A DNA stretch of 64,000 bases from Macrostomum lignano (Eukaryota): positions 248,001 to 312,000 of the forward strand of contig NIVC01000522.1 of assembly GCA_002269645.1 (NCBI GenBank). The letters run 5' to 3'. Position numbers and translations under genes: made by a program. This document shows positions 1 through 64,000 of the stretch, piece by piece. A model generated the notes under the pieces. The model was given only the letters and a program-made list of their open reading frames with translations. It did no database searches and was not told the DNA's origin. The stretch's first letter is position 1. Every line of letters starts with the position of its first letter.

Positions 1-13
1 TAAAAGTTATAAA

Positions 14-2475
14 ATGGCCGACAGCAAACCATCAATCGCACGTGATTCAACTATGGCTGCGACAGCTAAGGTGGGTGTGTTTTCAGATCAATACATGAGA
101 CTCATCAGTTGGGCAATTGGCGCAACATAACATGATGTGGCCATATAATTATAGACATGGGGAAACATTGATGCCAATGGCATAAAAATATATTACCCTA
201 GGCCTAGGCACACAGAAAAAACCCTGTTACATAGCTATAGGAATTTTTTTTGTCAAAAAACAGCTTTTTATAGGCCTAGGCCTAGTTTATCTATGGGCCT
301 ACACCAGGGCCAGGCAAAGTAAGCTGAGGAAATAGCAAATGCATGCATGCTAGAAACTTTGAAATGCAGGCCACCTTTATTAGTATAATAGAAATGTCAT
401 TATTTATATTATGTTTTCTATTTGCAAAAGGTAAATGGTAGGAGTAATTATGACAAATTTTAGTCTCAAAAATGCCTTATCATCTAATTAGGCCTAGTAA
501 TTATATTAGTGCTATACATTAATTTACTGACAAGATTCAATCTAGCTCGTGCTTATGCTATATCTATCTAGTAGGCCTATTATGTTAATCGGTGATCGGT
601 AGGCGTATGTTATGTTTGCATAATTTTGGTTTTTTGATTTTTTCATATTCAGAAGCATATTTGGAAAATAAAATTTGTGAATCTGAAACATTTTGATTTC
701 TAAAAAAATATGACTTTTTTCGGATTCAGAATCCAAATCCGAATATTCAGGTCCATTACTAGTTCAATATAAAGTGTACATAGTTGGCATACAATAAATA
801 GCCAAGTTAAGGGCTAATTTAATCCTGTAGTTAAATATCAACTAACAAAAGCTCTTTAAACATAATCAAAAACTAAAATAAAAAATATTTGAACAATATA
901 GAAGTGGATCATGTAGTATATGCCCAAAACATTAGGCGTGCATTGGCCTTGCATACCAAAATTAGGCGTGCACAGTTGGCATGCATCATTCCTGAGAAAA
1001 TATAGCATGCATACATACCTGGCATGCACTTTATAGAATCACATGTAAGAGTTATTGGGAAGTAGAAAAAAGATGAAAAGTTCATTTTCAAGCACAAATT
1101 TCAAGCTTTTCAGTTTATTCAAGCTTGTAATAAAGCTTAAAAATTGAAACAAAGAATATTAATTTTTAGCAAAGAAGAACATTAACAAGATCCCTCACCT
1201 TTAAAGCAGATGGCATGAAAACTTTTTAAGTAGACACAGTCCCATTGTGTCAATCTTGCTCAGTTGTTGGTTGATAGCCAGGTAGTTAGTTGGCTTACCT
1301 TTTAGAAAGTTTCAACCATCTTTTTCAGAAAACCAAGGCATTGTAGTCTAGGCCTACTAGTGCTCCAAGATCTGTGGGTTTTAAAGGTCGAGAAAATATA
1401 CATTTTAAGTAGCATATACAAATATTTACACATAAAATTTTGGAATAATTTTGATGTTATGACCTGTTCACATTTTAAATTGCTGCATGCTAATATTAGC
1501 CCAAGTCATTGTAAAGACCTCTTACCAGACACAATGGTGAGTCAAACCAGCCATTATTACACCATTTAGCAACTTCACTAGCAGATTTTTTTAATTGATA
1601 AGAGCAGGCATACTGCTATGGCTTTATTAATCCAATTAAAAATTTATAAATGAGTTAAAGACTCGCCTATTATCTTATATCTGATTTTCAATTTAATGGT
1701 GCCTTGCCACATAGAATCAACGTACCATACATTATAATCTCTGCCCAAGTGACCAATCAGTTCACCCACCCAATCAAATCAAATGAAGAGTGAACTAATG
1801 GCCGCTCAAAAGTGCATTAAATTATTCGGTGCCTTGGGTAAAAATGCTATGTTGTGGAATTAAATAATGGACAAAGCACGAGTGTGCTCCACGCTTTGTG
1901 AGCAGCAAAAATGTCAGTTGTCTGCAAAACAGGCAAAATAGCCTGAAAGATTCTAAACAAAACCCTAATATAGAAAGTACTGAGTTGCATCTAAAACACT
2001 AAGGCAACAATTTTCTGGAATAGAATCATACAAATAATTTTACAAACAGCTTAGTAAGCATTTATGAATATAATTAATGAGGCATGACCCAACAACCTTC
2101 TCCACATTTCAACAGCAAGCCAAGCAAATTCTGGGCAAGGAGAAGTCTACGCTTGGCGACACCAGAGCAGTGACCAATGTGATTAAGAAGACCAAAATCA
2201 AGCGGTCTTCCGCTGTCCAGAAGGTTGCTGACGAGGCCAAGGCCTACTTGGGTCATGTAAGTTCAGTGCCTGGTTTCAGCCAACAGCCTGGCTTAGTAAC
2301 CATTTCTAAATAAGAATAATTTCCACTGCAGGATGTGGGCACCTCTGGCGAGCGCAAGCTGCGCACTCGCAAGGCCCGCCCAGCCCCTGTGGCCAAGAAG
2401 CCGGCCACAAAGCGCGCCGGCACAATGAAGGCCACCGCTAAAGAAGGCAAAGCCTTCCTCAAGGGCAAGAAGTGA
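14..2475 (+). CDS. Small basic protein (113 aa) with three internal repeats; exons 14-70, 2116-2256, 2332-2475
   Basis: ATG at 14 (MADSKPSIARDSTMAATAK|gtgggt). Acceptor caacag|CAA at 2116, donor CAT|gtaagt at 2257, acceptor ctgcag|GAT at 2332, TGA at 2473-2475. All introns are phase 0. AATAAA at 2502-2507. The same motif recurs in all three exons. Confidence 0.75.
960..1160 (-). repeat. Diverged inverted copy of an AT-rich dispersed repeat also found near 12830-12910 and 24700-24870
   Basis: Its reverse complement ACTCTTACATGTGATTCTATAAAGTGCAT...AATGATGCATGCCAACTGTGCAC aligns by eye to 24790-24870. Confidence 0.6.
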
Positions 2476-3195
2476 AGCACAATTACTAAATTAGTCTAAT
2501 TAATAAAGTGAAACTCAAGCGACAGTTGTGTGGCATGTACAACTTTTTTGAAGTGTGCTAGCTTTCCCATTTGATATCGATACTACTCATTTATCATTTA
2601 TTTATTCAGCGTCGCATAAAAATACTTTACTGTATGTTTCATATAATTTTTTAATTAGGCGTGTAAAAATTGGCTTAATTAGCTGGGTTGAACGTGTACT
2701 TTGTCTTAAAATTTCACAAATACAAAAAAACTAAAATCTCCACATAATGATTTTAATAATCAACTGGAAATGTTCCTAACTAATCGTCAGGTACACTTTC
2801 ACTTATTATCCAGTAAGTAGTAATATTTTATTTTAAATGTTCTCATTCCAAATGTCTGACTTTGGTAGGCAGCATGATTTTGTTTACTTTTATTGTATTG
2901 TGTCATATTTTAAAAATGCAAGTATCTGCTTCTTTAGTTTCTGAAAAAGGTTTATAATAAGGGCATAGTATGACATACGCGCTTCTTGTTTTGAATCGTT
3001 TAACAAATTTCTCAACTATGTACGCACAAATATTCTCAGTGAATACCTTAATTAAATAAACTTTTTATATTTAGCATGGGCTTTAATACATAATTTCATT
3101 CAGTTTTCATTCAATAAACCAATACGCTCAATTATCTTGCTTTAATATTTTGCTAACAAATCACTTTGTGATACGCTTGAAATATACTTGAAAGA

Positions 3196-3657
3196 CTAGC
3201 TGTCGATGTCTAGCAGTTGAGGTTTGCCCATTATTGAAGCTTGATAAGAAAAATCCGACATAGTTGCAACAGGATGTCCATATAGTCGCTTGGTGTCGTC
3301 TGTTGAAGGTGCCGACGGCGTCGGAGTGACGACTGAATGCTTGAGAGACTGGCTGAAGATGTCCAACAGTTGAGGCTTGCCCATTGTCAAGGCTTGATCA
3401 GCAAACTCGAGAAATTTGCAACAGCGTGTCACCAGGTGCCACCTGCTGAAGGTCCAGACTCCAGAAGCTCCGCCTGGTTGAAGGCCCCAGTGACCAACGA
3501 AGTCCGAGCTGATGCAGACACATGTGGTCGAAGTGCTGATGAAATTTGGAGGCTTGGCAAGGCTGTACCGAGGCGCAGTGCTGATTGGCGCACAGGGGTG
3601 CACCATGAATACACGAAGGGAAAAAGTCCCGTTCTTGCTTGATAAGGTGCACAACAA
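3196..3657 (-). CDS. Uncharacterised ORF or possible terminal exon with a duplicated MGKPQLLDI motif
   Basis: GC-richer island in AT-rich DNA. The 153-aa minus frame is open across an internal duplication (about 3190-3270 vs 3340-3430). No recognisable domain. Confidence 0.25.
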   Translation of the reverse strand: MLCTLSSKNGTFSLRVFMVHPCAPISTAPRYSLAKPPNFISTSTTCVCISSDFVGHWGLQPGGASGVWTFSRWHLVTRCCKFLEFADQALTMGKPQLLDIFSQSLKHSVVTPTPSAPSTDDTKRLYGHPVATMSDFSYQASIMGKPQLLDIDS

Positions 3658-4380
3658 GAAGTTAGGCCGTGTTCTGGAGTTTTGTGTGCCTGTTTCGGCG
3701 CAGCAACCTCCCCCCCCTACATGTCTACATTATTTTAAAAATCGGTGTCGTCGGTCATTTGTCATTTTAGCGCCGCATGCGAGGCTCTGAATGTACGCAT
3801 TTTCCCCTATTTTTGATTCAATTGTTTACTTGTAGGCTTAACTAGTGTGCAAAATGTTATATATACTACTACTACATTGATCCAATATACAGCAGCATCT
3901 TGCATTGAACTTCTTAAAAATCTCGATAGTATGCGAACTTTTCACAAACACTCGGTTTTAGCATTAAAATGTATAATGACCATGCATGGCAATGCGTGGA
4001 AAACTACCGGGCGTAGAGCAGGTGTACTTACTGCATGTACGCAGTTTGCAAAGTACATGTATAGCAAATAGCAGTAACAGGGTTGGGCGAGTGTTTACTC
4101 ATTTCCGCGAGCATCTACAAAGTCGATCAGTACCGATCGAGTACTGGAGTTATGCAGCTTCTTTTTTTAATCTTCAACTTCACGAGGAAAGGTTGATTTC
4201 CTGCCTCTTCTAGGAAAGAAAATCGTGAATATTACTTTCCAAGTTTCCATCACGTCGACATCAAACTTCAACAATCAACAATTCGACAGGTGAATTGATG
4301 AACGAGACTGTTCATGCAAGATGATGTTGCCGCAGCTCAATTAACCAGATCGATGCATGATTGATTTAAAACCGAAAGTC

Positions 4381-5388
4381 CTAAGATTTCAAACTGTTGA
4401 TCGCCAGAGTCGCTGCCAGTCTCTGGTGGCGCGGCAACCTTGAAGAAGACGGCGTCTCTCCAGAATCCGCGGCGGCAGCGGGCGCGGACACCCAGCATCG
4501 GTCGAAGCTCGCCGGTCGACGTACTGGGCGCAGCGAAGTCTGCTGCTGCTGTTGCTCCTGTGGTCGCGTCGAGGCAGAGGTTGCAGCTGCTGGAGGTGAC
4601 TCAGCAGGGAAGCTGAAGTTCTTCACTCGGACCGCAGCGGACGCAACAAAGTCGACCAAAGCGATCACCGGCCTGCCTCGGCGGTTGGGATGGCAACTTG
4701 TTGCCGGCCGACATTCGCGTTGGTTGCGACTGCCTTCAGCAGCCGGCGCTGGGCCTTCAGCGACGCTGCGACAGACTGCAGCAGAAGCGGCTGGCGTTGT
4801 TCTTGCAACGGCAGTTCGACACCGAGTCGCTGTCGAAGCAACTGAAACTGAAACGGCAGCCATCGAAGAGATCGCGGATGTCGTTGCCGGTTCTTCGACA
4901 GCTGCAGACGTCGCTGACCCCATCGGCACGCGCTCCCAGACGCCGTACAGCTGACAGCTGCCTGCCGATGAGGCGCGGCTCCCAGCTGTGCTGAAGGACG
5001 ACGGCGCCAGGAGGGAGTCCAGAGCTCGCGCTCGCTGCCTGAGTGCCCACGGAGTGGCGAAGGCGTCCGCCTCGGGATCTGGACGGCGCGACAGACGACG
5101 CTCCAGTCGCAGCAGCGCCTGACGCGGTTTCAGCACTCGCGGATGCTGCGTCTGCTGCTGCTGCTTCGGAGGCGGCTTGGACACCTGCGTTGCTGAACTC
5201 GGCATCTGCTTGACCGTTTGAGCAGCAGTGGCTGTGGCGGGCCGTCGAGCAGCAGCGGCAGCGGCAGACCCCAATTTGGTCTTCTTTGGCCTTCTGTGCA
5301 GATTCGTTCTGGCGCAGCAGCTGGCCTCCAGTGAGTAGGAGAGCTCTGGCCGCTGCTCCTCTGCAGCTGGCATGTCGGGGGCTCGCAT
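4381..5388 (-). CDS. Uncharacterised Ala/Ser/Gln/Pro-rich protein (335 aa)
   Basis: Long ORF in a GC-rich island, ATG in an ACCATG context, poly-Ala and poly-Gln tracts like neighbouring genes. No domain recognised. Confidence 0.5.
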   Translation of the reverse strand: MRAPDMPAAEEQRPELSYSLEASCCARTNLHRRPKKTKLGSAAAAAARRPATATAAQTVKQMPSSATQVSKPPPKQQQQTQHPRVLKPRQALLRLERRLSRRPDPEADAFATPWALRQRARALDSLLAPSSFSTAGSRASSAGSCQLYGVWERVPMGSATSAAVEEPATTSAISSMAAVSVSVASTATRCRTAVARTTPAASAAVCRSVAEGPAPAAEGSRNQRECRPATSCHPNRRGRPVIALVDFVASAAVRVKNFSFPAESPPAAATSASTRPQEQQQQQTSLRPVRRPASFDRCWVSAPAAAADSGETPSSSRLPRHQRLAATLAINSLKS

Positions 5389-6889
5389 GGTCTCTGGTTC
5401 GCTCCGTTTAAACTGCGCTCAGTTCCGCATGCGACGCCATTATTTAAGCCCAAACTACCAAAAGTTTTGCGTCATCGCGCGGGCAGTTTAGAATTTAAAA
5501 TGAACCAACTGCGGGGGAACTGTATAGCAGCAGACTACTCGAATGAATAATTTATTATTTCTAAATCCCTGCGCGCAGCGTGCAGCGGACTTTTCGCGGG
5601 GACTTGGCTTTGTCAAGAGCGCCTCCTTATGGCAAACCAAAGCTCCCCATTATATACATAGACTCACTCAGCTTACATAGTTAGGCCTCTAATTTTCAAA
5701 GCACTCAGTTACACGCCATTGTTGTAGCAGCTTCACTCTGTAAATAGCTGAAGCCTTCAACCTTGCACGCTTGAGTCCCGCGTCTCCAGGATGTTTCCCC
5801 ACTGTCTGCCTGCAATAACTCAGTCAGCTGTAGGCTGCAGCTTCACTTCACTGCTGCCAATTCCCTGGCATGCAGGATCTCCCAGGCACTTGGCATTGGC
5901 AATTCCGGTCCGTGCTTGACAGAGATGGAAAATGGGAAAACTCCGCGTCTCCACAGTGTCTCAATTGTCACACGACTGTCTCAACTGATTTTGACTGTCT
6001 CATGGATTAATCCCGCCACATATCTTAGCCTGATTCATCTTCTCACTCCAGCCTCACCCTCTCCTATCAGCCTCACACTCTCCCCTCAGCCTCATCCTCT
6101 CCCTCCAGCCTCACTTTCTCCAGTTTCACCCTCTCTCTCTCTCCAGTCTCGCCGTCTCCCTTTATCGCGCCTCTCTAATACAGCACAGTCTTCTGCAAGA
6201 TGAGGAATAAAAAAAATAAATTGCAAGGCACATCAAAATCATTTGGGCCAATTGGAGTCAAATCAGAATAAGAACTCTTAATTTTTGTTTCAACAAGTAA
6301 CAATCTATAACTGTACACAAGCAATACCTTTAAAAGCAAGCCAGTGTTCAATTAAAAATCAATAACTAGCATTCACGAGCTAATTTAGGAGTTAATTACG
6401 AAAATGAAGCTCGTGTCTAGCACCACATAACAGCACACTTTTGACAGCGCGCAAATGTGACTACTTTTTGTAAGTAGCATGATTCAAATTTAGTAGTACA
6501 GCTTATAACAAAATAGTAATCGATCGAAACTAGCGTCTTTCGAAATTAAAAATACAAGGAACATGCAGTGTGCAACAGACTACCGAATCTTGCAGTGCAA
6601 ATCCGTGGAAAATTTTAAAAAAATTAAACTACTTAAATAGTAAGACTTACAGATAGAAGATCATAACATTCAATGGGCATTAAACAAATATGAGCAGTTT
6701 ATTCTCAACAGCAGAATATTGCAATTGACACTTATTGAATGTCAAGTCTGCAATGTAGTGAATGAATGGGAAAGCTTAAGGTAGGGTAGAAGCCACACTC
6801 TGAATCCTATAAGTATAACAAAGCTCGAATGAGGTCTGTTGACGCAGTGGCGCCAAAAGACTAATATATTGTGCCGAAATTTAGTATGT

Positions 6890-7400
6890 GGATTTGGGAT
6901 TTGGGAGATTTTGGCGCCAAAATTTCGGGACTTAGAAGATTTTGCGCCAAACTTTTCGGATTGAGGAGACTTGGCGCCAAACTTTTGAGATTTGGGAGAC
7001 TTGGCGCCAAACATTTAGGATTGGGAGATTTGGCGCCAAACTTTCAAGATTTGGGAGATTTGGCGCCAAAATTTTGGGATTTAGGAGATTTGGCGCTAAA
7101 CTTTTAGGATTTAGGAGATTGGGCGCTAAACTTTTGGGATTTAGGAGATTCAGCGCCAAAATTTTAGGATTTGGGAGATTTGGCGCCAAAATTTTAGCAT
7201 TTGGGAGATTTGGCGCCTAACTTTTGGGATTTGGGAGAGTTGGCGCCAAGATTTTGGAATTTGGGAGACTTGGCGTCATAACTATGGGATATGGGAGATT
7301 TGGCGATAATCTCTTGGGATTTAGATGATTTGGCGCCAAACTTTTGAGATTTGGGAGAGTTAGCGCCAAAAAATTGGGATTTGGGAGAGTTGGCGCCAAA
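6890..7400. repeat. 30-bp minisatellite (TTGGGAGATTTGGCGCCAAAATTTTGGGAT), about 17 copies
   Basis: Visible 30-bp periodicity with the palindromic core TTTGGCGCCAAA. Confidence 0.95.
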
Positions 7401-7551
7401 AAAATTTAACCACAGTTAAAAAGCAAACAAACAATTGATTTATTTATTATGCACGTTGATGTTGGAAAATATCAGCAGACATTAGGAAAGGCTCAGGACA
7501 TGAGAGTAATCTACTTTGCAGAGAGCGACCAATATCTCAACACGATCGGCA

Positions 7552-8850
7552 TCAGTTCGAACAGGGGCATCTGGAAGACCCGCCGGTTCCGCCTCGGGCT
7601 CCGCCAATTCTGTTGCTACCGCCGCCTCGGTGCAAGGAGAACGAGTGACCCGAGTTGGCCGGTCCTGCAGTCCCGACGCTGCCGCCGAAGGTGTTGCTCA
7701 ACAAGCTCGGCTCGGCGGAGAAATCATCCGCGATCTGACGGAACAGCCGGTCGATGTTCTCCCCTGTTTTGCTCGACGTTTCGAATGCTCGACCGCCGAT
7801 GCCTTTATGGATGGTGAAAAGCGGCGAGGTTGAGCACTCTCAGATTTAGTTTGAGCACACCCAGATGGGAGATTGAGCACACTCAGATTTGAGGTTGAGT
7901 ACACTAGGATTGAGGTTGAGCACACTGAGATTGAGGTTGAGCACACTTAGATTTGAGGTTGAGCACACTTAGATTTGAGGTTGAGCACACTGAGATTGAG
8001 GTTGAGAACACTCGGATTCAGGTTGAGCACACTCAAATTGGGGTTGAGCACGCTAAGATTGAGGTTGAGCACGCTAAGATTGAGGTTGAGCACACTCAGA
8101 TTGAGTTTCAGCACATTCAAATTGAGGTTGACTACACTGAGATTGAGGTTGAGAACACTCGGATTCAGGTTGAGCACACTCAAATGGGGTTGAGCACAAT
8201 CAGAGTGAGGTTGATCACACTCTGAAGTTGAGCACACTCAGATTTGATGTTGAGCACACTCAGATTTGAGGTTGAGTACACTAGGATTGAGGTTGAGCAC
8301 ACTCGGATTGAGGTTGAGTACACTTATATAGAATAAAATCGAGAACACACTCAGATACTGGAGCACAAAGTGTCATGAAAAATGCGTGAAAAGCCTCACT
8401 TTCAGCAAATACGACAACCTCCTCCTCGCCCACCTGCCTGCAGGTTGGGTCAGCCTCAGCTAAGTCGCGTTTACATCCGCAAAAGTACAGTTTGCAACGA
8501 TCCTCGTATTTTTGCAACTCCCTAGTCCAGAATTTGGCCCGTTCAAGGCTGACAGCATCCGTGATGTCGTAGCAGATTACGGCCGCCCCAGCGCCTCGAT
8601 AGTAGATTCTGGCCATAGACTCGTACCGCTCAGAGCCCGCCGTGTCCCAGATGCCCAACACTACAGGCAAATTATTGCTGGTATTAATTCGCCTAGAACC
8701 ATAGGCTGCACCAATGGTGCTCTGATAGGTGTGCCCAGTAACAAATCGTTCATGTAGAAATCTTTCAACTAAGGCAGTCTTGCCAACATACTCTTTGCCT
8801 AGCAACACAACCTTGATGTCTACTCTAGTGTCGCTGCCGCCGCCAGCCAT
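7552..8850 (-). CDS. RAB24: Rab24 GTPase (233 aa); exons 8850-8400 and 7802-7552
   Basis: VDIKVVLLGKEYVGKT, TIGAAY, WDTAGSERYESMARIYYRGA and ERAKFW are Rab24-diagnostic. A phase-1 intron (GAAA|gtgagg ... ataaag|GC) restores FAESIGGRAFETSSKTGENIDRLF. The protein ends SRCPCSN*. Confidence 0.95.
7828..8325. repeat. 21-bp minisatellite (GAGGTTGAGCACACTCAGATT) filling the Rab24 intron
   Basis: Direct periodicity; it produces several spurious repetitive ORFs. Confidence 0.95.
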
Positions 8851-10311
8851 CACACAAATCTGGAAGCTAACATGTGAAATAAATAATTGAAATTAGATTT
8901 CGTGCATACTACTGATAGTAGAGTAGCAGTAATCTCAAAGTGGAAAATTCAAATAGATAGCAAAATATCAATTAATGTTCAAGTTTCAAGTTTCTACTAT
9001 AGCTGGTATATTTTCAAACTGCCTCTGACTTAGTTATAAATTTGTTTTCAATGCAAAGATAATAAAATTTAAAATTATTATAAGACATGCATTGCTAATG
9101 CATATTGGCATAGAAAATAGAGAAATAAAATAGAATTAAAAAAGTTTTTTATATTTATATCAACTTAGCTAACAAGGTTCCTAACTGCTGTGGAGTCTTA
9201 GCCACAGGCCACAGAGTATAGTTTCATTTGGAAAATTAATTTTATTTGAATTTGCACCAGTTCTGATGAGTGAAAATTGATGAATTTTCATTGATCAGTG
9301 ATGAGTGTTATAAAAGTGTCTATTAGTTTTTACACTCTATAGCCTAAAGGGATATATTTAATAAATGCTAAGTGAGGAAAAATTCAAAAAGCATTTAATA
9401 TAATCATTTTAAAGCACTAAGCAATCTAAAGCATATTTTACTTCTATAACCAAAATGACTAGATATCCACATAGGCCAACTTGAATAATTCCACCAAACA
9501 AAGTATTACTAATCTAAAACAATTAAACTCTTGAACTTTTCCTTTCAGTTTATTGGGTTTAACAAAACAACAAATGTTTTCCATGTTACAATAGGTGATT
9601 ATTTATTCCAAGAATAAGTAAATCTATCTAAAGTTGTTAGTTTAGTTTAATTTAAACGAATTATTTACTAGTTAGGATCATGGCACATAAGCCCCAAAAT
9701 ATAAAAAAAACTTTCTGTCCCAATGCCTTGATTAACCAAAACTGACAAAATCCGCAATAAATGCCTAGAAAAAGTCAGAATTTTTATCCCAAGGTCCAAT
9801 TCAATCATCTAGTCATTTTCAATTAGATCTATATTCCTATATTCCAAAATACATAGTGTATGCTATAATTTTCTAGCATGTATTCTAAAACCTCAGTGAG
9901 CTTGGTGTGTAAATGAAAAAATGTATAGACTTTGTCAACATGCACAATTGGAAATTGCCTTATAGTATGCATGTTATAAACTCACAGCATGCCAGTCTAC
10001 ATATATAGCATATATGATTATTTGTGGTTTTGTTAGATCTAGATATCCATTAATTATACTACAATTGTTCACTATTTTTATTCCATTTGAATAAATTATA
10101 TCAGACCTTTGCTAGCCTCTTCCATGGTCCAAATTTTCTTACAATCCCAAAGTCTATTAGCATATACACTTTGGGGTTTGGCATAGGCATGCATTTGTAA
10201 ATTTTGTTGAAAGGCATTCTGGCATGCATTTACATGATCTAGACTATGGCCATATTGCAATATTTGCCAACAAATGGTCGAAATGGACAACATGGCTTGG
10301 CTCCTCTAGTA

Positions 10312-11629
10312 CGAGGGGTGATCAAAAAGTTCTGCAAGTGACCTCACAAGTCAGTGTTACAGCAGCCGAGGCGTCTAGTCAGTGTCACATTCCCTCAAAG
10401 TACTTTCCACCACCATCTATACACTGTCGCATGCGTGTGCACCATGTCCGAAAGCAGTCATGGTACTCCAAAGTTGGTATACCCTGTAGAGCTGAATGTA
10501 CCGCTTGGGCAAGGTATTGTATGCGTGAAAACAGCCTCCCAAAAATGATGGATTTGATCCTCGGGAACAGCCAAAAGTCACAGGGTGCTAGGTCTGGAGA
10601 GTAAGGTGGATGGGGCAGCAGCTGGACCCCCTGCTGCTCCAGGTACGCCATGGTTGAGGCCGCTCTGTGCTGTGCCGCATTGTCATGGTGCAGCAGGAGT
10701 CGAGGTCCATGCCTGGTTCGCGCACATTCCTGCTGCTCCTGCAGCACGCCTGGCAGAGCAGTGTCTGTGTAGTACCTGGCAGTCACTGTGGCACCCGCTG
10801 GAAGGATGTTCACCGATACAACACCCTGAGAGTTGAAAAAAATGGTGAACATCCGCTTCCGACTGCGGAATCCGGTCTTCAGCACCTCAAGCCTTGGCTC
10901 ATCTTCTGCCAGCCAGACCATGTTGGACTGCTTATCCTTCATGGTAAAGAAGGAGATCCAACATTCGTCTCCTGTGATGACATCCGACAGTCGTCGTGGG
11001 CCGTGGGACTTAAACATTTGCAGCCACAAGAGACAGATGCGCACCCTCTCTGCTTGCTGCTCCGGAGTGAGAAGATGGGGTACCCACCGAGCGCAGGTCT
11101 TTGTGCGGCCTAGTTGCTCATGCATAATGTTATGAGCACTTCCATGGCTGACACCAAGCTCATAGACAAGGAATCTCAGCATAATGCTCCAATCCTCACG
11201 AATTATTGCATCGGCACGGGCCACGACATCTTCGGTCACGGATGTCCGGAGTCGGCCAGACCTCGGTTCATCGTTGAAGCTGTCCCGGCCTTCCGAGGAA
11301 TGGCGCAGCCAGCGGGCAACCGTGTCAAATGATGGAGCAAAGTCAGCTAAAACATTCACTAGATCGGTATGAATCTCAGTCGCTCAGCAGCCAAGTTGCA
11401 TGCGCATAAAGATGTAGAAGCGAACACTGTCTTTTGATGTTTCCATCAGCTACCGAAAACACATGGAAAATATATGGCTGTGAAATTTGACTGGAGCACA
11501 TTTGGAAGCCAAAAATGCATATAAATATAGCAAACAGATATAGCCACATATGTATAAGTTTTGGGATTTTGCCGATTCTATACCTAAAAGCTATAACAAG
11601 AGGTTGCAGAACTTTTTGATCACCCCTCG
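10312..11629 (-). mobile_element. Full-length mariner (DD34D) element, 1318 bp, with 26-bp perfect TIRs and a TA duplication
   Basis: TA|CGAGGGGTGATCAAAAAGTTCTGCAA at 10312 and its exact reverse complement ending at 11629, followed by TA. The TIR start resembles Hsmar2/irritans-type ends (from memory). Confidence 0.95.
10385..11446 (-). pseudogene. Mariner transposase (353 codons) with one premature TGA at codon 21
   Basis: METSKDSVRFYIFMRMQLGC*ATEIHTDLVNVLADFAPSFDTVARW... with WVPHLLT, TGDE, HHDNA and YSPDLAPCDF motifs. There are 34 residues between the 2nd and 3rd Asp. The stop lies at 11384-11386. Confidence 0.92.
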
Positions 11630-14600
11630 TATATCAGCCATAACCAGGAAAGTATCCTATATGCCAAAATTTTCTAGCATGGATTAGTCTTTCATAGTGA
11701 CTGGCATGTTTGAATCTTAAAAAGTTGTATTTGGCATACAAAAAGTGGTATACAAAGCTATTTAAAGATAGGTGCAAGTCTCTTCCAGTTTTTGTAACAG
11801 AATGTTTTAAAGAAAAAAGTAGTTAATTATGAGGTGACAAGCCATAACCTAGTCTGGATCATGCTGGGTCCACACCTAAACAAAAATTAAAGAGTTAGAA
11901 ACCTAGGCCAGAAAAAAATTAGTAAATGCCCCCACTCTAAAAATCTAGGCTAGTGTTGCCTTTTGCATTGCATAAATGACCCTTTTTGGTTGATAATTTG
12001 GTTGATTTTTTATCTTTATTGTCTTAAACTACTATTTACAATGGAAAATTAATATCAATATGAAAATTGCATAAACTTTTGTTTCAATACATTATTAAGA
12101 AGCTTAAAAGCTGGAAAGTTAAAATCCATATACTAAAAATTTACACTAAAAATGAATATTTTATATCTTCTTTCCATTAAAACTAACTTTTTTATATGAT
12201 TCTATAAAGTGCATTTATGACATGACATTTATGACATGCATATTATATAGGCCCTAATCTAGAATGTAGATAACCTGAGTAAAATAAAAAATAATTATAG
12301 TAATTGAATGTGATAGTGTTACTTTATAGAATTTAGGTATAGGAACTTTTGTGATGGCAAGTTGTCATAAAGGAGTTATACTATAGACATGACATTTATT
12401 TTGTTATTTTATAATTTATATATAAACATCTATCAGTCAGTCAGTATAAAGTATCTTAGTTCAGAAACTCTGAGTCAATAATTTAAAGACTCTCCTACTC
12501 AGCCCAAAGGCTTTCCACTTTGTCTTGATAAATAGGACAGTTACATTGAATCGATACTGCACTCGTAAAATAAGTGGTGCTATTGAAATGAGAAAGACGG
12601 AAGACATCATTCAGGACTTTCCACTTCAGTTTAACTCTTTTCATGGCTTCATTGCGAATATAACGTGCACTTTACTATATTATAAATTTAGCCATAGTGG
12701 AAAGTCCCGCCACGAGCTGGAGTCTCGTAGAATACTTGTACATCAATACATAAACTAAATGCGTATAAAGTACTCATAGTAGCAGGTAAAATACAGTCTC
12801 CAGAGTAAAAACTTTTTCCATTTAAACTAACTTTTTTATATGATTCTATAAAGTGCATACCATGTGTGCACACTTAATATTTTCTTCAGAATCATCCATG
12901 CCAACTGTGCACAACTAAATTCAGGCACTCTTTAGTTTATGAAATAGAAATCTTTATAAAATAGTTCACAGGGATATATTATATAGGCTCTAATCTAGAA
13001 TGTAGATAACCTGAGTATAATAAAAAATAATTATAGTAATTGAATGTGATAGTGTTACTTTATAGAATTTAGGTATAGGAACTTTTGTGATGGCAAGTTG
13101 TCATAAAGGAGTTATACTATAGACATGACATTTATTTTGTTATTTTATAATTTATATATAAACATCTATATAGAAAACAATGTAATAATAAAAAATGAAC
13201 CTCGATTGGTATAATTGGCAAAAAGTAAAAAGGTCATTGATTGTTGCAGTGCAACTGAAAATTTAGTATATATGACAAAGTCACATTTTCAATATTTGGT
13301 ATACTTGGTATATATCTAAAATTTTGCCCAAAAAACTAGTATATACTAGACACCTTCCTGACAATGGCAAGTCAGTCAACCACTTTTGCTACTCTCTACC
13401 AACTACCCACCCTGTCCCTTACCTAGCCAGTAGCCCTACCTGCCCTTGCCCTGCCCCAGGCCTAACCTGACCTAAAGAGTAGGTCTAACCTGCACTTGCT
13501 CTGCACTGCCCTGCCTAGGCCTAGCCATGCTTTGCTTTGCCCTAGGCTAAATTTGTCACAGGCCATAATGGGCCTATGAGCTATGACTAGGCCTATGCTG
13601 TACACCTGTCCTAAGCTAAGCCCTTGGCCTTAAGTCCAAAATGATCATAAACAGACAAATACACTTATTATTATTAAAATAAAAAAGCAATAGAGTAATA
13701 AAAATTTTCTCAGTTTTACTTAAGCTTAAGCAACTTATACATTCTTTTAATTAATTACGTTAGGCCTTTATCTGGGTCTAAAGCAAGCATAACTGTCTGC
13801 CTAATATACCCAGACCATGCAGATACCGTGTCCAGATTCGATACTTTTAACTGTTTCCTGGAACAGAACAAACTTTAAATTTGCTACCAGTTCTTAGTTA
13901 AAACAAGTAATAAATCTTTCGGGCAAATAAAAAATAGTTTTTCTCGTTTTTTTTTTCTAGCAGGATAAACAACAAACGATATATTTCACAGAGCAATTGA
14001 TAAATATAACTAGTTTAACAGTTTTATTAATTCAATTCAAACGAACGAACAGAGCTTTAAACAGCGCGCGCGCGCGACTCTCGAGCTCATCGTGCAACTA
14101 TAAAACTTGAATGTTTTCTTTATAAAATTTCACTGAATCCATAACAAAAAGAAGCTTTATGTTTATTTCTTTAATGTTGATGTAGTCAATATAGTATGGC
14201 TTTGCTTTTTATTGCAATAACTTGTTTTATGTTTAATAAGCCTAAGTGAATTATTCAATATTTTCAAATAAAATCATGCAATATTTGTTGCTGAAGTTGC
14301 ATATTTGTTGTTTCATGTTCGAATTATTTTTTTACTATGGGCTCGTAAAAACATATTAGGCGTACTTAACTTAAGCCAAATTTTTAGCTAATGAAAAATA
14401 TTCTAGGCCTATTTTATTGACTATTCTAAATCTAAGGACCTAATAGTAATATATTAGGCCTATTGATAGAAAATCAAAAACTTTTTTATCCAGCCAATGA
14501 TAAAGATAGGAAAAGAAGCCCTATAGCTGTGTAAGTCACTATAAATATTGTGTAAATTGTATGATTAGGTGGTAGAGGCTAAAGTTAACATGAATATAGG

Positions 14601-15011
14601 GGCATGTCCAGAGGTTTCAGGATAAAGGGGGCAGTAAAAACTGAAAGGGCAATGCAACATCTTGAATTGTAGTGTTCTACTTCTACTGTTCTATTGTCAC
14701 ACCTTTGTATCTTTGTAGCCGTAGCTATACTGAATTTTATCATGCCATCTCTATAGCTGCAATTCTATACCACAGTTTTAGATAATCACTAGCAATCTAC
14801 GCTCCCCGTTGGGGAGCCAAATAAATGCAATACACGTTTTTTTAATAAGCTACATGTATCCTTGAAATCTTAAAAAATCTCCTGTCAAACCTTGTAAGCC
14901 TTGACATGTCAGTAATTCCCCCCCCACAAGCTTTGACATATCAACTTCCCCCCTTGACATCTCAGCAATGCCCCCAATAAGCCTTGGAAATCTAAAAATA
15001 TCTGTCAACCT

Positions 15012-15066
15012 TCTAACCCTAGCCTAACCCTAACCCTAGCCCTAACCCTAACCCTAACCCTAACCT
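15012..15066. repeat. Interstitial (CCCTAA)n-like tract
   Basis: ...taaccctagccctaaccctaaccctaaccctaacc... Confidence 0.8.
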
Positions 15067-15924
15067 AACATTGAAATTTCAGTAATTCTCTCTAAGAGTC
15101 ACTATAGCACTACTACAGCATTATAGCGATTTCCTGCAAGCCTCGACATCGTAGGGATTCCCAAATGAATCTCTTAACTTCGACATGAAGCTTCTTTTAT
15201 TTTTTACATTACGCTTTTTTTATCAGCGATCCCTCCCCTGAGGAGGCATCAAATAATGTAATAAAAAGTTTTCAATAAACTACATGTAGCTTCTGACTTT
15301 AGCCTTGAAATCTCATTTATACCCCGTGAGCCTTGACATCTCAGCTATTCCCCCCGTAAGCCTTAACATGTCAGCGATGGCCTCCATAAACCTTGAAATC
15401 TAAAAAATCCCCTGTTATTCTGTTAACCTTGAAACCCGATAAAATATAACCCTCAACCCACACCTGACCTAAACCTAACTTTAACCCAACCTAAAGCCTT
15501 GAAATCTCAGCAATTCTTCTCCCCTAAGCCTTTACATTTTAGTGATTCCTTCTTTAAGAATCACAGCACTATAACGATTTCCACCAAGCTTTGACATCGT
15601 AGCAATTCCCAAATGAATCTTTTAACTTGAACATGACTTTTCTTTTATGTATAGCTCGTACATACGCTCGTAGTGCTACTTTTATTTTTTACATGACTCT
15701 TCTTCTATAAGCGCCTCCCGTGGCGAGCCAACAAAGAATGCAATAAAAAAATTGAGTAAAGTACATGAACTTTGAAGTAGCTTCTGACTTTTGCTTTGAC
15801 ATCTCAGAAACCCCCCCCCCCCCGTAATCTCAGCAGTTATTCTCTGAGAGCCTTTACGTCTCAGTTTTTCTCCCCAGCACAGCATTATAGCTGCATTTAA
15901 TTTTTGATTTTTATGATTTTCTAT

Positions 15925-18900
15925 GATTTTTAAATGACGCTTCTACGATTTTTACATGACGCTTCTATGATTTTTTACATGACGCTTCTATGATTTTTTA
16001 CATGACGCTTCTATGATTGTTTACATGACGCTTCTATGATTTTTTAAATGACGCTTCTATGATTGTTTACATGACGCTTCTATGATTGTTTACATGATGC
16101 TTCTATGATTTTTTACATGACGCTTCTATGATTGTTTACATGACGCTTCTATGATTGTTTACATGACGCTTCTATGATTGTTTACATGACGCTTCTATGA
16201 TTCTTTACGTGACGCTTTTATGATTTTCACATGACGCTTCTATGATTTTTTAAATGACGCATCTATGATTTTTATATGACGCTTCTATGATTTTTTTAAA
16301 TGACGCTTCTATGATTGTTTACATGATGCTTCTATGATTTTTTAAATGACGCATCTATGATTTTTTTACATGACGCTTCTATGATTCTTTACATGACGCT
16401 TCTATGATTGTTTACATGACGCTACTATGATTTTTTTACATGATGCTTCTATGATTGTTTACATGACGCTTCTATGATTGTTTACATGACGCTTCTATGA
16501 TTTTTTCATGACGCTTCTGTGATTGTTTACATGCCGCTTCTATGATTGTTTACATGATGCTTTTATGATTGCTTACATGACGCTTCTATAATTGTTTACA
16601 TGACGCTTCTATGATTGTTTACATGACGCTTCTATGATTGCTTACATGACGCTTCTATGATTGTTTACATGACTCTTCTATGATTTTTTACATGACGCTT
16701 CTATGGTTGTTTACATGACGCTTCTATGATTTTTACATGACGCTTCTATGATTTTTTATATGACGCTTCTATGATTTTTTTAAATGATGCATCTATGATT
16801 TTTATATGACGCTTCTATGATTTTTTACATGACGCTTCTATGATTGTTTACATGAGGCTTCCATGATTTTTTAAATGACGCATCTATGATTTTTGCATGA
16901 CGCTTCTATGATTTTTTAAATGACGCTTCTACGATTTTTTACATGACGCTTCTATGATTGTTTACATGACGCTTCTATGATTGTTTACATGACGCTTCTA
17001 TGATTGTTTACATGACGCTTCTATGATTTTTTTACATGACGCTTCTATAATTGTTTACATGACGCTTCTATGATTTTTTACATGACGCTTCTATGATTGT
17101 TTACATGACGCTTCTATGATTGTTTACATGACGCTTCTATGATTCTTTACGTGACGCTTCTATGATTTTCACATGACGCTTCTATGATTGTTTACATGAC
17201 GCTTCCATGATTTTTTAAATGACGCATCTATGATTTTTATATGACGCTTCTATGATTTTTTTAAATGACGCTTCTATGATTGTTTACATGATGCTTCTAT
17301 GATTTTTTAAATGACGCATCTATGATTTTTATATGATGCTTCTATGATTTTTTAAATGACGCTTCTATGATTGTTTACATGATGCTTCTATGCTTTTTTA
17401 AATGACGCATCTATGATTTTTATATGATGCTTCTATGATTTTTTAAATGACGCATCTATGATTTTTAAATGACGCTTCTATAATTTATTATATGACGCTT
17501 CTACGATTTTTTACATGACGCTACTATGATTTTTACATGACGCTTCTTTTAAAAAATTTTACATGACGCTTCTATGATTGTTTACATGACGCTTCCATGA
17601 TTTTTTAAATGACGCATCTATGATTTTTGCATGACGCTTCTATGATTGTTTACATGACGCTTCTATGATTCTTTACGTGACGCTTCTATGATTTTCACAT
17701 GACGCTTCTATGATTGTTTACATGACGCTTCTATGATTGTTTACATGACGCTTCTATGATTCTTTACGTGACGCTTCTATGATTTTCACATGACGCTTCT
17801 ATGATTGTTTACATGACGCTTCCATGATTTTTTAAATGACGCATCTATGATTTTTATATGACGCTTCTATGATTTTTTTAAATGACGCTTCTATGATTGT
17901 TTACATGATGCTTCTATGATTTTTTAAATGACGCATCTATGATTTTTATATGATGCTTCTATGATTTTTTAAATGACGCATCTATGATTTTTATATGACG
18001 CTTCTATGATTGTTTACATGACGCTTCTATGATTCTTTACATGACGCTACTATGATTTTTACATGACGCTTCTTTTTAAAAAGTCTTTTAGTTTTCCTGA
18101 CGTTGAAAAGCTTTAATTAAAAAAATTATACTCTATGAAAATTCGAACCATCGTCGCTGCATTTAGCAGTTCAGTCTGTTCACCTCTAGGCATCTATGAT
18201 GCATCTATGATTTTTATATGACGCTTCTATGATTTTTTACATGACGCTTCTATGATTGTTTACATGATGCTTCTATGATTTTTTAAATGACGCATCTATG
18301 ATTTTTTTACATGACGCTTCTATGATTCTTTACATGACGCTTCTATGATTGTTTACATGACGCTACTATGATTTTTTTACATGATGCTTCTATGATTGTT
18401 TACATGACGCTTCTATGATTGTTTACATGACACTTCTATGATTTTAAAATGACGCTTCTGTAATTGTTTACATGACGCTTCTATGATTGTTTACATGATG
18501 CTTTTATGATTGCTTACATGACGCTTCTATGATTGTTTACATGACGCTTCTATGATTGTTTACATGACGCTTCTATGATTGTTTACATGACGCTTCCATG
18601 ATTTTTTAAATGACGCATCTATGATTTTTGCATGACGCTTCTATGATTTTTTAAATGACGCTTCTACGATTTTTTACATGACGCTTCTATGATTGTTTAC
18701 ATGACGCTTCTATGATTGTTTACATGACGCTTCTATGATTGTTTACATGACGCTTCTATGATTTTTTTACATGACGCTTCTATGATTTTTTAAATGACGC
18801 TTCTACGATTTTTTTACATGACGCTTTTATAATTGTTTACATGACGCTTCTATGATTTTTTACATGACGCTTCTATGATTGTTTACATGACGCTTCTATG

Positions 18901-20215
18901 ATTGTTTACATGACGCTTCTATGATTCTTTACGTGACGCTTCTATGATTTTCACATGACGCTTCTATGATTGTTTACATGACGCTTCCATGATTTTTTAA
19001 ATGACGCATCTATGATTTTTATATGACGCTTCTATGATTTTTTTAAATGACGCTTTTATGATTGTTTACATGATGCTTCTATGATTTTTTAAATGACACA
19101 TCTATGATTTTTATATGATGCTTCTATGATTTTTTAAATGACGCTTCTATGATTGTTTACATGATGCTTCTATGGTTTTTTAAATGACGCATCTATGATT
19201 TTTATATGATGCTTCTATGATTTTTTAAATGACGCATCTATGATTTTTATATGACGCTTCTATAATTTTTTATATGACGCTTCTATGATTTTTTACATGA
19301 CGCTACTATGATTTTTACATGACGCTTCTTTTTAAAAAGTCTTTTAGTTTTCCTGACGTTGAAAAGCTTTAATTAAAAAAATTATACTCTATGAAAATTC
19401 GAACCATCGTCGCTGCATTTAGCAGTTCAGTCTGTTCACCTCTAGGCATCTATGATGCATCTATGATTTTTATATGACGCTTCTATGATTTTTTACATGA
19501 TGCTTCTATGATTGTTTACATGACGCTTCCATGATTTTTTAAATGACGCATCTATGATTTTTGCATGACGCTTCTATGATTTTTTAAATGACGCTTCTAC
19601 GATTTTTTACATGACGCTTCTATGATTGTTTACATGACGCTTCTATGATTGTTTACATGACGCTTCTATGATTGTTTACATGACGCTTCTATGATTTTTT
19701 TACATGACGCTTCTATAATTGTTTACATGACGCTTCTATGATTTTTTACATGACGCTTCTATGATTGTTTACATGACGCTTCTATGATTGTTTACATGAC
19801 GCTTCTATGATTCTTTACGTGACGCTTCTATGATTTTCACATGACGCTTCTATGATTGTTTACATGACGCTTCCATGATTTTTTAAATGACGCATCTATG
19901 ATTTTTATATGACGCTTCTATGATTTTTTTAAATGACACTTCTATGATTGTTTACATGATGCTTCTATGATTTTTTAAATGATGCATCTATGATTTTTAT
20001 ATGATGCTTCTATGATTTTTTAAATGACGCTTCTATGATTGTTTACATGATGCTTCTATGGTTTTTTAAATGACGCATCTATGATTTTTATATGATGCTT
20101 CTATGATTTTTTAAATGACGCATCTATGATTTTTATATGACGCTTCTATAATTTATTATATGACGCTTCTACGATTTTTTACATGACGCTACTATGATTT
20201 TTACATGATGCTTCT
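15925..20215. repeat. About 23-bp satellite (ATGACGCTTCTATGATTGTTTAC) with higher-order duplications
   Basis: Roughly 170-180 units, interrupted at about 18072-18191 and 19328-19447 by copies of the 120-bp sequence that also closes the array at 20213-20333. Confidence 0.97.
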
Positions 20216-21340
20216 TTTTAAAAAGTCTTTTAGTTTTCCTGACGTTGAAAAGCTTTAATTAAAAAAATTATACTCTATGAAAATTCGAACCATCGTCGCT
20301 GCATTTAGCAGTTCAGTCTGTTCACCTCTAGGCTAGTTCTCATCTTTTTGATAACATCAAATTTTGCACTTATATATATATATAATTCAACAGTTTAAAA
20401 TCCAAGCATAGAGTAAATCACACGAAGCAGTTATGACATAATCAGTTTCTCAGTCAGTCAGTATCAGTTAACAATATGGTTACGCAATTTAAATCAAGTC
20501 TGGTGCTACGCTTCCACACTGCATTTTCAATTCAAGTCGGAGTTACAATTCAGTGATGATGCAATCTATTTCAGAACCAGAATTCAACCAGTCAGTTTTT
20601 TCTCTAGCATTCTTACAATGCATTTCAAGTCGAAAAGTTTGCTTGACCTTTGCAAAAAAGCATGTTTTTCGAATATTTAATGCCTTTAGCATCAAGCAAT
20701 TTCTTAGCCGCGATGCATGTACAGTCACGGGAAAATTTCTGATCAAACAGTGCAAGTTTGAACAAAATCGGTCCAGCCATTTTTTCTCTAATCGATCACA
20801 TAGATAGATAGATAGATAGATAGACACAGACAGACCATTTTTAGTATATAGGAAATCTCTGTATTCCAAATTTTATTGTAGCTATAGGCCTATTAAAAAT
20901 TAACATAATTAAGCCTAACAAAAATGACTAATTTCCAAAGTGAAAAGCAAAAATGTAAAGCCAAAGTGAAAGCAAGATCAAGCAATAAGCAAAAACTTCA
21001 AATTTAGTAACAAGCAAGCAAACATACAAACAAATATTAAAGATTTAGTATATTTAGATTATAGAGATTTTAGTATAGGCCCTCCCCTAATAGTTTTAGT
21101 TTGGTACAACAAATATAAATGCAGTTTATGTAAGATAGCTGGCAATGTATCTATTTATTTAGCCAAAAAAAGAACATTTCTTTACAAAAAGATAATTTTA
21201 TTTTTTTATAAAAAACAAATTATCAACATTTGTGAGTCAAAATGAGCAACTTTTATTGCAAAGCAAGCAACTTATTTGCAAAGTGAGCAACTCTACCTGA
21301 TTTCAATTTTATATTTAATTTTTATTGTTATAGTAAATTA

Positions 21341-23670
21341 CTAGCAATCTTCGCCCCCCGTTGGGGGACATCTGTATAGAACCTCTGTTCTCTACAAGTA
21401 ACAAAAAGATAGCCAAAAAAGGCCTTCACAAAGAAAACAGACAAAATACTCAAAGGAAGTGCAATGCAAAAAGAAATCATCCCAAGACAGCAAGCATCCC
21501 CTAGATAGCAAGCATCCTCCAGATTGCAAGCAACCCCTGGATAGCAAGCATCCCCCAGATAGCAAGCATCCCCCAGATAGCAAGCATCCCCTACATAGAT
21601 AGCATCCCCAAATAGCAAGCATCCACTAGACAATAAGTAGCTAGTGCAACAATTTCCTTAGCATTATAGTGGCTCCTTTAAAATTCGCTTACTTTTATGT
21701 TTGAAATTGTGTAAATTTTATGTTTGACATGGTGGCTGTTTTATGTTCTACATGGCAACTGTTTTATGTTTGAAACGATGGCTTTTTAATGTCAGACATG
21801 GTGGCTCTTTTATGTTTTACATGGTGGCTCTTTTATGTTTGACATGGTGCCTCTTTATTGTTTGACATGGTGGCTCTTTAATGTTTAACCTGGTGGCTCT
21901 TTTATGTTTGAAACAGTGGCTCTTTTATGTTTGACACAGTGGCTCTTTAATGTTCGACAAAGTGGCTATTTGATGTTTGATATGGTGACTCTTAAATGTT
22001 TTACATGGTGGCTCTTTACTGTTTGAAATGGTGGCTCTTTAATGTTCAAAATGGTGGCTCTTAAATGTTTGACATGGTGGCTCTTTATTGTTTGACATGG
22101 TGGCTCTTTAATGTTTAACCTGGTGGCTCTTTTATGTTTGACACGGCGGCTCTCTAGTGTTTGACAAAGTGGCTATTTAATGTTTGAAATGGTGGCTCTA
22201 AAGTTTGACATGGTGGCTCTTAAATGTTTGACATGGTGGCTCTTTAATGTTCTTCATGGTGGCTCTTTAATATTCTACATGGTGGCTCTTTTATGTTTGA
22301 CATGGTGGCTTTTTAATGTTTGACATGGTGGCTCTTTTATGTTTGACATGGTGGCTCTTTACTGTTTGAAATGGTGGCTCTTTAATATTCTACATGGTGG
22401 CTCTTTTATGTTCGACATGGTGGCTGTTTTTTGTTCTACATGGTAACTCTTTTATGTTTGATACGGTGGCTTTTTAATGTCTGACATGGTGGCTCTTCTA
22501 TGTTTGACACGGTGGCTCTTTAATTTTCGACAAAGTGGCTATTTGATGTTTGATATGGTGACTCCTAAATGTTTTACATGGTGGCTCTTCTATGTTTGAC
22601 ACAGTGGCTCTTTATTGTTTGACATGGTGGCTCTTTAATGTTTAACCTGGTGGCTCTTTTATGTTTGACACGGCGGCTCTCTAATGTTTGACAAAGTGGC
22701 TATTTAATGTTCGAAATGGTGGCTCTTTAAAGTTTGACATAAAGTCACATATATGTTTGACATGCTGGCTCTTAAATGTTTGACATGGTGGCTCTTAAAT
22801 GTTTGACATGGGGGCTCTTAAATGTTTGACATGGTGGCTCTTAAATGTTTGACATGGTGGCTCTTAAATGTTAGACGTGGTGGCTTGTTTAGGTTTGACA
22901 TAGTGGCTCTTCTATGTTTGAAATGGTGGCTTTTTAATCGTTGACATGGAGTCACGTATATGTTTGACATAGTGCTTATTTTATGTTTGACATGGTAACT
23001 CTTTTATATTCAAAATGTTGGCTCTTTAATGTTCGACATGGTGGCTCTTCTATGTTTGACATTGCGCTTCTATTATGTTTAGCAGTTTTGTTGTGTTTTT
23101 AAGGTGTTTTGATAAAAAAATCTTTTTGCACTACTAAGATTCGAACCCAGGTCGCTACATTAGCATTCCAGTCTGTTCGCATCTTGGCTATCTCTTTTCA
23201 ATTGGAGAACGTGAATTGTGGCCCTTATAATTCAATTCTTACAGCAAGTCAATGGAAGTAAAAAGTTATGACATAATTAATTTCTCAGTCAGCCAGTATC
23301 AGTCTCAATTTGAGTTAGCAATATTGGTTATGCAATTTAAATCAAGTCGTGTGTGCATTTCTTCGGCACTGTTTTCAACTTGTTATGATGCAATCTTTAT
23401 CACAATCAGAATTCAGCCAGTCAGTTTTTTCTCTAGCATTCTTACAATGAATTTTAGGTCAAAAGAGCGGCTTGACCTTTGCAAAAAAGCAGGTTTTTCG
23501 AATATTTAATCCCTTTAACATTGAGCAATTTCTTAGCCAAGATGCATGTACTGTCCCAGGAAAATTTCTGATCAAATGGTGCAAGTTTGAAGAAAATCGG
23601 TTGAGCCATATTTTCTGAAATCTATCGCATACCTACCCACATACAGACAACTCATTTTTAGTATATAGGA
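21341..23670 (-). mobile_element. Non-autonomous Helitron-like element 2 (2.3 kb)
   Basis: Minus-strand 5' end TCCTATATACTAAAA at 23670. The 3' end is a CCCCC/GGGGG hairpin followed by GAAGATTGCTAG|T at 21341. The duplicate flank at 26927/26928 shows the empty A|T site with no target duplication. Confidence 0.8.
21715..23070. repeat. About 23-bp satellite (ATGTTTGACATGGTGGCTCTTTT) inside Helitron 2; a second 20-bp array lies at about 21490-21620
   Basis: Direct periodicity. Confidence 0.95.
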
Positions 23671-23869
23671 CTAGCCAATTCCAACCCCCGTTGGGGCTTT
23701 CCATCCAAACTCCAACCACAGATTTCCCCATCCATAAAATCCCCGATGCAAAGAATCTCACATGCAAAGAATCCCCCATCCAAAGAACCCCCCATCGATA
23801 GAATCCCGATCCGGAGAATTCCCCATCCAATGAATCCCATATCCAAGGAATCCCGCATACACAGAAGCT
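23671..23869 (-). mobile_element. 3' fragment of a third Helitron-like element abutting element 2
   Basis: CTAG at 23671-23674 next to a CCCC-GTT-GGGG hairpin, then a degenerate AAGAATCCCCATCC repeat. It is truncated where the mariner fragment begins. Confidence 0.6.
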
Positions 23870-24247
23870 TCGGCCAGACCTCGGTTCATCGTTGAAGCTG
23901 TCCCGGCCTTCCGAGGAATGGCGCAGCCAGCGGGCAACCGTGTCAAATGATGGAGCAAAGTCAGCTAAAACATTCACTAGATCGGTATGAATCTCAGTCG
24001 CTCAGCAGCCAAGTTGCATGCGCATAAAGATGTAGAAGCGAACACTGTCTTTTGATGTTTCCATCAGCTACCGAAAACACATGGAAAATATATGGCTGTG
24101 AAATTTGACTGGAGCACATTTGGAAGCCAAAAATGCATATAAATATAGCAAACAGATATAGCCACATATGTATAAGTTTTGGGATTTTGCCGATTCTATA
24201 CCTAAAAGCTATAACAAGAGGTTGCAGAACTTTTTGATCACCCCTCG
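23870..24247 (-). mobile_element. Truncated mariner copy (378 bp, one TIR), part of a segmental duplication
   Basis: Appears identical to 11252-11629, including the premature stop, and continues into the same flanking DNA. Confidence 0.92.
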
Positions 24248-25584
24248 TATATCAGCCATAACCAGGAAAGTATCCTATATGCCAAAATTTTCTAGCATGG
24301 ATTAGTCTTTCATAGTGACTGGCATGTTTGAATCTTAAAAAGTTGTATTTGGCATACAAAAAGTGGTATACAAAGCTATTTAAAGATAGGTGCAAGTCTC
24401 TTCCAGTTTTTGTAACAGAATGTTTTAAAGAAAAAAGTAGTTAATTATGAGGTGACAAGCCATAACCTAGTCTGGATCATGCTGGGTCCACACCTAAACA
24501 AAAATTAAAGAGTTAGAAACCTAGGCCAGAAAAAAATTAGTAAATGCCCCCACTCTAAAAATCTAGGCTAGTGTTGCCTTTTGCATTGCATAAATGACCC
24601 TTTTTGGTTGATAATTTGGTTGATTATTTATCTTTATTGTCTTAAACTACTATTTACAATGGAAAATTGATATCAATATGAAAATTGCACAAACTTTTGT
24701 TTCAATACATTATTAAGAAGCTTAAAAGCTGGAAAGTTAAAATTTACACTAAAAATAAATATTTTATATCTTTTTTTCCATTAAAACTAACTCTTCCATG
24801 TGATTCTAGAAAGTGCATACCATGTGTGCACACTTACTATTTTCTTCAGAATGATGCATGCCAACTGTGCACAACTAAATTCAGGCACTCTTTAGTTTAT
24901 GAAATAGAAATCTTTATAAAATAGTTTATGGGGATATATTATATAATCTAGAGTGTGGATAACCTAAGTAAATAAAAAATAAATATAGTAATTGAATGTG
25001 ATAGTGTTACTTTAAAGAATTTAGGTATAGGAACTTTTGTGATGGCAAGTTGTCATAAAGGAGTTATACTATAGACATGAAATTTATTTTGTTATTTTAT
25101 AATTTATATGTAAACATCTATATAGAAAACAATGTAATAATAAAAAATGAACCTTGATTGGTATAATTGGCAAAATGTAAAAAGGTCCTTGATTGTTGCA
25201 GTGCAACTGAAAATTTAGCATATATGACAAAGTCACATTTTCAATATTTGGTATACTTGGTATACATCTAAAATTTTGCCCAAAAAACGAGTATATACTA
25301 GACACCTACTTGACAATGGCAAGTCAGTCAACCACTTTTGCTACTCTCTACCAACTACCCACCCTGTCCCTTACCTAGCCAGTAGCCCTACCTGCCCTTG
25401 CCCTGCCCCAGGCCTAACCTGCACTTGCTCTGCACTGCCCTGCCTAGGCCTAGCCATACTTTTAAATTAAGCCTAACAAAAACAACTTATTTCTAAAGTG
25501 AAAAGCAAAAATATAAAGCCAAAGTAAAAGCAAGATCAAGCAATAATCAAGAACTTCAAATTTAGTAACAAGCAAGCAAACATA

Positions 25585-26581
25585 TGTGCAGGGCCCCTCC
25601 CGATTTCTTTATAAAATAGTCACCATTTAGTCAATTTGAATTCACGCCAAAACTAAGAAACATATTTTGTTTTAATACTCATATTTTCTATAATATTTTG
25701 CACTAACAAATTTTTGTTTAAAACTGTAGCAAATTTTAGTATAAATAGAAGCATTTTCGGCGGAAGAGAGACCAACCTCGCGTATCGCGGTTCGCAATCA
25801 TACCGATTAATAGCAGTTAATAAAAGTTCCGAGAAAATAAGAATTGAAGAAGTGTTTTCTGTATTCATTCCTTTAAAAAATAAGAGTGAAGTAGATGGAG
25901 GTATGTACCGTATATACTACTAAGAAGGAAAGTGTTGAGTAGTAAGAAGTTGCGAAGTAGATCTGAAGTAAGACGTGTAAGAATAACGGAGGCTGTGACC
26001 CTCTGATCTCGGTAATGCCCAAGGACTTGCAAAGTACATGAAATACATATACCAGTAAGCCAAAAATACCGCTCAGGCCATTATTAAGTAGAATGCTACT
26101 AGAATAATAGAACGCTACCAGAATAATCAGAAGAGTACACCTTTCAGGGCTAACAGTTTTACTCAGAATAATACTCAGACTGATACTCAGAATAATACTC
26201 AGAATAATACTCAGACTAATACTCAGACTAAATACTCAGACCTATTCTAAGAAATATTCTCAGATTATTCTAATATTGATAAACTCATAATTTATTAATA
26301 GAATAATCTTGGTGGCAGCTACCAACCTAAGAAGAACATTTAAGAGAATAGTAAATTAGCCCTGTGATAGCTTTTGGTGACTTTGTAGAATCAATATAAG
26401 AAGAAAGAATCACCCCTAGTACAACTTGGTATCAGCGGTTAAAATTGATAAAGTAGGAGGTAAAACACCTGTAATAACTTTGGTGACTCAGTGGTAGAAT
26501 TTACAGAGAGAGCCAAAAGGCCTGTTACAACTTGGTGGCACTTAGTAGGATTCTCAGTGCACAAGAAACACACCTGTTACA
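25585..26581. mobile_element. Solo LTR (997 bp), TG...CA ends, 4-bp TSD CATA
   Basis: CATA|TGTGCAGG...CCTGTTACA|CATA. The paralogous empty site has a single CATA at 21023-21026. Confidence 0.85.
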
Positions 26582-27344
26582 CATACAAACAAATATTAAA
26601 GATTTAGTATATTTAGATTATAGAGATTTTAGTATAGGCCTAGCCCCCCCCCCCCAATAGATTTAGTTTGGTACAACAAATATAAATGCATTTTATATAA
26701 GATAGCTGGCAATGTATCTATTTATTAAGCCAAAAAATAGAAAAATTTAAATAAAAATAACATTTCTTTACAAAAAGATAATTTTTATATTTTTATAAAA
26801 AACCAATTATCAACATTTGTGAGTCAAAGCAAGCAGCTTTTATTGCAAAGCAAGCAACTTATTTGTAAAGTGAGCAACTCTACCTGATTTCAATTTTATA
26901 TTTAATTTTTATTGTTATAGTAAATTATATATAGTGCTCCAAATCTCCGTAATCTATAACCATAGCTACCAATTGGCAAGATCTCTATAGCTGCAATCTG
27001 TAACCAAATTTGTGCTCAAAAAAGTGCTATCCCAAATTTTCCCATAACTATAGGCGTAGCTGTAATTATAGTAGAACACTATTGAATTGAGTTTTTTAAT
27101 TATTATAAAAGATAGTCGGATAAAAATGATAAAAGATAAAAATGACATCCAAAAAATCTTGCAAATGATGAATTCAATAGCTAAGTTGATTTAACTAACA
27201 TTCTAAATTGTTTTTTTCTCTAGAACATTTTCGGATTTGCAATTAGAATTTTTTGAATAGAAAACTAAACACAAATTCATTTAACTTTATATTTACTTTT
27301 CCTAGCAGATCCTCATAAAAACTATTGGTTTATTTAATTATTGG

Positions 27345-27890
27345 CTAATCTCTATAGAGTAGATATTTTTATTGAGAGGAGAGAGAAGAGAATAAAGGGA
27401 GAGAGTAAGTGGAGAAAAATGGGAAGTGAGAATAGAGGTGAGAAGAAGGAGAGATCAGAGAGATGAGATAAGAGAGAAGAAAGTAGAGAAAAGATAGAAG
27501 AGAATAGAGAGCAGAGATGAAAGATAGAGAGGAGAAAGTATATTGGACAAAGTAGAGATAGAAAAGAGCAGAGAGGGAAGAGGAGAGAATAGATAAGAGA
27601 AAGTAGAGAAAAGATAGAATGCAGAGATGAGAGAGTAGAAAGGAGAGAGAAGATAAAAGAGAGTAGCAATGAGAGTAGAGAGAGTAGAGAGATGAGAGTG
27701 GAGAAAGGAGAGATCTATAGAGATAAGCAAGCAGAGAGAAAAGAGGAGAGATGAAAGAGTAGAAAGGAAAGATGAAAGAGCAGAGATAAAAGATGCAAGA
27801 GTAGAGACAATAAATATGAGAGTAGAGCTAGAACAGAGGAAAGAGAATAGAGAATAGATTACAGAGACAAGAAGAAAGAGGAGATAACAT
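27345..27890. repeat. Purine-rich (GA) low-complexity tract
   Basis: Almost exclusively A/G on the + strand. Confidence 0.9.
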
Positions 27891-28631
27891 GTAGGATAAA
27901 ATTCTAATACATGTTTTAGATAAAAATTGCCTGATATCTGTGCAGCACCTTAGCCAATGAGATCAATGCTTAAAGGGGGGCCCGTGGCCTAATAAGGGGG
28001 GGGGCAAGCCCCCCCCCTCTTTGGATGCACCACTGCATGAATGAATGCTTGTTGATAAATGGTAGGTTTAATTATTGCTAATCATTTTTAACTTTATAAC
28101 TTTATTATATTAGATAATTAAAGAACTATTGTTATCATTGGATTATCATTGAAAGTTATGGAGGTTACAAAAAATTCATTTTGAATTAGCTATAATTATA
28201 AGTAGGCTTACAAAGAAATGTAGATATAGTCATAATGAAACTACTTATTTGCATATTTATAAAATATCAAGAAAAAAAACAAAATGACTTGTTTGAAACT
28301 CTCAAAAAATAGGCCTAGAAGTTGCATGACTGATTTTTATAAATGTACAACCTCCCACTGACCAAAAATGCAACTTATCTGTAAAAGAAACATTGGTAAA
28401 CAGCAAGAGTAACATTAGGCTTAAATGCCTCGTCATCTAATTAGCACTACGTCTGTATTTTTGGGTGACTTTAAACTGCAAAACTGCCTATATTTTAACC
28501 TGTAAACTAATTCATTTTCTATTTTAAATTACATTCATGATCGTTAATTAATAAAAGTACATACAGTACCTTGCACCGCAGAAGCAGAGTAAAAAATGCA
28601 GTTAAAGCTGAGCAGACTATTAGGCTTGCAG

Positions 28632-29021
28632 GTGCAAAGTCGAGCCCAAGCATCCTCAGACCAGGAGAAACCAAAGCGAGGTTTAATGACGCCAGACGAG
28701 GCTAAGAAATTATCTGAAGCTCGTCGTTCAATGGACGCCAAACGCAGTGATGCTACTAATAGTAGCAGCAATGCAGACAGCTCTTCCTATGCTGACAGTG
28801 AAGATTCTGTGTGGTTGAGGCGACTTAGGGATAACAAATTTGGCGCCGCCGGTGTTGGCCTGTGGACTGGGCTAGTGGCCTACTACCTAATGCGGGTGCG
28901 CAGTAGGAAGCTGCCGCTGCAGATGTACCTCATCCAGTTGCGAGTTGGCGCCCAAGTGGCCTGCATTGGCTGCATCACGCTGGGTTGCTTCTATGCCGCA
29001 ATTAGCAATCCAAAATCCTAA
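28632..29021 (+). CDS. HIG1 (hypoxia-induced gene 1) domain protein; start either at the acceptor (28632) or at ATG 28686
   Basis: KFGAAGVGLWTGLVAYYL...MYLIQLRVGAQVACIGCITLG matches the two-TM HIG1 domain with its RVxAQ motif. Acceptor ttgcag| at 28631. Confidence 0.85.
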   Translation: MQSRAQASSDQEKPKRGLMTPDEAKKLSEARRSMDAKRSDATNSSSNADSSSYADSEDSVWLRRLRDNKFGAAGVGLWTGLVAYYLMRVRSRKLPLQMYLIQLRVGAQVACIGCITLGCFYAAISNPKS

Positions 29022-29382
29022 TTAGTTTTGTCATCGTTATCCTGACTGGACTACTTTTATGACTATGAATGTATTTTGCTATCTATAGATTAATTTTAAT
29101 TTCGTGTCCCCATCATTGAATCATTTATTTTTTGCCAGAGTTCATAACGCGACATTTGAAATACACATTTTTTAAAAGTACGCAATGAACTATTGGTTGT
29201 TATAAAAATCTAGTGATTTCTGAATGCCTTTAATATTTTTTTTCAAATTACTCGTAGTTACTAGACTAGACAAAACCTACTACTTATTAAGGGAATTGCA
29301 AAGTGCTGCAGAGCGACATAGCAACCAGCTACAATTTGCATTACCTGTTCAATATTTGCAGCCAGCAGTTGAGGCGTATCAA

Positions 29383-29647
29383 ATGGCCAGCTCGCACGCT
29401 CCATTAGTGAATGGCAACAGCAGCGCTCACTCAGCTGCTGACGCCTATCCTAAAGCCATTGTGCCGCCCAATGGCACTAAAATTGGTATTCGCATTGTGC
29501 ATATTGAGAATCTTAACTGCTTCTTTGTGGTTCCGGAAGCTGATCTGGCTAAGCTGGAGAAACTGGTGAGCTGTCAGTGTTTTTGTCTGTCTGTATCTCT
29601 GTATTTATCTGTCTATTTATCTTATCTATCTAATTACCCATCTATCC

Positions 29648-29717
<70 letters not shown>

Positions 29718-29788
29718 TTATCTATCTATTTATCTCTCTAATCACCTATCTATCTATCTGTCTATCTGTCTGTCTATCTATCTATCTG

Positions 29789-29825
<37 letters not shown>

Positions 29826-30047
29826 TTATCTCTCTAATCACCTATCTATCCATCTTTCTATCTATCTGTCTTTCTATCCATCTGTCTATCTATCTATCTA
29901 TCCATCTTTCTATCTATCTGTCTTTCTATCCATCTGTCTATCCATCTGTCTATCTATCTATCTATCTATTTATCTATCTATCTATTTATCTCTCTAATCA
30001 CCTATCTATCCATCTTTCTATCTATCTGTCTATCTATCTATCTATCC

Positions 30048-30097
<50 letters not shown>

Positions 30098-33000
30098 TTA
30101 TCTCTCTAATCACCTATCTATCCATCTTTCTATCTATCTGTCTATTTATATCTATCTATCTATCTATCTATCTGTCTATCTATCTATCTGTCTATCTATA
30201 TCTATCTATCTATTTATCTGTCTATCCATCAATCCATCTATCTATCTATCTGTCAATCTATCTATTTATCTATCTATCTGTCTGTCTATCTATCTGTCTA
30301 TCCATCAATCTATCCAACCCAAACCCTGCTAGGCCCTCTCTCTGAAGTCGGTTGCCATCAAGTCTGAGCCGGCGGAGCCAGCCTGCCTATCCGCCTGCTT
30401 GCTGGCGATGCACCCAGACGACGGTGAGTGGTACCGGGCCGTGGCACTTGATTGGCCCAGGCATTCGGCCTGTTTAGTTCGTTTCATTGACTACGGCAAT
30501 GCCGCCGTTGTCCCGGCCGAGTTTGTTGCCAAGCAACCAAACGGCGCGCAGCTGACGGAGCTGCCGGCTTTCGCAATCGAATGCTCGCTGGCCGGCTGCG
30601 ACCACGCCGACTACGGGCCCGGCGCCTTGGCCAGCTTCCGCAAACTGCTCAACCGGCCTGGCGTGACTGCCGAGATTGCTGTGCCGCCTGTGGCTGGCCA
30701 AGGCGACGAGGACCCGGCCGCAGCAGCCGCCGCCGTTGTTGCCGCCGGTCCAGTCGGCGTTCGACTGTCAATCAACGACATTGACGTGCTTGGCCGCCTG
30801 CCGAAACTGGCCGCTAAGCTGTCACTGCCGCGCCATCGAGTGAAATTATCGCCAGCCGAGGTCAGTGACCTGTGTGGGGAGAATGTGCAGTTATCTACCG
30901 ATTTTTTACACAGCGATCGATCAATCAATCACCATTAAGACAGATGATCAATCAATCACCATTTAAACACTCAGCGATCAATTAATCACTATTCAGACAC
31001 TCAGCGATCAATCAATCAATAAATCAGTCACCATTCAGACACTCAGCGATCAATCAATCACCATTCAGACACTCAGCGATCAATCAATCAATAAATCAGT
31101 CACCATTCAGACACTCAGCGATCAATCAGTCACCATTCAGACACTCAGCGATCAATCAATCACCATTCAGACACTCAGCGATCAATCAATCAATAAATCA
31201 GTCACTATTCAGACACTCAGCGATCAATCAATCACCATTCAGACACTCAGCGATCAATCAATCACCATTCAGACACTCAGCGATCAATCAATCACCATTC
31301 AGACACTCAGCGATCAATCAATCACAACTCAGACACTCAGCGATCAATCAATCACAATTCAGACACTCAGCGATCAATCAATCACAATTCAGACACTCAG
31401 CGATCAATCAATCAATCAATCACCATTCAAGCAGTAACTGATTAATCGAAGAAGTAATACTTATTGATATCTTATCACTATCACCAACTTCCGCAGAACA
31501 TAGTCGACGCTGGCCCATTCGACGCTGTGATCTCTGTGTCTAAACCGGCTGAGGACGGCTCCGGCTCCCTGACGGTCTGGCTGCAGCGCTCCGACCGTCA
31601 GGAGGACCTGCTGCAACTGTCGGAACTGTTGGAACCGGCCGCCGAGTCTTCCACCGGTTTCTCCACCGGCGAACTGATTGCCGGAGACGTGTGCATTGGC
31701 TACTACCTGGAGGGCTGGTACCGCGCTCGCGTGCTGTCCACCGACGAACAGGCTGGCACCGTTGATCTGCTCTATATCGACTATGGCAATGCGGAGACTA
31801 AAAGCTTGCGCGGCACTTTTCAACAGGTGCGTTCTGGGGGAATTCTAGGGGAAATCTCCTGGGGAATCCTTGGGGAATCTCCTGAAGAAATCTAGAGGGA
31901 ATCCTAGGGGAAATCTCTTGGGGAATCCTAGGGGAAATCTCCTGGGGAATCCTAGGGGAAATCTCCCGGGGAATCCTAGGGGAAATCTCCCGGGAAATCC
32001 TAGGGGAAATCCTAGGGGAAATCTCCCGGGAAATCCTAGGGGAAATCTCCCGGGAAATCCTAGGGGAAATCTCCCGGGAAATCCTAGGGGAAATCTCCCG
32101 GGAAATCCTAGGGGAAATCTGCCGGGGAATCCTAGGGGAAATCTGCCGGGGAATCCTAGGGAAAATCTTTCCACAGGGAAATCTGTGGGAATCTCTCGCA
32201 AAATCTTACGTGAAATCTCCTGGGGAATTCAAGAGGAAATCGGTGGGAATCCTAGTGGAAATCTCTTAGGGAATCCTAGGAAAATTTAGGGGAATCCTAG
32301 TAAAAAATCTCTTGGCGAACTCTAGGGGAATTCTCTCAGGAAATTCTTGAAAAAATCTTGGGGAATCCTCGGGAAATCTACAAGCATTCGCAGCTTCAGA
32401 GAAAACGCTCTCTTTGGAAAAAATTACTCAACAAATATTTCTCAACTAATCGCTTCCAAAAACTCTCCGAAATCGCCGCTCAGGTGCGCCGCCTGCCTCC
32501 GGACGCCACCTTCAGCCAGCCAGCACTGGCCCACCCCGCCACCCTGCCGGCGCCGCCGAAGGACGCCCAGCGTCGATTCAAGCCGGACGCTGGCGAACTG
32601 CTTGTCGGACTGACAGAAGAAACAGTCAACGAAGCCGAAGCTGAACCGGAAGCGGAACCAGAAGTCACTCCTAGCGTTCGCGTATCGGTTAGCAGCAGCG
32701 GTATTGTGAAATTCGAAGACCCGACTATCATCGAAACCATCACTGACGCCGTTGAACGCGACGTCATACCGGATTTCGAGGTCGCCTCCGACGGCTCTTT
32801 GGCCGCTTTCGACGCCGTAGTTGTAGTTGCCGACCTGACCGAAGATCGTTGCAGCGCCATGCTGTGGCTTCAGCGCGACTCGGACCAGGAGGCTCTCGCT
32901 GGCATGCAGGAGGCCTTGGAGGCCGCGGCCGCGGATTCCGCCACCGTCGCTGGCCTTGGCATTGAAGATCTCGCCGAAGGTGACGGCTGCATCGGCGTGT

Positions 33001-34139
33001 ACGAAGAGGCTTGGTACAGAGCCCGGGTGCTGTCCCTCAACCCCGTCTCCGTGCTGTTTGTCGACTATGGCAACGTGGAATCGGCGGCAACCCCGGCCGA
33101 GCTGCAGCTTCGTCCGTTGCCGGCCGGCCGAGCCGAGTTTCGAGTTCCCGCCTTTGCTATTCGCTGCCAACTGCGCTGCCCTGTTGAGGGTGGCCGATTC
33201 AAACCGGACGCTGGCGCGGCGCTTGTCGAACGAACGGACGCGTCGGACAAGCCTCTGCTGGTGTCTCTTGAGCTGCCAAGCGATTCGGCTGAGACAGCTG
33301 CACAAGATTTTATTGTCAACTTAGACCAGACTGAGAATGACTTCTTGATGCAGCTGATTGAAACTGACGATGCCGGCAAGGATGCTGGAGGTGACGATGA
33401 AGCCGCTGAAGAGGCTGGAGAAGCTGAAGTTGAATTGAAAACTACTACTGAGACTGGAGCAGAGAATGATGAAGCTATAGCGGAGGCTGGCGACGACTTG
33501 GATGAAACGATCGTTGAAGATGAAGATCAAATATTGCCGGAAGATGCTGACGGTGACAGAGGCAAGCTCAGACTATCCGTTGGCGATACAATCGTTGGTT
33601 GCATTGCTCCTAGGGTCAATGAAAACGATGAAAGCTATGATGATGCAGTGTTTTACGTCAGACGGGAAGATTCAGCCGCGGTGGAAGCTCGAACTGGTTG
33701 CTTAGCCGAGGCTCTGGCTAAAGCCGCTGGTGAGCGGGAAGATGGTGCCAGACTTGATTTCAGCGTTGTAGTAGTAAAGCACCGAGCTCTGATGCGTTCG
33801 CCTGCTACTGATGCTACTGACGACAGTAGTATGCAATTGCGTCGGACTCAAATTGAATCTATCGATGAGCACGGCAAATCGGCGGGTGTTGTACTGATTG
33901 ACGAAGGCTCGGCGGTTGCTGACGCCGATGTTGAACTGTTTCAAGCGATGCCTGAAGCTCTGCAGCTGTCAGCTCTGCCCGCTCTGGCTTGCAGGTGTCA
34001 GTTCGAGTCTGAGCAGGCTGAGGAGAATGAAGCAAACGGCGACATCAATGCGATTAAACGCTTCCTAATTGTTGGTATTGATGAGGATGAAGAGGACTGG
34101 CCTCTATATACAGTTCGGTCTGTTGGTGCTGAAGAATGA
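29383..34139 (+). CDS. Multi-Tudor (extended Tudor, TDRD-like) protein, about 898 aa; exons 29383-29565, 30333-30860, 31497-31826, 32484-34139
   Basis: Three WYRA...[FY][IV]DYGN Tudor cores with LP.FAI.C-type extensions, plus a degenerate fourth. All three introns are GT-AG, phase 0 and frame-consistent. Confidence 0.9.
29580..30315. repeat. (CTAT)n microsatellite filling Tudor intron 1
   Basis: Direct. Confidence 0.97.
30915..31430. repeat. About 30-bp minisatellite (CATTCAGACACTCAGCGATCAATCAATCAC) in Tudor intron 2
   Basis: Direct. Confidence 0.95.
31835..32370. repeat. 24-bp minisatellite (CCTAGGGGAAATCTCCCGGGAAAT) in Tudor intron 3
   Basis: Direct. Confidence 0.95.
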
Positions 34140-35279
34140 TGGAAAAGGCTATATTTGGACAATAATTGACCTTCAGTATCCATTGGCCAGTGAGGTCACA
34201 GGTTGCTCATTAACCATCTGTTCCGTGTTAAGTACCTAATAATTTGAATTTGTCATCTCTTGGAAATTTGCTTTGAGTTTGTTATCAGTATCAGTACCCC
34301 GGTTTATTTGTTTTATTTCTTCCTGCTTTTTTATGCAATCGTCGCATTTTTTGAGTTTAAAGTGCTCCAATATCCCCTAATATTTGTTTATGAATCACCG
34401 ATAATTTTGCCTAATAATATTTGCTTTGTAATCGGGGGATGTGGGATCAGCACTCACATTCATGATCAATAATTGGACGATTATTCAGAAATGTGTGGAC
34501 TAATTCGTCTGATATATGTGACATAACTGGTTAGGTGCATTTAGGATAATTGGTAAATTAGATAATGGTTAGGTAGGTAAGGTGAGATATATAATTGGTC
34601 AGGTAATAGAAATTGATTAGGCAAATGTGAGATAATTGATAATTGGTCAGGTAAAGGTAATAGAATTGGCCAAGTAAATTTATGGCATAATTGGCCAGGT
34701 AAATGTGGTATGATTAGATGAGATAGTTATCTTATTAGGATAACAAGATTGATCGTTAAATGCTTCAAATTGGCATTAGTGGATAGAATACTTAATTGTT
34801 CCTATGATTCATTTTCTTTCCGAAATAAACTTTGCATGGGCGGCAAAAACTCTCTGAAATATTATTAAAAAAACTTTCCTTTTCCAAACTGTTCTTCTGA
34901 AGAGTAACTTCATTGCTATAATTGCATTTAACATGCGTGTAACCCTTGTGTATTTGTAACACAAGCGTGTAGATGGCTAGTAGTCCTATATCAAATTATA
35001 ATATTTTCAACAGTGAAAACACTTCTATAATAGATGCGAACCTTATACGATACAATTAATTCTGTTAATCTACCAAATCCTTGTGCTTCAACCCAACAAT
35101 TATAGTTTTTGGGAAAAATCTTAATAGTACTATAAGCATCTAAATATAAAAACGTTATTAATTAATATATAGTTAATACTTGCAAGTTGCCTGCTTCATG
35201 TTTACAGGAATATGTTTGCTTAGTGCCGGTCTTTGCTTGCTTTTTTATCTGCGTTTCCAGGTATATTTAAGGTGACAGA

Positions 35280-35410
35280 GCTAGGGTTAGACGCTGAATG
35301 AGAGGTATTGCTAAGGCTAGACACTGACTGAGGGGTATTGCTAAGGGTTAGACACTGACTGGGTATTGCTAAGAGTTAGACACCGACTGGGGGGGGCATT
35401 GCTAGGGTTA
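35280..35410. repeat. Short degenerate tandem repeat (CTAAGGGTTAGACACTGACTG..GGGTATTG), about 4 copies
   Basis: Direct. Confidence 0.75.
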
Positions 35411-35552
35411 ATCACAAATATGCTGAAAACGCTTGCAAACATCAGACAAGCTTAAATGAGACAATCCTTTTTATTAGCCACATCGCCTCCTCATAGTAGC
35501 CTGGCGGCATTCAAACTACGTAAAAAACGCAATTGTTTGTTGCAACTCGCAG

Positions 35553-38500
35553 GCCGATAAAAGTCCGCCTCAGGAGGGGGCTGCCGCGGCGGAAATCCCG
35601 GATGATGAAGAGCGATCGAAATCGCCCATATTTGTTTCGCATTACCTGGCCGTACCGAAGGTTGCGAGAATTGGCGGCCTTGCTGCTACTAGAGGAAGAG
35701 AAGATTCGAGTAGTTCCGCCGATGGCCCTCGGGTCTGTCGGTCCAAAATGCAGCTGATGAACGTTGATCACGGTGCTGAAGGGACTGCTGCTGCTCCAAT
35801 TGCTTCTATTAGAAGTAGACAGGAGTCTAGCCAACTTAGTGAAAAGTGAGCTGGTCTCTGGATTGTTTTGAGGGCTCATTAATGGCTTCTAGCGCAGAGA
35901 ATCAAGCCCATCTCACCTCAAGAATCTCCCACCACACCCCAAGAATCTCCCATCCCCAACCCCAAGAATCTCCCATCCCCAACCCCAAGAATCTCCCATC
36001 CCCAACCCCAAGAATCTCTTATCTCACCGCAGGAATCTCCCACCACACCCCAAAAAGCTCCCATCTCACTCCAAGAATCTCCCACCACACCCCAAGAAGC
36101 TCCCATCTCACTCCAAGAATCTCCCACCACACCCCAAGAAGCTCCCATCTCACTCCAAGAATCTCCCACCACACCCCAAGAATCTTCCATCTCACCCCAA
36201 GAATCTCCAACCCCACCTCAAGAATCTCTCATCTCACCTCAAGAATCTCCAACCCCAACTCAAGAATCTCCCATCCCCAACCTCAAGAATCTCCCACCAC
36301 ACCCCAAGAATCTTCCATCTCACCCCAAGAATCTCCAACCCCACCTCAAGAATCTCTCATCTCACCTCAAGAATCTCCAATCCCACCTCAAGAATCTCCC
36401 ATCCCCAACCTCAAGAATCTCCCATCCCAACCCCAAGAATCTCCCATCCCAACCCCAAGAATCTCCAACCCCACCTCAAGAATCTCCCATCCCCAACCTC
36501 AAGAATCTCCTATTCCCAACCTCAAGAATCTCCCATCCCCAACCTCAAGAATCTCCCATTCCCAACCTCAAGAATCTCCCATCCCCAACCTCAAGAATCT
36601 CCCATTCCCAACCTCAAGAATCTCCCATCCCCAACCTCAAGAATCTCCCATCCCAACCCCAAGAATCTCCAACCCCACCTATAGAATCTCCCATCCCCAA
36701 CCTCAAGAATCTCCCATTCCCAACCTCAAGAATCTCCCATCCCCAACCTCAAGAATCTCCCATTCCCAACCTCAAGAATCTCCCATCCCCAACCTCAAGA
36801 ATCTCCCATTCCCAACCTCAAGAATCTCCCATCCCCAACCTCAAGAATCTCCCATTCCCAACCTCAAGAATCTCCCACCACACCCTAAGAATCTCCCATC
36901 CCCAACCTCAAGAATCTCCCACCACACCCTAAGAATCTCCCATTCCCAACCTCAAGAATCTCCCATCCCCAACCTCAAGAATCTCCCATTCCCAACCTAA
37001 GAATCTCCCATCCCCAACCTCAAGAATCTCCCATTCCCAACCTCAAGAATCTCCCACCACACCCTAAGAATCTCCCATCCCCAACCTCAAGAATCTCCCA
37101 CCACACCCTAAGAATCTCCCATCCCCAACCTCAAGAATCTCCCATTCCCAACCTCAAGAATCTCCCACCACACTCCAAGAATTTCCCACCACACCCCAAG
37201 AATCTTCCATCTCACCCCAAGAATCTCCAACCCCACCTCAAGAATCTCCCATCCCAACCCCAAGAATCTCCAACCCCACCTCAAGAATCTCTCATCTCAC
37301 CTCAAGAATCTCCCATCCCCAACCTCAAGAATCTCCCATCCCAACCCCAAGAATCTCCCATCCCCACCTTTAAAATGGTTTCTCGCACACACTGAATTCC
37401 CCAGAGACTGGGAGCTCAGCTGGGACTGGGCCGCCGCCGACGCCCAAGATCCGTCAACCCCGTCGGTGAAACTCGCCAGAATTGATTCAACAGTAGCCGC
37501 TGCGGCTGCCGTGTCATTGGAGGCGTTCGCGTCTTTGGATGCCGCGGCGGTTGAAGAACAGCTGGCTTCGGGGGCGGATGACGCCGCCCAGAGGACTTTG
37601 GGGGCGGATGACGCCGCCCAGATGACTGCAGGGGCGGATGACGCCGCCCAGAGGACTTTGGGGGCGGATGACGCCGCCCAGAGGACTTTGGAGGCGGATG
37701 ACGCCGCCCAGAGGACTTTGGGGGCGGATGACGCCGCCCAGAGGACTTTAGGGGCGGATGACGCCGCCCAGAGGACTTTGGGGGCGGATGACGCCGCCCA
37801 GAGGACTGCAGGGGCGGATGACGCCGCCCAGAGGACTGCAGGGGCGGATGACGCCGCCCAGAGGACTTTGGGGGCGGATGACGCCGCCCAGAGGACTGCA
37901 GGGGCGGATGACGCCGCCCAGAGGACTGCAGGGGCGGATGACGCCGCCCAGAGGACTGCAGGGGCGGATGACGCCGCCCAGAGGACTGCAGGGGCGGATG
38001 ACGCCGCCCAGAGGACTGCAGGGGCGGATGACGCTGCCACAGTCGGTGTATCAGCAGCGGACGAGCTCCGCGCTCTATACAACTCGTTGAACCCCAGCAG
38101 CTCGCGGCCCCCAGCCGAGCTGTCAGCATTCACTCTGGTTCGCGATAGCAACTACTTTCGTGGCTGTAAATTCTCTCCCGATGGGCTCTGCCTGTTGACA
38201 AATTCGGCAGATAATCAGCTTCGACTGTTTAATATGCCGCGATTGAACGAATCCGAAGCTGCTGAAGGTGGCTGGCAGCCTGTGCTGAACATGCCCGAGT
38301 CTGATCTGATCTACGATATGTGCTGGTAGGTTTGACAAATCTGCAACGGAAGAATTACCCCTGAAATAATCGTTTAATAATCGCCTCTAAAAGAATCGCT
38401 TCTCAATAAATTGAATCTTGAATATTTTTCGAAGAATCGCCCCCACCTTCAGAAAATCACCTCTTAAGAATCGCCCTCCCCTCAGATTCTCGCCCTCTCA

Positions 38501-41409
38501 GAGAATCGCCCTGCAAAGAATCGCCCCCCCCTCAGAGAATCGCCCCCTCCCCCTCAGAGAATCGCCCCCTCCCCCTCAGAGAATCGCCCCCTCCCCCTCA
38601 GAGAATCGCCCCCCCCCCTCAGAGAATCGCCCCCTCCCCCTCAGAGAATCGCCCCCCCCCTCAGAGAATCGCCCCCCCCTCAGAGAATCGCCCCCCCCCA
38701 GAGAATCGCCCCCCCTCAGAGAATCGCCCCCCCCTCAGAGAATCGCTTTCCCAGAAAATTGCCTCTGAAAACTTTGACTGCTTACAACACCATCGAGCCC
38801 CCTTTATCCGCCAATGCGCCCAACAATCGCAGGTATCCCAGCATGAATTCGGCCGATCCGGACACCTGCTGTTTCGCCGCTTGCTCCAGAGACAATCCTG
38901 TCCGACTGTGGGACGCCTTCACTGGCCAGCAGAGGGCGCAGTATGCGCCTTATAATCATCTGGACGAGCTGCAGGTGAGATTCTGCATAGGGTGAGAGAT
39001 CTCTATGGAATTGGGTCCCTGATTCTGTGGCATAGAATAAGATCTCGTAGCTTATGATGGGATCTCATGGCATGGGTGATTCCATTTCTTTTTCTAAGGA
39101 TCTTACGGTATTCGTGTCGGACGCAAACCAATATATTGTTATATGGTTGAGATCTCGGCACAGGCTGAGATCTCATGACATCAGGTAAGATCTAATGTAA
39201 TGAAATTGAAGAAGATACCATAGCGTATGATAAGATCTCATAGCATTTGAGTGAGTTCCCACCGCGTATGGTGAGATCTCATTGCATTTTAATGAGTTCC
39301 CACCGCGTATGGTGAGATCTCATGGCATTTGAGTGAGTTCCCACCGCGTATGGTGAGATCTCATAGGAGTCATAGCGTATGAGCTCTCATAGCAGATACT
39401 ATTCTCCCTAAAAACTGACCCACTCCAGGCGCCCTACAGCCTGGCGTTCAGCCCCGACGGTAGTCGGCTCTACTGCGGCTTCGAGCGACATTTGCGCGTG
39501 TTCGACATCCACCGCCCGGGCAAGCAGTCGGAGCGGCGGCCTCGGATCGGTGTGAAGCCAAGCCAAGGCGGCATCATCGCCGCTCTGGCCTGCACCCCTG
39601 CCAGGCCTGGGGTGTACGCCTGCGGCAGCTACAACCGCACCGTGTGCCTGTTTGCCGAGCCCGGCTCTATGCTGGCCTGCATGCGGGGCCAGGTCAGTGC
39701 GGGGATCGAATCCAATGGGGATTTCTATGGTCACTGGGGTAGGGATCAGAAAATTGAGGATTTTAGAATTTTGGGATCTGGAGAGAAGAATCGGGAAATT
39801 GGATTTAAGGATCTGAATTGGGAAATGGGATTTGAGGATGTGGAATGGAAAATGGGATTTGAAGATGTGGAATGGAAAATGGGATTTGAAGATGTGGAAT
39901 GGAAAATGGGATTTGAAGATCTGGAATGGGAAATGGGATTTGAGGATCTGGAATGGGAAATGGGATTTGAGGATCTGAAATGGGATTTGAAGATCTGGAA
40001 TTGGAAATTCCAATGGGATTTCGGGATCTGTAATGAAATGAAATTTCATGATTTGCAATGGGAAATCGGATTTGAGGATCTGAAATGGGAAATCGGATTT
40101 GAGGATCTGGAATCGGAAATGAGATTTGAGGATCTGGAATGGGAAATGGGATTTGAGGATCTGGAATGGGAAATGGGATTTGAGGATCTGGAATGGGATT
40201 TGAAGATCTGGAATGGGAAATGCCAATGGGATTTGAGGATCTGTAATGAAATGAAATTTCATGATTTGCAATGGGAAATCGGATTTGAGGATCTGAAATG
40301 GGAAATCGGATTTGAGGATCTGGAATCGGAAATGAGATTTGAGGATCTGGAATGGGAAATGGGATTTGAGGATCTGGAATGGGAAATGGGATTTGAGGAT
40401 CTGGAATGGGATTTGAAGATCTGGAATGGGAAATGCCAATGGGATTTGAGGATCTGTAATGAAATGAAATTTCATGATTTGCAATGGGAAATCGGATTTG
40501 AGGATCTGAAATGGGAAATCGGATTTGAGGATCTGGAATCGGAAATGAGATTTGAGGATCTGGAATGGGAAATGGGATTTGAGGATCTGGAATGGGAAAT
40601 GGGATTTGAGGATCTGGAATCGGAAATGAGATTTGAGGATCTGGAATGGGAAATGGGATTTGAGGATCTGGAATGGGAAATGGGATTTGAGGATCTGGAA
40701 TGGGAAATTTGATATTTGAATTCGAGGATCTGGAATCTGGATCTAGGGCTAGAAAAATGAAACTGGAGTTTAAGTATAGATATCTTAACAAAAGAATTAA
40801 ACAAATTTGCGGATCTAGGCAGAAAAATAGGGGAAAAGGATTCCGGATTCGGAAAGACACAATGCGATGCTCAAACACTATCCGCTCTGGTGTCGCTCGC
40901 ACACGCAGCTCGGCGGCGTCACCCAGCTGCAGTTCTCGCCGTGCGGCAATCTGCTATACAGCGGCGGCCGCAAAGATCCCGAGATTCACTGCTGGGATGT
41001 CCGGCGTCCCGGAGTGATCCTGGCCACAATGCGCCGGGTTGTGGCCACCAATCAGCGGCTGCAGTTCGATCTGGATCCGGGCGGCCGCTACCTGCTCAGC
41101 CCCTGCTACACTGGCCGAGTTCGGGTATTCGATTTGAAGACTCCGCCAGCGCCGACCAATTGCGAGATCAACTATTGCGCCGAATGGCAGGCGCACGCCG
41201 ACGCTTGCAACACGGTGTCGCTCAGTCCCACCTGTCCGGTTCTGGCCACCTGTTCCGGCCAGCGCCACATCCGTTCAATGCTAGCTGACGCCAGTTCGTC
41301 CAGTTCGTCAACTTACAGCGAAGACGAGACCGATCAGAATGTTGAAAATCGATTGCGACTGTTTAGTCTGTCCACCTGCTTGGATAACAGCAGGTTCGCT
41401 GCTAATTGA
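35553..41409 (+). CDS. WRAP53: WRAP53/TCAB1 (telomerase Cajal body WD40 protein); exons 35553-35845, 37405-38325, 38833-38974, 39429-39692, 40909-41409; start codon uncertain
   Basis: NYFRGCKFSPDGLCLLTNSADN, WDAFTG...YNHLDEL, SLAFSPDG, GGRKDPEIHCWDVR and TNQRLQFDLDP match WRAP53. Intron phases 2, 2, 0, 0 join consistently. The first in-frame genomic ATG is at 35748. Confidence 0.92.
35895..37365. repeat. About 21-bp C/A-rich minisatellite (CAAGAATCTCCCATCCCAACC) in WRAP53 intron 1
   Basis: Direct. Confidence 0.95.
37571..38038 (+). repeat. Coding 30-bp repeat encoding GADDAAQRT[L/A], 15 full copies plus 1 partial
   Basis: Lies inside the WRAP53 exon, in frame with the WD40 region. Confidence 0.92.
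38430..38750. repeat. CAGAGAATCGCCCCCCCT minisatellite in WRAP53 intron 2
   Basis: Direct. Confidence 0.92.
39160..39380. repeat. About 40-bp repeat (GAGTTCCCACCGCGTATGGTGAGATCTCAT..), 3 clear copies, in WRAP53 intron 3
   Basis: Direct. Confidence 0.8.
39800..40740. repeat. TTTGAGGATCTGGAATGGGAAATGGGA-type minisatellite with higher-order blocks in WRAP53 intron 4
   Basis: Direct. Confidence 0.95.
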
Positions 41410-43121
41410 GCAGCCTCACTTCTTATAGTAACTAAAATAGAGAATGCTTAAAAACTTCTAATTTTGGATTGAAGGTTGGAAAATGCGATAGAAATCCAGT
41501 TTTTTATTGAAAATCCATCATTATTTACGTTTGTTTAAATGAATGTCCAGCCCTTCAAAGACCTAATCGAAAATCCTGGCTAAGCCCCTGACTCCGCTAG
41601 CGTTATTCTCAACCCTTGCAGAGCAGAGAGATCTAGTCCGTTAATTGTTTATTATACCTTATCGCGAATGTACACAGCCAATGTACACCCAAACCCACCA
41701 CCCCAATTACGCTGGTCTTAATTGTCTCTCCGCCTATTCTTAAAAATCCGGCACCTCAGCCTTCGCTGGGATGAAATGCACAACGGAGATAAAAAGCAGT
41801 TGTGACGTAATTACATGGATTAAATTGAAATCGGTAAAATCTGTCTAGTAATTGTCTCGTAGTGTTTTAAAATGAAAAACCTTTCTATTGCATTTTCTGA
41901 AAGCAACTGGCTTTTGAAACATTTTCCGGTCCCATTTAAAAGTGCTTTTAATGATTGAGTTGTTGTGCTCAACTTCTGCATTTCTTCTGGTCGCAGTCTG
42001 CCCAAGAAATCTAATCACGGCTACCCAAATTGTAAAACTTCGCTACCTACCTGCGCTTATTTAATCTGGTTGATTGTTCATTTCTGTTTCACTTGATTGT
42101 TCAATAATATTGAATGAGGTTTCTCGCTATCAACCAAATCAATTGGTTTTTGAATAAAAAATGATTAACCCAAGGTGTTTCGTTTTTTTATTTTATCTTC
42201 GAAACAGAAACTGAGTAACAGACAATTTTGCTTCTGATTAGAAACGAAACTTGAAGCTTAGGCGATATTGTTGTTACTTTATATTAATTTAGAATTATCA
42301 ATAAATTCTGGCAGAAACATCAAAAAATCATTGAAGCTTTGCTAAACAGGGGTGGAAAATCTAGTAAAAACAGACTATTTTTGGCTTCCGGTAAAACATT
42401 AAGCAAATATTAATAAAAACTTTAGACAAATGACAATTTTGCGTTGGTAAAACTAAAATATGCAGAAAAAAACAATATTCTACCGATTAAAATTATTACC
42501 AACAAACGGATAACAGCAATGTTTAGGCAGTCGAATCTAGGGCGAGTAAGAAAAAATAATAAAGATGGTTTGGTACTGAAAAAAGCACATCTGGTGCGTA
42601 ACAGATTAATAAATTATAAAAAAATGGTTAATTTAGCATAGAATAAGCACGTGAAAAGCAATACGTTTAACAAATGTTGGCGCACAATGTTTAATAGGAT
42701 AAAACCTGCTTGCTTGTCGTTAAACCATAACTGCAAATAATAGGCTTAAGCAGAAAACATGAGAATGAGGATAAAATATTTTAGTTGGGATTTTTACTTT
42801 AATTTGGCATAAAACTATTTTTCGGAGTGCTAACATCTTTATAAAGGGTGCTTTTGGTTAAGAAGGCTAATAAGAAAACTTTAAAAATGACAATAAATTT
42901 TCCTACTGAGCCTGTAGTAGTTGCTACTATAGAGTATAGAATGTGCTATATAAATAACCGCATTCGTCTAAAAACATTTTTAAATAGTTAAAAAGATGCC
43001 GGAACTATTTCAGAAAAAGCTTTCGAGTTTTTCAGCAACAGCGTTTGAATCAAGGTTGATAATTAGTGAACCCTTAGCAAGTTTCAGCCCCTTCAAACTT
43101 CGCTGCTTACGTCTTTGCTCT

Positions 43122-44489
43122 CTACTCTTCCTGACGTTTCTTGTTCAGCTTCTGGTGCTCCAGCATGCTATGGCTGTCCAGGCCGTCGTGTACGCGCTCC
43201 CAGCACTGAGCGCAATAGTAGCGGAAGCACATCTCAGACTTGCAGAAGTTGACACCGATGCGTTGAGCGCACATGGAGCAGGCGCAGTCCTCCAAGTAGG
43301 GCTCGATTTGCACAACCTTGGTGAAACGGCTGGTCTTGATCTTAACAAAGTTCGTCTTCAGCGCTTTCATGTAGGACTCGCGGCTGGTGAAGCCCACTCT
43401 AGCGCTGCCGATCGGATAATCGCAACGGTCTGTGTCCAACGTGACGAACTCAATGTTTCCAAATAGGTCGGACATCACGCGCCCAAGGAACTCCGCCGTC
43501 ATGATGCCGTGCAGCGCGCCGACAAAGACAACGTGCTTTTCACCGCCGCTGTTCATCTGGTGGGTGTAGTGAGAATCATTGATGCACCAAGGTATGATCT
43601 GAACGTTCTTCTTGACGTTGCTGAGCTGCAGCTCATAGAAGTATTCGTAGCTCTGCACTATCATCATGATAGAATCGTCAGGATTGTCGACGTTCTTCTG
43701 GCACCGGCTCAGAAGCCTCTTGACATACTTGCCATCCTTAAGAACGATGTGGCAATAGCCGTAGATCTGGTTGCTTCCCGTTGGACTCTTTGTTTTCGGC
43801 AAAATAACTCGAGTGCTACCGAGGGCGCTGAAGGCCTTCTGTAATTCGCCAGGTTTAGCCATCAACGGTAGGCCGCCGACAAATACCTTTTGCGAGAATC
43901 TAGCATTCTTGTAAACGCGAACTGGCATAGTGCCAGTCCAAACAGCTTCTTTTTCGCTTCTATTAGGTGTTGGCTTCGGTCTGCGAGCACGGTTTGTTCC
44001 ATTGTGGCCGCTATCAAAGCTCGTGGCGCTGTTTTCACTAGAGGTTTGAATCTCCGTAGTAGCGCTACTAAAGCCGTCACCAGCGCCGCTTAGACTGTTC
44101 TCGGGATTGAGACCCCATGATGACCAAGCCCCAGGATCAACCGACGCAAGTAGCTGATTAACCAGTTCGTCGACCGACCAGTTAGAATTTGTGGCGGCAG
44201 CGGCTCCGGCAGAATTTTCATCCTCTGATGTTGGAAGACGAGTTTCATTTTTTGTCTGCGTCGTTGGAGCGATTGAAGTGATTTGATTGCTGCCAAAGTC
44301 GTTGCCCGTATAGATTGGTGTTGGCGCTGACTGTGACGGCGGCACCTGTGACGTTGGTAGTGTTGCAGGCAGCAGAGTCGGCTGTGGCAGATGGGCGAGG
44401 TAGGCAGCCGGCAGATATTGATACGCTGCCAAGTCCGCAAATCCAACGTTTCCTAGCTGCGTCGGAAAGTAAGGCTGTTGGCCGTTCAT
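43122..44489 (-). CDS. CPEB1: CPEB1/Orb-like RNA-binding protein (455 aa), CDS without introns
   Basis: KVFVGGLP, VQIIPW, VFVGALHG, DTD..YPIGSARV.F and IKTSRFTKVVQIEPYLED (CPEB1 subfamily RRM1-RRM2), followed by the C6H2 zinc-binding domain. Confidence 0.92.
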   Translation of the reverse strand: MNGQQPYFPTQLGNVGFADLAAYQYLPAAYLAHLPQPTLLPATLPTSQVPPSQSAPTPIYTGNDFGSNQITSIAPTTQTKNETRLPTSEDENSAGAAAATNSNWSVDELVNQLLASVDPGAWSSWGLNPENSLSGAGDGFSSATTEIQTSSENSATSFDSGHNGTNRARRPKPTPNRSEKEAVWTGTMPVRVYKNARFSQKVFVGGLPLMAKPGELQKAFSALGSTRVILPKTKSPTGSNQIYGYCHIVLKDGKYVKRLLSRCQKNVDNPDDSIMMIVQSYEYFYELQLSNVKKNVQIIPWCINDSHYTHQMNSGGEKHVVFVGALHGIMTAEFLGRVMSDLFGNIEFVTLDTDRCDYPIGSARVGFTSRESYMKALKTNFVKIKTSRFTKVVQIEPYLEDCACSMCAQRIGVNFCKSEMCFRYYCAQCWERVHDGLDSHSMLEHQKLNKKRQEE

Positions 44490-45106
44490 CCTTTTTGGAC
44501 TTTGTTTTTTGTTTGTTTTCAGTGAAGAAAAGAACTGAGCTTGAGCCAGAAGCTTTAGGCTGTTAAGGCGTTAAGTCTCTCTTCTAGTCAAACTGCGGGG
44601 GGGGGGGTAAAGAAAATGATTTAGGAAGGGAAATAACAGCTTATATACATTCAGTGCACCCTGTCTTCGCTTAAGTGTCTATGGTCGTGGTTACTTAACA
44701 CCTCAAATCACCCCTCAGCCCCTCCCACCCTTCCAAGTTAAAAAACAAAATTATTTAAATCGATAGTTCAGCCAATCCCACTTAAGCGCCTGCACAGCTG
44801 CGACCCGCCCCCATCACCAACGTCTCTATTTTAATAAGAATAGCAAATGAATCGATTTTTTCTATGGCTTGGGTTTGGGCTTGGTTCGGCTGATTCGGTT
44901 TGATTTATTTCGGTTAAGCGACTGGTGTGGGTGCACTTATACCTGATGATAAACTTGTTCTATTCAAGACTAGATGGAGGGGCAGTAGCCAGTAGTGTCA
45001 AAATTAAATAGTTAAGTTTTTAAAGTTTCTTTTTTCTAACGGATTTTTGTTTTGCGAAGTATCGAAAAATATCGAATACTGTTAAATCTTTTTCAGCCAA
45101 CTATTC

Positions 45107-48100
45107 ATGGCCTGGCAGCAAAGAAATCTATTACTCGCACTAATTATCGTATTTTTGTGTCATTCTGGAGTCACTGCCAGCAGGCACAGAAGACTCTTCG
45201 GAATTGATAATGAGCATCTCACAGAGGAAAATAGTCGTCAGTTTCATGCCGGTATTTGCAACGCTAGCCTGCCTTTAAACGATCATCTGTATCAGTTAAT
45301 TGGTTGGTGCACTAAATTAGGCCTGGGTAGGCGCTGCTTGTCGCACGGCGTGGCGGCGTGTTTATTCAAAAAGTACATCGATTTGGGCGCGAAGATTGAC
45401 GCCGCCGATGGCCTAGCTAGTGGCCTATCTAAACGCCAGCAGATATTTTGGGTAATTAAATTTAATTGTCTTGTAACTTCTTTTAAATGGACCCTTTTTT
45501 ATCTGTTTTTACCTTATCTGGATCTTTAATTTATGACTGACTAGATGGCACTTTTTATTACTAAAACAGTGGCTACTCTCATAGAGGCTCGCCTATTGGG
45601 CAAAGAGCCCAGTGGCGGCATCAAAGGTGCTGCTAGATATGGCATTACCAAGTTTATGCATCTAAGCCCAACTGAATTTCGCGGTAATTAGATTTAAGCA
45701 TCAAGCTTGCTGCTACGTACCTGCTGATGAATTTATTGACTGACTCGCGATTAATGTATTTCTTCTGATTATAAAAAAGCACAGTTCAAACCTGCTATGT
45801 GATTGCCTTCTTGCCAGCAAATCTCTGCACTGAGAATAAATTTCTTATAGCTTGAGAGTATCGATTGCTCCTATAAATTCTGTTGCAGGAATATTAACTG
45901 TAACGCAATTCAATATCATTGAGTGAAGTAATAATCTATAGAATTTCGTCATTTCGACTAAATGTAATTGTCAATTATAACTCTTCCAAATCACTTTGAT
46001 ATTTATAATGAGCTTGTAAAATTCATATCTTAATTCCATGTGCATCCAATATTGTCAAATGCATTAGAAATTTTTGTTATGAGTTATATATAAAATCAGT
46101 AGTCTGCGTCATTTCTTTTTTGTATTATTTAGAGCGCTACCTATCGTCTCTGATTGTGAATGCCAGTGCTACAAAGGTCAATAACGAGGGAACGGAGCCC
46201 AAGATCGACGGATTGCGTAAAAAGAGATCCGATTTTGTTTCGCCCGATGTGCTCTCATTTGAAGCCCGTCCGAATCGCATTGATTGGTAAGTTTATTAGT
46301 ACTATATTAGTATATTTTAGGTTATTTTCTCAATTTTGGAATTTCAAAGTTACGTCACTAAGCCAAAAAGCGGCGAGCAATTCTTGTTGACTAATAGTAA
46401 CAGCCAATCATAGTACAGCTTCATAGTACAGCCTTATTGATCCTACTATAACTAAACAAACATTCTTAACATTTTGGTAAGGCCCTTGGTTATTGGCTAG
46501 TAGAATCAGCGATAAACCCAAATAACGTTTGTTGATTTTAGTTAGCTATAGCGGTGACCCAGAAAAATCGATAATCTCACACGCCCAGCCACGCCCACCC
46601 CCACCACACGCGCCGGGCAGAATATGAGTGTAGTAAAAAACAGCTAATAGCTACAGCTCTGTGGGGGGGGGGCTGGTCGAGGGGGCTTAGAATGTTGGGA
46701 AGGGACTACTGGCCCCTGGGGCTAAGCGTTTGTTTAATCCAAAGCAAGCCCGCTAATTCAATCTGTCTGCTCTTTACCAACCCCAATTTTATCGACCGTG
46801 TTGGGCCAACAATTTCAAAATCGAATAACCCCTGAAGTGCTTACAAAGTGTAGGCCATTAAAAAGTCCGCTTACTTCACGATCACCGCAATCCTTTTTGA
46901 TGCGTAAACATTCAAATCTTTGAATTTAAGGCAGAATTTTTCGCTATCCAGTTAATATCGAAAATCCCGATTAGCGATGTGGGATTTTTATAGGTTATGT
47001 AGTTTTAATTAAAATCCGATTACTATGAACAACAAATTAAATAGTAATTATTGTACGTGTCCTTCTTCGTGTATTTCTCAAATAAATGGTACTCAGGCGC
47101 GACTCTAAAGACGTGACCAAAGTGAAGAATCAGGGCGCCTGCGGTGCCTGCTGGGCATTCGCAGTTACTGAAGTGGCCGAGAGCGAATTTGCCGCCGGAG
47201 CTTACGGCCCGCTAACCGATTTAAGCGTGCAACAGGTGACAGATTGTACGTCTGGTTCCGCCGGCTGCGGCGGCGGCGATATCTGTCACACCGCTTCATA
47301 CTACTCAGTGAGTAGCGAAATAAACTTTTTATAAACTTTAATTTCACAAGCTCGAAGTTTCACATCGTCGAGGACGAGGAGTTTTCTGATTTAGTCAATT
47401 TTATTGGTGTAAAGTTTCGAGCTTTTGCCCAATTCGATGAAATATGAAATTTCGAGTTTGTGAAAGCGAACAGTGACACACTAAAAGCGGGGGGGGGTCG
47501 AACCTCGTGCAGGCAGACTGAGACCTGACTTTTGACTTGTTTGCCTTAGTCAGTGAATCATTTCTAGTTATGTGCGAGATTTTACGATACGCATTTTTAT
47601 TCCTCTACTTCTCTCAGTAGTCTAAATTGAATCTTGTACAAGATCCATTACGACTGCATTGTTGTGATTTTTTATTAAACAAGTTTAAAATTGAATGACA
47701 CGATCAAGCTCTTTCAATTACTAAACAAAAACTCGAAAACAGCTGATTCATCTATAAACACTCAGACGCTTAATCTGACATTTCTATTTTGCTTTCATCA
47801 GCAGGGAGGTGGCGAAAGAATCGTTCAAGACAGTCTCTATCCCTATGTTGGCAAAAACGAGCCCTGCCGACAGGTTACTGGTGGCTATCAGGTTGGCACT
47901 ACTAATGTGCTGTGTCGGAAGTGAGTTGCGATCGACAGCTTTTTTGTTTATATAATTTATTGTCAAGCTTTAATGAGATTATACGATAAATATCATATTG
48001 ATTGTAAGAATTTTACTACCGAGGATACTTGACTGTCAGTGACCCTTAGCCACATATTGCCAAGACTTGCGGGGGGGGCATAGCCCAGTGGTCCAGGGCG

Positions 48101-48967
48101 GCGCTCTGATGCGCCAGCGGCCCAGGCTCGATTCCAAGTGCAGTCGCATTAATTTGGGGGCTAAATTGGAATCTCGGCTTGGCTCTGCTCGTACAATTAA
48201 CGGCCTTGAGTGGCAACCCCCAAGGCACAGTGAAGTGTACATGCCCCTAACGATAAATAAAGTTTAGGGCCGCTGCACACTCCAGTGTGAGTGTGTGCCT
48301 GTGCGTATGACTGCGTACGTATCCGCGCGCTTGTGTGCCTGCTCAGGGGAGTCGGCGGAATGGGCAGTAATGCCTCTCGCCGGTTGTGTGACGACAATGT
48401 CGCTTAAAGTGCGCCAGGTTGCACACAAGCCCCCTGCCTTTAACTGAACTAAACTTACCAAGACTTAAGATTATAACATCTTATGGCATTAACATACCAT
48501 CTAAATGTACTGTACATATATGTCCTTCGTTATTTTCACTGACAGTCAAATCTCAACTGGTAGTCAATTGTCACTTACAGTAGAATGTCAATTGTGGTTT
48601 ACATTTACGGTAGACCCAGTTTTGCCAGCCCTATCACTCGTGTCACCGGCTTTTTGTCAGCATGGTATCGAACGAGGACGCCCTCCTTGACCATCTGTGG
48701 CGCCGCGGCACCGCTGCCGTAGCAGTGGACGCTCACATGTGGCAGTACTACGTAGACGGGACCATCGTGCACAACTGCGACACCCAGTTGGATCACGCCG
48801 TTCAGATTGTTGGCTACGATCTAACTAGCGATACTGTGCCATTCTATCTGGTGCGTAACTCCTGGGGCTCCGACTGGGGCATGTCAGGCTTCCTGCAGAT
48901 CGCACAGGGCCTTAATATGTGCGGCATTGCCAAACAGGTTGTCACGTTTGGCGTTTCAACTGATTGA
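45107..48967 (+). CDS. CTSO: Cathepsin O-like papain-family protease (424 aa); exons 45107-45451, 45545-45683, 46133-46286, 47097-47307, 47802-47920, 48661-48967
   Basis: Signal peptide; I29-type prodomain (KRQQIF, ARYGITKFMHLSPTEF); IDWR, QGACGACWAF (catalytic Cys), LSVQQVTDC (as in CTSO), LDHAV (His), RNSWG (Asn). Intron phases 0, 1, 2, 0, 2 are consistent. Confidence 0.88.
48071..48460 (+). mobile_element. Probable tRNA-derived SINE in cathepsin intron 5
   Basis: A box TAGCCCAGTGG (48081-48091) and B box GGCTCGATTCC (48125-48135), then about 300 bp of GC-rich body. The 3' end is approximate. Confidence 0.6.
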
Positions 48968-49829
48968 CAGAGTTTGAACAATCCGTATATGCTACTCTTA
49001 AGTAGCTGTATAGAGACTGGTTATTAATTTCGTTAGATCTGTAGGAAGCAGCCCATTGAAACGTTACCGCGACAAGAATCGCGAAAGAATCATTGTGAAC
49101 AACTGACTAGGCGACTCACTCTTGTGACTTTTTACGATTCTAACGACTCTAATGCGACGGAGAGTCGGTTGTTAAGTCGGTTGTTAAGTTGTACTACTGG
49201 ACTACTCAAGTAGACTAAATAGAGTTGTTATAAATGCGAAATTCATAAAGTGACACAGATGCGCTTTGGACGCAACTATTATATATTAATTTATTATTAA
49301 TTATAATATATCACACATGAAATGACGAACTTCAAACGTTTTTTTTTAGTATTAACAATCTGGACGCACAGTGCCAAACTGTCTTTGCAAGGTGATTCAT
49401 GTCGCAATCGCTTTTAATTCAATACGATTTTCGGTTAATTTATATTATGGCATATTATTTCTCAATAGCTGCCAAAGTTGAAGTGCCCTAGTTTTTTATT
49501 TGTCTGATAATTTAACTATTTTTAATATTTTTTCTTTCAGTTACGGTATTATTCAAAGAAAATTATTTGTTTCGCTAAAAGATACACATTATAATTTTTT
49601 ATCAACTAACGTGATGATTAATTGAAATAAATAGAGGTAGTGCTTCATTTCTTCAAATTGTGTGGCTGTGTAAGATATAAAAGAGAGCTAGTAAATACCT
49701 TTAAGCTCCAGAAGAAACTTTAAGCTTTATAAGGTGACTGTAAGCCTCATAATTGATTTAACAGTCAAATGAATCCTGTAAGTTGGGAGCTGTCTTCAAA
49801 ACTCCGATAGACTGCTTAATGGATGGTTA

Positions 49830-50550
49830 CTGATTGGACTTTAAGCTCCAGGATTGGACTGTAAGCTCCAGAATTGGACTGTAAGCTCCAGGATTGGACT
49901 GCAAGCTCCAGTATTGGACTGCAAGCTCCAGGAGAGTACTGTAAGCTCCAGGATTGGACTGCAAGCTCCAGTATTGGACTGCAAGCTCCAGGAGAGTACT
50001 GTAAGCTTTATAATTGGACTGCAAGCTCCAGGAGAGTACTGTAAGCTTTATAATTGGACTGCAAGCTCCAGGAGAGTACTGTAAGCTTTATAATTGGACT
50101 GCAAGCTCCAGGAGAGTACTGTAAGCTTTATAATTGGACTGCAAGCTCCAGGAGAGAACTGCAAGCTCCAGGAGAGAACTGCAAGCTCCAGGAGAGAACT
50201 GCAAGCTCCAGGAGAGAACTGCAAGCTCCAGGAGAGAACTGGAAGCTTCAGAATTGGACTGTAAGCTCCACGATTGGACTGTAAGCTCCAGGATTGGACT
50301 GTAAGCTCCAGGATTGGACTGTAAGCTCCAGGATTGGACTGTAAGCTTTTTGATTGGATTGCAAGCTCCAGGAGAGAATTGGAAGCTCCAGGAGAGAACT
50401 GGAAGCTCCAGGAGAGAATTGGAAGCTTCAGGAGAGAACTGGAAGCTTCAGGAGAGAACTGGAAGCTTCAGGAGAGAACTGGAAGCTTCAGAATTGGACT
50501 GCAAGCTCCAGGAGAGAGAACTGTAAGCTCCAAAATTGGATTGTAAGCTC
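49830..50550. repeat. 20-bp minisatellite (GCAAGCTCCAGGATTGGACT / ..GGAGAGAACT)
   Basis: Direct. Confidence 0.95.
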
Positions 50551-51266
50551 CGGGGTCGAATCGTTAGTATCGTGTTCGCAAAGAAACGCAAAATGCACAT
50601 TTTTAGCAGCAAATGATTAATCAAGCATTTGCTAAAATTTCTGTACGTGTGTATATTGTTGTTGAATTACAGGTATATTGTGTTAAATAATTTATGACTG
50701 AGTAAACATTGAAACGCAGGTGTATGATTAAAACAAAGTTACAAAATCGACTTAGATTAAGCTGCATAGGCTTGTTGGTTGTTATACTGGGTTATTTGTT
50801 GACAATTTTGCTGGTAGCAATCAGTGCACTCTTGTGACGAGTGGCTTTGCATTAATTCCGGCATTATTTCAGCACTGTAAAATTGGTATTTATAAGTTGA
50901 CAAACTGTTTAAATATCAAAAAAAATCCAAAGGTTCAAGAAACGAAAGGAATTTATAATAACAGCAAAGTTATTTCGGAGATAGTAAGCGTGTTAAATAA
51001 AAAAGAAGTATAATATCCCACAGCTAATAATTAATTGATATCTCCGAGTAGCTTTAGACAAATTATAGACTAATTTTAAATGAGAGCAGATCAAACCCGC
51101 CGCATAGAAATCGCTAACTAATTAAGAATTAATAGAAGAATAACATTAATATTAGTATCGAAGAAGAGGAGTCGTTCGTGTCAAAAAAGGCCAAATTTAG
51201 TTTGTAAAATCAATCAATCAGATTACTTTTTTGGTCCTCGATGCTACACACTGTATATAGGCAGCC

Positions 51267-51467
51267 TCAGAGCAGCATGCAGCCTCCCTTTTCCTGGAAT
51301 GGATTGTCCTTCTTGGACGCGAAACCGGACACGATGAAATCCTTGTCCTTGTTGCTTTCCATAAACTGAACCATGTCCCGGACACACTCGGACACCGGCT
51401 TGCGGGCCATGCCGGCCTCAACTCGGAGCTGCTCAACAATTTTCTTCTGCTGAGCGATGGAGGACAT
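51267..51467 (-). CDS. Heterotrimeric G-protein gamma subunit (66 aa)
   Basis: KKIVEQLRVEA..R.PVSEC...D.....F....NPFQEKGG ending in the CaaX motif CMLL. A 78-bp 5'UTR intron spans 51478-51555. Confidence 0.93.
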   Translation of the reverse strand: MSSIAQQKKIVEQLRVEAGMARKPVSECVRDMVQFMESNKDKDFIVSGFASKKDNPFQEKGGCMLL

Positions 51468-51885
51468 TTTTCGGAGGCTGGAAAACAGTTATTAGATAGA
51501 TTGCTAGAGATCCGATTTACTTTTAGTAACACCTTTTAAAGAAAAATTCGCATACCTGTGAGTAGTCCCTGAAGGTGCCTGCTATACTGCTGCAGCTGTG
51601 GTACACGATTTTTTTAAGGCTGTCTTGACTAAAGGACTTGGGCCAAAAATATTCTAAAATGCTCTAATATTGCCTTCAGCCACTGGGGGGGGGGTATGGG
51701 GTGGGGATGGAAACGACGAAGGCTTTGGAAGGCCACTCCCAGTTTTGCTATGTCTTCCTTCCCCCCTCTCCCCATGGCTACAACCCCTCCTAGCAGTTGG
51801 CGGTCCTGGGCTGTACAGTCAGCCATTCAAGGACACCCGGAGTCAGAAACTGGAGTGCTTTTCACTGCATGAGTTTTCTTTCTAA

Positions 51886-52911
51886 TGCGCCAATTCAGCT
51901 CCACAGGCTAGATTTTAGCGCCGATTCAGCTCCACAGGCTAGATTTTAGCGCCGATTCAGCTCCACAGGCTAGATTTTAGCGCCGATTCAGCTCCACAGG
52001 CTAGATTTTAGCGCCAATTCAGCTCCACAGGCTAGATTTTAGCGCCGATTCAGCTCCACAGGCTAGATTTTAGCGCCAATTCAGCTCCACAGGCTAGATT
52101 TTAGCGCCGATTCAGCTCGACAGGCTAGATTTTAGCGCCAATTCAGCGCCACAGAAAGCTAGATTTTAGCGCCAATTCAGCTCCACAGGCTAGATTTTAG
52201 CGCCAATTCAGCGCCACAGAAGGCTAGATTTTAGCGCCAATTCAGTGCCACATAAGGCTAGATTTTAGCGCCAATTCAGCTCCACAGGCTAGATTTTAGC
52301 GCCGATTCAGCTCTATTTTGCTAGATTTTAGCGCCGATTCAGCTCCACAGGCTAGATTTTAGCGCCAATTCAGCTCCACAGGCTAGATTTTAGCGCCAAT
52401 TCAGCTCCACAGGCTAGATTTTAGCGCCAATTCAGCTCCACAGGCTAGATTTTAGCGCCAATTCAGCTCCACAGGCTAGATTTTAGCGCCAATTCAGCTC
52501 CACTTTGCTAGATTTTAGCGCCAATTCAGCGCCACAGAAGGCTAGATTTTAGCGCCAATTCAGTGCCACAGAAGGCTAGATTTTAGCGCCAATTCAGCTC
52601 CACAGGCTGGATTTTAGCGCCAATTCAGCTCCACAGGCTAGATTTTAGCGCCAATTCAGCTCCACAGGCTAGATTTTAGCGCCAATTCAGCTCCACAGGC
52701 TAGATTTTAGCGCCAATTCAGCTCCACTTTGCTAGATTTTAGCGCCAATTCAGCGCCACAGAAGGCTAGATTTTAGCGCCAATTCAGTGCCACAGAAGGC
52801 TAGATTTTAGCGCCAATTCAGCTCCACAGGCTGGATTTTAGCGCCAATTCAGCTCCACAGGCTAGATTTTAGCGCCAATTCAGCGCCACAGAAGGCTAGA
52901 TTTTAGCGCCA
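51886..52911. repeat. 30-bp minisatellite (CAGCTCCACAGGCTAGATTTTAGCGCCAATT-type), about 33 copies
   Basis: Direct. Probably within a G-gamma 5'UTR intron. Confidence 0.97.
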
Positions 52912-53295
52912 AATGCTAAACTCAAAACGTTTAATTCAGAGTTTTAATGGTCGATCAAGATTATTTGTCGGTCTTCTACGACCTTTTGACTTCCTACTCC
53001 AGTTTTTCGTTTGTGACCTCCTTGACTCCCGGCTTTTGCCTTCTCCTATCCCTTTCCCTCTATCCCTCACGCGCATACAAGCTATATTTCTGGAATCTTT
53101 GCTTCATAAATTTGCTCACTGAGTGTACGGCAGCAGCAGGACATGGGGGTGTGTGAGTGTGCACTGCCCATAGCTATGTACAGTCTTTGACTAACTAAAG
53201 GCTTGTGGATCTTTTCTGTTCCTCCTCTCTCTCTTTACTAATCCCTATCCCTCAGCCAGAAGGGATTAGTGTACACCCGGTTTAACTTGCAGTTC

Positions 53296-53297
<2 letters not shown>

Positions 53298-53379
<82 letters not shown>
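53298..53379. repeat. (CT)n microsatellite, about 41 units
   Basis: Direct. Confidence 0.98.
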
Positions 53380-53381
<2 letters not shown>

Positions 53382-54114
53382 GTCTTTCTCTTTGACGAAA
53401 ATCGATCGATATTATCCCCCCCCTCCAGAAGCACCAACCCTCCACCCTCAGACCTCGCCTCTTACTAATAATATATTTCCTCCTCCCTTACTTGCCTCCT
53501 CCCAGATCCCCACCTTCCTGTTTGAGATGGTGTACGAAGGATCTGCAGGCGGGATTTGCGCATGCATAGGGAGCTGCATGTTCAACCAATGGCAGGATGG
53601 GGCGTAATCCCCTATATTAAGCATATATTAGCATATATTCCATAGGCAATAGTAGCCAAATACACACAGACTCATCATGCATTGACATCGACCTTCATTT
53701 TTTAATCAATCTCAACTATATAAGCTACCTTCCCAATTCTCCACTGCTCAGAGAAGCGAGGTCTGGCAGCTCTTTGCTTATCTTTCGATCCCTTCTCTTC
53801 TCAAACCTTCCAGCTCCTCTTTCTCTCTCCTTCCCAGACCCTATCAGAACCTGTCAGCAAAGAGGCTTTAAAATTTGAGCCAGGGTTTGATCACCTCGCC
53901 CTTATTTTGGCTTCGTCTTTGTCTGCCACAGTTTTCCCACAGACCCGGGAGCAGCCAGGCGTTTTAACAAAGTTTTTTTTATCTTGCAGAACTGTAAATT
54001 CTATTCTGGAATTTGAGACTGGTGAGTCTTTTTAGCTAGATTTCTGTAGTTTTTTATTAATTTGATTCTGCTTTGATGCTGGATGTGCGTTCGCTTGGCG
54101 CTTGTTTCGTAGGA

Positions 54115-54830
54115 TATGGCGCCCTTGTGTCTCAGATTGTGGCGCCTATCGTGTCTTAAATTGTGGCGCCCTTGTGTCTTAGATTGTGGCGCCTTTTGTT
54201 ATCTTAGATTGTGGCGCCCTTGTGTCTTAGATTGTGGCGCCTCTCGTGTCTCAGATTGTGGCGCCCTTGTGTCTTAGATTGTGGCGCCCTTGTGTCTCAG
54301 ATTTTGGAACCTCTCGTGACTTACATTGTGGTGCCTTTTGTTATCTTAGATTGTGGCGCCCTTGTGTCTTAGATTGTGGCGCCTCTCGTGTCTCAGATTG
54401 TGGCGCCTATCGTGTCTTAAATTGTGGCGCCCTTGTGTCTTAGATTGTGGCGCCTTTTGTTATCTTAGATTGTGGCGCCCTTGTGTCTTAGATTGTGGCG
54501 CCCTTGTGTCTTAGATTGTGGCGCCTTTTGTTATCTTAGATTGTGGCGCCTCTCGTGTCTTAGACTGTGGCGCCCTTGTGTCTTAGACTGTGGCGCCTCT
54601 CGTTTCTTAGATTGTGGTGCCTTTTGTTATCTTAGATTGTGGCGCCTCTTGTTATTTTAGATTGTGGCACCGTGTCTCAGATTGTGGTGCCTTTTGTTAT
54701 CTTAGATTGTTACGCCTCTCGTGTATTAGATTGTAGCGCCTCTTCTCAGATTGTGGCGCCTCTCGTGTCTCAGATTGTGACGCCTCCTTGTTTCTCAGAT
54801 TGTGGCGCCTTTTGTGTCTCAGATTGTGTG
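54115..54830. repeat. About 22-23-bp minisatellite (AGATTGTGGCGCCCTTGTGTCTT) upstream of the USP start codon
   Basis: Direct. It lies between a donor at 54022 and an acceptor at 54867. Confidence 0.95.
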
Positions 54831-54874
54831 GGAGATATTCATTTGACACCGAAATCGAATCCCTCAGATTCCGC

Positions 54875-56401
54875 ATGGCAACCAGCACCAGCGGTGAGCA
54901 GCAGCACCAAGGCCGGAAGGTGCTCATCGGCATCGACCGCAGCCAGCACAGCGAGCGCGGCCTCCGGTTCTACGCCGAGCACATCAAACGCGACACCGAC
55001 CAGGTGATCTTCGCCAACGTCAGTGAGCCGCCGGAGGTGGCCATCGGTTTCGGCATGGCTGGGGTGGCAGCCGGGGAGGTGTACGCCAAGGCCGTGGAGG
55101 AGAAAGTGGCCGAGGCCAAGCAGCTGGCCGGTCACGTGCGCGAGCTCTGCCAGTCGCTGGGCATCGCGCACATTCGCTTCTTGGAGCGTATTGCCCACGG
55201 CACCGGGCAGGTTTGTGGCCTTTAGTTATGCGTTTTATCGATACATATCGGCGAGTAGCCGACGTTTGCGTCTGACTGGCCTCGCGTCCGACTCTCACCA
55301 GCAGCACCATTCATTTACAGCCATGAGGTCCAACCCCCATGGCACAGAGATTGTACATGTCTGACGATTAGAAAGTCACGATCGCTGTGCACCCAGTGTG
55401 AGCGTGTGTGAGTGCTATGGGGCTTCAGTACCATGATAAGGGCGCCAGCATTAGGAGATTTAGCACCAGGGGCTTTAGCACCAGGAGATTTAGCACCAGG
55501 GGCTTTAGCACCAGGGGCTTTAGCACCAGGGGCTTTAGCACTAGGAGATTCAGCACCAGGAGATTCAGCACTAGGAGATTCAGCACCAGGAGATTCAGCA
55601 CCAGGAGATGTAGCACCAGGAGATTCAGCACCAGGAGATTTAGAACCAGGGGCTTTAGCACCAGGGGCTTTAGCACCAGGGGCTTTAGCACCAGGGGCTT
55701 TAGCACCAGGGGCTTTAGAACCAGGGGCTTTAGCACCAGGAGATTTAGCACCAGGGGCTTTAGAACCAGGAGATTTAGCACCAGGGGCTTTAGCACCAGG
55801 AGATTTAGCACCAGGGGCTTTAGAACCAGGAGATTTAGCACCAGGGGCTTTAGAACCAGGAGATTTAGCACCAGGGGCTTTAGCACCAGGAGATTTAGCA
55901 CCAGGGGCTTTAGAACCAGGAGATTTAGCACCAGGGGCTTTAGAACCAGGAGATTTAGCACCAGGGGCTTTAGCACCAGGAGCTTTAGAACCAGGGGCTT
56001 TTGCACCAGGGGCGCCAGCACCAGAGGCGCCAGCACCAGAGGCGCCAGCACCAGGGGCGCCAGCACCAGGGGCGCCAGCACGAGGGTGTTAAGTCAGGAT
56101 ATTTTGAAGGTTAACTCTTTCAGGTACCACATGCATGAAAAAACGCTCTATATATTTTACTACTCTACTTCTTCTGCCAATTTAAAAAAGTCGAACACGA
56201 GCCTCATCCTTGTACTTCTTCAACGCTGCAACGCAGGCCATCGTGCAAATCGCTGATGAGGAAGACGTCGCCCTCATCGTGATGGGCTCGCGCGGAATCG
56301 GGAAGCTGCGCAGGGCCTTCCTGGGCTCTGTCAGCGACTACGTGCTGCACCACGCCCATCGGCCTGTCACCATCGTGCCGCCGCCTGAGGATGAAGATTA
56401 A
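54875..56401 (+). CDS. Universal stress protein (UspA domain, 166 aa); exons 54875-55210 and 56237-56401
   Basis: KVLIGIDRSQHSERGL...; AIVQIADEEDVALIVMGSRGIGKLRRAFLGSVSDYVLHHAHRPVTIVP carries the G-2x-G-9x-GS ATP-binding motif. Phase-0 intron. Confidence 0.93.
55440..56085. repeat. 15-bp minisatellite (GG[GG/AG][C/A]TTTAG[C/A]ACCA) in the USP intron
   Basis: Direct. Confidence 0.96.
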
Positions 56402-56594
56402 TTAGGGATCTGACTGAACTCAGCTGCCTCTGCGCGACTGCTCTGCGGAATTATTAAAGTGCAGATCTTCAAGATATAATCCCTAGTAATCCTTGTGCTC
56501 TTTTACCTTGGGGTTGCGATAGGGGCCTCGCGGCCTATTAGCGGCACCTGCGCCCCCCGTCAGTAGTAAGTAAGTTACTAGGGATGAGAAAAGT

Positions 56595-57085
56595 GGGACT
56601 TTGAGAAATCGATAAACTCATTAGGGATGAGATTTTGAGAAATCGATAATCTCAACAGGGGTGAGATTTTGAGAAATCGATAATCTCATTAGGGGTGAGA
56701 TTTTGAGAAATCGATAATCTCATCAGGGGTGAGATTTTGAGAAATCGATAATCTCATTGTGAGTGAGATTTTGAGAAATCGATAATCTCAACAGGGGTGA
56801 GATTTTGAGAAATCGATAATCTCATCAGGGGTGAGATTTTGAGAAATCGATAATCTGATTAAGAGCGAGATTTTGAGAAATCGATAATCTCCTTAGGGAT
56901 GCAGTGATTTTGAGAAATCGATAATCTCAACAGGGGTGAGATTTATAGAAATCGATAATCTCATTAGGGGTGAGATTTTGATAAATCGATAATCTCCTTA
57001 GGGATGCAGAGATTTTGATAAATCGATAATCTCATTAGGAATACAGAGATTTTAATAAATCGATAATCTCATTAAGGGTGAGACT
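56595..57085. repeat. About 39-bp minisatellite (GAGATTTTGAGAAATCGATAATCTCA...)
   Basis: Direct. Confidence 0.93.
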
Positions 57086-57644
57086 TTGAGGTTGATATTA
57101 GGCAGTTTCTCTAAATTATTATCCTTTTCGTTAGCCAGGAATTTGTTTTACTCTTATGCTTCTGTATTTCTATCAGAACTGCAGCGCTTGACCGAATTTT
57201 CGAAATACTTTACCTCACCGATCTGTCACAGTTTCGCTTATAAACAGTTCATATTAAAAAATGGCCAGTTATATTTCAATTTTCTTTGTTTAATTTTTCC
57301 TCTTTGCTTTGTTTAAGTTTCCAACTATGCTACTTATAGTAAGCGAATGCTAATTTTGCCTATTTTTAGCTTAGAAAAATGGTGTAATAATTTATTAACC
57401 TAATTATAGTAATAAAATTGCGTTTTTATTTCGTCGCAGTACAGTCATGGCACATGGATATTGTCTGTTTGTCTTGCGATGCACTTTTAAGTTTACTATG
57501 AACTTGGCGTTTGCACTTTCTGTACAATTACAAATTACATTAAACAGGTTAACCTTCTTCGCTTAGCAGCTATTGGTGAAAATGTCTTTAGTGTTTTCAG
57601 ATTTAATTCTCTTTTAGATAATTGTCTAACATTGTCTAACTCTC

Positions 57645-57920
57645 CTATATCTAACAGTGTGAGCCTCCAATATCTAACTGTGTGACACTCCTATATCTAA
57701 CAGTGTGACTCTTCAATATCTAACAGTGTGACTCTCCAATATCTAACAGTGTGACTCTCCAATATCTAACAGTGTGACTCTTCAATATCTAACAGTGTGA
57801 CTCTCCAATATCTAACAGTGTGACTCTCCAATATCTAACAGTGTGACTCTCCTATATCTAACAGTGTGACTCTCCAATATCTAACAGTGTGACTCTCCAA
57901 TATCTAACAGTGTGACTCTA
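57645..57920. repeat. 23-bp minisatellite (TCTAACAGTGTGACTCTCCAATA)
   Basis: Direct. Confidence 0.95.
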
Positions 57921-58339
57921 ATATCAAACATTGTAATTTTTTGTTTTCATATGCCTTTGCGTGTACTTTTACAAAATCAAATTCCTTGCATAGTCAGAAG
58001 ATCCTATGCATTCCTGTTACAAACAAATTAAAAAAAGATTATCACCCTCTCTGAAAGATTTCTCAGAATAATTTCAGATTCTTTCCAAGAAACTCCCCTA
58101 ACGCGAATACCGCGGTTTAAATGTAGAAAATTTCTCAATCCGTGATCATCTTGAGACAAAATTAGGTAGGCAGTCGAATTTATATTTTAGAGAGTATTTG
58201 AATAGATGCAAAATTTTTAAATTAAAAACATGGCTGGCTGTCATAATCAAGTTCTATGTGCCCTGTCTGTCTGTCGGATGAGAGACCTCTGCTAAAATAT
58301 GGCCGGGTTTTTAAGCTAAACTGTCGCTAATCACAAATC

Positions 58340-58705
58340 AATTCTGGCACCAAATGCGAATTCTGGCGTCAATTCAATTGAAGACTAATTCTGGCGCCAA
58401 TTGCAAACCAATTCTGGCGCCAATTGCAAACCAATTCTGGCGCCAATTGCAAACCAATTCTGGCACCAATTCAATTGAAGACCAATTCTGGCACCAATTG
58501 AAAACCAATTCTGGCGCCAATTGCAAACTAATTCTGGCGCCAACAATCAATCTTCGCGCTGATCGCAAAAAAATTGTCGCCAATTACAGTCAAATCTTAG
58601 CGCCAATCACAAACTGATTCTGGCGCCAATCGCAAAAAAAATTGATGCCAAATACATGTACTGTCAAATCTTGGCGCCAATCATAATCCGATTCTGGCGC
58701 CAATT
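58340..58705. repeat. AATTCTGGCGCCAATTGCAAACC minisatellite
   Basis: Direct. Confidence 0.9.
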
Positions 58706-59020
58706 CTAAAAAAAACCTTGGCTCCACTGAGGCTGCACTGAAGTTCCCCTGATTTGTCTGTCCCTTTCATGCAACAGTGGCAAATTTTCGAACCCTTCAG
58801 CCAATGAGAATTCGCCAAATCAGCTAATAAAATTCCCAACTCGCCGTCGATCTTGGTCCATGCGCGCCATTCCGTATAGAATTCCACAGAAGCCAGAAGT
58901 CCGCGTCCCTACCGATCTCAGTAGCCGAACAACTGATCAGCTTTTTAAAGCCGAAAAATTTGCTTTAGACAAGAATTTACAGAGCTGGCATCAGGCAATG
59001 CTTCATGGCAGTCGTTTGGA

Positions 59021-61809
59021 ATGTCTTTTAGAAGAGCAGCAGCAGCGGCAGCCGCGGCTTCAGGAAGTTTGAGCACCGGACTCAATTCGAGAGCTTCTGG
59101 TGAGTGATTTTTTGGCATGTGATTTCATGGAAAAATTTTGAAGGCTCAACTTTTTGAGATTATGATACTAGCATCTTCGGCCACCTTTGGCGCCACACAC
59201 ATTCTCAATTTTGGCGCCACACACATTCTCAATTTTGGCGCCACACACATTCTCAATTTTGGCGCCACACACCTCAATTTATGGCGCCAAACACATTCTC
59301 ATCTTTTAGCACCACGCGCTTTCTCAAAAATGGCGCCACACACATTCTCAATTTTGGCGCCACACAATTCTCAATTTTGGCGCCACATACATTCTCAATT
59401 TTGGCGCCACTCACATTCTCAACTTTTGGCGCCACATACATTCTCAATTTCATTCTCAACTTTTGGCGCCACGTGCTTTCTCAAAAATGGCGCCACACAC
59501 ATTCTCAACTTTTGGCGCCATAACACATTCTTGAGTTGGCGCCACACACATTTCGATGTAGCGCCACAATTTAGTGCTTGGCAAAATAGCGTAGATCATG
59601 CCGTGATAATTATCGTCGTTAAAAAGACATTCCATGATAAGCTGAATGCGAATATTGTCATCAAAATTGCCAGTTAAGATTTTAGTATATAGGATTGTAA
59701 CGCAGAAATCATGGATTTGAAAAAATTTAAATCGTTTTGCAGTACTTTTTTCGAGATTGAATCGAAGCTATAATAGTCAACTTATTTTTTTGCATTTTGT
59801 ACTTTTAAACTAACGCGAAACCGCCGGTCGCGTCAGGGGTTTGTAATTCCGCTAGTTGCAAGTTGTTATTCTGATATAAAACCAAATCCTCTCTGCACGA
59901 ATGCCATTCATCATTTTGGGATGAAACTGCAGTTGCACCCAAATTATCAGAACTGGCTGAGGTTGCATTCTGGGTGCAGCGGGAAAGTTTGAGGTCAATC
60001 ACAATTTGGCATTGATGACTGGCTACCAGTATTAGACATGAATAGTATAACAAATTTTTCCGGATTCGAATTAGCTTGGTTTCTAGGAAAATATTACGTA
60101 CTTTTAGGTTACTTTAAAAAATTAAATTGAGTGCAAATTAATTAAACTTTGAAACTAAAATTAAAACAAACTTTTTGCTAGTTCAAGCAATGATTACAGT
60201 ATATTTAATTATTCAATAAATAAAACTATTCGATAATGTTGTGGAAGCTCGAAAACTTCTAAAGAACTTAAGTCTTAAAAACTCTGAACTTCTAAACGTC
60301 TATTAAAACATTAAAATTCATTTGCTGAATCCAATTTTGCAAGAAAACTGTGAAACAAATCTTTTCTATCTGCTTTAATTTTACAGCAGCAGCAAGCGCT
60401 ATCATCTGCGATCTTATCCTCTGCCTCATCTTGAGCAGCGGCTCAGCTGGCATCGCCGTCAGCGCAGCGTCATCAGGTCAGTCATTGTAATTGTAATTTT
60501 TAACAGTTCTTTTGAGTCAGTTTTTTGTCTGAGTGACCAAAAGCTGCATTGAGGATAAATAATAGTCACGTGACTTTAAAATTACCATCGATAATCAATA
60601 AAGTCACGTGAATTTAAAATTACCATCGATAATCAAGTCACGTGACTTTCAAATTGCGATCGCTCATCAAGTCACGTGACTTTAAAAATTACGATCGCTA
60701 ATCAACTCACGTGACTTTCAAAAATTCAAATTACGATCGCTAATCAAGTCACTGACTTTGAAATTACGATCGATAATTAAGCTCTATGACCTTAAAATTG
60801 CGTCTTAAAAATTACGTTTAAAAAATGAGAACTTAGAAATCAAATTCTTTTAATAGAAATTAAAGTCAAGTAACGCAAAAATTTGTAAAACTCACGATTG
60901 AGACACGTGTGAATTAAAAATTCGATAATCAAGTCACGTGACTCGAGAAGTGTCAACTCAAGATCGATATTAACTTTGCCTCGTATGATTACGAGTTCAG
61001 ACGTCTGAGGTGAGGATTGAGTGAAGTGTTGTGGCTGGTTTTGTGGGTGGAAACTTCAACATGCTGCTAAGTTGCACATCAAAGGCCAGATCTGCGATCA
61101 TATAGCAGCCAGGTAATTTCCTGGCTGAGCGATAATTACTGGTCTAATTATTTTGCAAGCAAAAATCGGCAAAATCGAAAAGAACGTGAAAGCGTAAAAA
61201 ACTTTGCCCCAGCCAGTCAGCCGCAATAAAATTGGCAGCGCGCATTCCAGACACTCTGCCACCGCATTTCAGACACTCTGCCACCGCATTCCAGACACTC
61301 TGCCACCGCATTCCAGACACTCTGCCACCGCATTCCAGACACTCTGCCACCGCATTCCAGACACTCTGCCACCGCATTCCAGACACTCTGCCACCGCATT
61401 CCAGACACTCTGCCACCGCATTCCAGACACTCTGCCACCGCATTCCAGACACTCTGCCACCGCATTCCAGACACTCTGCCACCGCATTCCAGACACTCTG
61501 CCACCGCATTCCAGACACTCTGCCACCGCATTCCAGACACTCTGCCACCGCATTCCAGACACTCTGCCACCGCATTCCAGACACTCTGCCACCGCATTCC
61601 AGACACTCTGCCACCGCATTCCAGACACTCTGCCACCGCATTCCAGACACTCTGCCACCGCATTCCAGACACTCTGCCACCGCAGCCAGACCTGTGCGCC
61701 GCCTTCACAGCGGGAATCCGATTCTCGGGCGGGTATTTCGAGTTCAGGACGCCGAATTATGGTGGCTCGGGCTACCCGCGGGGCTGCGACTGCATCAAAG
61801 TGATCAAAG
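59021..61809 (+). CDS. 5' part of a signal-peptide and CUB-domain gene (Neto/SOL-1-like); exons 59021-59099, 60387-60476, (61072-61112 tentative), 61686-61809; continues beyond these exons
   Basis: Hydrophobic AIICDLILCLILSSG segment, then DLCAAF...FEFRTPNYGGSGYPRGCDCIKVIK, a CUB N-terminal pattern (C...F.[ST]PNY...YP....C). The small bridging exon is needed for phase and has a weak acceptor. Confidence 0.55.
59168..59694 (-). mobile_element. Mini Helitron-like element (527 bp) with an internal GGCGCC minisatellite
   Basis: Minus strand reads A|TCCTATATACTAAAA ... GCCA-AAGG-TGGC hairpin, CGAAGATGCTAG|T. The A/T junction is canonical and the termini match elements 1 and 2. Confidence 0.8.
60560..60790. 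repeat. About 35-bp degenerate repeat with an AGTCACGTGACT palindrome
   Basis: About 6 copies, plus one at about 60932. Confidence 0.8.
61240..61685. repeat. 22-bp near-perfect minisatellite (CCACCGCATTCCAGACACTCTG), about 20 copies
   Basis: Direct. It ends exactly at the CUB-exon acceptor. Confidence 0.97.
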
Positions 61810-61914
61810 GTGAGCTGCTGTCCCTGAGACTTTGCTTGTTTTTCTATGGTCAAGGCGCTTGCCAATTTTAAAACATGTACCGCTAAGCTCCCGAGTTCCG
61901 AACATAACAGCTCA

Positions 61915-62810
61915 TCCGGGGTCTCTCAGTGTCATCTGGGGTCACTCAGTGTCATCTGGGGTCACTCAGGGTCAGCTGGGGTCACTCAGTGTCATCTGGA
62001 GTCACTCAGTGTCATCTGGGGTCACTCAGTGTCATCTGTGGTCACTCAGGGTCAGCTGGGGTCACTCAGTGTCATCTGGGGTCACTCAGAGTCATCTGTG
62101 GTCACTCAGGGTCAGCTGGGGTCTCTCAGAGTCATCTGGGGTCTCTCAGTGTCATCTGGGGTCTCTCAGTGTCATCTGGGGTCTCTCAGGGTCATCTGTG
62201 GTCACACAGTGTCATCTGGGGTCTCTCAGTGTCATCTGTGGTCACTCAGGGTCAGCTGGGGTCTCTCAGTGTCATCTGTGGTCACTCAGGGTCAGCTGGG
62301 GTCACTCAGTGTCATCTGTGGTCATTCAGGGTCAGCTGGGGTCACTCAGTGTCATCTGGGGTCACTCAGTGTCATCTGGGGTCACTCAGTGTCATCTGGG
62401 TCACTCAGTGTCATCTGGGTCTCTCAGTGTCATCTGGGGTCACTCAGTGTCATCTAGGGTCTCTCAGTGTCATCTGGGGTCACTCAGTGTCATCCGGGGT
62501 CACTCAGTGTCATCCGGGGTCTCTCAGTGTCATCTGGGGTCACTCAGTGTCATCCGGGGTCACTCAGTGTCATCTGGGGTCACTCAGTGTCATCTGGGGT
62601 CACTCAGTGTCATCCGGGGTCACTCAGAGTCATCTGTGGTCACTCAGGATCAGCTGAGGTCACTCAGTGTCATCCGGGGTCACTCAGAGTCATCTGTGGT
62701 CACTCAGGGTCATCCTGGGTCACTCAGAGTCATCTGTGGTCACTCAGGGTCATCCTGGGTCACTCAGAGTCATCTGTGGTCACTCAGGGTCAGCTGGGGT
62801 CACTGAGGTT
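61915..62810. repeat. 20-bp minisatellite (GTCATCTGGGGTCACTCAGT)
   Basis: Direct. Confidence 0.96.
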
Positions 62811-63414
62811 ATCCGGGGCTATCTAAAGAGTCATTTGGGATTTATACCCAGGGTTATTTCAGATCATTCTGGGTGATGTAGCCACATCAGACCATCTGGG
62901 TGTCATTTCAGGGTCAGCTGGATGTCCTTCATATCAGATCATTTTTTCGTCCGAGTGGTTTTATTAGAATAATTTTTCTGGCTTCAAAAGTCATTCAGGT
63001 GTCCTTTTATTGATGCTTATGTAATTCTATAGAGGATGCATCAGCTTCCGATGCCTTGCAGGGCTTCGCTTGCCTGTCAATTATTAAAGAAGGTCAGTTA
63101 CAAAACCTGCGGAACGCTGTGGTTAGTTGCTATGCCGGCCTCCCAGTTAATAAAGTGCAGTTATGTGCTAAACCAATATTTTTTAGTTGTTGTTACAAAC
63201 AGGCTGCTTTACATTGTGGCCAAATGGATTTCAAGGTGGAACACAATTTCTGCCTGGAGCACAGCTGCACGAGATTCAGTTGCTGGGGAATTTTTCTGCA
63301 ACTTTTTGCCCATTAAGGCACCCGACACAGTGGGGCTTCATCGATTGCATTTTTGCTGTGCTTTGACTTGCTATGTATGGAAGGGAATTTGTAACTCTGT
63401 TATCATCACTGACT

Positions 63415-63945
63415 CTCTCTGACTCTCCGACTGACTTTCTCTGGCTCTCTCTGACTCTCTCTGACTCTCTCTGACTCTCTGACTGACTCTCCGATTGACT
63501 TTCTCTGACTCTCTCTGACTCTCTCTGACTCTCTCTGACTCTCTTACTGACTCTCTGACTCTCCGACTGACTTTCTCCGACTCTCTCTGACTCTCTGACT
63601 GACTCTCCGATTGACTTTCTCTGACTCTCTCTGACTCTCTCTAACTCTCTCTGACTCTCTTACTGACTCTCTGACTCTCCGACTGACTTTCTCTGACTCT
63701 CTCTGACTCTCTCTGACTCTCTCTGACTCTCTTACTGACTCTCTGACTCTCCGACTGACTTTCTCTGACTCTCTCTGACTCTCTGACTGACTCTCCGATT
63801 GACTTTCTCTGACTCTCTCTGACTCTCTGACTCTCTGACTCTCTGACTCTCTCTGACTCTCTCTGACTCTCTGACTGACTATCTCTGACTCTGACTGACT
63901 CTCTCTGACTCTGACTGACTCTCTCTGACTGACTCTCTCTGACTC
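63415..63945. repeat. CTCTCTGACT-type simple repeat
   Basis: Direct. Confidence 0.95.
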
Positions 63946-64000
63946 ATGGCTTTTTATTACTCAGGATATTTCTCAGGATCACTAGGAAACATTCAAGTCC

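What the first reader, a model, noticed from the sequence alone, without database searches (positions are those of the whole stretch)
28630..35845. Candidate HIG1-Tudor-WRAP53 operon with acceptors in frame for an SL-supplied AUG
Seen: three consecutive + strand genes each begin at a 3' splice acceptor with no obvious upstream donor (28631, 29361, 35552). In each case the first base after AG is codon position 1 of the gene's frame: VQSRAQ... (18 codons before the first ATG), PAVEAYQM (7 codons) and ADKSPPQEGAAAAEIPDDEE... (65 protein-like codons before the first in-frame ATG, with out-of-frame ATGs inside). Rab24 is the same (ag|ATT TGT GTG ATG). By contrast, the acceptors before G-gamma (10 nt) and USP (7 nt), which have visible cis donors, and before CTSO (10 nt) are out of frame. 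Gaps are about 340 bp (HIG1 stop to Tudor acceptor) and about 1.4 kb. Known: flatworm spliced leaders end in AUG, which can serve as initiator Met, and SL-resolved operons occur in Macrostomum. Inference: a polycistron linking a mitochondrial factor, a piRNA/germline-type Tudor protein and the telomerase/scaRNA chaperone, with WRAP53 lacking its own start codon. Four in-frame cases have about 1% chance probability, but they were noticed post hoc.
Basis: partly seen in the sequence, partly recalled or inferred. Interest (0 to 1): 0.8.

Follow-up and report, generated by a model that had tools for sequence, protein, structure and literature searches.

The report
Flatworm operon with leader-supplied start codon
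This stretch of the flatworm Macrostomum lignano holds three head-to-tail genes already annotated as one transcription unit. Two of them get their 5' ends by spliced-leader trans-splicing, and one (telomerase chaperone WRAP53/TCAB1) probably takes its start codon from the leader, a mechanism known in flatworms since 2006.

Summary
The window is Macrostomum lignano Mlig_3_7, NIVC01000522.1 (contig position = window + 248000).

- **Tudor (ag|29362): supported.** The GenBank CDS is 5'-partial and starts exactly there. A paralog is published as TRANSSPLICED. Two paralogs carry spliced-leader (SL) bases just upstream of the junction, apparently from RNA-seq polishing.
- **WRAP53 (ag|35553): supported.** The next in-frame ATG is codon 66, behind three out-of-frame ATGs.
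- **HIG1 (ag|28632): not supported.** The annotated CDS starts at an ATG at 28596, 36 nt upstream and in the same frame, and reads through the AG.

The three genes share the transcriptional-unit prefix Mlig002182, and their neighbours do not. Spacing fits the published operon rule.

The "1%" figure is post hoc: 4 of 7 sites in frame gives P = 0.17.

No reads were available, so use of the SL AUG for WRAP53 is inferred, at about 0.55.

SL operons in M. lignano and SL-AUG initiation in flatworms are both published. This is a new member of a known kind and of modest interest.

The parts
28596..29021 (+). HIG1-domain gene. The CDS as annotated in GenBank is 141 aa (MQLKLSRLLGLQ|VQSRAQ...), single exon, with the stop at 29019-29021.
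   Evidence: The exact 141-aa protein is on record for this contig and for the 488 paralog. Pfam HIG_1_N E=2.6e-7. The ATG is conserved in paralogs.
28630..28631 (+). It fits the YTNCAG motif and is in frame, but it lies inside the annotated CDS.
   Evidence: The annotation reads through it. No evidence of use was available.
29022..29361 (+). HIG1 3'UTR plus the HIG1-Tudor spacer (340 nt). Only variant poly(A)-like hexamers are present, at 29160, 29184 and 29201.
   Evidence: The length is below the published 1-kb operon threshold.
29360..29361 (+). Tudor SL trans-splice acceptor AG (atatttgcag|CCAGCAG). The first mRNA base is 29362.
   Evidence: The GenBank partial CDS starts at 29362. Paralog g121 is flagged TRANSSPLICED. 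Paralogs show SL-derived bases at -4..-2, and the genome was polished with RNA-seq.
29362..34139 (+). Multi-Tudor gene (GenBank Mlig002182.g132). Exons are 29362-29565, 30333-30860, 31497-31826 and 32484-34139. Its own ATG is at 29383, and the 7 codons before it are open and in frame with an SL AUG.
   Evidence: The model equals GenBank PAA81584.1 exactly. Pfam Tudor, three matched stretches.
34140..35220 (+). Inferred Tudor 3'UTR of about 1.08 kb. The end is approximate.
   Evidence: The published g121 transcript length is 3799 nt and the CDS is 2718 nt. The end was mapped from the paralog to the window by alignment. AATATA/TATAAA hexamers lie at 35143-35164.
35280..35410 (+). A 30-nt tandem repeat in the Tudor-WRAP53 spacer. 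It is expanded by about 0.7 kb in the 488 and 594 paralogs.
35551..35552 (+). WRAP53 acceptor AG (gttgcaactcgcag|GCCGAT). The first mRNA base is 35553. It is conserved in all four genomic copies.
   Evidence: The UniRef A0A1I8H575 model starts ADKSPP. GenBank PAA81585.1 starts DKSPP. The fused WormBase ParaSite models use the same acceptor.
35553..35845 (+). WRAP53 exon 1. Codons 1-65 (35553-35747) have no ATG in frame. In-frame ATGs are at 35748 and 35757. Out-of-frame ATGs at 35602, 35605 and 35722 all stop at 35755. The donor is AA|gtgagc.
   Evidence: Codon-usage score is +6.9 in frame 0, above all 72 non-coding windows and all 5000 shuffles. The exon 1/2 junction SEK|DWELSW is present in the annotated proteins.
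37405..41409 (+). WRAP53/TCAB1 exons 2-5: 37405-38325, 38833-38974, 39429-39692 and 40909-41409 (stop at 41407-41409).
   Evidence: Human TCAB1 E=4.4e-96. Agrees with GenBank and UniRef proteins except for repeat number.
37571..38038 (+). In-frame 30-nt tandem repeat (GADDAAQRT[L/A], 15.6 copies) inside WRAP53 exon 2. Annotated proteins carry fewer copies (595 and 652 aa, against 706 aa read from the genome).

Best explanation
Window 28.6-41.4 kb is one Macrostomum lignano transcriptional unit (TU cluster Mlig002182).

- **HIG1, first gene.** It has its own ATG at 28596 and probably its own promoter.
- **Multi-Tudor gene.** It follows after at most 340 nt and is neoblast-enriched.
- **TCAB1/WRAP53.** It follows about 330 nt after the inferred Tudor poly(A) site.

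The Tudor and WRAP53 mRNAs get their 5' ends by trans-splicing of the 35-nt SL (ending ...TTGCATG) onto ag|29362 and ag|35553.

At both junctions the SL's terminal AUG is in frame with an open reading frame.
- For Tudor this adds at most Met plus 7 residues ahead of the gene's own Met, so it is dispensable.
- For WRAP53 the SL AUG is the first AUG of the mRNA and the only one that opens the whole annotated ORF (M-ADKSPPQEG...). It is therefore the most likely initiator.

**Shown:** the sequence anatomy, the annotated 5' ends, the published TRANSSPLICED flag for Tudor, and the shared TU prefix.

**Inferred:** SL addition at 35553, co-transcription from one promoter, and translation from the SL AUG.
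For: - **Organism and contig.** L003 matches window 18596-39021 exactly. The top WRAP53 hit is M. lignano.
- **SL sequence, acceptor motif, operon rule.** PMC8629364.
- **Tudor.**
  - The GenBank CDS 29362..34139 is flagged 'partial' and begins PAVEAYQM.
  - Mlig002182.g121 is listed as {TRANSSPLICED} and 'Neoblast, stringent'.
  - The paralogs differ from the window only at -4..-2 of the junction, and every change is to the SL base: GCAG to CATG in one copy and GCTG in another.
  - The assembly was Pilon-polished with RNA-seq.
- **WRAP53.**
  - GenBank PAA81585.1 is 'partial' and starts DKSPP at 35556. UniRef A0A1I8H575 starts ADKSPP at 35553.
  - The acceptor is conserved in four copies.
  - Exon 1 joins exon 2 in frame.
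  - The 65 codons before M66 are open, and frame 0 scores as coding.
  - Three out-of-frame AUGs precede M66.
- **Polycistron.**
  - HIG1 (g53), Tudor (g52, g121, g132) and WRAP53 (g122, g134, g144) share the TU-cluster prefix. Numbering is consecutive in two copies: g52/g53 and g121/g122.
  - The prefix is defined as a cd-hit cluster of assembled transcriptional units.
  - The neighbouring CPEB-like and cathepsin genes have other prefixes.
  - Spacers are at most 340 nt and about 330 nt.
- **SL AUG as initiator.** Established in flatworms (Cheng 2006, as cited).
Against: - No read-level data could be reached, so SL addition at 35553 rests on annotation boundaries.
- GenBank starts the WRAP53 CDS 3 nt after the acceptor, and this offset is unexplained. 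One possibility is that one extra G was trimmed with the SL.
- An in-frame AUG with a good context (aaaATGc) exists at codon 66, and everything conserved in TCAB1 lies downstream of it.
- The N-terminal 65 residues have no detectable homolog.
- Paralog divergence in exon 1 (3 changes in 195 nt, 2 of them non-synonymous) cannot separate coding from non-coding.
- StringTie/TACO transcriptional units can merge neighbouring genes through read-through.
- The prefix Mlig002182 runs to at least g144, so the cluster is large, and I could not see why.
Confidence: 0.6

Rival explanations
1. WRAP53 is trans-spliced at 35553, but translation starts at the internal AUG 35748 (M66) or 35757 (M69). The first 195 nt would then be 5'UTR, and the open frame is a coincidence or a minor N-terminal isoform.
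For: - M66 has A at -3. The SL AUG has U at -3 (sequence).
- All TCAB1 homology lies downstream.
- The N-terminus has no homologs.
- The out-of-frame uORF ends in UGAUG, overlapping M69, which would allow re-initiation.
- The 488 and 594 paralogs are annotated from an even later Met.
Against: - The SL AUG is the first AUG, about 32 nt from the cap, in frame and followed by G at +4.
- Three out-of-frame AUGs would have to be bypassed.
- The 65 codons are stop-free, and their codon usage is better than every non-coding control.
- Two annotation pipelines called the region coding.
Confidence: 0.28
2. The acceptor at 35553 is mainly a cis-splice acceptor. WRAP53 exon 1 would be joined to an upstream exon, either an unannotated 5' exon with its own ATG or the Tudor last exon, giving a Tudor-WRAP53 fusion.
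For: WormBase ParaSite models A0A1I8G0R2 (...TVRS|ADKSPP) and A0A1I8I0I7 (...LYT|ADKSPP) join GT donors in the Tudor last exon to this acceptor, in frame. Sharing of acceptors between cis- and trans-splicing is reported in flatworms.
Against: - The two fused models use different weak donors (GTTGGT, GTTCGG), as expected from a predictor rescuing an ORF that has no start codon.
- A third model from the same source, and GenBank, start at the acceptor.
- Tudor has its own stop and a roughly 1.1-kb 3'UTR in the published transcript.
Confidence: 0.1
3. The locus is not an operon. The three genes are independently transcribed neighbours, and the shared transcriptional unit is an assembly merge caused by read-through or overlapping coverage. 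SL trans-splicing here serves monocistronic mRNAs.
For: About 60% of SL trans-spliced M. lignano genes are not in operons. The authors note that RNA-seq transcriptional units are imperfect around repeats. The spacer is expanded to about 1.2 kb by repeats in the 488 copy. The prefix cluster is unexpectedly large.
Against: All three genes are on the same strand with short repeat-adjusted spacers, and the downstream genes start at acceptors. The TU prefix is shared by these three genes and not by the flanking genes. The authors interpret such units as precursor mRNAs.
Confidence: 0.25
4. HIG1 is also trans-spliced at ag|28632, giving M-VQSRAQ... The annotated upstream ATG would belong to an outron.
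For: The site matches the published YTNCAG acceptor motif, is in frame and open, and is conserved in paralogs.
Against: - The annotation pipeline cuts at detected SL peaks, yet it left the CDS starting at 28596, reading through the AG.
- The 12 extra residues form a positively charged, acid-free N-terminus: 3 K/R and 0 D/E in the first 20.
- The exact M-VQSRAQ product is not on record.
Confidence: 0.2

Closest known systems
SL trans-spliced operons / polycistronic 'transcriptional units' of Macrostomum lignano (Wudarski 2017, PMC5730564; Ustyantsev & Berezikov 2021, PMC8629364)
   Same: Same organism and same assembly. The genes are on one strand and the downstream genes start at SL acceptors. 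Spacers are well under 1 kb after repeat adjustment. The genes carry one TU-cluster prefix. The Tudor gene is already flagged TRANSSPLICED and neoblast-enriched.
   Different: Nothing differs in kind. This particular unit (HIG1-Tudor-WRAP53) is not singled out in the papers I could read. I could not see the authors' operon list or the SL-read track.
Flatworm SL 3'-terminal AUG as initiator methionine (Cheng et al. 2006, J Biol Chem 281:733; 'slORFs', PMC9851317)
   Same: The SL ends in AUG. The acceptor is in frame with an ORF that has no AUG of its own at the 5' end. The expected product is Met plus the exon-encoded sequence.
   Different: The mechanism was described in Schistosoma mansoni, where more than 40 cDNAs need the SL AUG. 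I found no report for M. lignano or for TCAB1/WRAP53. Translation was not tested here.
Telomerase Cajal body protein 1 (TCAB1/WRAP53/WDR79)
   Same: The WD40 propeller aligns to human TCAB1 residues 146-484 at E=4.4e-96. The N-terminus is long and non-conserved, as in other animals.
   Different: The N-terminal region carries a 30-nt in-frame tandem repeat (about 16 copies of GADDAAQRT[L/A]). The genomic ORF has no initiator ATG before codon 66.
C. elegans SL2-type operons
   Same: A polycistronic precursor is resolved by 3' end formation and trans-splicing about 100-400 nt downstream.
   Different: M. lignano has a single SL with no SL1/SL2 specialisation (PMC8629364). The nematode SL does not end in AUG.

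Membership tests
M. lignano SL-resolved operon (criteria of PMC8629364) | Adjacent genes on the same strand, not interrupted by an opposite-strand gene | tested here: met
   HIG1 28596-29021, Tudor 29362-34139 and WRAP53 35553-41409 are all on the + strand with no called gene between them.
M. lignano SL-resolved operon (criteria of PMC8629364) | The downstream gene(s) are SL trans-spliced | tested here: inconclusive
   Tudor: met through the published TRANSSPLICED flag for paralog g121, a CDS starting at ag|29362, and the SL footprint in paralogs. WRAP53: inferred only, from Met-less annotated starts at 35553 and 35556. No SL reads could be accessed.
M. lignano SL-resolved operon (criteria of PMC8629364) | Repeat-adjusted intergenic distance below 1 kb | tested here: met
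   HIG1 stop to Tudor acceptor is 340 nt. The inferred Tudor poly(A) site (about 35220) to the WRAP53 acceptor is about 330 nt, of which 131 nt is tandem repeat. Measured from the Tudor stop codon instead it is 1413 nt.
M. lignano SL-resolved operon (criteria of PMC8629364) | One precursor RNA from one promoter | not testable with these tools
   Indirect only: the TU-cluster prefix Mlig002182 is shared by the three genes and not by the flanking genes.
SL-AUG-initiated ORF (Cheng 2006; slORF) | The SL of the species ends in AUG | tested here: met
   The SL is CGGTCTCTTACTGCGAAGACTCAATTTATTGCATG (PMC8629364).
SL-AUG-initiated ORF (Cheng 2006; slORF) | The first base after the acceptor is codon position 1 of the main ORF, with no stop before the conserved part | tested here: met
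   WRAP53: 35553 is in frame, and the frame stays open through exon 1 and into exon 2. Tudor: 7 open codons precede its own ATG.
SL-AUG-initiated ORF (Cheng 2006; slORF) | The mature mRNA has no other AUG that could open the full ORF (dependence on the SL AUG) | tested here: inconclusive
   WRAP53 has no in-frame AUG before codon 66, and three out-of-frame AUGs come first. A protein starting at M66 would still hold the whole WD40 domain. Tudor and Rab24 have their own AUGs 7 and 3 codons downstream, so they are not dependent.
SL-AUG-initiated ORF (Cheng 2006; slORF) | Translation demonstrably starts at the SL AUG | not testable with these tools
   This needs ribosome profiling, N-terminal proteomics or reporters.
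TCAB1/WRAP53 | WD40 propeller orthologous to TCAB1 | tested here: met
   PDB 7bgb_K, Telomerase Cajal body protein 1: E=4.4e-96, query 196-530 aligned to chain 146-484. The top database hits are all TCAB1.
HIG1 domain family | HIG_1_N domain | tested here: met
   PF04588, 31.2 bits against a cut-off of 22.4, full-length match 2-52 of 52.
Tudor/TDRD proteins | Extended Tudor domains | tested here: met
   PF00567, three matched stretches, E=3e-42. Published annotation gives TDRD1-like / 'Tudor domain-containing 6'. A piRNA role was not tested.

The most novel reading that the evidence does not exclude
M. lignano TCAB1/WRAP53 has no usable genomic start codon and depends entirely on the SL's AUG. 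Production of the telomerase/scaRNP chaperone would then be gated by trans-splicing of a precursor shared with a neoblast-specific Tudor protein, giving a stem-cell operon whose last cistron is untranslatable unless it is trans-spliced.
Probability: 0.3. Interest if true: 0.45.

Novelty: new member of a known kind. Interest (0 to 1): 0.25.

Why it matters
- **For annotation.** Many M. lignano GenBank proteins flagged "partial" may be complete once the SL's AUG is added. WRAP53 (PAA81585.1) and the Tudor protein (PAA81584.1) are concrete cases.
- **For biology.** This would be the first named SL-AUG-dependent gene in the one flatworm where transgenesis allows a direct test. It also links a neoblast-enriched Tudor gene and the telomerase chaperone in one transcription unit.
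- **For assembly users.** The SL-derived bases found upstream of the Tudor junction in paralogs suggest that RNA-seq polishing can overwrite genomic acceptors and create false ATGs.
- **Limits.** None of this changes what is known about how trans-splicing works.

Tried and rejected
- **WRAP53 exon-1 peptide search.** No hits. The reason became clear later: only cluster representatives are indexed. The window's 595-aa protein sits in a cluster led by a Tudor protein, and a further exon-1-bearing model sits under a 332-aa representative.
- **HIG1 141-aa search.** No hits, so nothing on conservation of its N-terminus.
- **Exhaustive HMMER search with the WRAP53 N-terminal 153 aa.** The only hit is a spurious tandem-repeat protein.
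- **Exact look-ups of SL-Met versions of HIG1 and Tudor.** Neither product is on record. Across, no near-identical hit from a public sequencing-run assembly turned up for any of these genes, so the database gave no transcript-level evidence.
- **Coding constraint from paralogs.** Exon 1 has only 5 substitutions (2 synonymous, 3 non-synonymous). Divergence of 1.5% falls between coding (0.4-1.0%) and non-coding (3.2-3.6%), so there is no power.
- **Single-base deletions in exon 1 of the 2246 and 594 copies.** I first read these as frameshifts arguing against coding. I rejected that reading because the same copies carry 1-nt indels in conserved WD40 exons near contig ends, which points to assembly errors.
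- **SL sequence in the window.** There is no SL RNA gene, and no SL footprint at the three window acceptors.
- **Rfam and tRNA scans.** Nothing found.
- **Supplementary tables.** Only the Tudor paralog row was found. WRAP53 and HIG1 rows were not in the stored parts.

Full report
**Where the window comes from.** A search with the spliced WRAP53 model returned a Macrostomum lignano GenBank protein at about 100% identity. The locus fetched for the HIG1 protein, NIVC01000522.1:266596-287021 of assembly GCA_002269645.1 (Mlig_3_7), matches window 18596-39021 base for base. Contig position is therefore window position + 248000. Three further genomic copies were fetched: NIVC01000488.1 (L001/L004), NIVC01000594.1 (L002) and NIVC01002246.1 (L005). 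They are 96-99% identical to the window in unique sequence. The DV1 line's assembly is known to be highly duplicated.

**Check of the observation.**
- ggcttgcag|GTG CAA... reads VQSRAQ, with 18 codons before an ATG.
- atatttgcag|CCA GCA... reads PAVEAYQ-M.
- aactcgcag|GCC GAT... reads ADKSPPQEGAAAAEIPDDEE, with 65 open codons before the first in-frame ATG at 35748.
- Out-of-frame ATGs lie at 35602, 35605 and 35722, and all end at a TGA at 35755.

Canonical GT-AG gene models close in frame.
- Tudor has four exons and gives 905 aa counted from the acceptor.
- WRAP53 has five exons and gives 706 aa.
- Exon 1 (phase 2) joins exon 2 at cccag|A to give ...SQLSEK-DWELSWDW.

Identities hold: HIG_1_N, a Tudor domain with three matched stretches, and human TCAB1 at E=4.4e-96. 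The gaps are 340 nt and 1413 nt. Rab24 on the minus strand and CTSO are as described.

**What the public annotation says about the three 5' ends.** The GenBank annotation of this assembly comes from a pipeline (TBONE) that cuts assembled "transcriptional units" (TUs) at peaks of SL-containing reads and at poly(A) sites, then calls ORFs with TransDecoder. A CDS flagged "partial" that begins at the first base after an AG therefore records a trans-splice site.
- **Tudor.** The CDS is 29362..34139, 905 aa, "partial", starting PAVEAYQM. It is identical to my model.
- **WRAP53.** PAA81585.1 is 595 aa, "partial", and starts DKSPPQEG at 35556. An independent WormBase ParaSite/UniRef model (A0A1I8H575) starts ADKSPPQEG, exactly at 35553. 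Neither has a Met.
- **The 3-nt offset in GenBank is unexplained.** The first exon base G equals the first intron base of the SL RNA gene (GTAAG). Over-trimming by one base would produce this offset, but that is conjecture.
- **HIG1.** The CDS is 28596..29021, 141 aa. That ATG is conserved in the paralogs. The extra residues make a basic, acid-free N-terminus.

So two of the three "genes beginning at an acceptor" are supported and one is not. Trans-splicing at 28632 cannot be excluded, because it fits the YTNCAG motif.

**Independent support for the Tudor junction.**
- Supplementary data of Grudniewska et al. 2018 list the 488-copy paralog as [quoted passage not shown], in the class "Neoblast, stringent".
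- The paralogs differ from the window immediately upstream of the junction. The window has TTTGCAG|CCAGCAG, the 488 copy has TTTCATG|CCAGCAG, and the 2246 copy has TTTGCTG|CCAGCAG.
- Every one of the four changed bases equals the SL base at that position (SL ...TTGCATG).
- Mlig_3_7 was polished with Pilon using RNA-seq as well as DNA reads.
- The local sequence AATATTTGCAG resembles the SL end AATTTATTGCATG, so SL-bearing reads could align through the junction.
- I read these changes as footprints of SL|CCAGCAG reads. They are accidental evidence for the junction and also an assembly artefact, since the 488 copy now shows a false genomic ATG in frame.

**Is it a polycistron?** The locus tags share one prefix.
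- HIG1 paralog: Mlig002182g53.
- Tudor: g52, g121 and g132 (window).
- WRAP53: g122, g134 (window) and g144.

The prefix is the cd-hit (95%) cluster of assembled transcriptional units, before cutting into genes. Members must match the cluster representative over their whole length. At least one assembled unit must therefore span HIG1 to WRAP53.

As a control, the minus-strand CPEB-like gene downstream carries Mlig009704, and the next plus-strand gene (cathepsin) carries Mlig016924.

Spacing also fits. The published transcript length (3799 nt) minus the CDS (2718 nt) puts the Tudor poly(A) site near window 35220. That is about 330 nt before the WRAP53 acceptor, and 131 nt of it is a tandem repeat. 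The HIG1 stop lies 340 nt before the Tudor acceptor. Both are well inside the 1-kb repeat-adjusted threshold used to call M. lignano operons, in which 18% of operons start with a non-trans-spliced gene.

Two WormBase ParaSite models fuse Tudor to WRAP53 through weak GT donors in the Tudor last exon and the same acceptor. They are either rare cis-spliced read-through products or a predictor's rescue of an ORF with no start. I give them little weight.

Co-transcription is thus likely and matches how the authors interpret such units. It is not shown here, and transcriptional units can be assembly merges.

**Does WRAP53 use the SL's AUG?**

In favour:
- The M. lignano SL ends in ATG. It would be the first AUG of the mRNA, about 32 nt from the cap, followed by G at +4, and in frame with an ORF open all the way into the WD40 domain.
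- The 65 codons before M66 score +6.9 with a codon table built from solid CDS in the window. Frame 0 is the best of the three frames. The score exceeds all 5000 shuffles and all 72 non-coding windows (best-of-three maximum -1.5). It is low compared with true CDS windows (23.5 +/- 9.5).
- A ribosome that skipped the SL AUG would meet three out-of-frame AUGs before M66.

Against:
- M66 has a better -3 base.
- All homology to TCAB1 lies downstream.
- The N-terminal segment has no detectable relatives.
- Paralog comparison has no power: 3 changes in 195 nt, with frameshifting 1-nt deletions only in copies that also carry such deletions in conserved WD40 exons, which points to assembly errors.

I put SL-AUG initiation at roughly 0.55-0.6.

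For Tudor and Rab24 the in-frame SL AUG sits 7 and 3 codons before a genomic AUG and is not needed.

**Statistics.** Dropping HIG1 gives 3 of 6 and P = 0.32. In S. mansoni the SL AUG is in frame with 28% of trans-spliced transcripts (Cheng et al. 2006, as quoted), which is about chance. There is no evidence here for a frame bias. The WRAP53 case stands on its own anatomy.

**Comparison with what is known.**
- SL trans-splicing, a single AUG-ending SL and operons are published for M. lignano. About 30% of genes are trans-spliced and 15% lie in operons.
- Use of the flatworm SL AUG as initiator, with more than 40 S. mansoni cDNAs depending on it, has been known since 2006.
- I found no paper naming this unit or an SL-AUG-dependent gene in M. 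lignano.

The finding is therefore a new, plausible member of a known kind. It explains why two GenBank proteins here are labelled "partial".

**Verdict.** Interest is 0.25. The decisive test is trivial with data I could not reach: SL-read starts at contig positions 276632, 277362 and 283553, followed by a check of the WRAP53 N-terminus by proteomics, ribosome profiling or a reporter.

Noticed in passing
L004:10771-10774 and L005:9995-9998 (the paralog bases that align to window 29358-29361): The four bases upstream of the Tudor SL junction read GCAG in the window, CATG in the 488 copy and GCTG in the 2246 copy. All changes are towards the SL 3' end (…GCATG). The assembly was Pilon-polished with RNA-seq. 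This is probably an SL-read polishing artefact that destroys the acceptor and creates a false in-frame ATG.
   Followed up: partly
window 37571-38038: An in-frame 30-nt tandem repeat (15.6 copies, 94% identical) encodes GADDAAQRT[L/A] inside WRAP53 exon 2. Annotated proteins keep only about 4-8 in-frame copies (595 and 652 aa, against 706 aa from the genome), and the ML2-based model reads further copies in a shifted frame.
   Followed up: partly
window 29594-30314, 30918-31429, 31837-32280, 35915-37366, 38509-38746, 39788-40708: Almost every intron of the Tudor and WRAP53 genes is filled by a different tandem repeat: (TATC) x181, and units of 30, 24, 23 (x66), 22 and 27 nt. Copy numbers differ between the genomic copies.
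   Followed up: no
L005:15846-20184 and L002:1-5838: Single-base indels, nearly all deletions, occur in paralog copies near contig ends, including inside conserved WD40 exons. They look like consensus errors. They may explain why WRAP53 is annotated there only from an internal Met (332 aa).
   Followed up: partly
These may be internal SL sites that remove the start codon out of frame, or imprecise boundary calls.
   Followed up: no
window 35602-35759: The out-of-frame uORF in WRAP53 exon 1 (from ATG 35602/35605) ends at TGA 35755-35757, which overlaps the in-frame ATG at 35757 (UGAUG). This arrangement could allow termination-reinitiation.
   Followed up: no
window 27975-28020: A G/C-run element (ggggggcccgtggcctaataagggggggggcaagccccccccctc) lies about 600 nt upstream of the HIG1 ATG, in otherwise AT-rich sequence. 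Its nature is unknown.
   Followed up: no
window 788-799, minus strand: ATTTATTGTATG matches the last 12 nt of the SL with one mismatch. About 0.3 such matches are expected by chance in the window. It could be another SL footprint, or chance.
   Followed up: no
window 15700-20200: A long array of roughly 23-nt repeats (…TCTATGATTTTTTACATGACGCT…) lies upstream. No gene is called in the 10 kb before HIG1 in this copy. In the 488 copy the Rab gene lies only about 6.6 kb upstream of HIG1.
   Followed up: no
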